Shown here: piece by piece, positions 1 through 64,000 of the stretch
Layout: each line of letters begins with the position of its first letter
How positions within the stretch are numbered: position 1 is the stretch's first letter
Source: an uncultured Planctomycetaceae bacterium
GTDB taxonomy: Bacteria > Planctomycetota > SZUA-567
Direction of reading: 5' to 3'
Assembly (NCBI GenBank): GCA_964457365.1
Contig: CAYWFP010000006.1
Span: 13,329 to 77,328 of the forward strand
DNA length: 64,000 bases
Notes under the pieces: generated by a model
Databases searched by the model: none
Told to the model about the DNA's origin: nothing
Seen by the model: the letters and a program-made list of their open reading frames with translations, nothing else
Made by a program: the position numbers and the translations under genes

Positions 1-232
1 CGGCATGTCACTCCCCCGTTTTATTAAAGGCGGAAAGAATCCATCCCCGCCGGCCGCTTATTCCGCCCCACGGCCGGCGCGGGTGTGCGGCGACAAGAAA
101 CGCTCAATGCATCGCGGCGATCACGCAGTGCAGAACGAGGCACGCTCTTCGCCTTACCGGTCGTTTGACTGAATCGCTATTTCGCCCGCGGGCTGCCGTG
201 AAGTCAAAGAACGGGCCGCCGGCTCGCCGCCC

Positions 233-1309
233 CTACTCCGTGACGATCTCCACCTCGATGCCCTGTTCGGCGAGCCGGCGCTTGAGTTCCTCCAGCGAGC
301 GCGGCGAGGCCATGATCGTCTCTTCCGCGGGAGGCTCGGGCAACTTGTCCTTCAAGCTCTCGACCAGTTCCTCGATGTGTTCGTGCCACATCGGCTCGAG
401 TTTCTCGATCTCGTCGTCTTCGAGCGCGGTCCGGCGGTAGAAGATCCGCTCCATCATCTCTTTAAACTGCTTGCGCCAGCGCCGTTCGGTGAGGAGGAAG
501 TCGACGAAGGTCTCGGCCAGCCCGTAGCGCAGGCCGATCTCACTGCCGCTGCCGGCACCCCACGTCGCGTGATCCCACGCCATGCATTCGGCGAGGCTGG
601 GCTTGAAGTCGGGCTCCTTCTCGTACTTGCGCACCACCTCGAGCATGTGGAAGCCGCGCAGAAAACGCTCCTGACGCTCCTTCTTCGTCGGCCGTTTGAC
701 GCGCAGATCCCAGGTCTCGAAGTAGGTGGCGCAGCCCTCGTTGACGAAGACCGGCACCTCGATGCGCCCCGCGCGCATGCTGATGATCGCGTGCATTCCT
801 TCGTGCTGCAGCGTGCTCCGGTTGAAGTCGGCGCAGAAATCGATCTCGCCTTTTTTGTCCTCGTTCCACGGAAAGGTGTGGACCTCCAGCGTCGGCCAGC
901 CGCTGCCGTACATCCGCGGGATATGCACCCCGCCACTCCACGAAGGCGCGCCGCTGGCGGCCATGTACTGCATGCGCGTGCGGTGGACGTAGACATGGAG
1001 CTTGGTGTTGATCTTGCTGCCCTTGGGCATGGGGAAGGCGTCGTCGAAGACGTCCATGAAGTAATCCATGTAGAAGCAAAGTTCGGCCGTGAAGCGCTGG
1101 GAGATGTTGGAACGGACGATATAGCCCTCCTCCTCCCAGACCCAGTAAGAGCCCTTCTTCTCGAGCTTCTTCTCGATGCGGTCGATCTTCCTGATCTCGC
1201 GCTTGGTCCATTCCCATTCAACGCCGTGCTCCTCGGCGAACGTCGCGCTTGTCCAGCACAAGAGCAGCGCCGCGACCAGCCACCGTTTCGCTCCGAATCG
1301 TCTTCTCAT
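233..1309 (-). CDS. Secreted HExxH-motif protein, putative zinc metallopeptidase (DUF1570-like)
   Basis: ORF 233..1438 trimmed to internal Met at 1309 (MRRRFGAKRWLVAALLLCWTSATFA signal peptide). Contains HEGMH (HExxH) motif. Lys/Glu-rich C-terminus. Confidence 0.5.
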   Translation of the reverse strand: MRRRFGAKRWLVAALLLCWTSATFAEEHGVEWEWTKREIRKIDRIEKKLEKKGSYWVWEEEGYIVRSNISQRFTAELCFYMDYFMDVFDDAFPMPKGSKINTKLHVYVHRTRMQYMAASGAPSWSGGVHIPRMYGSGWPTLEVHTFPWNEDKKGEIDFCADFNRSTLQHEGMHAIISMRAGRIEVPVFVNEGCATYFETWDLRVKRPTKKERQERFLRGFHMLEVVRKYEKEPDFKPSLAECMAWDHATWGAGSGSEIGLRYGLAETFVDFLLTERRWRKQFKEMMERIFYRRTALEDDEIEKLEPMWHEHIEELVESLKDKLPEPPAEETIMASPRSLEELKRRLAEQGIEVEIVTE

Positions 1310-1524
1310 CGTCTTCTCCCAGCCTTGCCGTCGTTGTGTGGTGAACTGGCCATTTTCAGTATAAACCGCTTTTCGTAGCAAGCAAATCCCATTGCCCGCA
1401 ACTTTGCTCAACCCTTTCCTGTAACCGAATGTCAACACAAAAGAGCAATAGGCGCGCCAGCAGCCACATACGCCGGCATATTACGTTCAACGTTTTATCG
1501 CCGAATAAGTTGCATACTATTTGT

Positions 1525-2307
1525 TCATTTTGTTCCGCTCCGCCGGCAACGCCGGATTGGTCTCTCGAACCAACACGCGGCCTGTTTCGCCAACCGATTG
1601 GGATTCTTCCCCGATTCGCGCCTGAAGAAGTGCCGCCGACTTTGGCCGGAATGCTTTCTTGCCCCAGTACATAGCTTTTCCTGCCTCGCCTGCATCATGG
1701 CAGAGTCGGGCAGACGGCGTGGCTGTAAACTTTTACCGGAAATGACGCTGGCGGCAGTCGCTCGAGCGGAGTCGATAAACGGCAATGCGTATACGACAGA
1801 CGTCATTGCCGGGATGCGTCCCCGTCCGTACTCCGTCTCACCCAACGGCCACCAGCGCGACAAGCCGCTCGCGTGGGCTACCGGTTCGCGGCCGCGCCCC
1901 TCCCACGGCACGACCAGCGCGGCCTTGAGCGAGGGAAAATACGCGGCGGCCTGTTTGGCGTTGAGGATATCGAAGATCCGCTTCAGTTCGCGGCTCATAC
2001 GACAGAACCGGACCTGCACGTCCTGCTTCCCCGCGTCGACGGCGAACTGCAGCAGCGTCGCCAGGAACGTCGACGGCGCCGCCTGTACCTCCTTCAGGTT
2101 GACCACCACACGCGGATAGATCAGTGTGTCGAGGACGTTCCTGAACTCCCGCCCGACCTGCCGGATCGCGTCGAGCGAGCGCATGTCGTCGTGTTCGAAG
2201 TGAATCACCTCGCACTCCCGGTGCGGATCGGACTTGATGGTGAACAGCGTATAACGAAGCTCCCGCGGCGCTTGCGGCTTCTCCGGCGCCTTCTTGATTA
2301 CGCGCAT
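1525..2307 (-). CDS. STAS-domain-like protein (hypothetical)
   Basis: ORF 1525..2436; likely start MRVIKKAPEKP at 2307. N-terminal about 140 aa resembles a STAS/anti-sigma-factor-antagonist fold. The C-terminal part is low complexity, so the true end is uncertain. Confidence 0.4.
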   Translation of the reverse strand: MRVIKKAPEKPQAPRELRYTLFTIKSDPHRECEVIHFEHDDMRSLDAIRQVGREFRNVLDTLIYPRVVVNLKEVQAAPSTFLATLLQFAVDAGKQDVQVRFCRMSRELKRIFDILNAKQAAAYFPSLKAALVVPWEGRGREPVAHASGLSRWWPLGETEYGRGRIPAMTSVVYALPFIDSARATAASVISGKSLQPRRLPDSAMMQARQEKLCTGARKHSGQSRRHFFRRESGKNPNRLAKQAACWFERPIRRCRRSGTK

Positions 2308-2440
2308 GATGTCCTCCCGTGCTGAAATAAGTCTACACGTCGCGTCGCGGACTCGGCGTTGATGCCCGCGCACTCTCCTTCGCCAAGGCGCACCGCTCCC
2401 TCGCGAGCGGCCGCGTATCGCCAGCTCTCGGGGCAACGCC

Positions 2441-2546
2441 TTTAGAACCCGTTAAGCAATAAGATCGGGATTTCACTCGCTTCTTGACTGACGGCAAACC
2501 AGCTGCGCCGAAATTCTGAAATTATTGCTTAACGGGTCCTTAGACC
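2441..2546. repeat. MITE-like palindromic element copy 1 (22-bp terminal inverted repeats ctaaggacccgttaagcaataa / ttattgcttaacgggtccttag with 60-nt internal loop)
   Basis: The 16-bp perfect stem acccgttaagcaataa (2447-2462) pairs with ttattgcttaacgggt (2522-2537) in this intergenic region. The same unit recurs at 6366-6426. Confidence 0.8.
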
Positions 2547-2885
2547 ATGCGCTTGGTGCGCGCACGGCGTCTTTCATGTCGGGATTTACGCGTTGGATGA
2601 CGTATGGCTATGAATACACCCATAAACGTGCAAGCGATATGCCAGGGATGGTGGCCGTGCGCGGCAGGATTCGCAAGCATCGGATTACGAGCGGGTTATG
2701 CGGGCTGTCCCATTGCGGTTGAGGCGCGGAAACGCGTTTTGCTGCCACCGCCGTGCTGCGATCTAAAGCAGCGTGCGGAAATCTGCAGCGCATCGCAACG
2801 ATGGGCAGGGTCATAAAATACGGACGGAGCCATCGCTCCGCCCGCCTCCCTGGAATCCTTCATCACCGCGGACGCGCCGCGCCTA

Positions 2886-3041
2886 TTTCTTCGCTTTCAG
2901 CAGCAGGTGCCGCACCTCACGCGGCGGTAGCGTCACGGTAACCGCGCCGTTTTGCAGCGCGATCTCCTCGCCGCTCAGCGGATCGCTGACGCGGTAGGCG
3001 CCGGGGGCGAAGCCGAGCGCGGCGGCATCGAAGCCGACCTC
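2886..3041 (-). pseudogene. C-terminal remnant (about 52 codons) of a glycoside-hydrolase-like gene (...GAYRVSDPLSGEEIALQNGAVTVTLPPREVRHLLLKAKK*)
   Basis: The minus-strand frame translates to a typical GH C-terminal beta-sandwich ending, but it has no upstream start and the frame collapses above 3041. Confidence 0.35.
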
Positions 3042-3092
3042 CGATTATGCCCGGAGCGGCGAGTTCGCGCAAGCGTCGAAACGGCGGCGGGC

Positions 3093-4136
3093 TTACGGCG
3101 GGGTGATCGTGCCGTGTTCGTCCCAGAGGTCGCGCCAGTCCTGGCCGTCCTTCCAGAGGAAGACCTGCCCCTTGATCAACCGGCAGTTCTTGTCGATGCC
3201 GGCCAGCGCCCGCATGTCCTCTGCCGTTAGCGACGGCACGGCGGCGGCGCGCAGGTTGCCCAGGTAGTTGCGCCGCTTGGTCGACATCGGGATCGGCACC
3301 TGCCCGCGCAGCACCGCCCACTCGATGCAGACGAGCGCCGGGTGGATGCCGTGCGCCTCGGCGATCTCGCGCAGCACCGGGTCCTCCAGGTCGACCGTAT
3401 CCTCGGGCGTGCGGTCGCGCTCGGGGCGGTTGGGCGAGCCGAGCGGGCAGTAGCCGACCGGGATGATGCCGTGTTCGACGACGAAGTCGAAGAGCGCCGG
3501 CTGCTGGAAATGCGGATGCAACTCCATCTCGTTCACCGCCGGCTTGATCCGCGCATCCCGCAGCAGCAATTCGAGCTTCGGGACGGTCATGTTGCTCGTG
3601 CCGATATGGCGCACCAGACCCTCGTCCACGAGCCTCTCCATCTGCCGCCAGGTTTGCATGAAATTCTCGTGGATATAGGGCTTGGCGTCGGGGCTGCGCG
3701 AAGTGACGTCGCAGCCGGGCGGATGGAAGTTCGGGAACGGCCAGTGGACGAGGTACAGGTCCAGGTACTCAAGGCCCAGATCCTGCAGGCTCTGCCGGCA
3801 CGCCGGGATCACGTCGGCCTCGGCGTGCTTGTCGTTCCAGAGTTTGGAGGTGATCCAGAACTCTTCGCGCGGCACGCCGCCGGCGATGATCGAACGCAGC
3901 CCCTCGCCGATCAGCGTCTCGTTGGCGTAGACGGCGGCGCAGTCGAAGTGGCGGTAACCCACCCCGGCCGCGCCTACCATCGCATCGGCGATGGCCTCGC
4001 CGGCGGTATGATCGGAACCGAAGGTGCCCAGGCCGACGGCGGGCATGGTCGCGCCGGCGTGAAGCGTGCGCCGCGGCACGGCGGCCGGATCGACGCCGTC
4101 GTCGGCGAGCTGCAGCGGGGGGGCGGTGTAGGTCAT
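3093..4136 (-). CDS. Aldo/keto reductase family oxidoreductase
   Basis: ORF 3093..4202 trimmed to ATG at 4136 (MTYTAPPLQ). AKR motifs present: GLGTFG, DCAAVYANE, LDLYLVHWP and IPIPMSTKRRNYLGNL. Confidence 0.85.
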   Translation of the reverse strand: MTYTAPPLQLADDGVDPAAVPRRTLHAGATMPAVGLGTFGSDHTAGEAIADAMVGAAGVGYRHFDCAAVYANETLIGEGLRSIIAGGVPREEFWITSKLWNDKHAEADVIPACRQSLQDLGLEYLDLYLVHWPFPNFHPPGCDVTSRSPDAKPYIHENFMQTWRQMERLVDEGLVRHIGTSNMTVPKLELLLRDARIKPAVNEMELHPHFQQPALFDFVVEHGIIPVGYCPLGSPNRPERDRTPEDTVDLEDPVLREIAEAHGIHPALVCIEWAVLRGQVPIPMSTKRRNYLGNLRAAAVPSLTAEDMRALAGIDKNCRLIKGQVFLWKDGQDWRDLWDEHGTITPP

Positions 4137-4226
4137 GATCCTCGTCCTCTTCGTCTGAACTGCCGGCAGCTCAGGCGTTCCGGATGCCCCACGCTCGAGC
4201 AATCGGCTACCGGCATATATTCGGAG

Positions 4227-5303
4227 CTACCGGAGTTCCTCGTCGAAACAGACGGCGACCTTGCCGCAGTCGCCCCCGGCCATGAGCGCGTAGGCCTCGC
4301 CCGCCCGCTCCAGCGGGAAGCGGTGGGTGATCAGCTTCTCGGGGTGGATCCTCCAGCGGACGAGCAATTCCACCAGTTCCTCCATCCGCCAGATCGAAGT
4401 GACCCACGAACCGTGGAGCGTCTTCTGGTCGTGGATCATGTCCTCCGAGGGCTGGAACGCGACACCGCCGCCCTCGCCGAGGAAACAGATCTTCCCCCAC
4501 TTGCGGGTGGCGCGGATGCAGGTGTTGCGCGCGGTGTCGTTGGCCGAGCAGTCGACGGCGCGCTCGACGCCGTGGCCGCCGGTGAGATCGCGCACCGCCT
4601 CGACGTTCCCCGCTCCCGCGGTCAGCACCTGGTCGAAGAGCGCCAGCGACCGCGCCAGCTCCAGCCGCTGCGGACGGATATCGATACCGATGATCTGCTG
4701 CGCGCCCAGGCAGCGGCAGAGCATCGCCACGGCCAGTCCGACCGGCCCCAAGCCGGTGACCAGCACCGCGTCGCGGCCGGAGACGCCGATCTTGACCAGC
4801 CCCTCGAAGGCGGTGCCGAAGCCGCAGGCGACCTGCGCGCCGTCGGCGAAGCTGAGTGCATCGGGCAGGGCCACGAGGTCCTTCTCCTCGGCCAGCAGGT
4901 ACTCGCCCATCCCGCCGTGGCGCTGCCAGCCGTAAGCGCGGCGCCAGTCGCTGGTGCAGGAAATCATGTAGCCGCGGCGGCAGTCGTTGCAGAGGCCGCA
5001 GCCGCTGATGTGATAGACCATCACCCGGTCGCCCTCGGCGAAGCGTCGGCAGCCGGGCCCGACGGCGACGATCTGCCCAGCCGGCTCGTGCCCGGCGATC
5101 AGTCCGGGCTGATAGCCTTCGGGCCCCTCGCCGACGTGCTCGTGGTAGATGCAGCGGATGTCGGAGCCGCAGATGGTGGAGCATTTCGTCCTCAGCAACA
5201 CCTCGCCGTGGCCGGGCACCGGGATGTCGAACTGCTCGAGCTCGACGGTGCTGTTGCCGGGCAGGATGGCGCCGGTCATCGTCTTGGCGTCTGGCTGGGG
5301 CAT
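4227..5303 (-). CDS. Zinc-dependent alcohol dehydrogenase (MDR family; sorbitol/threonine dehydrogenase-like)
   Basis: GHEPAGQIVAVG and CGLCNDCRRG zinc-binding motifs plus the Rossmann motif VLVTGLGPVGL. Start chosen at 5303 (MPQPDAKTMTGA) with AAGGAG 7 nt upstream; an alternative ATG lies at 5279. Confidence 0.85.
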   Translation of the reverse strand: MPQPDAKTMTGAILPGNSTVELEQFDIPVPGHGEVLLRTKCSTICGSDIRCIYHEHVGEGPEGYQPGLIAGHEPAGQIVAVGPGCRRFAEGDRVMVYHISGCGLCNDCRRGYMISCTSDWRRAYGWQRHGGMGEYLLAEEKDLVALPDALSFADGAQVACGFGTAFEGLVKIGVSGRDAVLVTGLGPVGLAVAMLCRCLGAQQIIGIDIRPQRLELARSLALFDQVLTAGAGNVEAVRDLTGGHGVERAVDCSANDTARNTCIRATRKWGKICFLGEGGGVAFQPSEDMIHDQKTLHGSWVTSIWRMEELVELLVRWRIHPEKLITHRFPLERAGEAYALMAGGDCGKVAVCFDEELR

Positions 5304-5403
5304 GAAGCGCTCCTTTCGCGGCAGGGTCATGTCGCTCAATCTACCCGAACCGACGGGGAAAAGAAATGGCGCGATCCCGCGTGATGATGTATATTCTTGA
5401 TCT

Positions 5404-6369
5404 ATGGCGAAAAAACCTTCTTCCGCGGCGCAGGACCCGGACGCGGTGGCCTTCATCTCCAGGCGGGTTCGCGAGGGGGAGTATTTCTTTCTCGATCTGC
5501 AGCCGCGTTCGCAAGCCGCGCTCGCGGTCGCCTGTGGCGGGCGGGAGATATGCGGTCCCGATTACGTGATGGAACGCGCGGGCTTCGACTTCCTGGCGCT
5601 GGAATACGTCGCCGAAGGGACGGGCGAACTCGAGCTCGCCGGGAGGAATTTCCCCCTCCGCGCGGGAACGATCTTCACCTACGGGCCCGGCGTGGCCCAC
5701 CGCATCGGCGTCGGTCCCGGCGCGCACCTGGTGAAATATTTCGTCGACTTCACCGGTCGCGAAGCCGCGCGCCTGCTGAAGAAGGGCTCCCAGCACACCC
5801 CGCAGGCGTTGACCGTCGGCGATCCGCTGCGGGTGCAGCAGATCTTCGAGGACCTGATCCGAACCGGCCGCGAGGGCGAACGCCACGCGCGGCGCATCTG
5901 TGCGCTTCTTCTGGAAATGTTGATTCTTCGCATGGACGAGCGCGCCCTGCCGCGGCGCGAAGTCGATGGCATGTCGTGGTCGACCTACCAGGCGTGCCGC
6001 AACCATATCGCGCAGCACTGCCTGCAACTCAAGACCATCGGCGAGGTGGCCAGCGCCTGCGCGATCAGCGAAGCCCACCTCTGCCGCATCTTCAAGCGTT
6101 ACCACGCCACCACCCCCTACCGCTACCTCGTGCAATTGAAGATGTCGCACGCGGCGCGCGGGCTGCTCGATCCGCGGGTGCTGATCAAGGAAGTGGCCGC
6201 CCGCACGGGATACGACGATGCGTACCTTTTCTCCAAAGTCTTCAAACGCACCCTCGGCGTCTCGCCCGAAACGTTCCGGCGCCACCGCCTCTGGCACCGG
6301 CGCCCCGAAGACGAGACGCTGACGCACTTGGTGGCGTACACTGACGATAATCGCTCACCCGACAATTAA
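5404..6369 (+). CDS. AraC-family transcriptional regulator (cupin N-domain plus AraC HTH)
   Basis: The C-terminal double HTH (ISEAHLCRIFKRYHATTPYRYLVQLKMSHAARGLL ... DDAYLFSKVFKRTLGVSPETFRR) is typical of AraC/XylS. Divergent from the ADH gene. Confidence 0.85.
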   Translation: MAKKPSSAAQDPDAVAFISRRVREGEYFFLDLQPRSQAALAVACGGREICGPDYVMERAGFDFLALEYVAEGTGELELAGRNFPLRAGTIFTYGPGVAHRIGVGPGAHLVKYFVDFTGREAARLLKKGSQHTPQALTVGDPLRVQQIFEDLIRTGREGERHARRICALLLEMLILRMDERALPRREVDGMSWSTYQACRNHIAQHCLQLKTIGEVASACAISEAHLCRIFKRYHATTPYRYLVQLKMSHAARGLLDPRVLIKEVAARTGYDDAYLFSKVFKRTLGVSPETFRRHRLWHRRPEDETLTHLVAYTDDNRSPDN

Positions 6370-6426
6370 GGACCCGTTAAGCAATAATTTCAGAAATCCC
6401 GATCTTATTGCTTAACGGGTCCTAAG
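6366..6426. repeat. MITE-like palindromic element copy 2 (inverted orientation, 17-nt loop)
   Basis: ggacccgttaagcaataa - tttcagaaatcccgatc - ttattgcttaacgggtcc. The loop is the reverse complement of the copy-1 loop with a 41-nt internal deletion. Confidence 0.8.
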
Positions 6427-6892
6427 CTGCCTGCGCGCGGATTCGCGCCAACCGAGAGGAAACGGGAGAGCTTACCGGGTATTTGGTAACCGATAACCGA
6501 AGCCGCGCAAGGAGAATTCGGATGGCCAGGAAGAGAACGGTTCGCCGTAGCGATAACGCTGTGCGCACCAAGAGCGACCGCCCCGCGCCAAAGCGAAGGC
6601 CGCGCGCGCCCCGCGGATCCAGCGCGGGCGAGAGCTTGCTGACGATCGTCACCGCCCCGCCGTGCCGGGCCAGGTTCGCGCCCAGCCGCGCCTCGCTCTC
6701 GCCGTAGGCCTGCGCCGTGTCGAAGCAGCGCACACCCTGGCGCAGCGCCTCGGCGACGACCGCGTCGACCGTCTCCGCCGAGAGTTTTCCGCCCCGGTTG
6801 GCCACGCCGTAGTCCAGCCCAAGCTGCGCCGTGCCCAGCGCCAACACGGGGATCTGCTCCACCCGCCAGGCAATGGTCTCCATGCGCCGCAC
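6422..6892 (-). pseudogene. Truncated aldo/keto reductase (only N-terminal about 95 aa recognisable)
   Basis: METIAWRVEQIPVLALGTAQLG...DTAQAYGESEARLG is an AKR N-terminus. After about residue 95 the frame becomes Arg/Leu low-complexity and terminates abutting the palindromic element. Confidence 0.5.
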
Positions 6893-7084
6893 TCCCCTGG
6901 GCCGCTGCGAATCGACTTTCCTTCGGCGTGACGACTCGCGGGCGAATACGCTCCATCATATGCGGCACACGCCAAAACTCAACCGTTCTCTGGTTTCCGC
7001 GACCGCGCTTGTCCTTCGGCGAAGGGAACGAAAAACGCGCGGATCGCTCCGCGCGCCTCGTGGCGTCTTGTTTCCGATGCGGCG

Positions 7085-9331
<2,247 letters not shown>

Positions 9332-9397
9332 GGAATCTCCAATCTGAAAACCCGCGAGCGCGGGGGAAACGAACCGGCGCCGAACGCTATCCGCACG

Positions 9398-9673
9398 CTA
9401 GTCCTTGGCGCGCAACTGCAGGCGCGAGACCAGGCTGCGGTAGCGTTCGACGTCCTTGCGCCGCAGGTACTTCAGCAGCTTGTTGCGCTTGTTCACCATC
9501 GCCAGCAGCCCGCGGCGCGAATGGAAATCCTTCTTGTGCAAACGCATGTGTCCGGTCAGGTCGTTGATGCGCTCGGTGAGGATGGCGATCTGGATCTCTG
9601 GGCTGCCGGTGTCGTTCTCCTTGCCCCCGAACTCCTTGATGAGCTGGTTCTTCTTGTCCTTGGTCATGACCAT
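9398..9673 (-). CDS. rpsO: 30S ribosomal protein S15
   Basis: 91 aa matching S15 ([32 protein letters not shown]); classic rpsO-pnp arrangement. Confidence 0.95.
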
Positions 9674-9751
9674 TGTCGCGCTACCTTTCTCATCATTCGT
9701 TTCTCTTTCGTTCTATGGGAAAATGCTCGGCGCCGGCTTGGCGGCCGGCGT

Positions 9752-10642
9752 CTACTGAATCAGGTTCTCTCCGCCTTCGTACCGCGCGCGCAACATCAGC
9801 CGCACCGCCTTCAGCAGCTGCTTCCCCGAGTACGGCTTGCGCAGGTACGCGTCGGCGCAGTCGAGATCGACATCCTCGTCCTGCAGCGCGCTGGTGAGGA
9901 TGACGGGGATGTCCTGCACCGCCGGCGTCGCGCGGATGGCCTTGACCACGTCGAAGCCATCGCCGTCGGGGAGCAGCAGGTCCACCAGCGCCAGCACGCT
10001 CCGCCCGCCGCTGCGCTTGTCCTGCAGCGCCTCGTTCGCCTCGGCCACCGTCTGCACCCAGTGGCACTCGTAGCCGCCGCTGCGGAGGATCGTCTCGAGG
10101 ATCGCGCCCGCGTCGGGGTCGTTGTCGACCATCAGCACCAGGTGGCCGCGCACCGCGCGGATGAGGTCAGACTCCGAGAGCTTCTGCTCCTTGATGGTGC
10201 GCATCGTCGGCAGTTCGGCCTCGAACCAGGCCTTCTGAATCTCCTTCTTCAAGCGGTAGTTCTGCTCCTTCAGCCGCAGCCACTCCTCGTAGCCCGGCTC
10301 GTTCCGCGGAAACGCGAAGCCGTCGTGGCGGTCGACGACGAAGGCGTACTCGTCGGGGAAGAACGCCTCGCGCAGAACCAGCTTCATGTGCGGATACTCC
10401 TGCGACCCCAGTCGCAGGGCATAGGCCTTCAGCTTGCCGTCTTCGCGGTCGAATGTGGAGAGAACGTCTTCGATCGGCGTCTCCGGATCGAAGCGCTTGG
10501 CGTGTTCTTCCCGGGCAACCGCGTCGCCGTAGGCCAGCCGCAGATAAATGTCGATCGCGGCGTTCACGGTCGAGGCAGTGATGTCGTCGAGTCTCAAATT
10601 CCGCTTTCCGCTTCCGCTTTTTCTTCTTGTCAGTCTGGCCAT
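9752..10642 (-). CDS. Response regulator: C-terminal receiver domain with uncharacterised N-terminal domain
   Basis: Receiver motifs (LVLMVDNDPD ... LVDLLLPDGDGFDV ... ILTSA ... YLRKP) at the C-terminus; the N-terminal about 170 aa has no recognisable output domain. Start MARLTRRK at 10642. Confidence 0.7.
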   Translation of the reverse strand: MARLTRRKSGSGKRNLRLDDITASTVNAAIDIYLRLAYGDAVAREEHAKRFDPETPIEDVLSTFDREDGKLKAYALRLGSQEYPHMKLVLREAFFPDEYAFVVDRHDGFAFPRNEPGYEEWLRLKEQNYRLKKEIQKAWFEAELPTMRTIKEQKLSESDLIRAVRGHLVLMVDNDPDAGAILETILRSGGYECHWVQTVAEANEALQDKRSGGRSVLALVDLLLPDGDGFDVVKAIRATPAVQDIPVILTSALQDEDVDLDCADAYLRKPYSGKQLLKAVRLMLRARYEGGENLIQ

Positions 10643-10841
10643 TCTAATCCGCGCCCGCGGATTGTCAAGCCATATATCATTGCCCGAAAAGACGGCAATT
10701 CGGGATGAACCGTACGCGGGTTGCGCGCGCTTGCAGCAAAGCCGACGAATCCGGGGAGTTTTTTTTTGCGCGCCATGCACCTTTCGCATATCCTCGCGCC
10801 TCGGTAGAGAAAAACCGGTTAACCGAAGAGAAGGAGATGGT

Positions 10842-11906
10842 ATGCAGAAGCAGCACATCGGCATCCTGGTCGCGATCGTGGCGGTGGCGGTCGTCGCCTT
10901 CGTGGTGTCGCGGATGAAGCCGCCGGCGTCGACCGACGTCGTCACCGTCTACGCCGCGCTCGACGAGGAATTCTCCGCGCCGATCCTCGACCGTTTCGAA
11001 CGCGAAACCGGTATCCGCGTCGACGTCAAGTTCGACACCGAGAGCACCAAGACCGTCGGCCTGACCGCGGCCATCGTCGAGGAGGCGAGCCGTCCGCGCT
11101 GCGACGTCTTCTGGAACAACGAGCCGGTCAACACCATCCGCCTCAAGGAGAAGGGCTTGCTGCAAGCCTACCGCCCCGAGGCGGCCGCGCGGTTTCCCGA
11201 GGCGTTCAAGGATCCCGACGGCATGTGGACCGGCTTCGCCGCCCGCGCGCGCGTGCTGCTGGTGAACACCGACCTGGTCGAGCCCGGGGAGGAACCGCGA
11301 GTCTTCGCCGACCTGCTCGAGGAGAAGTGGAAGGGCAAGCTGATCATGGCCAAACCCACCGCCGGCTCGACCGCGACCTGGGTCACCGTCTTCTACGTCA
11401 AGGACAAGGAGGCCCCCGAGGACGAAACGACGCACCTGGATCTTCTCGCCCGGCTGCTGAAGGACGGGCATATGATCGCCCGCGGCGGCAACAAGCAGTC
11501 CGCGCAGGCGGTCAGCCGCGGCGATATGGCCATGGGCTGGACCGACACCGACGACGCCATCGTCGAGGTCGAGGCCGGCAAGCCCGTCAAGATCCTTTAT
11601 CTCGGCGCCACCCCCGAGGACGGCGGCGCGCTGTTCTTTCCCAACACGCTCAGCATCGTCAAGAACTGCCCGCACCCGGAAAACGCCCGGAAGCTGATCG
11701 AATACCTGCTCTCGGCGAAGGTGGAGAAACGTCTCGCCGACAGCGCCTCGGCGCAGATTCCGGTCAACCCCGCGATCCAGCCCGGCGAAGACTTCAAGCC
11801 GCGCGTGACCTTGCCGAGCCAGTCGCTGCCGATGGTCGTCGACTGGGACAAGGTCGCCGCCCACTGGGACGAGGCGATGGCGTGGATCGACCGGAACGTG
11901 CCGTAA
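10842..11906 (+). CDS. ABC transporter periplasmic substrate-binding protein, Fe3+ (FbpA/AfuA)-like
   Basis: N-terminal TM/signal (ILVAIVAVAVVAFVV) followed by a PBP2 fold. AAGGAG RBS sits before the ATG at 10842. No cognate permease or ATPase gene is adjacent. Confidence 0.7.
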   Translation: MQKQHIGILVAIVAVAVVAFVVSRMKPPASTDVVTVYAALDEEFSAPILDRFERETGIRVDVKFDTESTKTVGLTAAIVEEASRPRCDVFWNNEPVNTIRLKEKGLLQAYRPEAAARFPEAFKDPDGMWTGFAARARVLLVNTDLVEPGEEPRVFADLLEEKWKGKLIMAKPTAGSTATWVTVFYVKDKEAPEDETTHLDLLARLLKDGHMIARGGNKQSAQAVSRGDMAMGWTDTDDAIVEVEAGKPVKILYLGATPEDGGALFFPNTLSIVKNCPHPENARKLIEYLLSAKVEKRLADSASAQIPVNPAIQPGEDFKPRVTLPSQSLPMVVDWDKVAAHWDEAMAWIDRNVP

Positions 11907-12004
11907 GCATCCTTTCACGCACGTCGTGCGCCGCTCTCTTTGGCGCGCGGCGCTCTTTTTGTCCATGGGCGCAGTTGAAATCGCCGGCACGACGCGGTTC
12001 AATC

Positions 12005-12361
12005 ATGTGCCCGGGTGAAGCGCAAAGGAACGCGCTGGGCCTCTGCCGGAAATGCCTCCGCGCCCACGCGCTGGGCCTGCTGCTCCTTCTCTTCGTGCCG
12101 TACTGGGGCGCGTACCTCGGGCTGTCGCGGTATGCGATGGCACGGTCGAGCCAGCGAGAGAAATTCGATTGGCAATCGTCTGGGCATATGTTCTTTCTTC
12201 CGGGTGCGCCCGAGGTGGATCTCGACCGCATTGAGAAGTGCAGATGCCGGCGAAATCACCGCCTTCTCCTTGTCGCCTTCTTTCCGCTGCGGGTGTTCGA
12301 GTGGAAATTCCTGGGCGGTTATCGTCCGGTAACGCGCATGCCGCACGGCATCGGCGGGTAA
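12005..12361 (+). CDS. Hypothetical small Cys-containing membrane protein
   Basis: 119-codon ORF with CxxxxxxxxxC-x2-C and CRC motifs plus a hydrophobic segment. There is no homology signal, so the call is weak. Confidence 0.25.
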
Positions 12362-12367
12362 CGCCTC

Positions 12368-12396
12368 TTGGCAATTCCCGCCCCACCGCATACAAT
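12368..12396 (+). promoter_or_regulatory. Sigma70-like promoter TTGGCA-17-TACAAT immediately upstream of mnmG
   Basis: -35 TTGGCA at 12368-12373 and -10 TACAAT at 12391-12396; the ATG is at 12405, giving a very short leader. Confidence 0.35.
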
Positions 12397-12404
12397 CCCC
12401 TCCC

Positions 12405-14228
<1,824 letters not shown>

Positions 14229-14289
14229 CCGGACGGCGCGAGACGTCGGCAAGACGCGCGCCTGTTGGAGAACCGATGCGACAGCATGA

Positions 14290-16521
14290 GTGTCAACCCG
14301 AGCCAGCGGAGGCCTCGTGAACGCCCTCTCCCCCGCCCAGCACGCCCGCGGCCAGCAGGCGGCGCTCCGCGCCAACCTGATGATGATGGTCTCCAACGCC
14401 ATCCTCATCGGCCCGGTGATGATGCTCTTCGCCAACGACGTGCTGGGCTTCTCGCCCAAGCGCATCGCCGCGATCCTGGCGATCATCCCCCTCGTCGGCC
14501 TGGCCCGGATCGTTCTCCTGGAGACGCTGCGGCGGCAGGGCAAGCGCCGGATCATCTACTACGGCGAGGGCGTGCGCCTGGCCATCGTTCTGGTGCTGCT
14601 GCTGCTCCCGTCGGCGTGGCTCTCCTTCGAGCTCTACGTGGCGCTTCTGTGCGTCTACGTCGCCGGCCAGCAACTCGGCGTCGGCGTCGCCTGGCAGCCG
14701 CTGCTGCGGGATATCACCACCACCGAAGACCGCGGCCGCTTCTTCGCCCGCATGCGTTTCTGGTTCCAGGTCGTCACCGCGGCGATGATGATCGCGATCC
14801 CGTTCCTCATCGGCCAGAGCATCCTGCCGTGGCAGTACAAGGGGCTGCTGCTGCTGGCGGTCGCGGGGGCGGCGAACCGGATCTACTGGGTTCGGCGGAT
14901 CCCGGAGCTTCCGCCCGCGCGGAAGGACGGCCCGCGGACAATCCTCTCCCCGCGCCTGTGGCAGGTGCTCAAACGATCTCCGCTGCTGCGGCTGCCGCTG
15001 CTGATCGCGGTGTTGGTGCTGCTGATCCAGGTGCCCATCTATGTCGTCTACCTCAAGACGATGATGCACGCGCCCTCGAACATCGCCAGCGCCTTCATCG
15101 CCGCGAGCATGCTCGGCGTCGCCGCGAGCCTCCTGCTCTGGGGGCGGATCGCCGACGCGCTGGGCTTCCGCCCGCTCCTGACGGGGTTGCTGCTGCTCTT
15201 CGTGCTGCTGACACCGCTGCACCTTCTCATCGCACCCTTCCCGCAGGCATACTCGGGGCTGACCGGGCTGGGCCTGCCCGAGTACGTCACCCTCGCGGTC
15301 CTGCTGCTGCAGGGCTTTCTGCAGGGCGCGCTCGCCGCGGGCATCGGCATCGCCAACACCTCGATCCAGCACTACCACGTCCGCAGCGAGGACTCCTTCG
15401 AGGCGATGAACCTCTACCAGATGGCGCTGGTGCCGGCCACCGGCCTGGTGCATCTCTTCTACGGCTACCTCCTCGACGACTTCGTCCTCCCGCGCGGGAA
15501 CGTACCCTTCGCCAACGGCGTTCTCCACTTCGACTGGCTCAAGGGCTACTTCTTCTGCGTCGCCGTGCCGATGGCGGCGGTGGTGCTCGTGCTGATCCGG
15601 CGGCTGCCGAACACCCGCCCCTGGTTCGGCGTGGGCCACTTCTTCACCTCGCTCTCGATGTCGCCGCTGCGCGTCATGATGGCCGAGCGCTTCGTCTATC
15701 ACGAGGACGAGGACACCCGCTGCCGCACCGCGCGCTGGTTCGCCGCCCACCCCTCGCCGCTGACGGTGGATCCGCTGAGCGAGCTCTTGAGCGATCCGTC
15801 GTACGACGTCCGCGTCGCCGCCATCCGCGCGCTCGCCGAGACCGGGAGCGACCTGGCGGGCAAGCGTCTGCTGGCGATGCTCGAGGACGAGAACCAGCGT
15901 TTCGTCGCCGCGCACGTGGCCTGGGCGCTGGGCGAACTCAGGTACCGGCCGGCCGTCGAGGCGCTGCTTGTCGCCTTGCGGGATAAGGAACGCGCCAGCC
16001 TGCAGGCCATGGCCGCGCGCGCACTCGGCAAGCTCGGCGACGAACGGGCGGTCGAGCCGCTGGCCGAACTGCTGCGTCGCCGGCCCCGTCGACGGCTGGT
16101 GGTCAGCTCCGCCGCGCGCGCGCTCCTGCGCTTCGACGGCCCGGCGCGGGCGTACGCGGAGCCGCTCTTCGGCGCGCTGGCGAGCCTGGAGGAACGCGAG
16201 GACCGGTTCGAGCTGATGGACGGGCTCTGCGGCATGCTCGGCATCTCCAATACCTGGCTGCTGCGCTACCTCGAGGAGGCCCAGTCGGCCCGAGGCGCCC
16301 TCGGCGCCTACGCGGCCTACCAGAACGCCGGCTGGCGCAGCGAACGCGCGGACGTGCTCGAAGCGCTGGAACAGCGCCGCACGGAGGCTATACTGGAGAT
16401 GGTCGCCGCGGCCGCGGCGGACGATCCGGTCATTCGCGGGCTGCGGGCGGTGCTGGCGCGCTGCAGGCAGTTGACGCCGGTCCATGTCATGGCCGTGGCG
16501 TGGCTGATGTTGAAGGAGTAG
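14290..16521 (+). CDS. MFS transporter fused to C-terminal HEAT (PBS-lyase-type) repeat domain
   Basis: About 12 TM helices over the first 460 aa, then tandem HEAT-like repeats (DVRVAAIRALAETG ... FVAAHVAWALGELR ... ASLQAMAARALGKLGD). GTG start. Confidence 0.75.
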   Translation: MSTRASGGLVNALSPAQHARGQQAALRANLMMMVSNAILIGPVMMLFANDVLGFSPKRIAAILAIIPLVGLARIVLLETLRRQGKRRIIYYGEGVRLAIVLVLLLLPSAWLSFELYVALLCVYVAGQQLGVGVAWQPLLRDITTTEDRGRFFARMRFWFQVVTAAMMIAIPFLIGQSILPWQYKGLLLLAVAGAANRIYWVRRIPELPPARKDGPRTILSPRLWQVLKRSPLLRLPLLIAVLVLLIQVPIYVVYLKTMMHAPSNIASAFIAASMLGVAASLLLWGRIADALGFRPLLTGLLLLFVLLTPLHLLIAPFPQAYSGLTGLGLPEYVTLAVLLLQGFLQGALAAGIGIANTSIQHYHVRSEDSFEAMNLYQMALVPATGLVHLFYGYLLDDFVLPRGNVPFANGVLHFDWLKGYFFCVAVPMAAVVLVLIRRLPNTRPWFGVGHFFTSLSMSPLRVMMAERFVYHEDEDTRCRTARWFAAHPSPLTVDPLSELLSDPSYDVRVAAIRALAETGSDLAGKRLLAMLEDENQRFVAAHVAWALGELRYRPAVEALLVALRDKERASLQAMAARALGKLGDERAVEPLAELLRRRPRRRLVVSSAARALLRFDGPARAYAEPLFGALASLEEREDRFELMDGLCGMLGISNTWLLRYLEEAQSARGALGAYAAYQNAGWRSERADVLEALEQRRTEAILEMVAAAAADDPVIRGLRAVLARCRQLTPVHVMAVAWLMLKE

Positions 16522-16524
16522 CCC

Positions 16525-17319
16525 ATGCCCAATCGTTTCGACGGCAAGGTCGTCTGGATCACCGGCGCCTCCAGCGGCATCGGCGAGGCCCTGGCCCACT
16601 CCTTCGCGCGCGCGCGCGCGCGCCTGATCCTCTCCGCGCGCAGTGTCGAAAAGCTGCACGAGGTGGCCGCGGCGATGCCGACCGGCGATGTCCGCGTGCT
16701 GCCGTTGGATCTCTCCATCAACGACGCGCTGCCGGCGAAGGCCGACGAGGCCCGCTCGCTCTTCGGCCGCGTCGACATTCTGGTCAACAACGGCGGCGTG
16801 AGCCAGCGTTCCTTCGCCATGGACACGCCGCTGGAGACCACCCGCTACCTGATGGAGGTCAACTTCTTCGGCGCGGTCACCCTGACGCACCGGCTGCTGC
16901 CGGCGATGCAGGAGCAGGGCGGCGGACACGTCGTGGTGATCAGCAGCGTCATGGGCAAGTTCGGCGCGCGGCGGCGCTCCTCGTACGCGGCGAGCAAGCA
17001 CGCGCTGCACGGCTACTTCGACGCCCTGCGCGCGGAGGTCTGGCAGGGCGGCATCCGCGTCACTCTCGTCTGCCCCGGCTACGTCCGCACCAACATCTCC
17101 TGCAACGCCTTCGAGGCCGGCGGCAAACCCCACGGCAGGATGGACCCGGGCCAGGACAAGGGCATGACGCCGGCGGCCTGCGCCGCGAAGATCCTGACCG
17201 CCGTGGCCCGCGGCCGCGACGAGATCACCATCGGCGGGCGCGAGACCTGGGGCGTGGTGGCCAAGCGCTTCCTCCCGGGCCTGCTGAACCGCATGCTGCG
17301 CACCATCGATCCCGATTAG
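16525..17319 (+). CDS. SDR-family short-chain dehydrogenase/reductase
   Basis: TGASSGIG cofactor motif, NNGG and the YAASK catalytic motif; starts 4 nt after the preceding stop. Confidence 0.9.
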   Translation: MPNRFDGKVVWITGASSGIGEALAHSFARARARLILSARSVEKLHEVAAAMPTGDVRVLPLDLSINDALPAKADEARSLFGRVDILVNNGGVSQRSFAMDTPLETTRYLMEVNFFGAVTLTHRLLPAMQEQGGGHVVVISSVMGKFGARRRSSYAASKHALHGYFDALRAEVWQGGIRVTLVCPGYVRTNISCNAFEAGGKPHGRMDPGQDKGMTPAACAAKILTAVARGRDEITIGGRETWGVVAKRFLPGLLNRMLRTIDPD

Positions 17320-17491
17320 ATCCCGTTCATCCCGCTTGACCATGCGTTTGATGCAACGGACTCGCTTTTTTGCCGGCGAAAACCTTTTCGCCCGGCAATG
17401 CGTTTTGACTTCGCCCGAATTCCCGGTATAGTATAGCCGCGCGGCGTGGGGGCGGGCGTCGATCCCAGACAAGGCGGCCTGCGTGATCCGG

Positions 17492-18541
17492 ATGAACGAG
17501 GAGACGACCGCGATGAGCGCGCGGTGGACCGAGAAGGACGCCGGCGGCACCTCCCTGCGCGACCGGACGCTGGCGGAGTTACGCCGGCAGCGCGGCGCGG
17601 CTTCCGGCGCGGATCTGGCCGGCATCGACCTCGCCGGCGAGGATTTGAGCGACATGCACCTCTCGGGGGTGGATCTGCGCCACGCCAACCTCTCCCACGC
17701 GGTGCTGAGCGGGGTCGACCTCTCCTTCGCCGACCTCTCCGGCGCCAATCTCTTCCAGGCCCGGCTCGACCGCGCGGAGCTCCTGGGCGCGAACCTCGGC
17801 GGCAGCGACTGCCGCGAATGCACGGGCACCGGCGTCGGCCTCGGCGGGGCGGACCTCTCGCGCGCGGGCTTCTTCGGCGCGCGCCTGGAACGCTCCACCC
17901 TGACCAAGGCCAACCTGCACGCGGCCGATTTCCGCGGCGCCAGCCTGCAGCACTGCCGCGTCCGCGAGGCCGACCTGACCGAGGTCGACTTCACCGGCGC
18001 GGACCTGCAGTTCGCCGACCTCACCGCCAGCGACGTGTACAAGGCGGTGCTGAACAACGCCGACCTGCGCGAAACGAGACTGCATGATCTGAAACGCTAT
18101 TACAGCGCCCGGTGGCTCAACACCGATATCCGCCACACCAATTTCTGCGGCACGTACCTGCTGCGCCGGTATATCGTCGACGAGAACTACCTCCACGAGT
18201 TCCGCAACAGCGACGGCCTGCGCTACGCCCTCTACTGGGCCTGGTGGATCACCTCCGACTGCGGGCGGAGCCTGTCGCGCTGGGCGGCCTGGACGGCCGG
18301 CATCGCGCTGCTCTTCGCCGTCGTCTACTCCTTCATGGAGATCGACTACGGCGGCCACCCGACGTGGTTCTCCACGGTGTACTTCAGCATCGTCACGATG
18401 ACGACCCTCGGTTACGGCGACGTGGTGCCCTCCTCGACCGCGGCGCAGGTGGTGGCCACCGTCGAGGTGATCCTCGGCTATCTGGCACTGGGTGGGGTGC
18501 TCTCCATCTTCGCCAACAAGATGGGCCGGCGCGCGGACTGA
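17492..18541 (+). CDS. Pentapeptide-repeat domain fused to two-TM potassium-channel pore domain
   Basis: Tandem A(D/N)LxxA(D/N)L pentapeptide repeats over about 200 aa, then two TM helices flanking the selectivity filter TTLGYGD. An alternative GTG start lies at 17483. Confidence 0.8.
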   Translation: MNEETTAMSARWTEKDAGGTSLRDRTLAELRRQRGAASGADLAGIDLAGEDLSDMHLSGVDLRHANLSHAVLSGVDLSFADLSGANLFQARLDRAELLGANLGGSDCRECTGTGVGLGGADLSRAGFFGARLERSTLTKANLHAADFRGASLQHCRVREADLTEVDFTGADLQFADLTASDVYKAVLNNADLRETRLHDLKRYYSARWLNTDIRHTNFCGTYLLRRYIVDENYLHEFRNSDGLRYALYWAWWITSDCGRSLSRWAAWTAGIALLFAVVYSFMEIDYGGHPTWFSTVYFSIVTMTTLGYGDVVPSSTAAQVVATVEVILGYLALGGVLSIFANKMGRRAD

Positions 18542-18572
18542 AAGCCCGCTGCCAAGCGAAAGGAAAAGGGAA

Positions 18573-19427
18573 ATGTTCGAGTTCTTCAAACGGCTCCGCG
18601 TCGACCCGAAAGCGCGCATGCGCGAGGTGCTCGGCGAGTTCAAGCTGCCGACGTTCCCGCAGGTGGTGATGAAGGCGCTCGGCAAGATCCGCGAGCCCGG
18701 CGTCTCCGCGCGCGAGGTCGGCGAGATCATCGGCACCGACCCGGGGCTTTCGCTGCAGATCTTCAAGATCGTCAACTCCGCGGCCTTCCAGACGCGGCAC
18801 AAGATCACCGACATCAACCAGGCCGTGGCGCTGATGGGCATGTCCAGCCTCGAGGCGCTGCTGCTCTCGGTCGCCGTCGGCAACCAGCTCCCGCGCACGA
18901 GCGGCCAGTATTACGACTACAAGGTCTTCTGGCGCGCGGCGATGCAGCGCGCGGCGCTGGCGAGCTCCTTCTCCTCGGTCGTCTGCCCCAGCCGCAAGAT
19001 GGAGAGCTTCACCGCGGCGCTGCTGCAGGACATGGCCATCCCCTTCCTGGTCAAACAGCAGGCCGGCAAGTACATCCCGGTGCTCGACTCCTGGCGCCGC
19101 GAGGCCGGCACCGACCTGGCCAGGCTCGAACGCGAGCGTTTCGAGTGGGACCACGCCGAGGTGGCCACCTGGCTCTGCGACGAGTGGTCGCTCCCGGAGA
19201 CCATCAGCATGGCCATCGGCGAGCATCACGGCAGCCTCGACCTCGGGGGCCGGTGCCCCATGCCCGTGCGCGTCGTGAACTGCGTCCGCGACTTCGAGAG
19301 CAACAGCGGTATCGACGAGGTGACTGACCGCGCGCCGGAAGAGCTGAAGATCGAGAAGGAGAAGGTCAAGGTCCTCGTCGACGAGAGTCTCGAAATCGCC
19401 GAGGACCTGTTCAAGCTGTTTCGCTGA
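18573..19427 (+). CDS. HDOD (HD-related output domain) protein
   Basis: Start MFEFFKRL with AGGAAAAGGG RBS. The HDOD pattern fits (FPQVVMKALGKIREPGVSAREVGEIIGTDPGLSLQIFKIVNSAAFQ). Confidence 0.75.
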   Translation: MFEFFKRLRVDPKARMREVLGEFKLPTFPQVVMKALGKIREPGVSAREVGEIIGTDPGLSLQIFKIVNSAAFQTRHKITDINQAVALMGMSSLEALLLSVAVGNQLPRTSGQYYDYKVFWRAAMQRAALASSFSSVVCPSRKMESFTAALLQDMAIPFLVKQQAGKYIPVLDSWRREAGTDLARLERERFEWDHAEVATWLCDEWSLPETISMAIGEHHGSLDLGGRCPMPVRVVNCVRDFESNSGIDEVTDRAPEELKIEKEKVKVLVDESLEIAEDLFKLFR

Positions 19428-19492
19428 AGCGGCCGGCATCGATGCCGTCGAACGGTTTCTCCAAACGCGCGGCCCTCGGCGAAGACGGATAG

Positions 19493-20350
19493 TCAGCGGC
19501 CACCCGCCGCCCACGCCAGCAGGCTCAGCACGCCCAGCCCGTAATACGTGTACTCCGCGTCCGGCCCCGGATCGCGGGCGCTGCCGGCGAAGCCGCCGCC
19601 GGCACATGCCAGTCCGCGCGCAAACCGCCCCAGCGGCGCTAGCCTGAGCGCCCGCATGGCCCCCGCCTCATGCAGGGCCGTCAGCGCCGTGAAGCTGCTG
19701 AGCAGGTCGCCCGCCGGTACCGCCGGCGTAGCCCGGAAGCCCCCGTCCCCGGTCTGCTGCGCAGCCAGAAACGCCGTGCCCGCCTCGACCCACTCCGGCG
19801 GCGTCTCGTCCAGCCGTACCAGCACGCTCAGCGCCGCGGCGGTGGCATTGGTCTGCGGCAGGCTCGTCTCCTCACTGCGGCGGAAACCGCCCGCGGACGC
19901 GCGCAACGCGCCCAGCGCCGCCAGAAGCGTTTCCTCCGCCGGCCTCTCTTCGTGCAGCAGTTCCAGGCAGAGACTGCCGAGGAAGACGGCGTACGCGTTG
20001 GGCTTCGCCAATGCTTCTTGCAGCAGATACCGCGCCGGCGTCTCCGGCAGCGGCAGGCCCAGCATCGCCGCGCCGTCGAGCAGGCAGTAGCGGTCGACCA
20101 GCGTCGCCGCCGTCTGCTTCCGGAGGTACTCGCCCGCCCGGGCGAGGCGTGCCGGATCGGGTGTCGCCGGCGCCGCGCAGAGGTGCAACGCCCGCAGGGC
20201 GAAACGGGTGTAATACAGGTCGCTCCCGCCTTGCGGTCCCCGGAAGCCGCCGTCGTCCTGTTGCTGCGCGTGAAGAAACGCCGCGTGACCCTGGCGGAAT
20301 GCCGCGGGCAGGGCGCCCGCACCGGCGATGATCGCCTCCGGCCACCTCAC
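19493..20350 (-). CDS. Prenyltransferase/squalene-oxidase-repeat (alpha/alpha toroid, terpene-cyclase beta-domain-like) protein, stand-alone about 285 aa
   Basis: Repeated xxDGGF(R) motifs (QQQDDGGFRG, GGFRRSEETS, QQTGDGGFRA, AGGGFAGS). GTG start at 20350 overlaps the upstream TGA stop (GTGA). The 877-aa ORF 19493..22126 is not one gene. Confidence 0.65.
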   Translation of the reverse strand: MRWPEAIIAGAGALPAAFRQGHAAFLHAQQQDDGGFRGPQGGSDLYYTRFALRALHLCAAPATPDPARLARAGEYLRKQTAATLVDRYCLLDGAAMLGLPLPETPARYLLQEALAKPNAYAVFLGSLCLELLHEERPAEETLLAALGALRASAGGFRRSEETSLPQTNATAAALSVLVRLDETPPEWVEAGTAFLAAQQTGDGGFRATPAVPAGDLLSSFTALTALHEAGAMRALRLAPLGRFARGLACAGGGFAGSARDPGPDAEYTYYGLGVLSLLAWAAGGR

Positions 20351-22050
20351 CGCGCGTCGCCTAGAATCAGCCGCGCCAGCCGCCGCAGCAGTTCGGCCAG
20401 ATCGGCCTCGCCCAGTTCGCCCGCCAGTCCCAGCGCCCGCCGCCGGTACCGGTCCATCAACTCGCGCGCCTGCTCGAAGGCCCCCGTGGATTCGTACAGG
20501 TAGGCCCGTTCCTCCAGAAACTCCGCGGCGCTCATGCAGTCGCAGTACGGTTCGTGCAGCCGCGCCGCCTGTTCGCCATTCGCGTTCTCCAGCGCCAGCA
20601 GGTGCGGCAGCGTCGGCCGCCCGGCGATGGCGTCGCGGCCGTCGCGGATGTGGCCGTCGGCGCCGCGGTCCCAGTCCTCCAGGTCGTCCTGGATCTGGTA
20701 CGCCACCCCCACCGCGCGCGCGTACGCCTTCAGCACCTGCTCGTCGAAATCCGCCTCTGCCGCGCGCAGCCCGGTATACAGCGCCGCGTGAAACGCCGGC
20801 GCGGTCTTGCCGGCATAGATCGCCAGCACGTCCAGCGGCCGCATCTGCCGCACCCCGCCGCGCTGCCAGGCCAGTTCCGCCCCTTGCCACCGGCAGAGCC
20901 GCAGGTGCGCGTCCGCGAGCAGCGCCACGATATCCCCCGCCGCGGCCGCGCCCAGAGCGCCGCGCGCCTCCGCGACCAACCGGTACCCCAGCCCCACCAG
21001 CGCATCGCCGACGTTGATCGCCTGCGCCACGCCGTGCGCGCGATGGAGCGTCGGCCTGCCGTAGCGCGTGGCGTCGTCGTCCTCGATATCGTCGTGCACC
21101 AGGCTGGCCTTGTGCAGCGCCTCGATGGCCACGGCCAGGCGGCAGATTTCGTCGGGCAGCGTCGGCGGCGTCCCCGTCGCCAGCGCCGTGCCGCCGTCTC
21201 GGCCGACGAGGTGGCACGCCAGGACGGCAAACGGCCGCAGCCGCTTGCCGCCGCGCCGCAGCCAGGCGAACGCGGTCGTCTCGGCGAATCGCGCCGGCCC
21301 CGGCGGGTCGCCGTCCTCGACTTCCAGCGCGCCCGCGAGCAGCGGGATGAGCCGCTTCGGCGCGAACAAAGCCCGCGTGTGCCGCAGGAGCGGCAGCAGG
21401 CTCGCGTGTGCGGTCGGGATCGCGTCGGTGCTGAGCCGCAGCAGTTCGCGCAGCCGCGCGAGATCCGTCTCCGTATCCCTGCAGCCGTCTTTCAGCAACG
21501 GCACCGCCAGATGCGGCAGCCCCAGCGCGCTGACTCTGGGGTACGCCTTCTCGAGCGAGTCCATGCACGCCACGCCGAGCACCCCCTCGGCCTCTTCGGC
21601 CAGCACCGCCTTCAGGATCGACGGCGCGCCCTCCTCGATGCGCACGCGGTAGCCCAGCGCTACGGCTTCCTTGCGGATTCCGCTCAGGTCGCACGCGCCG
21701 CAGCCCGCGCAGGCGAAGGATTCGCCCGCGTAGCCGCCCTTGCACGCGGCGCTGTCGCGCAGGCAGTGCGGCAGCAACAGCAGGCGCTTGCCGCACGGCA
21801 GCGCGGCGAACGCCTCGCGCCAGTAGGCGTTGTTCAACTCGATCAGCAGAAACCCGAGCGCGCTCTCGGGCAGATTCAGCGCCGCGAGCATATCGCGCCC
21901 CGCCGTTTCCAACGTCTCGCGATCGAGCGTCTGTGGCAGGGACGCCTGCGCGGCAACCTCGGCGATGCGGCGGCGGATGTGCGGATCGGCGGGGATCTCG
22001 TGCGCGGCCGGGGCGCCGGGGCGCGCCGTGTCGTTGGAGATATCGCCCAT
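20347..22050 (-). CDS. DUF116-like Cys-rich domain fused to trans-polyprenyl diphosphate synthase
   Basis: The N-terminal about 260 aa carries PHCLR...C..CAGCGAC (DUF116-like). The C-terminal half has the prenyl synthase aspartate motifs DDIEDDDATRYGRPTLH (FARM) and QIQDDLEDW (SARM). ATG at 22050 has a GGAG RBS. Confidence 0.75.
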   Translation of the reverse strand: MGDISNDTARPGAPAAHEIPADPHIRRRIAEVAAQASLPQTLDRETLETAGRDMLAALNLPESALGFLLIELNNAYWREAFAALPCGKRLLLLPHCLRDSAACKGGYAGESFACAGCGACDLSGIRKEAVALGYRVRIEEGAPSILKAVLAEEAEGVLGVACMDSLEKAYPRVSALGLPHLAVPLLKDGCRDTETDLARLRELLRLSTDAIPTAHASLLPLLRHTRALFAPKRLIPLLAGALEVEDGDPPGPARFAETTAFAWLRRGGKRLRPFAVLACHLVGRDGGTALATGTPPTLPDEICRLAVAIEALHKASLVHDDIEDDDATRYGRPTLHRAHGVAQAINVGDALVGLGYRLVAEARGALGAAAAGDIVALLADAHLRLCRWQGAELAWQRGGVRQMRPLDVLAIYAGKTAPAFHAALYTGLRAAEADFDEQVLKAYARAVGVAYQIQDDLEDWDRGADGHIRDGRDAIAGRPTLPHLLALENANGEQAARLHEPYCDCMSAAEFLEERAYLYESTGAFEQARELMDRYRRRALGLAGELGEADLAELLRRLARLILGDAR

Positions 22051-22247
22051 ACCGGCTCCTCGCCCCTCTTCGGGAGTATAGCCGACGCCGGAGCAGGGCG
22101 CAAGGGCGGGGACCGGAAGGCTGCAAGGCCAGCCGCAGCAGGAGGATGACGGTGTGCCGGGTATCATGAACTCCGGAGTTTACATCGGCAATGCGCCAAC
22201 AGCGTTTGACTCACGCATTCCGGGATCGACTCCGTCGGTATCCCGGT

Positions 22248-22493
22248 TTACGCCTCTTCCTCACCCCGCTCGTAGGTCATGGCGATGCGCAGGGCGATCA
22301 ATCCGGCCATCAGCACGGCGAAGACGATCGCGGCCGTGGTCGACACCATGACCTGCCAGCCGTAGGCGGTCGGAATCACGATTGGCAGCAGCGGCAGCAG
22401 GTTGGTCAGCGACGCGTCCGCTTTCGCCCGTTTCAAACCGTAATGCATCGCCACCGCGATGATAAGAGCGCTCGCTCCGAGGGTCGGCAGCAT
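22248..22493 (-). CDS. Hypothetical small membrane protein (81 aa, two TM)
   Basis: C-terminal portion of ORF 22248..23441 starting at MLPTLGAS. The remainder of that ORF overlaps trpD in another frame and is rejected. Confidence 0.35.
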   Translation of the reverse strand: MLPTLGASALIIAVAMHYGLKRAKADASLTNLLPLLPIVIPTAYGWQVMVSTTAAIVFAVLMAGLIALRIAMTYERGEEEA

Positions 22494-22522
22494 GCGTCGA
22501 TTCCTCGCATCGTTTTGCGAAT

Positions 22523-23533
22523 CTACCCCCCGCTCACATCCACCAGCTTCGCCAGCGTTTCCTGCGCCCTGCCGGTGTCGATGGTTTCGGACGCGAGGTC
22601 GATCCCCGCCTGCAGGTCCTCGGCCTTGTCCGCCACGTACAGCGCCGCGCCGGCGTTCAGGAGCACGATGTCGCGCGCCGGGCCGGTCCTGCCCTGCAGC
22701 ACCTCGCGGATCACCCGCGCGCTCTCCTGCGGGCTCTGCACACGCAGCTTCTCGATGGGTGTGCGCGACAGGCCGAAGTCGTCGGGCGCCAGGACGTACT
22801 CGTTGATCTCGCCGCCCTTGAGCTCCGCGACGGTGGTCTCCTCGCCGATGGTGATCTCGTCGGCGCCGTCGTGGCCGTGGACGACCAGCGCGTGCTGCGA
22901 GCCCAGTTCCTTCAGGACGCTCGCCATCACCGGCGTGAGGGTCGAGGCGTAGACGCCCAGCAGTTGATGCTTCGCGCCGGCGGGGTTGGTCAGGGGCCCG
23001 AGGATGTTGAAGACCGTGCGGATGCCGATCTCGCGGCGCGGGCCGATGGCGTGCTTCATCGCCCCGTGCAGCAGCGGCGCGAAGAGAAAGCCGATTCCCG
23101 CCTCGGCGATGCAGCGCTCCACCGTGGCCGTGTCGGCCTCGATGTTGACGCCGAGTTCCTTCAGCACGTCGGCCGCGCCCGAGGTCGAGCTGACCGAGCG
23201 GTTGCCGTGCTTGGCCACGCGCGCGCCGCCCGCGGCCGCGACGAGGGCCGCGGCGGTGGAGACGTTGAAAGTGCCGCGCTCGTCGCCGCCGGTGCCGACG
23301 ACGTCGATGAAGAGATCCTCGCCGGCGTCGATGCGGGTGGCCTTCTCGCGCATCACCGCGGCGAAACCGGCGATCTCGGCCACGGTCTCGCCCTTGGACC
23401 GCAGCGCCGTCAAGAGGCAGGCGATCTGCGCGTCGGTGCACGCGCCGGACATGACCTCGTCCATCACCGCCTGCGCCTGCGCCTGCGACAGGTCCTCGCC
23501 CTCGACCACCTGCTTGATCGCTTCGCGGATCAT
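22523..23533 (-). CDS. trpD: Anthranilate phosphoribosyltransferase
   Basis: 336 aa with TrpD motifs VVGTGGDERGTFNVSTAAALVAAAGGARVAKHGNR and ILGPLTNPAGA. Confidence 0.95.
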   Translation of the reverse strand: MIREAIKQVVEGEDLSQAQAQAVMDEVMSGACTDAQIACLLTALRSKGETVAEIAGFAAVMREKATRIDAGEDLFIDVVGTGGDERGTFNVSTAAALVAAAGGARVAKHGNRSVSSTSGAADVLKELGVNIEADTATVERCIAEAGIGFLFAPLLHGAMKHAIGPRREIGIRTVFNILGPLTNPAGAKHQLLGVYASTLTPVMASVLKELGSQHALVVHGHDGADEITIGEETTVAELKGGEINEYVLAPDDFGLSRTPIEKLRVQSPQESARVIREVLQGRTGPARDIVLLNAGAALYVADKAEDLQAGIDLASETIDTGRAQETLAKLVDVSGG

Positions 23534-23548
23534 CGCGCCTCCCGTTGC

Positions 23549-24889
23549 TCAGTCCTGCGGCCGGTCTTCGTCCTGTCCATCCTCGCCCTGCGCCTCGCGC
23601 TCGTGCGGATCGTGCTCCACCGGGTCCGGCGGCTCCCCGGCGCTATCCCGCCCTTCGCGCGCGTGCGGGTCCGGCTCGCTCGCCTCCGAGGTCTGCGGCT
23701 CGGGAGCGGCCGTCGCAGTCTTGTCGCCCATGTCCGCGCGCAGCTCCGGCGAGAGTTCGGGCGCCGCTTCGGGCTTGGGCGGGGTCAGCTCGCCGTTCCA
23801 CCACGCCACGAGGTAGAACCAGCACGCCATCAGCAGCGAGAGCACGATGAAGAGCACCGGGATGGCCAGGACGATCAGCACGACGATCAAGAACGTCCAG
23901 CCGAGGTAGTAGAGCACGCCGTGACGCTTTACCGCCTCGCGCGCCAGCACCACCCGCGTCTCGGCGCGCAGCCCGTGCGGCGCTTGCGGGCGCAGCGTCC
24001 AGACCAGCCGCGCCTCCTCGCGCATGTGCCGCGTCAGGTCCAGCCCCAGACGCAGGTTCTCGCGCAGGAAATACCCCAGCGGCTGCCCCGAGAGCGGATC
24101 CGCGCGCGGATCGATCATGACGCGCACCGCGCCGCGCTCGGTGTGGCGGGGCATGACCGCGGTGTCGCCCAGCCCCGGCTCGTTCTCGTTCAGCGCCTGC
24201 AGGGCGAACGTCAGCCGCTCCTTCTGCGCGCTCAGCAGCAGGTGATGCTCGAGGACCAGCACGTGGAACATCTTGCCGTTCTCGAGCTTGAAACGGAGGA
24301 ACTCGTACGAGGTCTCGGGCACAGCCACGGGCTCGAGCTCCTCGGCCGCCGCCTGCTTGATCTGCGCCAGCATCGCCGAGGGGTTCTCCGGCGCGAGCAC
24401 CAGCAGCAGATCGTACCCGGCCTTATCCCGGCGCGGCACCAGCCCCGCGCCGACGCCGCGGGCGCCGCTGGCGAGGCGTTCGAGGTCCAGCGCGTCGACG
24501 CCGAGGTGGCGCTCGCCCTTGTCGAGCCACCACTTCCACAAGCCGTGCACGCCGGCTTCCCCCTCGCCTTCCTTCCACAGCGGCAGGCGCGCAAGCGCCT
24601 TGCCCAGCGGCTGCGGGTCGTTGCACTGGAGGAAGAACTTCGTCCGCGGCGGGAAGAAACGCTGCGGATCGAAGTCCCCGCCGCGCGGCCAGACCAGCCA
24701 GATGATCAGCAGCACCGCCAGCGCCAGCAGCGCCCAGGTCAGCCGGCGCAAGTCCGACGGCGCCGACGAAGTCGCGGCCGGTGCCGGAGAAGACGGGGAC
24801 GGCCCGCCGGCCTCGCCGGCCGTGTCCGCGGACGCCGGGAACTCCGGCTGCGGAGGCTGCGGTTGCGTGGGATCCGACTCGTCGCTCAT
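23549..24889 (-). CDS. Hypothetical membrane protein with Pro/acidic-rich termini
   Basis: Start MSDESDPTQPQP with AGGAGAACGT RBS. One N-terminal and about three C-terminal TM segments. No recognisable domain. Confidence 0.55.
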   Translation of the reverse strand: MSDESDPTQPQPPQPEFPASADTAGEAGGPSPSSPAPAATSSAPSDLRRLTWALLALAVLLIIWLVWPRGGDFDPQRFFPPRTKFFLQCNDPQPLGKALARLPLWKEGEGEAGVHGLWKWWLDKGERHLGVDALDLERLASGARGVGAGLVPRRDKAGYDLLLVLAPENPSAMLAQIKQAAAEELEPVAVPETSYEFLRFKLENGKMFHVLVLEHHLLLSAQKERLTFALQALNENEPGLGDTAVMPRHTERGAVRVMIDPRADPLSGQPLGYFLRENLRLGLDLTRHMREEARLVWTLRPQAPHGLRAETRVVLAREAVKRHGVLYYLGWTFLIVVLIVLAIPVLFIVLSLLMACWFYLVAWWNGELTPPKPEAAPELSPELRADMGDKTATAAPEPQTSEASEPDPHAREGRDSAGEPPDPVEHDPHEREAQGEDGQDEDRPQD

Positions 24890-25042
24890 GACGTTCTCCT
24901 TTGAAACAACCGGCGCAATGCACCGGCGTGATGCGAACCCGGGGGCAAAAGCGGCGGCGTCGCCAAACCGGCCGCGCCCGCGGCGACCGCCCGAGTTATA
25001 CTCACGACGCGCCGTTTCTGTCAAGCGCGGGCGCGCGCGGAG

Positions 25043-25330
25043 CTACCATTCCGCCTCCGGCAAGTCGCAGACGAGCAGCCTGAACGACGCCCCGCAGGCA
25101 CGGCATTTGTAGTTCACCGTATCGCGCGTGTTCTTGCGCGCATAGGTCGCGCGCACCCCACCGGGCAGGTACAGCGCCCGGCAGACATGGCACGGCATGG
25201 GCGGGCGGCGCCAGTGGCATTCCGGCAACGGCTTCTCCGCGGGCCAGTAGCTGACCGTTTCGGCGGATTGGTTCGTCGCCGGCGCGACCAGCAACGCCTC
25301 GCCGCCCCGGGCACAATAGATGGTGTTCAC
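25043..25330 (-). CDS. Small Cys-rich zinc-ribbon-like protein (95 aa, GTG start)
   Basis: AGGAGG RBS 7 nt upstream of a GTG that overlaps the upstream stop (GTGA). C-terminal CHVC...CRAC zinc-ribbon-like motif. Confidence 0.5.
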   Translation of the reverse strand: MNTIYCARGGEALLVAPATNQSAETVSYWPAEKPLPECHWRRPPMPCHVCRALYLPGGVRATYARKNTRDTVNYKCRACGASFRLLVCDLPEAEW

Positions 25331-25701
25331 GCTACATCCTCCTGTCTGGCACAATCCTGCACCTCGTGATCATTCTCCCGCCGCGACGACGTGCCCGGAC
25401 GTCGCGCCCGGCGATGACGGTAGCGCCGCCGCGCGGCCGTCCGCGTTCCGAAACGCACCACGTCCGCCGGCCCCAGATCGTCCACCGCCGCGCCGATGGC
25501 CGGCTCGAGATACCGCCGCAGCACCGGCAGGTCCGCAACCGCCACCGCCCGGGCGTCGACCCGCATCTGCTGCACGCCGTACTCGATCACTTCGAACCCG
25601 CCCGGATCGTCGCGACCGCTTGGCCCGTAGTCGATCCACACCTCCAGGTCGGCCTCGACCCCGTCGAGTATCTCGACCGTCGCCTCCGCGCGCCACCGCA
25701 T
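25327..25701 (-). CDS. Hypothetical protein (124 aa) translationally coupled to the downstream zinc-ribbon protein
   Basis: ORF with an acidic N-half and an Arg-rich C-half; its stop TGA overlaps the next gene's GTG start. Confidence 0.45.
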   Translation of the reverse strand: MRWRAEATVEILDGVEADLEVWIDYGPSGRDDPGGFEVIEYGVQQMRVDARAVAVADLPVLRRYLEPAIGAAVDDLGPADVVRFGTRTAARRRYRHRRARRPGTSSRRENDHEVQDCARQEDVA

Positions 25702-25879
25702 GATACGCCTCCTATAACAAACGCCACGTCAATGCCTTGCTTCGCGGTCCCGGCCGCGACGACACGCCACCCGTTTCCCGCTTGCGCTGCGCCGGCAATG
25801 TGATACCGTTACTGCCGGTTTCTGCGCGTCCCGGCGAACCGTTTCGGCCGGACGCCGTTCGCCTCGGCCAGTGAAGCAA

Positions 25880-26125
25880 CCTGCGTAGAGCAGACTACAC
25901 TTATGGTTGTATTTAGTCAAGAATAAAAACACGTAAAAATCATCGATAATATTATAAAAGGATTCACTCGGTATCTTTTGATTAACTAATCGCATAAATA
26001 ACATAAGGATACGAACTCTCAATATTAAAAGTCGATGAATGTTTTTTTCTCGGCTATAAGTACTTATTGTATCTTCTATTAATGAATTTTTATCGATACC
26101 GCTTTTTCCGCCAATAACGAGGAGC
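25880..26125. other. AT-rich island (about 245 bp, roughly 25-30% GC) immediately upstream of der
   Basis: Sharp compositional break (ttatggttgtatttagtcaagaataaaaacacgtaaaaatcatcgataatattataaaagg...). No ORF of its own; several TTATCGATA-like words. Confidence 0.7.
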
Positions 26126-26129
26126 CTGC

Positions 26130-27485
26130 ATGCCTCCGTTATCCGTCGCCATTGTCGGCCGTCCGAACGTGGGCAAGTCCACGCTCTTCAACCGCCTTGT
26201 CGGCAGCCGCATCGCCATCGAGGCCGAGGTCCCCGGCGTCACGCGCGACCGGGTCACCTATCTGCTGAGCTTGGGCGAGCGCACCTTCGAGCTCTTGGAC
26301 ACCGGCGGCATCGGCATGGTCGACAGCCAGAAGCTCGAGGACCGCATCGAGAAGCAGATCGCCGTGGCCATCGAGGAGGCCGACGTCCTGATCTTCCTGG
26401 TCGACGCGCGCGACGAGGTCACCCCGCTGGACACGGAGGTGGCCGCGCGCCTGCGCAAGACCGAGAAGCCGGTCATCCTGGCGGCGAACAAGGTGGACAA
26501 CGCCCGCCTCGAGGACAAGCTGCCGAGCTTCCACGCTCTGGGCTTCGGCGACGCCATCGCCCTCAGCGCCAAGGAGAACCGCAATATCGACGACCTGGAG
26601 GGCGCCATCGTCGCCGCGCTGCCGCCGGCGGAGGAGGAGCCCGAGGACGCGCGGGGGCTGCCGCGCATCGCCTTCGTCGGACGCCGCAACGCCGGCAAGT
26701 CGACGGTGATCAACCAGCTCATCGGCAGCGAGCGGGTCATCGTCTCGGACATCCCCGGCACCACCCGCGACGCGGTGGACATCGTCATCGAGCGCGACGG
26801 CCGCCGCTTCGTCGCCATCGACACCGCCGGGCTGCGCCGCCGCAAGCAGTACGTCGACGTCATGGAGTTTTACGGCACGGTGCGCACCGAGCGCGCCATC
26901 CGCCGCGCCGACGCGGTGGTACTGCTGCTGGACGCGCTAGGGGAGATCAGCCAGATCGACCGGCGTATCGGCGGCATGGTCGTCGACGCGCACAAGCCCT
27001 GCATCGTCGCGCTGAACAAGTGGGACGCGGTCAAGGAGGAGAAGCCGACCGTCGCCGTGGCCGACTACCAGGACTACGTCGCCGACCGGCTGCCGGGGAT
27101 GTACTACTGCCGCCTGGCCGGCATCAGCGCGCAGACGGGCGAGAACATCTGGCCGCTGGTGGAGGCCGCGCACGAGCTGATCGCGCAGGCCGCGCGCGAG
27201 GTCAATACCGGGCGGGTGAACAAGGCGATCGAGCTGGCCTACGCCAAGCGCCGGCCCAAACCCCACAAGGGCCGCCTCGGCAAGATCTACTACGGCACGC
27301 AGGCGGGCGTCTCGCCGCCGACGTTCCTGCTCTTCTGCAACGACCCGGCCGCTTTCGACGGCAACTACCGGCGGTACCTGGCCAACCAGTTCCGCCAGCA
27401 CCTCGGCTACGAGGAGGTGCCGGTGAAGTTGATCTTCAAGGTCTCGCCGGACAAGGAGGTCGGGCGCTACGGGAGGCGCACGTGA
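26130..27485 (+). CDS. der: Ribosome-biogenesis GTPase Der (EngA), tandem GTPase domains plus KH-like domain
   Basis: Two G-domains (GRPNVGKST ... DTGG ... NKVD and GRRNAGKST ... DTAG ... NKWD); 451 aa. Confidence 0.95.
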   Translation: MPPLSVAIVGRPNVGKSTLFNRLVGSRIAIEAEVPGVTRDRVTYLLSLGERTFELLDTGGIGMVDSQKLEDRIEKQIAVAIEEADVLIFLVDARDEVTPLDTEVAARLRKTEKPVILAANKVDNARLEDKLPSFHALGFGDAIALSAKENRNIDDLEGAIVAALPPAEEEPEDARGLPRIAFVGRRNAGKSTVINQLIGSERVIVSDIPGTTRDAVDIVIERDGRRFVAIDTAGLRRRKQYVDVMEFYGTVRTERAIRRADAVVLLLDALGEISQIDRRIGGMVVDAHKPCIVALNKWDAVKEEKPTVAVADYQDYVADRLPGMYYCRLAGISAQTGENIWPLVEAAHELIAQAAREVNTGRVNKAIELAYAKRRPKPHKGRLGKIYYGTQAGVSPPTFLLFCNDPAAFDGNYRRYLANQFRQHLGYEEVPVKLIFKVSPDKEVGRYGRRT

Positions 27486-27943
27486 AGACGCTGCTCTTTC
27501 TCTGCACCGGCAACTACTTCCGCAGCCGCTTCGCCGAGGCGCTGTTCAATCGCCGTGCCGAAGAGGCCGGGCTGGACTGGCGCGCCGAGTCGCGCGGGCT
27601 GGCGCCGGGTCTGGCCGCCGGCAACATCGGGCCGGTCTCGCGTTTCACCGAGGACGGTCTGCGCGCGCGCGGCATCGCGCCCGAAACGCCCCCGCGGCAG
27701 CCGCGGCCGCTGACCGAGGAGGAGCTGCAAGCGGCGGACTTGGTGATCGGGCTCAAGGAAGCAGAGCACCGGCCGGCGCTGGAAACGCGCTTCCGGGCGC
27801 GCCCGGGCGTGGAGTTCTGGCAGATTCACGACATCGACGTCGCCGAACCGGAGGAATCGCTGGCGCTGATCGAACAGGAGGTGCACAAGCTGATCGCGCG
27901 GCTCTCCCCGGGCCGGAAGGGGGAGGTAGCGCCAGGCGATTAA
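27482..27943 (+). CDS. Low-molecular-weight protein-tyrosine phosphatase / ArsC-like (CX5R P-loop variant CTGNYFRS)
   Basis: GTG start overlapping the der stop (GTGA). N-terminal LFLCTGNYFRSRFAE fits the CX5R(S) P-loop. Length 153 aa is typical of LMW-PTP. Confidence 0.65.
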   Translation: MKTLLFLCTGNYFRSRFAEALFNRRAEEAGLDWRAESRGLAPGLAAGNIGPVSRFTEDGLRARGIAPETPPRQPRPLTEEELQAADLVIGLKEAEHRPALETRFRARPGVEFWQIHDIDVAEPEESLALIEQEVHKLIARLSPGRKGEVAPGD

Positions 27944-28254
27944 GGACCCGGTAAGAGAGTGTTCGGGTCGCGCAGCGCAAGCCGAAAGGTCGTGCCGATT
28001 GGTGAAGAGCAGACAGGAGATCGATGAGACGTGGGCGAGGATTGGCAACCTATCTCCGCACGCGCCAGAGGAATTCCTGCGATGGCAGATGATGGCCGGA
28101 CTGTCAACAAGACGATTATGTCGGCGGGATATGCTGGAGTTTTCTTCGTGCATGGGATAACATACGTGCTGAGGGTTTGGCTACGCCAAGGAAATGCGCT
28201 CGGGGCGCTTAGGGGGGCTCGGAGTTCCACACCAGATGAAGGAAGCATCGCAGG

Positions 28255-28947
28255 ATGGGCAATACCTCGCAGGGCAACAGACGAACCGACCTGTTTCTGA
28301 CCCACCGGTTGGAAGCGTTGACCGACGGCATCTTCGCCATCGCCATGACCATTCTCGTCCTCAGCATCGACGTGCCGTCGTTTCCCGACGACAAGCACCC
28401 GACGGCACAGGCGCTGATGGATCAACTTTTCGCGTTGAGACGTCCCCTGCAGGGATACGTCATCTCCTTCCTGCTGCTGGGAGCGTTCTGGATTCTGCAT
28501 CAGGAACAGGTCCGTCGCGTGGAGGTATGCACGGCCGGTTACCTGTGGCGCAACATGATCGGCCTGCTCTTCGTCTGTATCGTGCCGTTCTCGACCGAAC
28601 TGGTCAGCGAGTACGGCCATCTCCAGCCGGCTGCCGTCCTCTTCGAGATCAACATCCTGCTCATCGGCTTGACCTTCTGGCTGCAATGGCGTCACGCCGA
28701 CGCCCATCACCTTTTCGAACCCGCCTTCGAGCGGAAGGCGATTGTCGCCGCGACGCGCGCGAACCTCGCGCTGCCGGTCGTCTCGCTGCTGGCCATCGGA
28801 ATGGCTTTCTTCCTGCCGGACTGGAGTACGCTCGTCTACATGCTGACGCCGTGGGTAGCGTCCCTTCTCGGCAACCGGGGCAAGTCCGCGGCGGATTCGA
28901 TTCTCGACGATGGGGAAGAAGCGTCTCGCGACGCTCAACCCGATTGA
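28255..28947 (+). CDS. TMEM175/DUF1211-family putative potassium channel
   Basis: Signature RLEALTDGIFAIAMTILVL in TM1 and about six TM segments; 230 aa. Confidence 0.7.
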   Translation: MGNTSQGNRRTDLFLTHRLEALTDGIFAIAMTILVLSIDVPSFPDDKHPTAQALMDQLFALRRPLQGYVISFLLLGAFWILHQEQVRRVEVCTAGYLWRNMIGLLFVCIVPFSTELVSEYGHLQPAAVLFEINILLIGLTFWLQWRHADAHHLFEPAFERKAIVAATRANLALPVVSLLAIGMAFFLPDWSTLVYMLTPWVASLLGNRGKSAADSILDDGEEASRDAQPD

Positions 28948-29217
28948 CGATACGCCAGTATCATGACCGAATCCGCTTACAACTCAAACCGGAGAGCCGC
29001 CCGCTGCGCCATCCTGGCGAAGGGACCTCTCGACGAGGAGGAGTGGCACGGAGGTGGCCGCGGCCGGGTTCACCGCCGCGTTCACCACCATTCCCGGCGC
29101 CAACGGTCCGCGTACCGATCGCTATCGACTGCACCGGTACGAGGCGCACGAATTTCTCGCCGCGCGGCTGCGCCTCTCGTCGCCCTCGGAGACGCCGGGA
29201 TAAATGCTCGGCCGGAT

Positions 29218-29520
29218 TCAGGCCGAGGCCGGCGAGTCGATCTCTTCGACCGTGGCGGTGGTGTCGACGGTCTTCGCCGATTCGGGGTACATCGCCTCGT
29301 TCACCGCCCTGCCGGCCTTTTTGCCGATGTACCGGCCCAGTAGCGCGGAGCCGACGATGCTGATCATCCAGCCGCCGGGACCGAGGGTGTGCAGGGAGAG
29401 AACCCTCGCGTTCCAGAGCATGTGGCCCAGCGTCGCGCCACTGATGCCGCCGATCCACTTGCCGCCGATCTCGATGCGCGAAGCCTTGCTCGATCCGGTA
29501 ACCATTTTCAACAAGCCCAT
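29218..29520 (-). CDS. Hypothetical small glycine-zipper membrane protein
   Basis: 100 aa with GxxxG-rich hydrophobic segments (GGKWIGGISGATLG ... IVGSALLG). Confidence 0.4.
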   Translation of the reverse strand: MGLLKMVTGSSKASRIEIGGKWIGGISGATLGHMLWNARVLSLHTLGPGGWMISIVGSALLGRYIGKKAGRAVNEAMYPESAKTVDTTATVEEIDSPASA

Positions 29521-29684
29521 TATCCATCCTCCTTACGTGTTATTGCACTCGATCGAGGCGCCGCCGTCAACAACGAATACCGTTTGCGCGCTCCGATAAA
29601 TCGATCCCCTGTTATCGTATCGATCTGCGAGCCGGGTGAAAAGCTCCGATTCCGGATGTATCCAAAATGATGCCCGAAAGCGGG

Positions 29685-30488
29685 TTACGCCAACTGCCCG
29701 CCGTCGATCACGAACTCGCTGCCGGTGACGTAGCGGCTGGCGTCGCAAGCGAGGAAGCAGACCAGTTCGGCCACCTCGTCGCACTCCGCGAAGCGTTTCA
29801 GCGGAACCTTCTTCGCCATGTAGGCCCAGGCCGCCTCCTCGTCGCCGCCGCACTTCTCCAGCAGCTTCGGCCAGTAGGGCGCACGCGTGTAGAGATCGCT
29901 CCGCACGCCGCCCGGACAGATCGCGTTGACGCGCACGCCGTTCTCCAACTCCGCGCACTCCAGCGCCAGCGCGCGCGTCAAGAGACACGCGCCGCCTTTG
30001 CTGGCGCAGTACGCGCTCATCTCGGCCTTTGCTTTTTTGCCGAAGACCGAGGCGATATTGACAATGCTGCCGCCCTTGCGCATGGCGCGGATGCCGTGGC
30101 GCGAGCCGAGGAAGACGCCGTCGAGGTTGACCGAGAGCACGTCCCGCCAGCGCTTGTAGGTCAGCGACTTCAACGGCGTCTTCGGGGCGATGCCGGCGTT
30201 ATTCACCAGGATGCGGAGCACGCCCAGCTCGCGCTTGAGCGACTTCATCAGCTCTTTCCAGTTCGCTTCGTCCGCGACGTTGAGGACGTGAGTACGGAAC
30301 GGCCGGCCAATCATCTCCAGAGCGGCGGCGGTCTCGGCGAGGCGGTTGACGTCGATATCGGTGGCCATCACATGCGCGCCGCGACGGGCGAGCATCTCGC
30401 AGCAGGCGCGGCCGATACCGCTGGCCGCGCCGGTGACCAGGGCGACACGTTCGGCCAGGGGAGACGCGAGTTCGTCTTCTGCGCTCAT
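29685..30488 (-). CDS. SDR-family oxidoreductase (FabG-like ketoreductase)
   Basis: TGAASGIG cofactor motif, NNAG and the YCASK catalytic motif. Lies 10 nt downstream of the giant PKS gene on the same strand. Confidence 0.9.
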   Translation of the reverse strand: MSAEDELASPLAERVALVTGAASGIGRACCEMLARRGAHVMATDIDVNRLAETAAALEMIGRPFRTHVLNVADEANWKELMKSLKRELGVLRILVNNAGIAPKTPLKSLTYKRWRDVLSVNLDGVFLGSRHGIRAMRKGGSIVNIASVFGKKAKAEMSAYCASKGGACLLTRALALECAELENGVRVNAICPGGVRSDLYTRAPYWPKLLEKCGGDEEAAWAYMAKKVPLKRFAECDEVAELVCFLACDASRYVTGSEFVIDGGQLA

Positions 30489-30498
30489 CGTCGACCTT

Positions 30499-37755
<7,257 letters not shown>

Positions 37756-37850
37756 CCCCGCGCGGGCATAGGCCAGGACATGAAAGGAGGCGTCAAGCTG
37801 GATGCGGATGAGATCCCCCTTTCGTCATACCGGCGCGCAAAACGGCCGGC

Positions 37851-38603
37851 TCAATCGACAGCCTTCGCCGTTTTCCCGTTTAGCGTGAAGATCGGCGTGA
37901 CCACGTACCCGATGTTCTGGAACAGCCGGCAGCGGGTGTCGAGTCGGATTCGCGGATACAGATCCATGAAAAGCTGCTTGAGCATTCCCTGTTCGCTCTC
38001 GGGAGCCTCCGGAACCACCGGCAATTCGCACGCGCGCACGAAGACCTCCCGGGCGAAAGCCGTCTCGGCGATCCAGATGCCGCCGTTCAAGTAACGGAAC
38101 TCGCTGCCCTCATCGGCGACGCGTTCCTCGAATTCCTTGAAGCGTTTGACATTCGGCCAGTTGAGCCGGTCGGCGCCGAAGAGCATGGCGCAGTCGAAGT
38201 CCAGCTCGAAACCGTCGACGATGCGGTGCGGATCGTCGATAACGATGGCGTCGCGCGAGTCGATATAGAGCGTGTACTTCGTGGGGATCTCCTGCAAAGC
38301 CGCGTGCAGCACGCGCGGTTTGTCGCGACTGTTGACCCACGGATCGACCCCCTGGCCGTGTACCCGCACCGGTACGCCCAGATGCGCGAGGCTCTCCTCG
38401 AGAGCGCCCATGGCTTCGTGGCCGTTGTTACAGGTAATGACGGTGGTATCGCGGAGAGGGCCGACCTCTCGTTTCGGCGAGGCGTAGAACCATTGCTTGA
38501 TCGGCTGCCAGTGGACCTTGTGCGTATGCGGTCCCTGGGCGTGGATCACCACCGGGTGCGTATCGAAGAGCGTATTGGTCAGCACGCGCGGCCTCTTCGT
38601 CAC
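37851..38603 (-). CDS. Hypothetical protein (250 aa) in PKS operon; possible GT-A-like/nucleotide-sugar transferase fold (weak)
   Basis: GTG start overlapping the ACP stop (ATGTGA). Contains YIDSRDAIVIDD (DxD-like). No confident homology. Confidence 0.5.
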   Translation of the reverse strand: MTKRPRVLTNTLFDTHPVVIHAQGPHTHKVHWQPIKQWFYASPKREVGPLRDTTVITCNNGHEAMGALEESLAHLGVPVRVHGQGVDPWVNSRDKPRVLHAALQEIPTKYTLYIDSRDAIVIDDPHRIVDGFELDFDCAMLFGADRLNWPNVKRFKEFEERVADEGSEFRYLNGGIWIAETAFAREVFVRACELPVVPEAPESEQGMLKQLFMDLYPRIRLDTRCRLFQNIGYVVTPIFTLNGKTAKAVD

Positions 38604-38911
38604 ATCTTCTGCGGACCGCTCGGCTGGGCGGAATGATCGGTCGTCTCGTGGATGAAGGAGGCCAATGTATCCAAGCTCAGATCGCCGACGTACTTGCCGT
38701 CTTTCATCAGGAGCTGCTCGTACGGCAGGCGGCAGTCGAAATGCATATCCAGCGACGCCAGAAGATGCAACACATCGACGGAGGTGAAGCCCAAATCCTC
38801 GCCCAATCGAGTCTCAGGATCGAGACGTATATCGTCGAGATCCCAGTCCGACACCATCTGGCCGACGACCTCGGTCGTGCCGGCCATAACCTCGTCCTTG
38901 CTCAAGGACAT
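38600..38911 (-). CDS. Stand-alone acyl carrier protein
   Basis: 103 aa with the phosphopantetheine-site motif DLGFTSVDVLHLLASL. Confidence 0.75.
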   Translation of the reverse strand: MSLSKDEVMAGTTEVVGQMVSDWDLDDIRLDPETRLGEDLGFTSVDVLHLLASLDMHFDCRLPYEQLLMKDGKYVGDLSLDTLASFIHETTDHSAQPSGPQKM

Positions 38912-38989
38912 AACGTGATCCTTTCCGATGACAATATGCGTGGCATCAACCTTGGCGGCGATTATAGTCCGCCATCTGCGATTGACCAG

Positions 38990-41900
38990 TTAAAAGCGAA
39001 TCAGACTTCGCCCGCAGGTCCAGGCCAGAACCCGATTCGACATAACTCTAAAATCGACAACATATTCCAAGTCCGACCCGGCGGGTTTCACCCGGCAACG
39101 CGAATCGGAATCCACGGCAACGACCTCCCATGCGTCGGGCTTTCCCTGCAGGCCCAGTCCGCTCGCCTTGGCCGCGGCCTCCTTGGCGCACCAGTACTTC
39201 AACAGCGTTTCGGGCTCCCGAGCAGGAAGGCGGTCCAGTTCCGCTTGCGTAAATGACCGTTGCAGCCACGGCCCTACAGCCCGTGCGCCGGGAAGCTCGA
39301 GATCCACACCTGCCGGCCTGCCGTTTTCGCTGCACGCCGCCGCGGCCACGTCCTCCGCGTGGGTGATGGAGACCGTCGGCGGACGGGGCAGATGCGCGCA
39401 CCGGACCACCGGCATGCCGTTCTCGTCGTTGTCGATCCCCAGGTCCGCCGGCCCCAGCAGCATCCCGTGGTGCGCCCACGCCCACGCCGTCACCGCCTCC
39501 TTGGCGGCGATGCGCCCGAGGAGGTAGCTTATCCGGCGCGGGCTTCCGGCCGGGAAGGCGTAGTAGCGCTCCCGCTCGGCTTCGTCGAGGTAGACGTGCG
39601 CGAGTACGCGCTGCCAGATGCCCCAGCTCGATTCCAGGAACGTTTTGCTCAAGACATTCACCATACGGATGAGCAAGCCGGGCGCCTGCGTCTCGACCGG
39701 AACGCTTATGCGGGCCTCGAGTTGCGGGAAATTGATCCGTTCGATAAACCCCGGCGGACAGTCGAAGAGCCGTTTACGTCCCCCTTCGACCAGCATGATC
39801 GTTTGTTCGTCCGGGGTGATGAACTCGTAGCGCGTGTGGACGATGCCGTTCTCGATCCGCAGCGCGCCGCGGCAGAGTACCTGCGTCTCCGGCGCAACCC
39901 GGGCGAAGATAGTGATGCGCTCCATGGCGAAGGGGAAGACGCCGAAGCTGTGCCGCTCGCTCCGCTCGACCAGCCAGTAGGCGACCAACTGCCCCGCGCA
40001 GTCCAGGAGCAGCGGCTCAAGCGCCAGCGTCGGTGCCGGATGGTCCGGGAAATACCGGCGCGGATCGCTCTCGCGGATTACCGCCTCGTAGCCGTGGGCG
40101 TCCATCCAGTTCACCTTCCGGATACCCTGCAGCGACGGGCCGTGAAACAGGAAATAGCGGTAGAACTCGTCGACCGTGACGCGGGGAGGCCGGGCCTCGG
40201 CATCGGGCCGGATCTCCGAAGAAGGCGCGGCGGGGTATTCGTCGGCGCAGACCACCACGGCCTCCAACACCAGTGCGCGCGCTTCCTCGTCGGCGAGTTC
40301 ATACACGCGCACGCGCGCGGCGCGCTCCGCCGGCTCGGATCCGATCCGCTCGGCCTGCAGTTCGATGCCGACGGCACCACGATCAAGTGCGAGCCAGCGC
40401 ATGCCGCGCACCTCGTCCAGCCGGATCGCCATGCCGCCAAGAAGCGCTACCGCCGCCTCGGCGACCGCTTCGATGCTGAACGCCATCGGCTGCACCGGCA
40501 GGCCCGACTCTGGCGCCGTCTGCGCGACCTTCCCCGCGCGGCCGAAACAGTGATCCAGCAGGTACCGGTCCTCTCCGGCGGCCAGCCGCCGGCGCGCGAC
40601 CAGGCGCGTCGGGCTCCGCTCGACCACCTCGCCCAGGAGCGGAGCAGAAGGTTTTGTCCCCGTCGGGCTCGGCGCCGTCTCCGGCGGCCGAACGCGTGGT
40701 GACGCGGCGGGCTGTTGCAAGCGTGCGACAAGCAGGGCGTGCAGGCGCGCCTGGCTTTCGAGAAACCGGTTCATCAACTCGAAATGGGCCTTGACGATCT
40801 CCGCGCGGTCGACCGGCACCCGCTGCGGCAACGCGGGTGGCGGGGGCGCGGATGGGATCGCGGTCGTCGGAGAAGGCGCGTGTTCGTCCGCGGATGCCGG
40901 CCTCACCGGCGGCAACAACTCGTCCAGGCTTGCAGGCTCCGGCGAGCCTTCGGCCAAGAGCGCTTCGGCGTTCCACGGCACGCCGGCGACGTACAACTGC
41001 CCGAGTCCGTCCAGAAAGCTCTGCAGGCTCGGCTCCGCGCCCATGGCCAGCGCCGTGTGCGGCCGTCCGCGCAGGATGTCGCCGACGAACGGAGTGAGCA
41101 GGTTTCCCGGTCCGACTTCGAGAAAGGTGCGCACGCCGTCCTCGTGGAGCCGTTCGACGGTCTCGCGGAAGCGCACCGTGTGGACGAGCTGGTTGCGGAT
41201 CGTCTCGAGCATGGCTTCGGATTCTTCCGGCATGGGTCCCACGGCATAACAACTGAAGAGCGGAATCGTCCCGCCCCGCAGACGCAACCGCGCGAAGAAC
41301 CCGTCGTAACGCTGGAGCCGCTTCGCGAAGAGCGGCGTATGGAACGGCAGATCGAAAGGGATCGGCAGGCAGATCGCGCCCGCCTCCTGCAGACGGTCGA
41401 TGGCCCGCTCCATCGCCTCGTCATCGCCGAAGAGGACGAGTTGGTGCGGCGCGTTGTCCATGGTCAGAAAGACGCGCTCGCCATCGACCACGTCGGCGAG
41501 GCAGTCGCGGTCGCGTACACTCACGGCCACACTGCGCCCGCGCGGGACCGTCTCGCTCCGCTCCACCTCGCGGGCGAAATCCGCCAGTTCCCGCAAGAGC
41601 TGCAGGTATTCGCCGCGTTCGATACGGCTGCTTCCGCTGGCGACGAGGGCGATGTTCTCCCCGTTACTGTGACCGAGCATCGCGTCGACGGGAACGCCAA
41701 GCCGCCCGAGCAGATCGCAGAGCCCCAGCGTGCCGACGACCACCGCCGCGCCGCCGGCGTTGATGTCCAGAAGAAAACGCTTCACCGCTTCGCCTTGTTC
41801 TCCCGTCAATACGGCCGGCGGATGGAGCAGCGTACTGACCGCGTTCTCCTGCGGATGCGCGAAGGTCGCGTCGAGCTGGTCGAACGCGGACCTTATCGAC

Positions 41901-43339
41901 GGGAACGCCAGCGCCAGGTCGTGCATCATGCCGGTCTGCTGGGCGCCCTGTCCGGGCATCAGCCAGGCGACCGTTCCCCGCTCGGTTTCGACCGCGACGC
42001 CGTACCATATGCCGTACCGCGTCCGCAGTCTTCCCTTCTCCGGCAGCAGCGGTCGAATCCGCCGAAGCTTCTGCAGCAATTCCAGGCTGTCGCTCGCGCG
42101 GACCGCCAGCCGCGCCGGGCCGTCCGCCTCTGGCAGCAACGCCTGCGCCAACGACTCCGCCGAGACGTCCGGTCGGGTTTCGAGCCGGCGGATCAAATCG
42201 TCGATCCGTGCGAGCATGGCTTGCGGCGACGGCGCGCCGAGGAGAAACAACGTTTCCGTCCGGATCGGCGTGCGCGGAGCGCGCCCGCTCGCGGCTTCGC
42301 ACAACCGCCAATGACAGGCCATTCCGCCGGGTTCGACGGAGGTGATGCCCACGCGTCGGAGATCGGCCTCTGCGCGGAACCACGCGCGGGCGCTCGTGTC
42401 GACCCGCATGTTCGCGTCTGTCGTCGTCGCGCCGGAGAGCGGCGGCAGCAGTTTCTCCCGGAGCGCCAGGCAGCCGCAGAACAGCGCGCCCAATCCCGCC
42501 GCCGCGCCGGCGTGGTCGAAGACGTTCTTCTCGCATCCCAACGTCACCACCGGCAGCGCGAGTCCCGGCGGCAGGCGCGATTCGAGGGACTCCAGTTCCC
42601 GTCGGTCCTGAGACGGGCCGCCGCCGCTCAGGAGTTGCCATGACGGCGGCAGCGGTTCATTCGGATAGGCCGTCTCCAGCAACGCGTCCAACGTGTCTCG
42701 CGAAGCATGCGGCCAGGCGAGCTCCGGCTCGTGTACGCGAATGATCGCTTCGAGTACGGCGTAGGCCTTCGTATTCTCCGTCTCGCGGCTCAGCACCAGG
42801 CAGACCCCGCCGGCCATGGGAAGGATGCCCTCTGCGCCATCGGCGAGTGCGCGCATGGGCGTATTGAGCAGCAAGCCGCTTCCGCGCAGGTGCAGCAGCA
42901 GCGCTTCGGGGATCATGCGCTGCACCGCCAGGAGGGCCACGGTCGGGGACGCCTCCAGCATCCTTCCCGCCACGTTCAGCAATGCGCCCGAATCCGAGAG
43001 CGGCGCGTGAAAGCGGAGGTACGGGTAGTCCTTCGCCAGCGAAGCGGCCCAATCCGGCGGGGCGACGACATCGACAGCCGGCGCGACACCGCCGGGCCGC
43101 GCCAGAATTCGGGCGTACTCCGTCTCTGTCGCGTACAGCAGCGGGATCTTCGTCTCGGGCTCGACTCCCGCGTCGCGCAACGCTCCACGTACGAGCGCGG
43201 CCGGGTCGGGAATCGGCGCGCGCGTCGCTTCGGGAGGACGCCCCGGACTGCGCAGCAGCGCCCAGATATCCTCGAGCGTATTGTACTGCGCCAGGTGGGC
43301 GCTCACGCCGATGATCGCGAGTGGTCCGCTCGGATTCAT
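38990..43339 (-). CDS. Polyketide synthase subunit: degenerate KS-like (KS0), AT, PKS-type DH, C-terminal Sfp-type phosphopantetheinyl transferase (1449 aa)
   Basis: KS0: LAIIGVSAHL... with no active-site Cys. AT: GHSNGE. DH: YFLFHGPSLQGI and LLDCAGQL (DxxxQ). PPTase: GVDLE and WCAKEAAAKASGLG, plus the first-half LGRIAAKEAV. Confidence 0.85.
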   Translation of the reverse strand: MNPSGPLAIIGVSAHLAQYNTLEDIWALLRSPGRPPEATRAPIPDPAALVRGALRDAGVEPETKIPLLYATETEYARILARPGGVAPAVDVVAPPDWAASLAKDYPYLRFHAPLSDSGALLNVAGRMLEASPTVALLAVQRMIPEALLLHLRGSGLLLNTPMRALADGAEGILPMAGGVCLVLSRETENTKAYAVLEAIIRVHEPELAWPHASRDTLDALLETAYPNEPLPPSWQLLSGGGPSQDRRELESLESRLPPGLALPVVTLGCEKNVFDHAGAAAGLGALFCGCLALREKLLPPLSGATTTDANMRVDTSARAWFRAEADLRRVGITSVEPGGMACHWRLCEAASGRAPRTPIRTETLFLLGAPSPQAMLARIDDLIRRLETRPDVSAESLAQALLPEADGPARLAVRASDSLELLQKLRRIRPLLPEKGRLRTRYGIWYGVAVETERGTVAWLMPGQGAQQTGMMHDLALAFPSIRSAFDQLDATFAHPQENAVSTLLHPPAVLTGEQGEAVKRFLLDINAGGAAVVVGTLGLCDLLGRLGVPVDAMLGHSNGENIALVASGSSRIERGEYLQLLRELADFAREVERSETVPRGRSVAVSVRDRDCLADVVDGERVFLTMDNAPHQLVLFGDDEAMERAIDRLQEAGAICLPIPFDLPFHTPLFAKRLQRYDGFFARLRLRGGTIPLFSCYAVGPMPEESEAMLETIRNQLVHTVRFRETVERLHEDGVRTFLEVGPGNLLTPFVGDILRGRPHTALAMGAEPSLQSFLDGLGQLYVAGVPWNAEALLAEGSPEPASLDELLPPVRPASADEHAPSPTTAIPSAPPPPALPQRVPVDRAEIVKAHFELMNRFLESQARLHALLVARLQQPAASPRVRPPETAPSPTGTKPSAPLLGEVVERSPTRLVARRRLAAGEDRYLLDHCFGRAGKVAQTAPESGLPVQPMAFSIEAVAEAAVALLGGMAIRLDEVRGMRWLALDRGAVGIELQAERIGSEPAERAARVRVYELADEEARALVLEAVVVCADEYPAAPSSEIRPDAEARPPRVTVDEFYRYFLFHGPSLQGIRKVNWMDAHGYEAVIRESDPRRYFPDHPAPTLALEPLLLDCAGQLVAYWLVERSERHSFGVFPFAMERITIFARVAPETQVLCRGALRIENGIVHTRYEFITPDEQTIMLVEGGRKRLFDCPPGFIERINFPQLEARISVPVETQAPGLLIRMVNVLSKTFLESSWGIWQRVLAHVYLDEAERERYYAFPAGSPRRISYLLGRIAAKEAVTAWAWAHHGMLLGPADLGIDNDENGMPVVRCAHLPRPPTVSITHAEDVAAAACSENGRPAGVDLELPGARAVGPWLQRSFTQAELDRLPAREPETLLKYWCAKEAAAKASGLGLQGKPDAWEVVAVDSDSRCRVKPAGSDLEYVVDFRVMSNRVLAWTCGRSLIRF

Positions 43340-43348
43340 TCTCGGCCT

Positions 43349-44020
43349 CTACGCCTTCTCGATCCGCAGTTCGAATCCGAGTGAAGCCAGACCTTCTTCG
43401 GGCGAATAGATTTTGGCGTGGTCGGCGATGCCGGCCTCCTCGACAAACGCCTGCACTTCACCGGGCGTGAACTTGCCGTCGAGGACGCTGTTCTCGACGC
43501 CGGCTTTCGCGCGCATTCTGTTGAATGATGCCAGCGCCTCGGGATGCGGATCGCGCCGTACGTCGTGAATGACGGCGACCCCGCCCGGGGCGAGGACGCG
43601 GTCGATCTCCCGGAACGCCCGCACCGGATCGGGCCAGTGGTGAATCGTGCTGCGGCTGACGACCAGGTGCGCCGAACCGTCGCGGCACGGCAGTGCGTGC
43701 ACGTCGCCGGCCAGGAGGTGCACGCGGTCGGCGCAGTCGTCCTCGACCACCGCGCGTTTCGCCTCGCCGAGCATGTCCTGGTAATAATCCAGGCCGATCA
43801 ATCGCATTCGCGACAGATCCGGCATCGCCGCCAGCTTGAGCAGGACCTGCGCCGTGCCGGCGCCCACGTCCAGGAGCGCTGCGTCCGCGGGCTGCCGCCG
43901 GTATTCCCGCCCGATGCGCTCGATGAAGATCCTGTCGAACGGCTCGATATAATCCTGGGTGAATTTGTCGTACAGCTCCGCCGAGTAGCGCACGCGGATG
44001 CCTTGCTCTTCCCCGTTCAT
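43349..44020 (-). CDS. Class I SAM-dependent methyltransferase
   Basis: Start MNGEEQG overlaps the upstream stop (ATGA). LLDVGAGTAQV glycine-rich SAM motif, and acidic loop VAVIHDVRRD. Confidence 0.8.
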   Translation of the reverse strand: MNGEEQGIRVRYSAELYDKFTQDYIEPFDRIFIERIGREYRRQPADAALLDVGAGTAQVLLKLAAMPDLSRMRLIGLDYYQDMLGEAKRAVVEDDCADRVHLLAGDVHALPCRDGSAHLVVSRSTIHHWPDPVRAFREIDRVLAPGGVAVIHDVRRDPHPEALASFNRMRAKAGVENSVLDGKFTPGEVQAFVEEAGIADHAKIYSPEEGLASLGFELRIEKA

Positions 44021-45435
44021 GACGTTCCTTTCCCGCTTCGGTGCAGCGCGGAGAGAGAACGCGCGGCCGCCTCGACGCTCTCGGTCGCCGGAACTCCCCG
44101 CCCGCGCAGATAGGCCAGGCCCGCGCGAACCGTCGACTCCGCGCCCCAGACGAGGTGAACCTGCGGCTGCGGATAGGTCGCGTGCAGCGCGACGAGTCCG
44201 GCGAGTTGTTTTTCCAGGTAGCCGTCCCAATACCAGTTGCACGTGACCAGGGCGTCGACGCCGGGATTCTCCAGCACCGCGCGCATGCACGCGTCGACGC
44301 GCGCCGGATCGGCCATCACCGCGGGGGTGATGTCGAGCGGGTTGGCGTGGCTGGCGAAGGGCGGGATCAGCGCGCGGATGTTCTCGCGCGCCGCGTCTTC
44401 AAGCGGCGGAAGTGTCAGACCGTGCACGACGAGCCGGTCGACCAGGTTCACTCCGACGCCGCCGAGAGTGGTGACGACGCCGACACCACTGCCGCGCAGC
44501 GGTCGCCCCGTGGCCATGACGGCGAGGGCCTCGACCAACTCGGATACGGTCTCGACGAGGATGACGCCGCGTTCAAGCAGCAGTTCCCGCAGCGCCGCCG
44601 CCTCGGCCGCATCGGCGCCGGTATGACGTCTGCACGCCTTCACGCCCGTGTCGCTGCGCCCGCCTTTGAGGAGGACGATCGGCTTGCCGACTTTCCACAG
44701 CGCGCTCAGTCCCGCGTCAAGCGCATTCGGGTCGGATGTGTTCTCCAGGTATGCACCCACGCGTGGCGTCTGCGGATCCTCCGCGTAATACGCCAGAAGT
44801 TCGCCGAAAGTCAGGTCGGCCTCGTTGCCGCTGCTGACCATGCGGCTATAGCCGACGCCGCGCGCGCCCAGTCCCTCGAAGACGCGGGCGCAGATGCCGC
44901 CGCTCTGGCCGACGAAGCTGAAGCTCTGCGGATAACTGAGGTGCGATTCGTCCAGCGGCTGCAGCAGGAGGAAGTTCGCCATCAATTTCGACGGCGTCGA
45001 GAGCACGCCCATGCAGTTGGGACCACAGAGAAGCAGACCGAACTCGCGTGCCGTTTGGCGCAGATTCTCTTCCAGCGCTTCGCCCGCCTCGCCCGCCTCG
45101 CCGTACCCGCTGGTCAGGACGATTACGGCTTTGACACCGGCCTGTGCGCAGTCCGCGAGGGTATTCGGCACCAGCGGCGGCGGCAGGGCGATGATCGCGA
45201 GTTCCGGCGATTCGGGAAGATCCGCGAGCGACTTGTAGCAGCGGCGGTTCAGGATCTCGTCGTACTTGGGATTGACCGGGTAGATCCCGCCCGGAAAGCC
45301 CGCGCGTTTCAACGCCAGCACCGGCTGGCCGCTGGGCTTGAAGGGATCCGCGGAGGCGCCGACGACCGCCACGGCATTGGGCGCGAAGAGCGCCCGGAGA
45401 GCCGTCCGGCGATGAGCGGAGAGGACGGCGCTCAT
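44017..45435 (-). CDS. Acyl-CoA synthetase (NDP-forming) alpha-subunit-like protein (CoA-binding plus succinyl-CoA-synthetase-like domains), no beta/ATP-grasp partner
   Basis: AVVGASADPFKPSG CoA-binding Rossmann start and the ACD-alpha architecture (about 473 aa). ATGA overlaps on both sides. Confidence 0.7.
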   Translation of the reverse strand: MSAVLSAHRRTALRALFAPNAVAVVGASADPFKPSGQPVLALKRAGFPGGIYPVNPKYDEILNRRCYKSLADLPESPELAIIALPPPLVPNTLADCAQAGVKAVIVLTSGYGEAGEAGEALEENLRQTAREFGLLLCGPNCMGVLSTPSKLMANFLLLQPLDESHLSYPQSFSFVGQSGGICARVFEGLGARGVGYSRMVSSGNEADLTFGELLAYYAEDPQTPRVGAYLENTSDPNALDAGLSALWKVGKPIVLLKGGRSDTGVKACRRHTGADAAEAAALRELLLERGVILVETVSELVEALAVMATGRPLRGSGVGVVTTLGGVGVNLVDRLVVHGLTLPPLEDAARENIRALIPPFASHANPLDITPAVMADPARVDACMRAVLENPGVDALVTCNWYWDGYLEKQLAGLVALHATYPQPQVHLVWGAESTVRAGLAYLRGRGVPATESVEAAARSLSALHRSGKGTS

Positions 45436-46046
45436 GAGGTGGCGAGCAGTCGTCGGCCGGCTTCGAAGGCGCCCCGGTTCAACTCGCGCAGCTTGGGCTT
45501 GAGGACCAGGGGCAATGCTTCCAGATAACGCCCGGCCGGCAGATCCAGCGCGCCGCACGCGGCCAACGCGCCGAGCATGACCACGTTGGTCGCCTTGGCG
45601 TTGCCGGTCTCCTGCGCGGCCTTGACCGCCGGCAGCAGCTTCGTCGCGGGAGCGAGTGTCGAGAGCGCTTCGGCGATAGCGTCCACCGCAGGATAGGTCG
45701 CCTTGCCGCTGAGGACGGCGATGGGGTAGATCGGCCGGTCGCTGGCGAGAACCGTGGTCTCCGGATTGCCGTAGTCGGCCAGCACGCGCAACGTCTCCAG
45801 GGGTTCGAGCCCGACGATGACGTTGGCCTTGCCGCGCGGGATGAGCGGCCCCGTGCGCAGCGTCGGATGCAGGCGGACGTGGCTCATCACCGCGCCGCCG
45901 CGTTGACTGGCGCCGAAGGTCTCGCCGACGCTGACCTGGTAACCCGCCGCCACGGCCGCGGTCGCCAGCAGGCGCGAGGCGAGGACGTTGCCCTGGCCGC
46001 CGACGCCGGTGATGATGACGTTGAGGGGATCCGTAAGCGCGATCAT
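45432..46046 (-). CDS. iorB: Indolepyruvate:ferredoxin oxidoreductase beta subunit
   Basis: IITGVGGQGNVLASRLL motif, 204 aa; its ATG overlaps the iorA stop (ATGA). Confidence 0.8.
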   Translation of the reverse strand: MIALTDPLNVIITGVGGQGNVLASRLLATAAVAAGYQVSVGETFGASQRGGAVMSHVRLHPTLRTGPLIPRGKANVIVGLEPLETLRVLADYGNPETTVLASDRPIYPIAVLSGKATYPAVDAIAEALSTLAPATKLLPAVKAAQETGNAKATNVVMLGALAACGALDLPAGRYLEALPLVLKPKLRELNRGAFEAGRRLLATS

Positions 46047-47965
46047 GCGCCGCCCTCCGGCACGAGCTCGGCTGCGGCGATGGCGCCGGCCGGGCAGAGT
46101 TGCGCGCAGACGCCGCAGCCGTTGCATAGCGTCTCGTCGATCCGCGCCTTGTTCGTCGCGTCGTCCCAGACGGTACCGGGGCAGGCGAATTTTCGCGAGC
46201 AGAGCCCGCAGCCGGCGCAGCGTTCGGGATCGACGCGCAGAACGGTCTTGGTTTTCTCGCGCGCGGCTTGCAACGCGCACGGTTGCCGCAGGATCAGGAC
46301 GCGCGGTCCGGTCTGCTGCAACAGGTCGTAGACGGCCGTCTCGGTCGCCTGCAGGTCGAACGGATCGCGCACGGTGACCGGCAGTCCGATGCCTTCAAGG
46401 AGCGACTCCATCCCCACCCGCGCGGCGTCGACACCGCTGGCGCTGGTCGGCAATCCCGGGTGCGGCTGGTGTCCGGTCATGGCGGTGGTGTGGTTATCCA
46501 GAACGACCAGCAGGACGTCGGCGTTGAGGTGTTTGGCCTCGACGAAGGCCGGGAGGCCCGCGTGGTAGAACGTGCTGTCGCCCAGCACCGCCACCACCGG
46601 ACGCTTGAAATCGAACCGCCCGAGCCGTCCGAGTCCCGTGGCCATGCCGACGCCCGCGCCCATGCAATGTACCGAGCGCAGCACGCCGTAGCCTGTCTTA
46701 CCGAGCGCGAGGGTATAACAGCCGATGTCGCCCAAAACGATAGCGCCGCGCCCGTCTCGATCGACCGCACGGTACATGGCCCAGAAGCCGGCCCGGTGAC
46801 CGCAGCCGGCGCAGAAGGTATGTTCGCGCTTGGGCATCTCCTGATCGAGCAGCTTCTCCGCCGCGGCGGTATCGGTGAATCGTCTCGTCGCGCGCTCGCC
46901 GCCGAAGACGCTCTGGATCGCGTTTATCACCAGATCCGGATCCATCTCGCCCACGCCCGGGCCGTGCGGGCCCGCGACCGTGCCGTCCATTTTGCCGCGG
47001 AAGCGGGTCATGCCGATTTCGCTCATATGCAGCGCCGTCCATGCCATGACGCTCTCTTCGACGAATCCGGCGGTCTCTTCGACAAAGACCACCTCCGCCG
47101 CCGGCGCGAGCGCCTTCGCGAGCAATTCGTCCGGCAGGGGGAAGCTTGTCCCGAGCCGCAGCAGGCCGACCTCGCCGCTGAGGCCCAGCAGGCGGATCGC
47201 CTCGGCCGCGTGCAGGGCACAGACGCCGGTGGCGATGACCAGCTTCTTCACCCCTTCGGGGCCGGCGTAAACGTTGAACGGCGACTGCTCGTGCAGTCCC
47301 TTGACCGCCGCGAGCCGTTTCTTTACAGCGGCGTGAAACATGCCCAGCGTCAGAAAGCGCTCCTCCGGGCCGATATCGGCCTTCCGCTCGCGCGGCGGCA
47401 ACTCGCCCAGGGTGACGTTCCCGGAGCCATGGCAGATGCGCGTGGTGAGGCGCACCGCCACCGGCAGGCCGATTTTTTCGGAAACGTCGAAAGCCGCGCG
47501 CGTCATCTCCTTGGCGTCGTGCACGGTGGCGGCTTCCCAGACGGGGATTTCGGCGGCCTTGAGAAACGCGCGGCAGTCCTCCTCCTTGACGCCCGAATGC
47601 GCGCCGCAGTCGTCGCCGACGACGATGACCATGCCGGCCTTGACGCCGGTGTAGGCCAGGGCGGTCAGAAAGTCGAGCGTGACGTTGAGGCCGTCGGGCT
47701 TCATCGAGACGAGCGCGCGCAAACCCGCCAGACTCGCGCCGGCAGCCGCCTCCATCGCCACGATCTCGTTGATCGACCATTCCGCGACGATGCCCGCCTC
47801 TTCCGCAACCGCGGCGAGCGAGCCCATGATTTCCACCGTCGGCGAGCCCGGATACGACGCGGCCATCTGCGCGGCGCCTTCGAGCACGCCGCGCGCCGCC
47901 GCCTCGTTGCCGTTGAGGAGAAGCGCGCCCCCGGGGTCGTCGCGCAGGATCAAGTGGTCGCTCAT
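46043..47965 (-). CDS. iorA: Indolepyruvate:ferredoxin oxidoreductase alpha subunit (TPP-binding, two 4Fe-4S ferredoxin motifs)
   Basis: Start MSDHLILRDD at 47965 (ATGA overlap with upstream gene). TPP motif GDIGCYTLA...GDSTFYHAG. Ferredoxin motifs CAGCGLCSRKFACP and CNGCGVCAQLCP. Confidence 0.85.
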   Translation of the reverse strand: MSDHLILRDDPGGALLLNGNEAAARGVLEGAAQMAASYPGSPTVEIMGSLAAVAEEAGIVAEWSINEIVAMEAAAGASLAGLRALVSMKPDGLNVTLDFLTALAYTGVKAGMVIVVGDDCGAHSGVKEEDCRAFLKAAEIPVWEAATVHDAKEMTRAAFDVSEKIGLPVAVRLTTRICHGSGNVTLGELPPRERKADIGPEERFLTLGMFHAAVKKRLAAVKGLHEQSPFNVYAGPEGVKKLVIATGVCALHAAEAIRLLGLSGEVGLLRLGTSFPLPDELLAKALAPAAEVVFVEETAGFVEESVMAWTALHMSEIGMTRFRGKMDGTVAGPHGPGVGEMDPDLVINAIQSVFGGERATRRFTDTAAAEKLLDQEMPKREHTFCAGCGHRAGFWAMYRAVDRDGRGAIVLGDIGCYTLALGKTGYGVLRSVHCMGAGVGMATGLGRLGRFDFKRPVVAVLGDSTFYHAGLPAFVEAKHLNADVLLVVLDNHTTAMTGHQPHPGLPTSASGVDAARVGMESLLEGIGLPVTVRDPFDLQATETAVYDLLQQTGPRVLILRQPCALQAAREKTKTVLRVDPERCAGCGLCSRKFACPGTVWDDATNKARIDETLCNGCGVCAQLCPAGAIAAAELVPEGGA

Positions 47966-49152
47966 GCGTTCACCTCGTCGATGTTTTTCAGGAGCGCGCG
48001 CAGGTTCTCTTCCGTGTCCTGCCATCCGCGGCTCTCGCTCATCCTCTTGACCTTGGCCATCAGGGCCTCGGCCTGTTCGTTCGTGAGTTCCGCACCCAGC
48101 TCCTTCGCGCGCGCGAAAAACGCGGCCCGACCGCTGTGCTTGCCCAGGACCAGGCGCACGCTTCCCGCGCCGACGAGCTCGGGCGCGTACGGCAGGTACG
48201 TGGTCGGATTTTTCAGCAAGCCGTCCTGGTGGATGCCGGCCTCGGTGGCGAAGATGTTGGCGCCGGCGACGGGCTTGGTCGGCGAGAGCGGCACGCCGGC
48301 CTCTTCGCTGACCAGGCGCACGAGCGGGACGAGCTCGTTCAGTTTTATCGGCACGCTCCGGCCGAGGCGTTCGCGCTGCAGATGCGCCGCCAGCGCCACT
48401 TCTTCCAAGGCGGCGTTGCCGGCGCGCTCGCCGAGACCGCCGACGGTGCATTGCACGATCGCCGCGCCCGCGCGCACGCCCGCGAGGCTGTTGGCCACCG
48501 CCATCCCCAGGTCGTTATGGAAATGCACGGCCAGGTACGCCTTGGCCAGTTCCGGAAGTTCCGTCCACAAGGTCTTGAGATTCTCGATCACCTGGTCCGG
48601 CGCGAGAACGCCGACGGTGTCGGTATAGCCGATGGTGGTCGCGCCGGCCTGCAAGGCCGCGCGACAGACCTCGACCAGATACGGCATCTCGGTCCGGCTG
48701 GCATCCTCCGCGCCGAAGGCGACCACGCCGAAGCGCTCCCGGGCGTAGCCGACGCTGGCGCGGACGCGGTCGATCAGTTCGCTCTCGCTCAAGCGTAGCT
48801 TCTGCTCGCGGTGCACGGTGCTCGTGGCGATGAAGAGGCTGACGCCGCAGCGGCGACGGTCGATGCCCTCGAAGGCGGTGCAGGCCGCGTCGATGTCGCG
48901 CTCCACGGCGCGGCAGAGCGCGGTGACCATCGTCTTCGGCAGCGCCTGTGCGACCGCCCGCACGGATTCCACCTCGCCCGGACCGCTGGCGGGAAAGCCC
49001 GCCTCGATGGAGAAGATGCCGGCCTCGGCCAGTGCCACGGCGATGCGCACCTTCTGCTCGGCGGTCAACGCCACGCCCGGCATCTGCTCGCCGTCGCGGA
49101 GCGTCGTGTCGCTGAAGACGATAGGCGGTGCATCGGTCTGCTGCTGTGTCAT
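47962..49152 (-). CDS. LeuA/NifV/CimA-family 2-oxoacid:acetyl-CoA condensing enzyme (DRE-TIM metallolyase, short form without regulatory domain)
   Basis: FSDTTLRDGEQ N-terminal motif and the HFHNDLG metal-binding motif; 396 aa. First gene of the minus-strand operon. Confidence 0.8.
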   Translation of the reverse strand: MTQQQTDAPPIVFSDTTLRDGEQMPGVALTAEQKVRIAVALAEAGIFSIEAGFPASGPGEVESVRAVAQALPKTMVTALCRAVERDIDAACTAFEGIDRRRCGVSLFIATSTVHREQKLRLSESELIDRVRASVGYARERFGVVAFGAEDASRTEMPYLVEVCRAALQAGATTIGYTDTVGVLAPDQVIENLKTLWTELPELAKAYLAVHFHNDLGMAVANSLAGVRAGAAIVQCTVGGLGERAGNAALEEVALAAHLQRERLGRSVPIKLNELVPLVRLVSEEAGVPLSPTKPVAGANIFATEAGIHQDGLLKNPTTYLPYAPELVGAGSVRLVLGKHSGRAAFFARAKELGAELTNEQAEALMAKVKRMSESRGWQDTEENLRALLKNIDEVNA

Positions 49153-49267
49153 CGAAGCCCTTTCCGTGCAGACCATATCCGATTTTCACCACGCCCTCAA
49201 CCGTCTTTTCGGTCAAATCCGATGAAAGGGGACGGCTGCGGCGTTTTCGCTCTCTTGACAGAACTTC

Positions 49268-50995
49268 ATGCTCTTTCTAGACTTCCCACGGATTGCGGGC
49301 TCGATTGGCGGGCAGGTCACTTACTGGGTAATCCCGGAGATTTTTTTCATGCCTCCTCTGGCCCGCTCGGCTTATCTGGAATTGCTGCGCGAGGAGATCG
49401 GCGACCGGCTCTGGCCGTTGATGCTGCTCTCGGCCTTCTCGGGAATCGCCAGCGGCGTGATCGTGACATTGATTACCTCGATCACCGAGACCGATATCCA
49501 CGGTTGGGCCATGCTCCGCTTCCTGCTGCTCTTCGTCATGGTCGCGCTGGCGTCGCTGGAGTTGTCGCGCCAGGCGTTGCTGCGGGTGAACCGGGAGATC
49601 GAGCGCCTCGTCCACCGCATCCGCACGCGCGTGGCCGACCGTATCCGCCACGCGGAACTCCGAGACCTGGAGCGGCTGGACCTGGCGCGCATCTACGTCA
49701 CCACCGCCGAGAGCACCGAGAACCTGACCAAGGCGTCAATGCCGGTCTTCAAGAGCATCGGCGCGCTGGTGCTCATCGCCTACTGCCTGGTGCAGATCGG
49801 CTTGACAAGCACGGTGGCGCTGGCGCTGGTCCTGGGCAGCTTTCTCGGCGCGAGCCTCCTGTACCTGTATATCGAGAAATACGCCTACGAATACATCCGC
49901 GAAGCGTACGTGGCGGAGTACCGGTTCTTCAAACTCATGCGTGAACTCGCTCGCGGCTTCAAGGAACTCCGGCTCAACCGCGCCCGCGACGCGGACATTC
50001 ATGCGGACCTCGAATCGCAGGCCGACCGGGTCGAGGCGCGGAAAATGCGCGCGCACCGTCTCGTCGCCTGGCTCTACAGCTACACCGATCTCTTCTTCTT
50101 CCTCACACTGGGGCTGCTGATCTTTCTGTTGCCGTTGCTGCACGCCTGGACCTCGCGGCAGTTGGCCGACCTGATCGCCATCCTGCTTTTTCTCGGCGGC
50201 GGCGTGGCGCAGGTGGTGCTCAGCGTCCACCAGATCGCCCAGGCCAACGTGGCGGTGCAGCAACTGCGGGAGATGGAGACCGGGCTGCGTCAATGCGTCG
50301 TGCCGGACACCCCTCAGGGAGCGCGCCCGCTACGGGAGCTGACGTTGAAGAAGGCGGTCTTCTCCCATCGCGACGAAGAAGGCGGAGAACTATACACCGT
50401 CGGTCCGGTCTCCTTGACCATCCGCCCGGGAGAAGTGTATTTTCTCGTCGGCGGTAACGGCAGCGGCAAATCCACGTTGCTGAAGATCATCGCCGGCCTG
50501 TACGCGCCGGAGGACGGCGAGATTCTCCTCAACGGCGAGGCGGTCGTCCGCGAAAACCGGCAGGACTATCGTGAACTCGTCAGCGCCGTCTTTACCGACT
50601 TCCATCTCTTCGACCGTCTGCTGGGATGGGAGGAAACGTCGCCGGAACGGGTGAACGCGCTGCTGGAGGAGTTGGGGCTGGCGAGCAAGGTCTCGTTCGA
50701 GAACGGCGGCTTCAGCACGCTGCAGCTCAGTACCGGACAGCGCAAGCGGCTGGCGCTGGCGGTGGCGCTCCTGGAGGACCGGCCGCTCCTGCTGCTCGAC
50801 GAGGTCGCCGCGGACCAGGATCCGTACTGGCGCGAGGAGTTCTATACGCGGATCGTGCCCAAACTGAAAGCACGGGGCAAGGCCGTGGTCGTGATCGGGC
50901 ATCACGATCGGTATTTCGAGACCGGCGACATGTTGTGGCGCATGGATTACGGGGAACTGGTCGAACAGCGCCCCGCGCGCTCCACGGAGGCATGA
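49268..50995 (+). CDS. ABC half-transporter, cyclic-peptide/siderophore exporter (SyrD/YojI) family, TMD-NBD fusion
   Basis: N-terminal 6-TM domain. NBD with Walker A GGNGSGKST, the signature variant LSTGQRKRLA, and Walker B LLLLDE. An alternative start lies at 49349. Confidence 0.85.
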   Translation: MLFLDFPRIAGSIGGQVTYWVIPEIFFMPPLARSAYLELLREEIGDRLWPLMLLSAFSGIASGVIVTLITSITETDIHGWAMLRFLLLFVMVALASLELSRQALLRVNREIERLVHRIRTRVADRIRHAELRDLERLDLARIYVTTAESTENLTKASMPVFKSIGALVLIAYCLVQIGLTSTVALALVLGSFLGASLLYLYIEKYAYEYIREAYVAEYRFFKLMRELARGFKELRLNRARDADIHADLESQADRVEARKMRAHRLVAWLYSYTDLFFFLTLGLLIFLLPLLHAWTSRQLADLIAILLFLGGGVAQVVLSVHQIAQANVAVQQLREMETGLRQCVVPDTPQGARPLRELTLKKAVFSHRDEEGGELYTVGPVSLTIRPGEVYFLVGGNGSGKSTLLKIIAGLYAPEDGEILLNGEAVVRENRQDYRELVSAVFTDFHLFDRLLGWEETSPERVNALLEELGLASKVSFENGGFSTLQLSTGQRKRLALAVALLEDRPLLLLDEVAADQDPYWREEFYTRIVPKLKARGKAVVVIGHHDRYFETGDMLWRMDYGELVEQRPARSTEA

Positions 50996-52119
50996 TGAAC
51001 CGTCCGCGCGTCCTGCTCTATTGCCACAACGCCGTCGGCCTCGGCCACGTGATGCGGACGCTGCGGATCGCGCGCGCGCTGATCGGGCACGACTGCGCGG
51101 TGAAGCTGCTGACCGGGTGCCGCTGGCTCGACGGAGTCGAGACTCCTGCCGGCGTCGAGATCGACCAACTCCCAGCGGTACGCTTTGACGGCGTCCGCTT
51201 CGTCGCCGCCGAAGGCGATGGGGACGTCTTCGCGCGGCGCGGCGAGCGCATCCTGCAGGTGCTGCACGCGTGGCGGCCGCAGGTCGTTCTGGCGGATCAT
51301 CTGGCGCTCGGACTCGGCGGCGAATTGATCCCCGCGCTCCGGGACGAATCGATCCCCGCCACGTTCGTCTGGGGCGTGCGGGACATCTTCTACCATCCCG
51401 ATCGCCCGTCGCTGGCGCCGCGGCCGCCGCGCAACCCGACGATGCGCGCCGCGCTGGCCCGTTACGGCGCGAGCGTGGCCTACACCACCGCCGACTGGAT
51501 CGATCCCTTCGCCGCGATGAGCCATTATCCGCTTTCCACACGCCGGCATCACGTCGGCGTGATCGTCGGCGACGAGCCGGCGGTGAAGCCGGAGACGCCG
51601 CCGCGCATCGTCTGCCTCGCCGGCAGCGGCGGCAGCAGCGAGACGCATACGCGCCTCTGGTTCGAGGCGCTGGCAGGCATGAGCCGCGGCGTTTTTCGCA
51701 CGCGCATGGTCGTCGGCCCGTTCGGCGATCTGGAGAATACCCGCGCACGCGGCGAGGAGCTCGACGTGGAAGTGGTTCCGCAGATGCCGGCCGAAGCGGC
51801 GGTGGCCGACGCGCATGTCGTGCTCTCGCAGGCGGGGTACAACACCGCCTACGCCCTGACGCGCACGCCCTGTCCGCTGGTGTTCCTGCCGGCGGCCAAC
51901 GACGGGGCCGAACAGACGTACCGCGCCGAACGGATGCGCACGCTCGACCGGGTCTGGACGGTGGACCCGGAGAGCCCGGATGCGGTCGCGGACTTGCGTC
52001 AAGCGTTGACCGAGGCGCTGAACGCCGCTGTGGCGCCGCGGACGTTGCCGTTCGTTACCGACGGCGCGACAAATGCGGCAGCGCTGTTGACGGCGTGGGC
52101 GCGGGAGGCGACGGCATGA
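50992..52119 (+). CDS. GT-B fold glycosyltransferase (GT1/GT28-like)
   Basis: Start MMNRPRV overlaps the upstream stop (ATGA). The N-terminal RVLLYCHNAVGLGHVMRTLRIARAL is typical of the MGT/MurG-like GT-B N-domain; 375 aa. Confidence 0.7.
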   Translation: MMNRPRVLLYCHNAVGLGHVMRTLRIARALIGHDCAVKLLTGCRWLDGVETPAGVEIDQLPAVRFDGVRFVAAEGDGDVFARRGERILQVLHAWRPQVVLADHLALGLGGELIPALRDESIPATFVWGVRDIFYHPDRPSLAPRPPRNPTMRAALARYGASVAYTTADWIDPFAAMSHYPLSTRRHHVGVIVGDEPAVKPETPPRIVCLAGSGGSSETHTRLWFEALAGMSRGVFRTRMVVGPFGDLENTRARGEELDVEVVPQMPAEAAVADAHVVLSQAGYNTAYALTRTPCPLVFLPAANDGAEQTYRAERMRTLDRVWTVDPESPDAVADLRQALTEALNAAVAPRTLPFVTDGATNAAALLTAWAREATA

Positions 52120-52895
52120 AACAACTGCTGATCAACGCCGACGATCTGGGATTGAGCGCCGGAGCCTCACGCGGCATCGCGCATGCAATGACCGAGGGCG
52201 TGGTCGTCTCCTGCTCGGCCATGGTTGCCGTCCCCGGCGCGGTCGAGACCATCGCCCGTTACGCATCGTGTCTTCGCGGCCGGATCGGACTGCATCTGCA
52301 ACTGACCGCCGGCACGCCGTGCCTGCCGCCGGAAGAGGTGCCGACACTTGTCAAGGAAAACAGCGTTTTTCCACCGCACTGGCGCGAGTTGGGTCGCCCG
52401 GATCCGGACGAGATCCGCCGCGAGTGGCGCGCGCAACTGACGCGGCTGCGGGCGGCGGGCGTGGAACCGACGCACCTGGACTGTCATCACAACCTGCACC
52501 TCGATCCGCGCATCCTTCCGCTGGCGATCGAGTTGGGGCAGGAGTTGGGCGTGCGTGTGCGCAGCGGCGGGCGGGCGTTGGCGGCTTCTCTGCGCAAGGC
52601 CGGCATCGTCTGCACCGATCACTGCATCGTCGGTTGGGGGAAACGGGCGATCAGCCGCACCGATCTGGTCGAGACGGTCGATGCGGTATTCTCCACACGG
52701 CAAGCGCCGCGAACGGTCGAACTGGTCTGCCATCCAGGCGAGCTCGACGACGACCTGCGCGCACGCGCCGGCCAGGTCGAGACGCGGCCGGCGGAACTGG
52801 CGGTGTTGACCGATCCGGCAACGTCTTCGGCACTCGAGGCCGCGGGCATCGAGCTCTTGACCGCGCCGCCGACGCTCTCGGGGGAGCGATCCTGA
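52116..52895 (+). CDS. YdjC/ChbG/HpnK-family carbohydrate deacetylase
   Basis: MKQLLINADDLGLSAGASRGI start plus the THLDCHHNLH motif. ATGA overlap with the glycosyltransferase gene. Confidence 0.8.
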   Translation: MKQLLINADDLGLSAGASRGIAHAMTEGVVVSCSAMVAVPGAVETIARYASCLRGRIGLHLQLTAGTPCLPPEEVPTLVKENSVFPPHWRELGRPDPDEIRREWRAQLTRLRAAGVEPTHLDCHHNLHLDPRILPLAIELGQELGVRVRSGGRALAASLRKAGIVCTDHCIVGWGKRAISRTDLVETVDAVFSTRQAPRTVELVCHPGELDDDLRARAGQVETRPAELAVLTDPATSSALEAAGIELLTAPPTLSGERS

Positions 52896-54562
52896 TGCAT
52901 ACGCCCGAGCGCCATCCATTTCTCAAGATGCTGTACACCGAGGTCGGCCCCCATACGCTCTGGGTGATGGTCGCCTCGCTGTTCTGCGGCCTCGCCAACA
53001 GCGCGGTGGTGATCTGCATCAACAACGCCGCCAAGTCGCTGGGCCAACCACTGCGGCTGGTGATCCTCTTCGGCTCGTTTCTGCTGGCCATGCTCGTCTT
53101 CGTCATCGGACGCAATTTCGTCCTGCGCCGCAGCACCGCGTACGTGGAGCTGATGATCCGGCGCATGCGCATGCGCATGGCCGAGGAACTGCGTGTGGCC
53201 GATCCGCTGACACTCGAACAGTTGTCCGCGGGCGAGGTTTTCTCCGTGCTGACCAAGTGCACGCAACTGGTCTCGCGCTCGACGATCCCGCTCTTCCTGG
53301 CCATGACCTCGGCGGTGATGCTCGTCGGTTGTCTCGTCTACATGTGCTTTCTCTCGCTCGCGGCGGCGATCGCGACGGTGGCGGTCTTCCTCGTCTGCGC
53401 GCGTTACAACCAACTCACCCAGGTCGAGGTGGACGCGCTGCTGGAGAAGAGCATCCGCAGCGAGAACGCTTTCTTCGGCAAGCTGCAGGATCTCTTGGAC
53501 GGCATCAAGGAAGTCAAGCTCAGTCGCGCGCGGAGCAACGCCCTCTACCGCGAGGTACTGCTGCCGCTGGCCGAGGAGGCCCGGACGCATCAATACGAAG
53601 CGCGCATCCCGGTCATCGAGAACCACGTCTTCGGTCATGCATTCTTCTATATCATCGTCGCGGCGGTGCTCTTTCTGCTGCCGGCGCTGCCCGGGGGAAC
53701 GCCGCGGCTGATGGCGGAGCTGATCGCGTTGCTGCTCTTCATGCGCTCCTCGCTGGAGGAGGTTGTCGGCGCCATTCCGATTCTGGGCGAGGCGGACGTG
53801 GCCATGCGCAATCTCTTCGCGTTGCGGGACCGGCTGGCGAAGCCCGAGCCCGAGCCGAACCCGGTGCAGATCCGTCGCCTGGAGCGCATCGAGCACGTCG
53901 AGTCGGTCGCGGTGCGCGGCCTCTCCTTCCGCTACCCCAGCCCAGACGGCCGGTCGACCTTCGGCATCGGGCCGCTGGACCTGGAGGTGCGCGCCGGCGA
54001 GATCACCCTCGTTCACGGCGCCAACGGGGCGGGCAAGTCCACGCTCCTGAAGGTGCTGACCGGGCTGTACGAACCCGACGACGGCGAGATCTATCTCAAC
54101 GGCCAGCCGGTCAATCCCGGCAACCGCCGCCGGTATCGCGAGTTCTTCAGCGCCGTCTTCAGCGACTTCCACGTCTTCCGCCGGCTCTACGGTCTGGCCG
54201 ACGCCGCCGACGCCCGGGTGCTGGATCTGCTGGAGGATCTGGAACTGGCCGCACGCACCGACGTGGTCGACCGGGCCTTCACCAACGTGGACCTGAGCAC
54301 GGGGCAGCGCAAGCGACTGGCGTTCCTGGTGGCGCTGCTGGAGGAGCGGCCTGTCTGCGTCTTCGACGAGGTGGCGGCGGACCAGGATCCGGAGTTCCGC
54401 GCGCGCTTCTACCGTGAGATCCTGCCGCGGCTCAAGGCGGAAGGGAAAGCGATCCTGCTGGTCAGCCACGACAAGGACTTCTTCGACGTCGCCGACCGCA
54501 TGTACGCGATGGACTACGGCACGCTGCAATGCGAGCGTGATCGGGAGCGAAGGGGTTTTTGA
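52895..54562 (+). CDS. ABC half-transporter, SyrD/YojI-type (second copy), TMD-NBD fusion
   Basis: Start MHTPERHPF overlaps the upstream stop (TGATG). Walker A GANGAGKST, LSTGQRKRLA, Walker B VCVFDE. Paralog of 49268..50995. Confidence 0.85.
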   Translation: MHTPERHPFLKMLYTEVGPHTLWVMVASLFCGLANSAVVICINNAAKSLGQPLRLVILFGSFLLAMLVFVIGRNFVLRRSTAYVELMIRRMRMRMAEELRVADPLTLEQLSAGEVFSVLTKCTQLVSRSTIPLFLAMTSAVMLVGCLVYMCFLSLAAAIATVAVFLVCARYNQLTQVEVDALLEKSIRSENAFFGKLQDLLDGIKEVKLSRARSNALYREVLLPLAEEARTHQYEARIPVIENHVFGHAFFYIIVAAVLFLLPALPGGTPRLMAELIALLLFMRSSLEEVVGAIPILGEADVAMRNLFALRDRLAKPEPEPNPVQIRRLERIEHVESVAVRGLSFRYPSPDGRSTFGIGPLDLEVRAGEITLVHGANGAGKSTLLKVLTGLYEPDDGEIYLNGQPVNPGNRRRYREFFSAVFSDFHVFRRLYGLADAADARVLDLLEDLELAARTDVVDRAFTNVDLSTGQRKRLAFLVALLEERPVCVFDEVAADQDPEFRARFYREILPRLKAEGKAILLVSHDKDFFDVADRMYAMDYGTLQCERDRERRGF

Positions 54563-54629
54563 CCTTGACAGGAACCGACCGGCCCCGTTTCATACGTGAG
54601 GTCCGTCGGCCATTTCGGGAAGACGAGGA

Positions 54630-56018
54630 ATGAGCGAAAACGAGAAGACCTCCGATGCGCCAGACGGGGCGAAAAAGCCCCCGGAGAAGAAGAAGCCGTC
54701 CATAAGCATGAGACGGGTGACGCATTACTACTTTCTGATCGCGCTCTTTCTGGTCCTGCTTGTCTTGACGTATCTCGCCCCGCGCATCTTCATCACCGTC
54801 CCGCCCGGGCATCTGGGCGTCCACTTCCAGCGGTTCCGCGGCGGCACCCAGACCGCGCCGGACGAGTTGTTGCAGGAAGGGATCCATTACATCATCCCGG
54901 TGAACATGGTCTACCTGTACGATTGCCGCGTGCAGGAGGAATTCGCCGAGGTAAACGTGCTCTGCAAGGACGGGCTCAACGTCCGGGTGCGCGTCAGTTT
55001 CTGGTTTCGGCCGATGCGCCAAGACGTGGGGCGTCTGCACAAGCACGTCGGCCCGAAATATATCGAGAAGCTCGTACGTCCCGCGATTTACGCCACCGTA
55101 CGCCGCATTCTGAGCCAGTACTCGCCCGTGCAGTTGTACTCGGTGCCCGAGAGCCAGGAGATGACGATCGAGATTCAAGCCGCCGGCCAGTCCGAACTCG
55201 GACCGCGGCATGTCGAGCTGGTCAGCGTGCTGATCCACAGCGTCCACCTGCCGCCGATTCTCAACACCGCTATCGAGCGCAAGCTGCGCCAGGAACAGGA
55301 GATCCTGGAATACGCCTTCCGCGTGGAGAAGGAGAAGGAGGAGAAGGAGCGCAAACTCATCGAGGCCCAGGGCATCGCGCAGTTCCACGAAACCGTCCAG
55401 CGCGGCCTGACCAAGGACGTACTCCGTCTGCGCGGCATTCTGGCTACGCTCAATCTCTCCCGCAGCGAGAATGCCAAGATCGTCATCTTCGGCAAACCCG
55501 ACGGCTTCGGACTGCCGCTGATCATGGGGGACCTGGATGGCGGCGGAGAACACGGCAAGCCCGCGGACGTCCCGGCGACACGCCTAGACGCGCTTGATCC
55601 CTCCCTGGATCTCAGTCTGCGCACCGACCCCGATCCGGCCGCCGGTACGCACGGCGTCGACATGAGCCTTCGCCCGGCGCCGCTGGATCCGAAGCTCGAG
55701 TTCGGCCATGAGAAGGAGATGAAGGCGAATAAGCGGGAAGCCCCGGGTGGCGGTTTCGAAAAACAACCGAGCCTCTACGAAGAGGAATCGCCCAACGCGC
55801 CGTCGCTCGCGCCCAAATCGCCGACCGACGATAGAAAGCCGACCGCGAATCAGTCGACCTCGGAGAGCGCGCGACCCCCGGCCGAGACGCCCGCACGTCG
55901 CTACCCCGCCGCGGGGATCAGCCCGCAGGAGCACTACCGTCGCAAAGCCCGGTCCGAGAAGGCGGATACGGATATCGCCCCGCCGCCGAAGACCGCCGGA
56001 CATAAGGAGGCCCAATGA
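54630..56018 (+). CDS. SPFH/band-7 (prohibitin/HflKC-like) membrane protein with long disordered C-terminal tail
   Basis: N-terminal TM, then the SPFH core (HYIIPVNMVYLYDCRVQEEFAEVNVLCKDGLNVRV...) and a coiled-coil. The C-terminal about 150 aa are Pro/Asp/Lys-rich. Confidence 0.75.
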   Translation: MSENEKTSDAPDGAKKPPEKKKPSISMRRVTHYYFLIALFLVLLVLTYLAPRIFITVPPGHLGVHFQRFRGGTQTAPDELLQEGIHYIIPVNMVYLYDCRVQEEFAEVNVLCKDGLNVRVRVSFWFRPMRQDVGRLHKHVGPKYIEKLVRPAIYATVRRILSQYSPVQLYSVPESQEMTIEIQAAGQSELGPRHVELVSVLIHSVHLPPILNTAIERKLRQEQEILEYAFRVEKEKEEKERKLIEAQGIAQFHETVQRGLTKDVLRLRGILATLNLSRSENAKIVIFGKPDGFGLPLIMGDLDGGGEHGKPADVPATRLDALDPSLDLSLRTDPDPAAGTHGVDMSLRPAPLDPKLEFGHEKEMKANKREAPGGGFEKQPSLYEEESPNAPSLAPKSPTDDRKPTANQSTSESARPPAETPARRYPAAGISPQEHYRRKARSEKADTDIAPPPKTAGHKEAQ

Positions 56019-56224
56019 TTCCTGTCGTCGCTATCGTCGGGTACCTGGTGCTCTGCCTCTTGACCGGATTGATCGCCGAGCACAAGATGATCCTGAACTG
56101 GCGCCCGCAGATCGGACAATACCGGTTCCGAATCGGTTTCTGGCTGGCGACGTTCTGCGCGGTGTTCTTCACGCCGATCGTCGTCTTCGTGGTGCTTCTG
56201 GTGATTCCGACGCGAACGCGATGA
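56015..56224 (+). CDS. Small two-TM membrane protein coupled to the SPFH gene
   Basis: AAGGAGG RBS; the ATG overlaps the SPFH stop (ATGA). 69 aa, hydrophobic. Confidence 0.55.
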   Translation: MIPVVAIVGYLVLCLLTGLIAEHKMILNWRPQIGQYRFRIGFWLATFCAVFFTPIVVFVVLLVIPTRTR

Positions 56225-56246
56225 ATTTCACGTGGACATTCGGTTG

Positions 56247-56274
56247 TTGACAGCGCAAGGCGTCTACCTACAAT
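56247..56274 (+). promoter_or_regulatory. Sigma70-like promoter TTGACA-16-TACAAT
   Basis: Consensus -35 and near-consensus -10 sit 58 nt upstream of the ATG at 56332. Confidence 0.4.
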
Positions 56275-56331
56275 AATTCCGGGCTGAATCTTTGTTTTCC
56301 GAACGAACGACCTGAAGAAAAGGGGAAGGCG

Positions 56332-56970
56332 ATGGCCAAGAAAAAGAAGACGAGCGAAGAGACGACCTGTGCGGAAGCGGATTCGGCATGCTCACCCGAG
56401 CCGACCGCGGAAGACCAGGCCCTGCTCATCGTGCATAACCACATGCTCGGCGCCATGGCTGCCGCGGCCGTGCCCGTGCCGCTCTTCGACCTGGCGGCCG
56501 TGACGGCAATTCAGTTCAGAATGCTCGCCTGCCTGGCCGAGCATTACGACGTACCCTTCGAAAGCCAAATCACCAAGAGCACCATCGGCGCGGTGATCGG
56601 AGGCGTCGCCGTACCGGAACTCGGTCGCGTCGCGGGCCAGTACGCCGTGCGGAACGTTCCCGCGTCGTTCGTGCGTTCGCTGCCAGCGAGCATCAGCAAG
56701 TTCGTCCCCGGCCTGGGTCTCGTCGCTGGCGTGCTGGCCATGCCGGTGGTCACCGGCGCGAGCACCTATGCGCTGGGCAGAGTTTTCATCCGGCACTTCG
56801 CCTCGGGCGGCACCTTCCTGGACTTCAACCCGCAGTCGACACGCGACTATTTCTCCCGGATGTATAACCAGGGCCACACCTACGCCAAGGGGAAAGGCAA
56901 GCAGTTCATGAACGCGGTGCGCGGGAAGAAGGAACCGGCCGAGGAGGAAGCAGCCGCGTCCCCGGCATAA
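56332..56970 (+). CDS. Hypothetical protein (DUF697/YcjF-like?)
   Basis: 212 aa with an acidic N-terminus, a hydrophobic core and a Lys-rich C-terminus. The family assignment is uncertain. Confidence 0.55.
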   Translation: MAKKKKTSEETTCAEADSACSPEPTAEDQALLIVHNHMLGAMAAAAVPVPLFDLAAVTAIQFRMLACLAEHYDVPFESQITKSTIGAVIGGVAVPELGRVAGQYAVRNVPASFVRSLPASISKFVPGLGLVAGVLAMPVVTGASTYALGRVFIRHFASGGTFLDFNPQSTRDYFSRMYNQGHTYAKGKGKQFMNAVRGKKEPAEEEAAASPA

Positions 56971-57001
56971 CGGTCTTTCCGCGGAGTCGACAACAATTCC
57001 A

Positions 57002-57034
57002 GCGCGCACGGCCAAGGCCGTGCGCGTGTTTTTT
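57002..57034 (+). terminator. Rho-independent terminator
   Basis: GC hairpin gcgcacggcc-aa-ggccgtgcgc followed by gtgtttttt, located 32 nt after the stop at 56970. Confidence 0.6.
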
Positions 57035-57157
57035 GATCTACGGACTTGTTCAAAAATAAAATCTTGAGAGTACCGTATTCACGCTATGAAGCCAAGCGTA
57101 ATCCTTCGGCTCTTGTAATATCGATTTTTGGGCGGATGAATTTTGGGGGGGCAGTTC

Positions 57158-57270
57158 CGGGGACTCCGGTTCCGGGGACAGTTTACTTAATTCGGAGGAA
57201 TCTACTAGAAAAGGACTCCGGTTCCGGGGACAGTTTACTTAATTCGGAGGAATCTACTAGAAAAGGGTGG
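57158..57270. repeat. Tandem direct repeat, about 52-bp unit x2 (ctccggttccggggacagtttacttaattcggaggaatctactagaaaagg) plus partial third copy
   Basis: Two perfect adjacent copies in an AT-rich non-coding region. Confidence 0.85.
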
Positions 57271-57271
57271 C

Positions 57272-57439
57272 AAACGCTGCGGGGGCAGGTTGCGTGGGCA
57301 CTTCCAGTATTATGGAGTGAGCGAGAACACCGTCGGCATAACCCGTTTCTATCGGTTCGACCTGCGGGCGACCCGGAAGTGGCTCAACCGGCGCAGTCAG
57401 AAGGGGCGGATGAGTTGGGCGCGATTTATGGCCTACTAA
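57272..57439 (+). pseudogene. Remnant resembling C-terminus of group II intron/retron-type reverse transcriptase-maturase
   Basis: The frame reads GHFQYYGVSENTVGITRFYRFDLRATRKWLNRRSQKGRMSWARFMAY*. This resembles the maturase C-terminal pattern GWxNYY...F..D.....RRL..W..RR..K....W. No N-terminal RT domain is present. Confidence 0.3.
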
Positions 57440-57592
57440 TCGCGCCATCAAATACATTGCGCACGCGGTGGCCGAAGAAGCAGTAAATCAGGCATTATCG
57501 ACGGGTTGCCTGCAAGGTATTTTTAGGCGCGGTTAGTAATTTCCTCCTATCGGACAACGAAGGCAGGAATGGATCACAAGCGATGAGGAGTG

Positions 57593-58042
57593 TTATGCTT
57601 TTTCACCCGTCTCATCGTCGCGGTTGTGCCATGTCTGGTCGAAAGGATTGTAGATCGAGACGCCAGCGGGAAGCATGTCCTTGACGGTACGCGTGGCGAC
57701 GGTCAGACCGTGCGCGATCGCGGTGGCGGCAATCAGCGAATCGATGGCGGGAAGCGGATGCCCCCTGGATTCCGTCTCGGCGCATAATGCCGACCATGCG
57801 TCGGTCTCCAGTTTGCCGATCGGAAGGATGCGGCCGGCGAAGCGACGCTTCATCTCGTCGATCCACGCCATTACTTCGTCGCGGCGCGCAGGATCGTCGA
57901 GTTTGCGCGCGCCCTTCTCCAACTCGCCGACAGTCAGGATGCTGAAATAGGGATCGATCCCATTCAGCCAGTCGATAACGGTTTGGTCGGGGCGCTGGCG
58001 GCGCTGTTCCGAGATGACGCAGGTGTCGACGAAAAACTTCAC
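57593..58042 (-). CDS. vapC: PIN-domain toxin VapC
   Basis: MKFFVDTCVISE start with a conserved acidic D and the ...IDSLIAATAIAHGLTVATRTV C-terminal region; 149 aa. Overlaps the antitoxin gene by 4 nt. Confidence 0.8.
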   Translation of the reverse strand: MKFFVDTCVISEQRRQRPDQTVIDWLNGIDPYFSILTVGELEKGARKLDDPARRDEVMAWIDEMKRRFAGRILPIGKLETDAWSALCAETESRGHPLPAIDSLIAATAIAHGLTVATRTVKDMLPAGVSIYNPFDQTWHNRDDETGEKA

Positions 58043-58269
58043 AAATCGACCTCGCGCGGCAGAGACTTGTCACGCTTCACGATGAAATCGTCGTCGAAGG
58101 GAGCGGTTGCCAGAAAATCGCCGAAGCGGATTTCATCCGGGGATTGCGGATCGGGGAGGATGACCGACAGCGTCACCTCGCCCTCGGGATAATCCCCGGG
58201 GACGTCGATATCGATGTGCGCCTTGTGGTCGCGACCGATAATCGCCTTGGCCTGCAGGGTCCGCGTCAT
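58039..58269 (-). CDS. VapB-family antitoxin (putative)
   Basis: 76-aa ORF immediately upstream of vapC with a 4-nt overlap. Confidence 0.6.
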   Translation of the reverse strand: MTRTLQAKAIIGRDHKAHIDIDVPGDYPEGEVTLSVILPDPQSPDEIRFGDFLATAPFDDDFIVKRDKSLPREVDL

Positions 58270-58544
58270 GGTTCTTTTCTCCGAAAGTTACGTAGAAAAT
58301 TATACTTCAAGACGGCTCATTCGTCAATCCATGAACATGCGTTCGGTCTTTTAAGATGCGTGGAAAGCGATGGGTAATGTTTTCATTAGAGATGTCCGTT
58401 CAGGCGCAAGGGCACAATGACGGCAAGCCATGCTCCGGCTCTACAGGCCCCTCCGGCCCCGGCAAGCTTTGCAGTAAGCCGAGTTGACTCCATGTCATCA
58501 ATGCCCGTCCCGCAAGATTCTACGCCACGGTCCATCAACTTCGT

Positions 58545-58584
58545 AAAGCACAGGTCGTCGGTTCGAGTCCGACAGTTGGCTCCA
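58545..58584 (+). tRNA. tRNA 3'-half fragment (T-arm GTCGG-TTCGAGT-CCGAC, acceptor 3' strand AGTTGGC, discriminator T, CCA); no 5' half, probable att remnant
   Basis: Canonical T-loop TTCGAGT with a 5-bp stem (58557-58573) followed by a 7-nt acceptor strand and CCA. No complementary 5' acceptor strand lies within 120 nt upstream. Confidence 0.55.
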
Positions 58585-58955
58585 CGACACGCCATGCCCC
58601 GGGACGCTTGACTAGCGCCTCGGGGCTTTTCTTACGCCTGTTCAGCGACGGGTTCCGCACGATATCCCCCGGGGAGGGGTGGCGGCAGGATCGGCTATTC
58701 TCGGCTCATCAGGCAACTATAGAAGGACTGCTGTGACAGTAAGCGCGGCGGTAAGCGGGTACGTGTTGGAAGAAAATTTATAGGAAATCCAGGAAGAGAC
58801 CTGCTTCAGATGCCATAACTGCATGTATTTTTGACGTTGGCTTGAATTCGGCTAAAGGAACCCTGCGGGATTTCCTAAAGCGGCCTGCGTCGGATGCGTC
58901 ATATGCAAGACAGCTTGCGCATTGGCTCTTGTGGCATTAAATGAAAGCCGTTGGA

Positions 58956-60707
58956 TCACGGCCCGCCATAATCCAGCAGCTTCAAGACAATCGTATCGTT
59001 CATCCGTGTCTCCAAGATGCCTTGGCACGGAATTTCATTGGTCGTATAGCTGCGGAATTTGGCTCCGCTGTCGAAGGTCGTATCCAGAATATGGCAGGCG
59101 ATCTTCTTGTTCTTGAATGGATAATTTCCCTGGCGCACCATGGGATTATTTCCAGTCGGGTCGGTCGAAGGCGTCACGTGGATAGTCATGCTGCCGATAG
59201 ACTCTCCATTGCGGCTGCGATCGATGCGGACCGAGACTTTCTCCGGCGTTACCTTGACCACCGTGTGCCTCGCCTGTACCCCACCAGCCATCTGGTAAAG
59301 CGCCCATTCGCCCACCTTCGCGTCGGCCAGGCAATCGGGCAGCTGCGGTTTATTCGTATCGCTCTTTTGGGCAATCGGCTGTTTGATCACACCGTTGGGG
59401 AGAAGCGCTTCGATATCGCTGCCGAGTCGATCGGGCGTGCGTTCTTCTTCCTCGTAGACCTTGCGTACCTTACCCTGCGTGTCGATAAGAATTACCGTCG
59501 GCACCGACATGCACGCCCCGTAATCGAGCCACATCTCCGTATTGGCATAGACAGTCGGATAAGGATACGTCTGCTTTTCCGCCTCGCCGACCTGCCGCTC
59601 CGACGACCTGTTCCATTCCGGCATCTTGTCCACCGAGACCAGGAGCACGGTGAAGCCGGCGGAGCCATACTTCTCCTGTAATGACTTCAGCATATCCAGG
59701 CTTTTCCTGCACTCCGGGCAGAATGCAGCCCAGAACTCGATCAAAACGACCTTGCCTTTGAGCTCCGCAATCGTCAACCGGCCGCCCTCAAAGCGCGATA
59801 GATCGAACGGCGCGGCTGCTTCGTTTCGTTCCGAGCGCGCAAGCATCTGCGCCTTGCCCCAGCCACGCTTGGCGTAATCGACATTCTGTTGCCATTTCTT
59901 TTCGCCGCTCAATTCGATCAATCGCTCGTTTTTTTCGACTGATTGCCGATAGGCTTTCGCTGCCTCGATGAACTTGCCTTCCTTGCTCAGTCGGTCGCCC
60001 AGAAGCAGAAGCTGATATCCCGGTTGCTGTAGCGTGAAGATATAGTTCTGGCGGTTGGTTGCATTGTCGGCGACCTCGAGCACTTCCGTATACGCCTTCT
60101 CCGCTTCGGCGTATTTCACAATCGCGGCCTCAATTTGACCTTTCTCAACCAAGGCCTTGGCTTCGTCAATGATCGCGAAGGCCTGTGCGGCCATCTCCTC
60201 GGGCGTCCGCGTCTTCAACGAAGCGGATTCTTCCTTCGCCTCGGGCTCAACTTGCTTCTCTTCACTCTTGACGGCAATCGCTTCGTCCACGACCTTGCGT
60301 CCGTTCACGCGGTCGGCATCGATATAGCCTTTGGCCACGACCATTCCGTCTTTCAACACCTCTACCTGCTTCCATCGGCCATGCGCGGCAAGAACGCGCA
60401 CCTTGCCGCCTTGGGGAATGATGTGTTCGGTATACTCCGGCAACTCCGATTCGGAAGCGAACTTCATTTCGCGCAGAACATAGGTCGTGCGTCCGCGCAT
60501 CTCCCAGATTCCATCCTTCGAGTCATAGAAAGCAGTCTGCGGTGGCAGATCATCCTCGGCAATCTCTTCGTTCGAACGCGAGGGCAGGATAGAGAAGAGC
60601 CACTGCGAACCGTTATGAATCAAGATAGGCGAGGCGAGAAAGAGCAGCATTAACAGGACGCCGAGCACCCAGGGCCAACGCTTCGATTTCTTCTTGCTCG
60701 TTTTCAT
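58956..60707 (-). CDS. Secreted multidomain protein: SH3-like, TPR-like helical region and TlpA-like thioredoxin-fold (redoxin) domain
   Basis: N-terminal signal/TM, a Lys/Glu-rich helical repeat region, and the redoxin motif IEFWAAFCPECRK (CxxC). Confidence 0.65.
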   Translation of the reverse strand: MKTSKKKSKRWPWVLGVLLMLLFLASPILIHNGSQWLFSILPSRSNEEIAEDDLPPQTAFYDSKDGIWEMRGRTTYVLREMKFASESELPEYTEHIIPQGGKVRVLAAHGRWKQVEVLKDGMVVAKGYIDADRVNGRKVVDEAIAVKSEEKQVEPEAKEESASLKTRTPEEMAAQAFAIIDEAKALVEKGQIEAAIVKYAEAEKAYTEVLEVADNATNRQNYIFTLQQPGYQLLLLGDRLSKEGKFIEAAKAYRQSVEKNERLIELSGEKKWQQNVDYAKRGWGKAQMLARSERNEAAAPFDLSRFEGGRLTIAELKGKVVLIEFWAAFCPECRKSLDMLKSLQEKYGSAGFTVLLVSVDKMPEWNRSSERQVGEAEKQTYPYPTVYANTEMWLDYGACMSVPTVILIDTQGKVRKVYEEEERTPDRLGSDIEALLPNGVIKQPIAQKSDTNKPQLPDCLADAKVGEWALYQMAGGVQARHTVVKVTPEKVSVRIDRSRNGESIGSMTIHVTPSTDPTGNNPMVRQGNYPFKNKKIACHILDTTFDSGAKFRSYTTNEIPCQGILETRMNDTIVLKLLDYGGP

Positions 60708-60750
60708 CTCGTTTCCCCTCTCTCGCTATCGCAATGCTTTCCGTTCCGAC

Positions 60751-61119
60751 CTACGGCTTACTCCACTCATGCCAGTCGCCGCCGGTAGCATTTCTCCAAA
60801 GAATATAGAACGGATCATTCTCCGAGGCGATATCGACCGCACGCTGGAAATCGTCGTAGGATTCGGGAAAGTGATCCATCTCCTCGAGCCATTGCCAGAA
60901 GTCATCGGGCGTGCCGACACCCGTCTTCTCTGAAAGCCATTCGTGATAATTCTCGTCGCGCGGTTGTTCGTGATCCATGTACTCGTTGTGCGCCTGCATC
61001 ACGCGCGCGGTGTCCGAAATTGCCGATAAAAGCAGGTCGATCACTACATCGGAACTGTTCACGCTCGCGGGAGCATTGGCCAGGTGTCCGGCAAGCGAAG
61101 CCATTTCGGTCAGTATCAT
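60751..61119 (-). CDS. Hypothetical acidic protein (122 aa)
   Basis: Start MILTEMASLAG. Trp/Asp/Glu-rich (DDFWQWLEEMDHFPESYDDF), with no recognisable domain. Confidence 0.45.
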   Translation of the reverse strand: MILTEMASLAGHLANAPASVNSSDVVIDLLLSAISDTARVMQAHNEYMDHEQPRDENYHEWLSEKTGVGTPDDFWQWLEEMDHFPESYDDFQRAVDIASENDPFYILWRNATGGDWHEWSKP

Positions 61120-62240
61120 TATCTTTCCCCTTTCTTCTTTGATGCTTTCGTATGCACCGGAGCGTTTTGCCCGAGGCATCCAGCGACTTGATGCGTCAAA
61201 TACATTTGGTTGCGTATGGCGAACGGCCAAGTTAACAAGTTCCAGATGCCGATCTCTTTTCCCCTTCGTTTCATGATCAGCGGAAAAGACAAAACATAGC
61301 GCCAAGTTCTGCGAAGCTCGCGGCTGGCAATAAGCGCGCGGACTCCCTGCACCAGGTCGACCAGGATCACGATCGCCAGCAGCACGACGAAAATCCAGGG
61401 CGTCCACTGCCCGCGGCCGATATAGTCCAGGTAATCACGCGCTTGCTGACGCAGATTATACAAGCCGTGTTCCAAGACGACCCAGGAGAAGCATAGCAGC
61501 GGCAATACCCACCACCAATAGTTGCCACGCGCAAATTTCAGCCTCTTGATATGCTCTCCGAGCGCGATGCCAAGCGCGGTAAAGCCAGCGGCGGCGGCAT
61601 GCCCGATAAATCCCATCGAACCGTGACGCCCCATGCTCACGCCGAGCGCGTCTTGAAAGAAATGGAAGCCGCCGAAAGCCGGTCCGTAGACGAAGTCGTA
61701 CGCCTTGACGCCGACAGGATAGAACATCTTCTCGACAATGTCGAAGCCCGCCCCGCACAGAAGCGCCATGACGACTATATCGCTACCGGTAAACCTCGTG
61801 CGTGTCCGCCGCCAACCCCACCAGATCGCCAGTACGACCGGCAGCACCTTGACCGCTTCTTCCAGGATCGGAATGTAGATGCCGCTCATCCACCACAGCT
61901 TCGGATCGATCCCGAAGACGTGCCAATATAGCCCCTGCCCCAATAGCAGCGTGATACCCATGCACAACCAGATGCCGCGCGAGAAGAATTGAAGCGCCCG
62001 CATCGTCGGGATCGACCGCGTCAGCCAGGTAATCAGCAACGCTTCGAGAATCAGGATACCTTCGAGCCGGAACCAGTCTGTGCCATGCTTGTAGTCGTGA
62101 TAAAGGTAGCGCGAGGCAAGCGCCAACAGTGACAAGATAGAGATTCCGAGGCAGACATGGCGGAGGATCATGCGTTTCTGTGACTTGCGCGGCTTTTCCC
62201 GGTGCATGATTCTGGCGTTATCGGTGTCGATATCACTCAT
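61119..62240 (-). CDS. Polytopic membrane protein, possibly PrsW-like intramembrane protease family
   Basis: About 8 TM helices; EEAVK, GFDIVEKMFY and HAAAAGF motifs are reminiscent of PrsW. Start MSDIDTDN at 62240. Confidence 0.5.
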   Translation of the reverse strand: MSDIDTDNARIMHREKPRKSQKRMILRHVCLGISILSLLALASRYLYHDYKHGTDWFRLEGILILEALLITWLTRSIPTMRALQFFSRGIWLCMGITLLLGQGLYWHVFGIDPKLWWMSGIYIPILEEAVKVLPVVLAIWWGWRRTRTRFTGSDIVVMALLCGAGFDIVEKMFYPVGVKAYDFVYGPAFGGFHFFQDALGVSMGRHGSMGFIGHAAAAGFTALGIALGEHIKRLKFARGNYWWWVLPLLCFSWVVLEHGLYNLRQQARDYLDYIGRGQWTPWIFVVLLAIVILVDLVQGVRALIASRELRRTWRYVLSFPLIMKRRGKEIGIWNLLTWPFAIRNQMYLTHQVAGCLGQNAPVHTKASKKKGER

Positions 62241-62413
62241 CGGTTCCCCTCTGCCCAATTGACTTACATCAATCGTAGTCGAGTCGGCGCAATCGGGCAA
62301 GTCACTTTCGGCCTCGTCGGCTGCAGTATGGCTATCATCGGCCCAGCAATATGCGCGCCAGGCCGACAAGCAGAACAAACACATGACATTATTGCAGTTA
62401 CGATAGGCAATAG

Positions 62414-62686
62414 ATGAGCAATGTCAAGACGTTGTTGTTTGTCTTGTCGGATTACACCACACTGAAACGCAGAACTGCGTTCGTTGAAGCACTACACTGT
62501 CACGATCTGGACATGAGCTTGATCGAACCGAAGCAAGAGATCGATTACGAGGGACATCTGAAACGCTTCATAGATGAATTGCGTCGATCACGCGTTGAGG
62601 GGCACGGTGACAAGGACATCTTTGCAGAGATGATCGAATTGCTGGCGCCAGATGGCGGCGGGCGAGCCTTGCTGACATTAGTTTGA
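62414..62686 (+). CDS. Hypothetical protein (90 aa)
   Basis: ORF only; it overlaps the decayed parA frame on the opposite strand. Confidence 0.3.
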   Translation: MSNVKTLLFVLSDYTTLKRRTAFVEALHCHDLDMSLIEPKQEIDYEGHLKRFIDELRRSRVEGHGDKDIFAEMIELLAPDGGGRALLTLV

Positions 62687-63024
62687 AAATCATCAATGCG
62701 AAGCGAGCATGGCAGAACCGAAAGTGACGGTAAGCCACCACCAATGTTGCTACCGTTTGCGAACAGATACTGTTGGATGGTTTCTGTTTCGAACTCATCA
62801 CTAAGCATTGAGGCGAGAAGGTCATGTAGTGTCTTCCTATGCTTCCTGCTATCGGCGCGCTCAACTGCATCTGCACCAATGAGCAGTTCGCTCGCCGCGC
62901 ATTGATGGTCGGCATCGATAAGCAATGTCTTGTTGCCGTTGGCTGCGAAACACTCGGCAATGGCAACTGCTGTAGCAGTCTTGGCAACACCGCCCTTGAG
63001 ATTGATAAACAGGATAATCGGCAT
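62545..63024 (-). pseudogene. ParA/MinD-like P-loop ATPase, truncated (only N-terminal about 110 aa homologous)
   Basis: MPIILFINLKGGVAKTATAVAIAECFA...LLIDADHQ deviant Walker A. The frame degenerates after about 62690. Confidence 0.5.
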
Positions 63025-63163
63025 AGCTATTCCTCATCAATTTGCAAAATATCCGATAATCCCAAATCCCGCAGAGCCGATTTCAACTGCTCAAGCTTTT
63101 GCTGGGATATTGGGCCGTCGATAGTTATCTGTACATCTAGGGTGTTTTCGGGAAGCTGAGCTT

Positions 63164-63601
63164 ATGTGGATCGACCGTCTCCTGTCATCGCGCACACGCA
63201 ACGCCGTGGAGCTGGCGGCGCAGTTTGCCGAGCAGCGGCAGAAGGTGCTGGCGGAGAACCTCGCGAACGTGGATACGCCGGACTACCCGACGCGGCGGCT
63301 GGATGCGGCGTCGTTCCAGGCGTCGCTGGGCGCGGCGCTGGACCGGGCGAAGGCCGGCAAAGAGAAGGCGCTGGAGTTGCGCGGCAACGCGCAATTTGCG
63401 ACGGGTCGGCAGGGTGGCATCGTGGTCGAGCCGGCGGTGGAACCGGCGCAGAACGTGCTTTTTCATGACGGCACGAATGCCCGGCTGGAGACGCTGATGG
63501 GGGATGTGGCGGAGAACGCGATGTCCTACGATCTGGCGATGAGTTTGTTGCGCGGTCAGTATGAAGGGCTGCTGCGGGCGATTCGAGGGCGTACGCAATG
63601 A
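63164..63601 (+). CDS. flgB: Flagellar basal-body rod protein FlgB
   Basis: 145 aa; ENLANVDTPDY motif and the C-terminal rod-protein region. Confidence 0.85.
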   Translation: MWIDRLLSSRTRNAVELAAQFAEQRQKVLAENLANVDTPDYPTRRLDAASFQASLGAALDRAKAGKEKALELRGNAQFATGRQGGIVVEPAVEPAQNVLFHDGTNARLETLMGDVAENAMSYDLAMSLLRGQYEGLLRAIRGRTQ

Positions 63602-64000
63602 TCGGGGCGCTTGACGTATCGCAATCCGCGATGGTGGCCCAGCGCATTCGGCTGGACGTGATTGCCAACAACATGGCCAACGCCGATGCCACGGCCCAGG
63701 AGGACGGGACGGTAGTACCTTTTCGGCGGCGCTACGTGACGTTTCAGCGGGGTGACGGGCGGGGTGGCCCGGGTGTGCACGTGGGCGAACTGCGAGAGGA
63801 CCCGAGCCCCTTTGAGCAGCGCTATATCCCGGGGCATCAACATGCCGGTCCGGACGGGTATGTTCAATTCCCGAACGTGGACCTCTCGGTGCGTTTCGGC
63901 CACGACGCCGGCATCAAGTTCAAGTACCCCTGGCTGATCCCGGGCATCGGGTCGACGAACATCGCCAAGAACAACTGGGAGGGGTTGGCCATTGGCTCTG
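63598..64000 (+). CDS. flgC: Flagellar basal-body rod protein FlgC (partial, runs off window end)
   Basis: ATGA overlap with flgB. MIGALDVSQSAMVAQRIRLDVIANNMANADA matches the FlgC N-terminus. The C-terminal part in the window diverges from consensus. Confidence 0.6.
   Translation, partial: MIGALDVSQSAMVAQRIRLDVIANNMANADATAQEDGTVVPFRRRYVTFQRGDGRGGPGVHVGELREDPSPFEQRYIPGHQHAGPDGYVQFPNVDLSVRFGHDAGIKFKYPWLIPGIGSTNIAKNNWEGLAIGS

What the first reader, a model, noticed from the sequence alone, without database searches (positions are those of the whole stretch)
43349..49152. Five tightly coupled genes upstream of the PKS: LeuA-like condensing enzyme, IorA, IorB, orphan ACD-alpha, SAM-methyltransferase - candidate unusual starter-unit supply
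All four junctions are ATGA start/stop overlaps.
- IOR converts aryl- or branched 2-oxoacids into acyl-CoA, for example phenylacetyl-CoA or indoleacetyl-CoA.
- A LeuA/HphA-type enzyme extends a 2-oxoacid by one carbon, but no LeuCD or LeuB partners are present.
- The ACD-alpha-like protein lacks the ATP-grasp beta partner, so it may act as a CoA-transferase or loading component rather than in ATP synthesis.
Together this points to a non-acetate starter such as arylacetyl-CoA for the synthase. IOR is typical of anaerobes, so a ferredoxin-dependent step inside a lipid BGC is itself unusual.
Basis: inference. Interest (0 to 1): 0.7.

Follow-up and report, generated by a model that had tools for sequence, protein, structure and literature searches.

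The report
Keto-acid module beside a lipid synthase
Five overlapping genes at the head of a glycolipid-type polyketide cluster encode a keto-acid-lengthening enzyme, a ferredoxin-dependent keto-acid/acyl-CoA converter, half of an acyl-CoA synthetase and a methyltransferase. Parts of this set recur next to the same synthase in other uncultured bacteria, so it probably supplies an unusual building block for an unknown lipid.

Summary
Five minus-strand genes fill 49152..43349: LeuA-like, IorA, IorB, beta-less ACD-alpha and a SAM methyltransferase. All four junctions are ATGA overlaps, and a PfaB/PfaC/PfaE-like megasynthase starts 9 nt downstream.

Comparative data revise the picture. The LeuA-like gene, usually with the methyltransferase, is the hallmark of an uncharacterised family of lipid-synthase clusters. 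I found it next to acyl-chain synthases in seven loci, and in an eighth with IorAB-ACD-alpha but on contigs too short to show a synthase. IorA-IorB(-ACD-alpha) is an optional insert seen in four loci, two of them Thermodesulfobacteriota MAGs. No locus carries LeuCD or LeuB.

The LeuA-like enzyme lacks the feedback domain. At E. coli LeuA positions H97, S139, N167 and P169 it has S, G, G and T. These are the positions enlarged in engineered LeuA* enzymes, which elongate larger 2-keto acids using wild-type LeuBCD.

Best reading (about 0.4): recursive keto-acid elongation, then IorAB, yields a non-acetate, probably aliphatic, acyl-CoA primer. The role of ACD-alpha is unresolved. The main rival is reductive IOR feeding LeuA-like to make a 2-alkylmalate unit. 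The arylacetyl starter and the "IOR is odd here" argument are not supported.

The parts
47962..49152 (-). LeuA-like 2-alkylmalate synthase, 396 aa. It has the catalytic TIM barrel and the HCS_D2 subdomain but no C-terminal regulatory (LeuA_dimer) domain.
   Evidence: Pfam HMGL-like 5.9e-78 and HCS_D2 4.4e-21. The best NCBIfam hits are bacterial LeuA models, matched only over model positions ~4-381 of 514 and below cut-off. The best PDB match is 3RMJ (IPMS), then 6E1J (MAM synthase). Aligned to E. coli LeuA, H97, S139, N167 and P169 become S, G, G and T, and residues ~390-523 are absent.
46043..47965 (-). IorA-type 2-oxoacid:ferredoxin oxidoreductase alpha subunit, 640 aa, with TPP-binding domains and a C-terminal 2x[4Fe-4S] domain.
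   Evidence: TIGR03336 IOR_alpha 3.7e-162, but 540.7 bits against a cut-off of 650.9. Pfam domains. It is 70-72% identical to L012/L002 and 58% to L003, and at most 53% to 75 other IorA loci.
45432..46046 (-). IorB-type subunit, 204 aa (POR gamma-like domain).
   Evidence: PF01558 1.9e-29. TIGR03334 scores 154.6 bits against a cut-off of 205.8.
44017..45435 (-). Alpha-only NDP-forming acyl-CoA synthetase (ACD) homologue, 472 aa, with no ATP-grasp beta part.
   Evidence: Pfam CoA_binding_2, Succ_CoA_lig and Ligase_CoA_2. The phosphohistidine His271-Thr272 and the other invariant alpha-subunit residues are conserved. Only two homologues exceed 41% identity among 5.8 billion clusters, and both follow IorAB. 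The next-nearest relatives are fused alpha-beta proteins of 711-729 aa.
43349..44020 (-). Class I SAM-dependent methyltransferase, 223 aa. It is the conserved partner of the LeuA-like gene in related clusters.
   Evidence: Methyltransf_11 4.1e-21. Orthologues of 43-51% identity lie next to LeuA-like genes in L094, L095, L177 and L014. The substrate is unresolved. The best PDB matches are 3DLC and the sugar O-methyltransferases 6UV6 and 3BUS.
38990..43339 (-). 1449-aa megasynthase: degenerate KS (no active-site Cys), AT, PS-DH and PPTase. It resembles PfaB, the C-terminal part of PfaC and PfaE fused together.
   Evidence: Pfam hits. PDB match to a KS at E = 5.5e-4 only. The sequence lacks a DTACSS-type motif; the AT has GHSNG with an Arg 25 residues after the Ser. 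Homologues of 1426-1474 aa occur in L179 and L094.
38600..38911 (-). Stand-alone acyl carrier protein, 103 aa.
   Evidence: PP-binding 7.4e-5. Homologues occur in L009 and L094.
37851..38585 (-). GT_PLOD-like glycosyltransferase, 244 aa.
   Evidence: PF25342 3.4e-11. It is 49-53% identical to genes in L006, L094 and L095.
30499..37755 (-). 2418-aa megasynthase: ER (NMO), KS, malonyl-type AT, ACP and KR. It resembles PfaD fused to PfaA.
   Evidence: Pfam hits. The KS has DAACASS. The AT has GHSYG, an Arg 25 residues after the Ser, and GAFHS. It is 42-45% identical to the 2436- and 2479-aa proteins of L006 and L094.
29685..30488 (-). FabG-like short-chain dehydrogenase, 267 aa, the last gene of the minus-strand string.
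   Evidence: adh_short_C2 3.1e-57.
49268..54562 (+). Divergent, tightly coupled operon: ABC transporter (49268-50995), GT28-like glycosyltransferase (50992-52119), YdjC-like deacetylase (52116-52895) and ABC transporter (52895-54562).
   Evidence: Pfam hits. tblastn matches to the L094 YdjC and the L014 GT28. Junction sequences.

Best explanation
The five genes form the translationally coupled head of an operon that belongs to a Pfa-like (PUFA-synthase-like) glycolipid gene cluster. They are a composite of two parts. The first is a LeuA-like/methyltransferase pair that marks this cluster family. The second is an IorA-IorB-ACD-alpha trio, found in some members of the family and inserted between that pair in this window.

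Proposed mechanism:
1. The LeuA-like enzyme has no feedback domain and an enlarged pocket. It condenses acetyl-CoA with an aliphatic 2-oxoacid larger than 2-oxoisovalerate.
2. The housekeeping LeuCD and LeuB, encoded elsewhere, complete each +1 elongation round, possibly recursively.
3. IorAB oxidatively decarboxylates the elongated 2-oxoacid to a branched or medium-chain acyl-CoA, reducing ferredoxin.
4. That acyl-CoA primes the iterative synthase in place of an acetate or malonate-derived starter.
5. ACD-alpha handles the same acyl group at its CoA/phosphate site. It may work with a beta subunit encoded elsewhere, interconverting free acid and acyl-CoA, or alone as an acyl-CoA/acyl-phosphate transacylase. 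This step is the least certain.
6. The methyltransferase is a tailoring enzyme with an unknown target.

Shown by the data: the gene structure, the domain content, the conserved catalytic residues, the pocket substitutions and the recurrence with the synthase. Inferred: the substrate, the direction of IOR, the use of housekeeping LeuCD/LeuB and the priming of the synthase.
For: - Operon: four ATGA overlaps and a 9-nt gap to the synthase gene, with no terminator signal above chance.
- Recurrence of LeuA-like next to acyl-chain synthases, in seven loci:
  - the window itself (L001);
  - L006/L003/L088, beside a 2436-aa ER-KS-AT-ACP-KR homologue;
  - L014;
  - L094 and L095;
  - L177, a type II KS-KR-KS-DH set;
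  - L179.
- An eighth locus, L012/L002, has LeuA-like with IorAB and ACD-alpha, but the contigs are too short to show a synthase.
- IorA-IorB accompanies LeuA-like in four loci, and ACD-alpha follows IorB in three. None of 75 other IorAB loci in GTDB species representatives has a LeuA-like gene within 10 kb.
- The four cluster-type IorA proteins group together in a neighbour-joining tree. LeuA-like and IorA show the same pairing: window with L012, and L003 with L014.
- Enlarged pocket: E. coli LeuA H97, S139, N167 and P169 align to S, G, G and T, and the regulatory domain is missing. Engineered LeuA with H97A, S139G, N167A or P169A plus the feedback-insensitive G462D, expressed with leuBCD, elongates larger 2-keto acids to the precursors of C6-C8 alcohols (PMC3370425). 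Missing LeuCD/LeuB in the cluster is therefore not fatal to the model.
- Aliphatic rather than aromatic or acidic substrate: the selectivity position that is Ala in HphA and His in HCS is Leu here, as in IPMS (PMC12961565 Table 1).
- Catalytic residues of LeuA-like are invariant: R19, D20, H210, H212 and the GKHSGR motif.
- IorA retains its TPP-binding and FeS motifs.
- OFOR enzymes convert 2-oxoacids to acyl-CoA in peptide-fermenting archaea, and ACD acts on the products (PMC3942289).
Against: - No cluster member carries LeuCD or LeuB. From my own knowledge, dedicated homologation clusters such as hphABCD usually do.
- The synthase has no loading domain. Both AT domains keep the Arg typical of malonyl-type ATs, and the AT of the 2418-aa protein has GAFHS.
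- Related clusters work without IorAB (L094, L095, L177). IorAB is therefore not essential to the scaffold.
- The enlarged pocket is shared by about 400 aa planctomycete homologues that have no cluster context (L007, L008). It is a family trait, not a cluster-specific adaptation.
- ACD-alpha has no necessary role in this scheme.
- The direction of IOR is not determined by sequence.
- The IorA clade is only weakly separated (distances 0.41-0.43 within against 0.40-0.47 outside) and the tree has no support values.
Confidence: 0.4

Rival explanations
1. Reverse flow that makes a 2-alkylmalate unit. ACD (alpha plus a beta subunit encoded elsewhere) activates a carboxylic acid to its acyl-CoA, or the synthase releases an acyl-CoA. 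IorAB then reductively carboxylates it, using reduced ferredoxin, to the 2-oxoacid. The LeuA-like enzyme condenses that 2-oxoacid with acetyl-CoA to give a 2-substituted malate. This malate is the end product of the branch: a head group, an acceptor or an unusual primer, possibly methyl-esterified by the methyltransferase.
For: - Every step is encoded and no LeuCD/LeuB is needed, which fits their absence from all eight loci.
- It explains why LeuA-like plus the methyltransferase is constant while the supplier of the 2-oxoacid varies: IorAB(-ACD-alpha) in some clusters and a TauD-family oxygenase directly upstream of LeuA-like in L094 and L095.
- OFOR enzymes are reversible. Reductive carboxylation of succinyl-CoA is cited in PMC11304471. 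Assimilation of aryl and branched acids by this route in anaerobes is from my own knowledge.
- The large hydrophobic pocket could accommodate a long alkyl group.
- The ACD-alpha catalytic His is conserved.
Against: - Acid activation needs the ATP-grasp beta part, which is absent from all three loci that have ACD-alpha. The nearest relatives are fused alpha-beta proteins, so beta appears to have been lost.
- No OFOR is known to act on long-chain acyl-CoA (own knowledge).
- I know of no bacterial alkylmalate lipid, and the literature searches found nothing.
- The role proposed for TauD is ad hoc.
- The methyltransferase is closest to sugar O-methyltransferases rather than carboxyl methyltransferases, although only weakly.
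Confidence: 0.22
2. Two independent functions. IorAB, with ACD-alpha, converts an ordinary amino-acid-derived 2-oxoacid directly into an acyl-CoA starter, with no homologation. The LeuA-like/methyltransferase pair does something unrelated but essential to this cluster family, such as making a small hydroxy-dicarboxylate decoration.
For: - LeuA-like plus the methyltransferase occurs without IorAB (L094, L095, L177).
- In L006 and L014 LeuA-like and IorAB are separated by five export genes.
- In the window the trio looks like an insertion between the pair.
Against: - LeuA-like and IorA are translationally coupled here and adjacent in L012.
- Both enzymes use 2-oxoacids.
- Their trees show the same pairing of loci.
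- None of 75 other IorAB loci sits by a PKS.
- The lack of a loading domain counts against this model as well.
Confidence: 0.15
3. The IorAB-ACD-alpha trio is an ordinary catabolic module (2-oxoacid to acyl-CoA to acid, with ATP made by a beta subunit encoded elsewhere). It lies in the operon by chance or for co-regulation and contributes nothing to the lipid.
For: - IorAB followed by a fused ACD alpha-beta protein is a normal arrangement (L027).
- This is the classical peptide-fermentation pathway, and alpha and beta genes can be unlinked (PMC3942289).
Against: - The trio or IorAB recurs with LeuA-like in four loci with different gene orders.
- It is inserted inside a translationally coupled biosynthetic operon.
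- The ACD-alpha clade is extremely rare and is always found beside these IorAB genes.
Confidence: 0.07

Closest known systems
Pfa-like 'secondary lipid' synthase clusters (PUFA-synthase relatives; Shulse & Allen 2011, PMC3098273) and heterocyst-glycolipid clusters
   Same: The domain set is shared: ER(NMO), KS, malonyl-AT, ACP, KR, PS-DH and PPTase on a few giant proteins. Glycosyltransferases, deacetylases and exporters lie alongside. Such clusters occur in Deltaproteobacteria and Planctomycetes with unknown products.
   Different: The genes are fused differently: ER-KS-AT-ACP-KR on one protein and KS0-AT-DH-PPTase on the other. No CLF was detected, and there is one integrated ACP plus one stand-alone ACP rather than tandem ACPs. 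None of the described types is reported with a LeuA-like, IorAB or ACD gene; these terms are absent from PMC3098273 and PMC13291983.
Engineered recursive '+1' 2-keto-acid elongation (E. coli LeuA* H97A/S139G/N167A/P169A/G462D with LeuBCD), and natural recruited LeuA homologues (plant MAM synthase, cyanobacterial HphA)
   Same: The pocket is enlarged at the same four positions, and feedback control is lost, here by absence of the whole regulatory domain. MAM synthase (6E1J) is the second-best PDB match and also has small residues at the S139 and N167 equivalents.
   Different: This is a natural bacterial enzyme family with S or N at H97, G or A (S in three homologues) at S139 and G or A at N167. 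Its substrate is untested. It matches 0 of 5 HphA pocket residues and 1 of 5 IPMS residues. No dedicated isomerase or dehydrogenase is clustered with it. It is paired with a methyltransferase and a lipid synthase.
IOR-ACD pathway of peptide-fermenting archaea (Pyrococcus, Thermococcus) and bacterial iorAB loci
   Same: There are two IOR subunits with TPP and FeS domains, followed by an NDP-forming acyl-CoA synthetase alpha subunit with its catalytic His. Alpha and beta genes can be unlinked.
   Different: Both IOR subunits score below the equivalog cut-offs. The ACD-alpha clade derives from fused alpha-beta proteins but has no beta part. The genes are embedded in a biosynthetic operon rather than a catabolic one. 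The closest ordinary iorAB loci have an FrhB-like gene upstream instead.
BioC/BioH-type carboxyl masking, alpha-keto-acid C-methyltransferases and sugar O-methyltransferases (candidate roles for the methyltransferase)
   Same: It has a class I SAM methyltransferase fold. There are weak hits to BioC (5e-12), UbiE/MenG, the DVU_1556 family, the sugar O-methyltransferase RebM (3BUS) and the D-glucose O-methyltransferase 6UV6.
   Different: Every hit is far below the family cut-offs, so no assignment is possible. The keto-acid C-methyltransferases I considered from memory did not appear among the PDB hits.

Membership tests
2-isopropylmalate synthase (LeuA, IPMS) | DRE-TIM catalytic domain with metal ligands and catalytic residues, plus subdomain II | tested here: met
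   HMGL-like and HCS_D2 domains. R19, D20, H210, H212 and GKHSGR are invariant in the family. The PDB match to 3RMJ scores 309 bits.
2-isopropylmalate synthase (LeuA, IPMS) | C-terminal leucine-binding regulatory domain, and a score above the curated equivalog cut-off | tested here: not met
   The protein ends at the equivalent of E. coli residue ~390. The best NCBIfam LeuA model scores 404.8 bits against a cut-off of 697.
2-isopropylmalate synthase (LeuA, IPMS) | Pocket residues fitted to 2-oxoisovalerate: Leu/Glu/Ser/Asn/Glu in PMC12961565, and E. coli H97, S139, N167, P169 | tested here: not met
   The window protein has Leu/Ala/Gly/Gly/Gln (1 of 5) and S, G, G, T at the four E. coli positions.
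HphA (benzylmalate synthase of homophenylalanine biosynthesis) | Pocket Ala73/Asp157/Ala159/Met186/Ser242, and clustered HphB and HphCD | tested here: not met
   0 of 5 residues are identical, and the key Ala73 position is Leu. No isomerase or dehydrogenase gene occurs in any of the eight loci.
Homocitrate synthase (HCS, NifV) | His and Arg that bind the distal carboxylate of 2-oxoglutarate | tested here: not met
   The equivalent positions are Leu and Ala. The nifV model scores 347 bits against a cut-off of 463.
Indolepyruvate:ferredoxin oxidoreductase (IorAB) | Two-subunit architecture: alpha with POR_N, a TPP domain and a C-terminal 2x[4Fe-4S] domain; beta with the POR domain | tested here: met
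   The alignment to the L003 IorA shows conserved Cys motifs and the GDSTFYH...LDN motif.
Indolepyruvate:ferredoxin oxidoreductase (IorAB) | Curated equivalog score, and specificity for arylpyruvate substrates | tested here: not met
   IorA scores 540.7 against 650.9 and IorB 154.6 against 205.8. Substrate specificity cannot be read from the sequence with these tools.
NDP-forming acyl-CoA synthetase (ACD) | Alpha part: CoA-binding and ligase-CoA domains with the phosphohistidine | tested here: met
   Domains. His271-Thr272 and the GPNC, QSG, SxGN, YLE and K251 motifs are invariant across the three IorAB-linked ACD-alpha proteins and canonical ACDs.
NDP-forming acyl-CoA synthetase (ACD) | ATP-grasp beta part, which carries the second His and the nucleotide site | tested here: not met
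   There is no ATP-grasp_5 domain in the protein or in any scanned ORF of the 64-kb window, nor in L002 or L003. A beta gene elsewhere in the genome cannot be tested, because only the contig is available.
Pfa-like secondary lipid synthase | KS, MAT, ACP, KR, FabA/PS-type DH, NMO-type ER and PPTase | tested here: met
Pfa-like secondary lipid synthase | A KS-CLF pair and tandem ACPs, as in canonical PfaA and PfaC | tested here: not met
   Only one active KS is present. The second KS-like region is degenerate and lacks the Cys. There is a single integrated ACP plus one stand-alone ACP.
BioC-type malonyl-ACP O-methyltransferase / DVU_1556-family methyltransferase | Score above the curated cut-off | tested here: not met
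   BioC scores 46 against 185, and DVU_1556 scores 59.5 against 155.

The most novel reading that the evidence does not exclude
The module runs 'backwards' to build a new lipid head group. IorAB reductively carboxylates the acyl-CoA released by the Pfa-like synthase to a long-chain 2-oxoacid. The enlarged-pocket LeuA-like enzyme condenses that 2-oxoacid with acetyl-CoA to give a 2-alkylmalate. The conserved methyltransferase and the glycosyltransferases then decorate it. This would define a new class of alkylmalate glycolipids, a new substrate class for 2-oxoacid:ferredoxin oxidoreductases and a new role for a beta-less ACD-alpha. In aerobic relatives a TauD-family oxygenase would replace IorAB.
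Probability: 0.12. Interest if true: 0.85.

Novelty: new variant of a known kind. Interest (0 to 1): 0.6.

Why it matters
If the favoured reading holds, nature already couples a feedback-free, enlarged-pocket LeuA to a ferredoxin-dependent 2-oxoacid oxidoreductase to feed a lipid megasynthase. Metabolic engineers built the same '+1' keto-acid elongation trick by mutagenesis.

The result would also do the following:
- Identify a recurring family of glycolipid gene clusters, marked by a LeuA-like/methyltransferase pair, for which my literature searches found no description, in uncultured anaerobes and their aerobic relatives.
- Provide natural enzymes for producing medium-chain or branched acyl-CoA.
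- Provide a test case for what a beta-less ACD alpha subunit does.

If the rival reading holds, the cluster family would reveal a new lipid head-group chemistry. Either way, the claim can be tested directly with four small soluble proteins and one heterologous expression.

Tried and rejected
- Genome-collection scan with the 1449-aa synthase as a single query found no relative. The homology search gave only one distant partial homologue, P0247, at 34% identity over 29% of the query. Its locus, L009, is a related PKS cluster without LeuA or IorAB.
- Metagenome scan with a six-sequence LeuA-like alignment was swamped by generic LeuA. The patterns DTTLRDGE and HFHND were too general, hits were at most 50% identical, and none had cluster neighbours. 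That scan was wasted.
- Exact-sequence cluster look-up gave no names and no taxonomy. All window proteins are singletons at 90% identity. The organism remains unidentified. A thioredoxin-TPR protein comparison with a planctomycete locus was uninformative. Searching papers for the run and assembly accessions found nothing.
- Rfam search of the whole window found no riboswitch, leader or any other RNA family.
- Promoter and terminator scans were uninformative, at chance level.
- The methyltransferase function could not be resolved with Pfam, NCBIfam, a PDB sequence search or a four-sequence profile. The idea of an alpha-keto-acid C-methyltransferase found no support.
- I looked for a hidden ATP-grasp (beta-like) or loading domain at the N-termini of the two megasynthases. 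I found only a degenerate KS and an NMO-like region.
- The AmcH/AmcF (cispentacin) hits in L177 are below cut-off and score lower than generic acyl-CoA ligase and FabF models, so I did not use them as evidence.
- Literature searches for IOR with PKS starter units, and for isopropylmalate synthase with PKS glycolipid clusters, found nothing relevant.
- HCS, NifV, CimA and HphA identities for the LeuA-like enzyme were considered and rejected on pocket residues and profile scores.

Full report
OBSERVATION

The window is high in G+C, about 68% around the locus.
- LeuA-like, 49152..47962
- IorA, 47965..46043
- IorB, 46046..45432
- ACD-alpha, 45435..44017
- SAM methyltransferase, 44020..43349

The sequence at every junction is ...ATGA..., so each start codon overlaps the preceding stop by 4 bp. 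After the methyltransferase stop (TAG) there are 9 nt before the ATG of a 1449-aa megasynthase. A public gene call on an identical metagenomic contig (SRR7048224, L001) gives the same six proteins. Pfam and NCBIfam confirm the family of each protein.

Four-base overlaps are common in this region, since the divergent operon 49268-54562 has three overlapping junctions. They show a tight operon rather than anything unusual. Terminator-like sites occur at the chance rate, and no Rfam family matches anywhere in the window.

THE SURROUNDING CLUSTER

Downstream on the same strand lie these genes:
- A 1449-aa protein: degenerate KS without the active-site Cys, AT, PS-DH and PPTase.
- A 103-aa ACP.
- A GT_PLOD-like glycosyltransferase.
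- A 2418-aa protein: NMO-type ER, KS (DAACASS), malonyl-type AT (GHSYG, Arg at +25, GAFHS), ACP and KR.
- A FabG-like SDR.

Divergently transcribed are an ABC transporter, a GT28-like glycosyltransferase, a YdjC-like deacetylase and a second ABC transporter.

This is a PUFA-synthase-like 'secondary lipid' cluster in the sense of Shulse & Allen (PMC3098273). It is equipped to glycosylate and export its product.

COMPARATIVE GENOMICS: THE MAIN NEW RESULT

The ACD-alpha protein has only two relatives above 41% identity in 5.8 billion clusters. Both directly follow IorA-IorB. Looking up homologues of the LeuA-like protein, and scanning GTDB representatives with an IorA alignment, gave the following contexts.

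| Locus | Source | Gene order |
|---|---|---|
| L006/L003/L088 | Thermodesulfobacteriota MAG | 2436-aa ER-KS-AT-ACP-KR homologue, divergent from LeuA-like - 101 aa - flippase - OEP - MFP - RND - IorA - IorB - ACD-alpha |
| L014 | second Thermodesulfobacteriota MAG | methyltransferase, divergent from LeuA-like - the same export genes - IorA - IorB - GT28 - radical SAM; no ACD-alpha |
| L012 + L002 | two contigs of one sample that abut inside IorA | LeuA-like - IorA - IorB - ACD-alpha - a 1311-aa TIM-barrel/phosphohistidine/PPDK_N protein |
| L094 | JGI metagenome | 1474-aa synthase - YdjC - 2479-aa synthase - TauD - LeuA-like - methyltransferase - glycosyltransferases and deacetylase - ACP - GT_PLOD - GT28; no IorAB |
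| L095/L096 | ENA metagenomes | GT_PLOD - 2362-aa synthase - radical SAM - TauD - LeuA-like - methyltransferase (4-bp overlap); no IorAB |
| L177/L178 | JGI and ENA metagenomes | type II set: ACP - AMP-ligase - ... - KS - KR - KS - MaoC dehydratase - LeuA-like - methyltransferase |
| L179 | Logan contig | ACP and a 1426-aa synthase, divergent from LeuA-like |

From these contexts:
- The LeuA-like gene, usually with the methyltransferase, is the hallmark of a family of acyl-chain-synthase clusters.
- IorA-IorB, with ACD-alpha in three of four cases, is an optional module. In the window it sits between the LeuA-like gene and the methyltransferase gene.
- None of 75 other IorAB loci has a LeuA-like gene within 10 kb. 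Their usual neighbours are an FrhB-like gene, an aminotransferase or a fused ACD alpha-beta protein.
- The four cluster-type IorA proteins form an exclusive clade in a neighbour-joining tree. It has no support values and only a small distance margin.
- LeuA-like and IorA show the same pairing of loci.
- None of the eight loci encodes LeuCD or LeuB.

THE LeuA-LIKE ENZYME

It is a complete catalytic unit with all metal and catalytic residues conserved. It stops where the regulatory domain of LeuA would begin.

Its closest solved relatives are the Neisseria IPMS catalytic domain (3RMJ) and then the plant methylthioalkylmalate (MAM) synthase (6E1J).

I compared it at the five selectivity positions tabulated for HphA, HCS and IPMS (PMC12961565):

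| Enzyme | Five pocket residues |
|---|---|
| Window protein | Leu / Ala / Gly / Gly / Gln |
| IPMS | Leu / Glu / Ser / Asn / Glu |
| HphA | Ala / Asp / Ala / Met / Ser |
| HCS | His / Arg / Thr / Ser / His |

It is therefore none of these three. The key position, Ala73 in HphA, is the aliphatic-type Leu.

Aligned to E. coli LeuA fetched from MG1655, residues H97, S139, N167 and P169 correspond to S, G, G and T. Cluster-associated homologues have S or N at H97, G or A at S139 and G at N167.

These are the residues that metabolic engineers shrank, as H97A, S139G, N167A and P169A. They combined these changes with the feedback-insensitive G462D so that LeuA would accept larger 2-keto acids. With leuBCD, those enzymes produced the elongated keto acids behind C6-C8 alcohols (PMC3370425).

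The natural enzyme here thus looks like a 'LeuA*'. That precedent removes much of the force of the 'no LeuCD/LeuB' objection.

One caveat applies. The same pocket is shared by many planctomycete homologues of about 400 aa that have no cluster context.

IorAB AND ACD-ALPHA

IorA and IorB have the canonical architecture but score below NCBIfam's equivalog cut-offs. The name says nothing certain about the substrate.

ACD-alpha retains the phosphohistidine (His271) and the other invariant alpha-subunit residues. Its nearest relatives outside the three IorAB-linked copies are fused alpha-beta proteins. The three copies end exactly where the beta part would begin.

No ATP-grasp_5 domain was found in the window ORFs I scanned or in L002 and L003. 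However, in Pyrococcus furiosus the alpha and beta genes are unlinked, five alpha subunits share two beta subunits, and the alpha subunit sets acid specificity (PMC3942289). 'Orphan' therefore does not mean 'without a partner'. Its role stays open. It could be a ligase with a beta subunit encoded elsewhere, or an acyl-CoA/acyl-phosphate transacylase working alone.

MECHANISM

I favour the following, at about 0.4. LeuA-like performs possibly recursive +1 elongation of an aliphatic 2-oxoacid, with housekeeping LeuCD/LeuB. IorAB then performs oxidative decarboxylation to a branched or medium-chain acyl-CoA that primes the synthase.

Evidence against this reading:
- The synthase has no loading domain and its AT domains are malonyl-type.
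- PUFA-type synthases use malonyl-CoA as starter (PMC13291983).
- IorAB-less relatives exist.
- ACD-alpha has no necessary role.

The main rival, at about 0.22, reverses the flow: acyl-CoA to 2-oxoacid through reductive IOR, then a 2-alkylmalate through LeuA-like as the end product. It needs no missing enzymes. It also explains the constant LeuA/methyltransferase pair with variable partners (IorAB or TauD). It does require a beta subunit for acid activation and has no chemical precedent in bacterial lipids.

Two weaker rivals are independent roles for the two sub-modules (0.15) and a hitch-hiking catabolic trio (0.07).

- An aryl starter is not supported. The pocket has the aliphatic-type Leu, and the IOR subunits score below the equivalog cut-offs.
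- An unlinked alpha subunit does not prove that beta is absent or that the function has changed.
- IOR in this lipid cluster is not anomalous. Two of the other IorAB-bearing clusters come from Thermodesulfobacteriota MAGs, and the IorAB-less versions carry an O2-dependent TauD-family gene instead.

NOVELTY

I found no paper linking IOR, ACD or a LeuA homologue to a Pfa-like or PKS lipid cluster. The system is a new variant of a known kind: a Pfa-like glycolipid cluster with an undescribed 2-oxoacid accessory module. The reading in which it makes a new alkylmalate lipid class cannot be excluded.

Noticed in passing
L002:2585-6520: Directly after the ACD-alpha homologue lies a 1311-aa fusion of a xylose-isomerase-like TIM barrel, a phosphohistidine swivel domain and a PPDK_N ATP-grasp domain. 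It resembles PEP synthase, rifampin phosphotransferase and PigC/RedH. It might supply the nucleotide and phosphohistidine function that the beta-less ACD-alpha lacks. A stand-alone AP_endonuc_2 gene also lies near the ACD-alpha gene in L003.
   Followed up: partly
L094:9008-9976; L095:9016-9984: In the two cluster versions without IorAB, a TauD-family Fe(II)/2-oxoglutarate dioxygenase sits immediately upstream of the LeuA-like gene. This may be an aerobic counterpart of IorAB or an unrelated tailoring step.
   Followed up: partly
L177:1712-11870: A type II system carries the same LeuA-like/methyltransferase pair: ACP, AMP-ligase, agmatinase-like protein, two KS, KR and a MaoC dehydratase. The ligase and the KS proteins give sub-threshold hits to the cispentacin enzymes AmcH (2-oxoglutaryl-ACP ligase) and AmcF.
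   Followed up: partly
L015:8883-9980, and the equivalent position in L016, L018, L020, L021, L024-L026 and L035: The closest ordinary iorAB loci (Desulfotomaculia and others) share a conserved gene of 365-397 aa directly upstream of iorA. In the three I scanned (L015, L020, L024) it is FrhB/FdhB-like. This suggests a dedicated electron-transfer partner that the cluster-type IorAB lack.
   Followed up: partly
L006:11369-11674; L014:1932-2237: A conserved 101-aa protein (69% identity between the two MAGs, no Pfam hit) follows the LeuA-like gene in the Thermodesulfobacteriota clusters. tblastn finds no homologue in the window.
   Followed up: partly
window:38961-38988 (- strand): A good sigma-70-like promoter match (10 of 12 positions) lies between the stop of the 1449-aa synthase gene and the stand-alone ACP gene. 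It is a possible internal promoter for the ACP - GT - 2418-aa synthase part of the cluster.
   Followed up: no
window:41960-43339 (- strand): The N-terminal ~350 residues of the 1449-aa protein are a strongly degenerate KS. The N-terminal motif and a DH-containing remnant of the GSxKSNxGH motif are recognisable, but there is no active-site Cys. This is reminiscent of the KS-like part of PfaB.
   Followed up: partly
window:56001-64000: G+C drops from about 0.66-0.70 to 0.555-0.585 over the last 8 kb of the window. This may be a region of different origin or different gene content.
   Followed up: no
window:20347-22167 (- strand): A 606-aa protein fuses a DUF116 domain to a polyprenyl synthetase domain, an unusual combination.
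   Followed up: no
window:14290-18541 (+ strand): Two odd fusions lie here: an MFS transporter fused to HEAT repeats (743 aa) and a pentapeptide-repeat protein fused to an ion-channel domain (352 aa).
   Followed up: no

Follow-up and report, generated by a model that had tools for sequence, protein, structure and literature searches.

The 64-kb stretch of DNA analyzed here (the window) raises the question of what a glycosyltransferase and a YdjC-family protein are doing between two paralogous ABC half-transporters, and whether these four genes belong with the polyketide-lipid operon that diverges from them on the minus strand. Our answer, to which we assign a probability of roughly 0.55, is that they serve a two-operon, ~25-kb "secondary lipid" cluster as its module for the sugar headgroup and for export, together with the pathway proposed below. 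The four genes, read directly from the sequence at 49268-54562 on the plus strand in the order ABC1, GT, YdjC, and ABC2, are listed here with the features that follow them:

49268-50995, plus strand: ABC1, 575 aa as called; TMD-NBD half-transporter of the SyrD/PvdE/YojI family
50992-52119, plus strand: GT, 375 aa; GT-B glycosyltransferase of the GT1/GT28 clan, marker gene of a PKS-linked clade
52116-52895, plus strand: YdjC, 259 aa; carbohydrate de-N-acetylase-like protein, cytoplasmic
52895-54562, plus strand: ABC2, 555 aa; TMD-NBD half-transporter, paralog of ABC1 in the same family
54630-56018, plus strand: Band 7/SPFH membrane protein (PF01145, E = 5e-27) with one N-terminal TM helix
56332-56970, plus strand: DUF697 membrane protein (PF05128), 57% identical to its counterpart in the syntenic metagenome contig L010
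57002-57027, plus strand: strong intrinsic-terminator-like hairpin, 11-bp stem with 9 G-C pairs, then a T-run

Direct reading of the junctions found ATGA overlaps between ABC1 and GT (GGCATGATGAAC) and between GT and YdjC (GGCATGAAA), and a one-base overlap, TGATG, between YdjC and ABC2 (CTGATGCAT). The four genes and their ATGA/TGATG couplings are as the sequence-only reading had described them, and translational coupling ties both ABC genes to GT and YdjC. NCBI's own protein places the GT start one codon later, at 50995 (374 aa). The Band 7/SPFH gene begins 67 nt after ABC2 and is possibly cotranscribed with the four-gene operon; its counterpart in L010 occupies the equal position and is 52% identical. 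The hairpin ends the plus-strand block.

The divergent operon encodes the machinery of a polyketide lipid:

47962-49176, minus strand: LeuA/homocitrate-synthase-like protein, head of the operon (Pfam and NCBIfam)
46043-47965, minus strand: IOR alpha, 2-oxoacid:ferredoxin oxidoreductase (Pfam and NCBIfam)
45432-46046, minus strand: IOR beta, 2-oxoacid:ferredoxin oxidoreductase (Pfam and NCBIfam)
44017-45435, minus strand: ADP-forming acyl-CoA ligase alpha (Pfam and NCBIfam)
43349-44020, minus strand: SAM methyltransferase (Pfam and NCBIfam)
38990-43339, minus strand: AT-DH-PPTase, synthase partner (PF00698, PF14765, PF01648)
38600-38911, minus strand: 103-aa ORF for a free-standing acyl carrier protein, with an LGFTSVD motif
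37851-38603, minus strand: second glycosyltransferase, GT_PLOD type (GT-A; PF25342, E = 3e-11), with a DSRD (DxxD) motif
30499-37755, minus strand: iterative type I synthase ER(NMO)-KS-AT-ACP-KR, 2418 aa (Pfam)
29685-30488, minus strand: SDR/FabG-like reductase (PF13561, E = 3e-57), 10 nt past the PKS stop, last gene of the operon

All four junctions in the head of this operon (43349-49176) are ATGA overlaps. No TE, reductase, or condensation release domain was recognized in the synthase by Pfam or NCBIfam models. A PfaA-type PUFA synthase was considered and set aside, given a score of 924 bits against the TIGR02813 cutoff of 1010, a single KS, and no KS-CLF protein. The cluster types cataloged in PMC3098273 do not include the ER-KS-AT-ACP-KR architecture.

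The link between the two operons is carried by the glycosyltransferase. We collected close relatives of GT (score of at least 120 bits) and looked at their neighborhoods (10 kb). An ER-KS-AT-ACP-KR synthase or AT-DH partner was present at 20 of 21 independent loci, the sole unlinked locus lying on a 7-kb contig, and none of 65 more distant GT relatives had PKS or YdjC neighbors. The linked loci span at least seven phyla (Thermodesulfobacteriota, Verrucomicrobiota, Acidobacteriota, Bacteroidota, Betaproteobacteria, Eremiobacterota/Xenobia, and Riflebacteria). The clade itself is distinct and small, with 59 clusters at E <= 1e-30. This linkage, the strongest finding of the analysis, gives independent support to the earlier suggestion of a polar headgroup on the polyketide lipid. 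Orthologs of AT-DH-PPTase adjoin the GT relatives in L001, L008, L011-L022, and L024; in L001, L008, and L011 the gene order is AT-DH, ACP, GT, YdjC, with start/stop overlaps within this row in L001 and L008. YdjC usually accompanies GT (12 of the 21 loci), and deacetylation is not universal in the cluster family, given that the remaining nine loci have no YdjC gene. A CE4 deacetylase is found in L011, L020, and L024, and a DegT aminotransferase, with or without a GFO/IDH/MocA oxidoreductase, in eight loci. Besides GT itself, GT_PLOD is the more widely conserved tailoring gene, with orthologs of 37-54% identity in 10 of 20 related loci, and it could be this enzyme, not the GT-B protein, that acts on the lipid. 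The family thus consists of the synthase, the AT-DH partner, the ACP, the dedicated GT-B clade, amino-sugar tailoring genes (YdjC or others), and GT_PLOD. Its hosts are soil, sediment, and marine bacteria. No paper in the literature searched describes this cluster family or reports its product.

Both transporters belong to the family that the sequence-only reading had recognized from the LSTGQ signature. ABC1 (329.0 bits) and ABC2 (340.1 bits) pass the cyclic peptide export model TIGR01194 (SyrD/PvdE/YojI; cutoff of 286.2), and LSTGQ proved to be the usual signature of the family, present in 112 of 119 homologs. Hydropathy predicts six TM helices N-terminal to a complete NBD in each protein, which bears out the TMD-NBD topology on which the exporter assignment depended. 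In ABC1, the NBD matches PF00005 (E = 3e-32), the TM peaks lie at 51-69, 81-104, 167-185 (two helices, TM3 and TM4 fused into a single hydropathy peak), 275-293, and 302-320, and a motif scan places Walker A at 395, LSTGQ at 487, LLLLDE at 507, and the H-loop at 544. ABC2 carries PF00664 and PF00005, with six TM peaks, Walker A at 375, LSTGQ at 467, CVFDE at 487, and SHD at 524. Along with LSTGQ, both proteins share the DEVAADQD Walker B region of SyrD, PvdE, and YojI. The exporter family therefore stands; the peptide or siderophore cargo usual for it does not, given that the annotated ORFs of the window yielded no NRPS domains. Unlike the characterized systems, whose cargo is a lipopeptide, siderophore, or microcin, here two diverged paralogs (34% identity over 546 residues) flank sugar-tailoring genes with no NRPS or peptide genes nearby, and the cargo would be a glycolipid.

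We consider that ABC1 and ABC2 probably form a heterodimer, as their paired, coupled arrangement suggests. Contig L010 repeats the order ABC1-GT-YdjC-ABC2-Band7-DUF697, and its upstream ABC fragment is nearer ABC1 (60% versus 50%) whereas its downstream fragment is nearer ABC2 (46% versus 34%); the duplication is thus old, with both copies kept. An unlikely alternative is that the two proteins work as separate homodimers, or in YojI-like self-protection or general efflux, perhaps of a secreted surfactant-like product, and are tied to GT and YdjC by operon regulation only. Characterized SyrD, PvdE, and YojI are described as single-gene exporters, and the nearest other relatives of ABC2 likewise occur singly, the one next to an NRPS and the other in unrelated surroundings. 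Heterodimeric ABC exporters often have one degenerate ATP site; here neither protein has lost Walker A, Walker B (D-E), or the H-loop His, both sites look canonical, and the degenerate-site signature is absent, so that no feature of the sequence calls for a heterodimer. Moreover, the SyrD-type pair occurs at only 2 of the 21 loci, the window and L010; at 16 of the 21, the 10-kb neighborhood contains no ABC gene at all. Against this, both paralogs flank GT-YdjC with overlapping codons in two lineages whose GTs are ~45% identical, and equal cotranslation is typical of obligate partners. An MsbA-like ABC gene takes the place of the SyrD pair at three loci (L001, L008, and L017); this independent recruitment of a different exporter suggests that the product requires export.

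The window GT is a GT-B enzyme, as had been proposed: its AlphaFold model (pLDDT of 94) shows two Rossmann-like domains and is structurally similar to GT1 and GT28 enzymes. The protein has no Pfam match of its own at E <= 0.01 and misses every Pfam GT model, whereas its homologs carry PF04101 (Glyco_tran_28_C). With MurG (GT28) and with GT1 natural-product or sterol glycosyltransferases it shares the conserved N-terminal G-x-G-H loop and the C-terminal AGYNT and EQxxRA donor-binding motifs, at a sequence identity of only 13-18%. Its donor domain is nearest in sequence to MurG, a UDP-GlcNAc transferase. The protein scores 21 bits against the MurG cutoff of 250 (TIGR01133), and by fold it is as close to TDP-deoxysugar and UDP-glucose GT1 enzymes as to MurG. 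The enzymes nearest to it in structure attach sugars to hydroxyls on lipophilic aglycones or lipid-linked acceptors. Hydropathy gives GT no convincing TM helix. An N-acetylhexosamine donor is plausible in view of the likeness of the donor domain to MurG, the neighboring deacetylase gene, and the GnnA/GnnB-like genes in sister clusters.

The third protein belongs to the YdjC family, as the earlier reading had it. It scores 185.7 bits against PF04794 (gathering threshold of 29.7; E = 1.9e-54), and it keeps the conserved Asp/His metal-site residues of the family: D9, D10, H60, D122, H124, H125, and H128 are invariant across seven cluster-linked orthologs, as is H206. Its PDB relatives include EF_3048 (2i5i, E = 1e-26) and a chitooligosaccharide deacetylase (7vi8, E = 7e-22), and hydropathy gives it no convincing TM helix; a lone weak peak lies at 21-47. 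The description "HpnK-like" did not hold up. The protein reaches 106.2 bits against the HpnK cutoff of 232.6 (TIGR03473), over residues 1-147, the N-terminal half, and hopanoid genes (hpn, shc) did not turn up among the window's annotated ORFs. ChbG (NF002559) scores higher, at 150.8 bits, and also falls below its cutoff of 227. The likeness to HpnK is analogy only.

Taken with the two-operon arrangement, these family assignments, which are well clear of chance, point to the following pathway. The ER-KS-AT-ACP-KR synthase of the minus-strand operon, with AT-DH-PPTase and the free ACP, would build a long acyl or alkyl chain. The coupled genes for the LeuA-like protein, the 2-oxoacid:ferredoxin oxidoreductase, and the acyl-CoA ligase may provide its starter. 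The GT-B enzyme, being soluble, would act in the cytoplasm and attach an N-acetylhexosamine, with UDP-GlcNAc as the likeliest donor of a GlcNAc residue, to a hydroxyl on either the lipid or a lipid-borne sugar, with the inverting chemistry of the GT1/GT28 clan and a His19/Asp102-type dyad. YdjC would then strip the N-acetyl group to yield a free amine, which may stay cationic or be methylated by the methyltransferase of the cluster. The two SyrD-family half-transporters, made from one mRNA, would carry the finished amphiphile from the inner leaflet, probably via an ABC1/ABC2 heterodimer. A more tentative claim, which we place below even odds, is that the cluster makes an amino-sugar polyketide lipid of a new class, glucosaminyl and possibly N-methylated, which a SyrD-family heterodimer would flip or secrete in this lineage.

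The same enzymes could also follow a logic like that of Nod factor or lipid A, in which GT and YdjC first make a glucosamine-containing acceptor whose amine is N-acylated by the polyketide chain, giving an amide link between sugar and lipid in place of an O-glycosidic one; release of the chain from the ACP might fall to the AT of the AT-DH protein, for instance, and the ABC pair would act as exporter in the manner of NodIJ. We hold this to be rather improbable. NodB/NodA and LpxC/LpxD are established deacetylate-then-N-acylate routes, the synthase is without a release domain, the partner protein holds a second AT domain, and a free ACP gene lies directly upstream of GT in L001, L008, and L011. 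However, NodA, LpxD, or a GNAT-type N-acyltransferase was not found in the window or in the annotated sister loci, the hydroxyl acceptors of the structural relatives of GT point the other way, and the primary acceptor of GT would be left unexplained. Very improbable and already disfavored is a plus-strand operon that has nothing to do with the PKS and is its neighbor by chance, serving chito-oligosaccharide or envelope-glycan processing and peptide export: chitin disaccharide deacetylase is the best curated model for YdjC, MurG is the best sequence match for GT, and the ABC family is named after peptide export, but the ChbG and MurG models are missed by wide margins, no PTS/chitobiose or NRPS genes were found among the annotated ORFs of the window, and the GT clade, unlike its distant relatives, sits beside the synthase across phyla.

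Few structures are known among bacterial PKS/FAS-like "secondary lipids," such as the heterocyst glycolipids and the phenolic lipids of Azotobacter (PMC13291983). The heterocyst glycolipid system (Hgl synthase, HglT, HgdB/C, and DevBCA) offers a close parallel to the headgroup-and-export module proposed here, with an iterative PKS/FAS-like long-chain synthase, a cluster-encoded glycosyltransferase that adds a sugar headgroup, and cluster-linked ABC transporters that place the product outside the cytoplasmic membrane (PMC11804610, PMC13291983). The window differs in having a one-KS megasynthase with an N-terminal ER plus AT-DH-PPTase in place of the multiprotein HglE/D/C/B set, a GT from a distinct small clade, a deacetylase step without an Hgl counterpart, and a host that is not a cyanobacterium and whose MnmG is closest to those of Planctomycetota MAGs. 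Its exporters are SyrD-family TMD-NBD half-transporters, whereas the Hgl exporter is of the DevBCA type. In the Nod system (NodC/NodB/NodA with NodIJ), a GlcNAc-based glycan is likewise de-N-acetylated and lipidated, and an ABC transporter encoded in the cluster exports the product; there, NodB is a CE4 enzyme and not a YdjC protein, FAS and not a dedicated PKS provides the acyl chain, NodIJ belongs to the type V (ABC-2) transporters, and the NodA-like acyltransferase has no equivalent in the window. The usual annotation of HpnI, in turn, is a GT-A type enzyme of family 2, whereas the window GT is GT-B by its model, and the window lipid would be derived from polyketide or fatty acid and not from a hopanoid. 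HpnK and the window YdjC share the deacetylase superfamily, and the HpnI/HpnK/HpnJ route shares the two-step logic: GlcNAc is added to a lipid by HpnI and de-N-acetylated by the YdjC-family HpnK to give glucosaminyl-bacteriohopanetetrol, a precedent for glycosylation followed by deacetylation (PMC12583986). If the product is a cell-envelope amino-glycolipid, it might count as a new lipid of the membrane or surface with potential as a biomarker, and a glycolipid would be the first nonpeptide cargo for the SyrD/PvdE exporter family, widening its substrate range. One member of the cluster family lies in a complete isolate genome (Chitinophagaceae bacterium MMS25-I14), which puts the product within experimental reach.

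The start of ABC1 as called bears on the promoter of the plus-strand operon. No Shine-Dalgarno sequence precedes ATG 49268; GGAG lies 10 nt ahead of the in-frame ATG 49349, which also coincides with the start of the family profile and of ABC2. For these reasons 49349 is the more likely start, and the predicted protein would have 548 aa. The divergent gap between the LeuA-like gene and ABC1 is 91 bp as called and 172 bp with the later start. A consensus scan, run over 11 kb, returned a candidate element in this region:

49255-49283, plus strand: promoter-like TTGACA-17-TAGACT, 10/12 matches, in the divergent intergenic region

This is a weak match, given that 6 such sites were found in the 11 kb scanned compared to 1.6 expected by chance. 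It overlaps ATG 49268 and, if real, would leave that codon outside the mRNA.

In the reading that we consider most likely, the plus-strand operon at 49268-54562 serves as the headgroup and export module within a secondary-lipid cluster made up of two operons, and we put the probability that it belongs to the pathway of the divergent polyketide synthase (PKS) operon at roughly 0.85. On the family searches, there is no doubt that its four frame-consistent ORFs are real genes. The plus-strand block comprises the following features.

49268-50995, plus strand: ABC half-transporter ABC1 (575 aa)
50992-52119, plus strand: glycosyltransferase GT (375 aa)
52116-52895, plus strand: YdjC-family protein (259 aa)
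52895-54562, plus strand: ABC half-transporter ABC2 (555 aa)
54630-56018, plus strand: Band 7/SPFH protein, 3' of ABC2
56332-56970, plus strand: DUF697 membrane protein, 3' of the Band 7/SPFH gene
57002-57027, plus strand: strong terminator-like hairpin closing the block

Read directly from the sequence, the ABC1/GT (...GGC ATGA TGAAC...) and GT/YdjC (...GGC ATGA AA...) junctions are 4-nt ATGA overlaps, and the YdjC/ABC2 junction (...CC TGATG CAT...) is a 1-nt TGATG overlap, which is exactly the coupling throughout the operon that the sequence-only reading had described. No Shine-Dalgarno sequence precedes ATG 49268, the public start of ABC1, and a motif scan placed a promoter-like TTGACA-17-TAGACT across it (49255-49283). 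The in-frame ATG 49349 has a GGAG at a suitable spacing of 10 nt and lies where ABC2 and the TIGR01194 family profile begin. Given these features, ABC1 probably starts at ATG 49349, making the public protein 27 residues too long. The gap between ABC1 and the divergent minus-strand operon is 91 bp, or 172 bp with the later start, and no meaningful repeat or operator-like palindrome was found in this intergenic region. Band 7/SPFH and DUF697 proteins (52% and 57% identity) also follow ABC2 in the syntenic metagenome contig L010 (4764-7221), and their genes may share a transcription unit with ABC2.

The divergent operon contains the following genes, listed from the gap outward.

47962-49176, minus strand: LeuA/homocitrate-synthase-like protein
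46043-47965, minus strand: 2-oxoacid (indolepyruvate-type) ferredoxin oxidoreductase alpha (IOR alpha); ATGA overlap with the LeuA-like gene
45432-46046, minus strand: oxidoreductase beta (IOR beta); ATGA overlap with the IOR alpha gene
44017-45435, minus strand: ADP-forming acyl-CoA ligase alpha; ATGA overlap with the IOR beta gene
43349-44020, minus strand: SAM methyltransferase; ATGA overlap with the ligase gene
38990-43339, minus strand: AT-DH-PPTase protein; 9-nt gap after the methyltransferase gene
38600-38911, minus strand: ACP (103 aa); 78-nt gap after the AT-DH-PPTase gene
37851-38603, minus strand: GT_PLOD-type second glycosyltransferase; GTGA overlap with the ACP gene
30499-37755, minus strand: ER(NMO)-KS-AT-ACP-KR synthase (2418 aa); ~95-nt gap after the GT_PLOD gene
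29685-30488, minus strand: SDR reductase; 10-nt gap after the synthase gene

Between them, the synthase and its AT-DH-PPTase partner supply all the activities that an iterative fatty-acid-like synthase needs, and neither has a thioesterase, reductase or condensation domain that would release the chain. The LeuA/IOR/ligase genes hint at a 2-oxoacid-derived starter unit or at a Claisen-type release step.

The assignment of the operon to this pathway is supported by comparison across genomes, in which the contigs of 6 GT relatives and a scan of one genome per GTDB species were used, and 90 loci were searched with the window proteins. The synthase or the AT-DH partner was encoded within 10 kb of GT relatives scoring at least ~120 bits in 20 of 21 independent loci, the window counted, and the sole exception (L023) was a borderline case on a 7-kb contig. 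A PKS or YdjC neighbor was found for none of the 65 more distant GT relatives. This contrast provides independent comparative evidence that the GT would work on the product of the synthase, and the central idea of the sequence-only reading, a polar headgroup on the polyketide lipid, is thereby supported. Represented among the 21 loci are Thermodesulfobacteriota, Verrucomicrobiota, Acidobacteriota, Bacteroidota, Betaproteobacteria, Eremiobacterota/Xenobia and Riflebacteria; the Bacteroidota loci include the complete genome of Chitinophagaceae bacterium MMS25-I14 and a Bizionia assembly labelled "uncultured". The order AT-DH, ACP, GT, YdjC recurs in several loci, with overlapping stop and start codons in two of them (L001, L008).

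Accessory genes vary across the family. YdjC is present in 12/21 loci, a CE4 deacetylase in 3/21 (L011, L020, L024), GT_PLOD in 11/21 (window counted) and a methyltransferase in six. A DegT aminotransferase occurs in 8/21 loci, often alongside a GFO/IDH/MocA oxidoreductase, a pairing that we take to resemble GnnA/GnnB or WbpB/WbpE, whose route starts from UDP-GlcNAc. The LeuA-like, IOR alpha, IOR beta and acyl-CoA ligase genes are seen in the window only, and three Bacteroidota loci (L016, L018, L019) have a citrate-synthase-like gene in place of this set. The MMS25-I14 locus (L018, 4451-20642; CP197396.1, about 1,607,051-1,628,127) is a rich version of the cluster, encoding AT-DH, GT, YdjC, the GFO/IDH/MocA oxidoreductase, the DegT aminotransferase, two methyltransferases, the citrate-synthase-like protein, GT_PLOD, a TauD dioxygenase and the PKS; residing in a complete isolate genome, it offers a practical entry point to the product.

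The GT itself is rare, given that only 59 sequences reach E <= 1e-30 among 1.84 billion cluster representatives, and its best non-self relative is 45% identical; an exact look-up of its sequence in the contig index gave no hit. Its best match among the GTDB representatives scanned, which did not include the genome of the window, is in Thermodesulfobacteriota MAGs (44%). A Desulfovibrio-like host, suggested by the G+C content of 67%, a DVU_1556-family methyltransferase and the IOR genes, was rejected on the evidence of MnmG (12405-14228, plus strand), the single marker compared. MnmG has Planctomycetota MAGs as its closest named relatives (61 to 65% identity; closest relatives overall, 70%) and tentatively places the host there. 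Given that the GT is instead nearest to Thermodesulfobacteriota, horizontal acquisition of the cluster may have occurred.

No Pfam model matched the GT of the window, but PF04101 (Glyco_tran_28_C) is present in its homologues. The confident AlphaFold model, based on 41 homologues (pLDDT 94, pTM 0.92), shows a classic GT-B fold, and its best Foldseek matches in the PDB are GT1 natural-product glycosyltransferases (OleI/OleD, CalG, YjiC) and MurG, bearing out the fold named from sequence. MurG also ranked first with the GT-family sequence profile (E = 4e-10), via the nucleotide-sugar-binding C-terminal domain. His19, Asp102, an AGYNT loop and EQxxRA show little or no variation within the family, and presumably correspond to the His/Asp dyad and the motifs for donor binding known from inverting GT1/GT28 enzymes. 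The fold search did not separate GT1 from GT28, and we therefore assign no donor sugar.

Membership of the third protein in the YdjC family was confirmed by a score of 185.7 bits against the Pfam model. Among proteins of solved structure, it is most closely related to EF_3048 and a chitooligosaccharide deacetylase, and the family Asp/His residues are invariant in 7 cluster-linked orthologues. The protein fell short of both curated subfamily models, ChbG (150.8 versus a cut-off of 227 bits) and HpnK (106.2 versus 232.6 bits, with only the N-terminal half aligned). The earlier label "HpnK-like" should thus be dropped, as it expresses an analogy of chemistry and not membership.

We propose that the synthase makes the chain, that the soluble GT-B enzyme would add an N-acetylhexosamine in the cytoplasm, that YdjC would take off the acetyl group, and that the two half-transporters would then take the amphiphile out of the inner leaflet. 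We somewhat favor this order of N-acetylhexosamine transfer followed by de-N-acetylation. The freed amine might stay free, be methylated, or be N-acylated with the chain in the fashion of Nod factors or lipid A, and either GT-B or GT_PLOD could be the enzyme that touches the lipid. A direct precedent for the GT-then-YdjC logic is provided by HpnI followed by HpnK, which yields glucosaminyl-bacteriohopanetetrol (PMC12583986). Radical SAM/SPASM genes adjoin the GT or PKS gene in some soil loci (L006, 12300-13694; L009, 10529-11535); they resemble HpnJ, which acts after HpnK on hopanoids, only superficially, as the radical SAM subclass differs. No hopanoid or NRPS genes are present among the annotated ORFs of the 64-kb window.

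In its logic, the cluster comes closest to the heterocyst glycolipid island, with its PKS-like synthase, HglT and ABC exporters (PMC11804610). The window departs from that system in the architecture of the synthase, the clade of the GT, the deacetylation step, the type of exporter and the host. Compared with PfaA, the window synthase is below the cut-off (924 versus 1010 bits) and lacks KS-CLF partners. Its single-KS architecture is not mentioned in the searched passages of a 2011 catalogue of secondary lipid synthases (PMC3098273), and a 2026 survey states that just a handful of such secondary lipids have been identified (PMC13291983). No description of this PKS/GT/YdjC cluster family was found in the literature searched, where coverage was incomplete and absence is not proof. 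All components belong to known families, and the combination and the cluster family appear uncharacterised.

Both ABC proteins pass the 286.2-bit cut-off of the NCBIfam model TIGR01194, "cyclic peptide export ABC transporter" (ABC1, 329 bits; ABC2, 340 bits), and are 34% identical to each other across 546 residues. In each, hydropathy places six membrane helices N-terminal to an ATPase domain that has Walker A, LSTGQ, Walker B (including its catalytic Glu) and the His of the H-loop; LSTGQ is the usual signature of the family (112/119 homologues). Their placement in the SyrD/PvdE/YojI family and their TMD-NBD topology, the absence of which had been named as refuting, therefore hold by HMM and architecture, but without a peptide context. 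No TIGR01194-family member was found among the solved structures in the PDB, where ABC2 matches generic ABCB/MsbA exporters best.

Within the cluster family, it is the exporter that varies. Among the 21 loci, the SyrD-type pair is confined to the window and L010, where the order ABC1(partial)-GT-YdjC-ABC2-Band7-x-DUF697 is as in the window, and three loci (L001, L008, L017) have an unrelated MsbA-like ABC gene in its place. In L010, the upstream fragment is nearer ABC1 (60%) than the other paralogue (50%) and the downstream gene is nearer ABC2 (46% versus 34%), which dates the duplication to before the two lineages, with GTs of only 45% identity, diverged; both copies were retained. The next-nearest ABC2 relatives are single genes, one adjoining an NRPS and one stand-alone, and no further paired arrangement was found in the contexts of the nearest other relatives. 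We consider the chances even that ABC1 and ABC2 export the cluster product. With two canonical ATP sites, the sequences show no mark of asymmetry, and a heterodimer is a tentative proposal that we regard as rather doubtful. Overall, the earlier interpretation is largely upheld, with the specific chemistry and the heterodimer treated as hypotheses.

The G+C content of the window is 67%, and no tRNA or Rfam family was detected across its 64 kb. G+C is about 0.66-0.70 up to ~56 kb and drops to about 0.56 in the stretch from there to the window end (56000-64000), a compositional boundary directly after the cluster; this stretch encodes a redoxin-domain protein (58956-60707, minus strand) and a PrsW-like protease (61119-62384, minus strand). 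Two ORFs without a Pfam match (23549-25024 and 233-1438, both minus strand) have strongly coding-like third-position G+C (0.90 and 0.83). Unusual fusions outside the cluster join DUF116 to a polyprenyl synthetase (20347-22167, minus strand), an MFS transporter to HEAT repeats (14290-16521, plus strand), and pentapeptide repeats to an ion-channel domain (17483-18541, plus strand).
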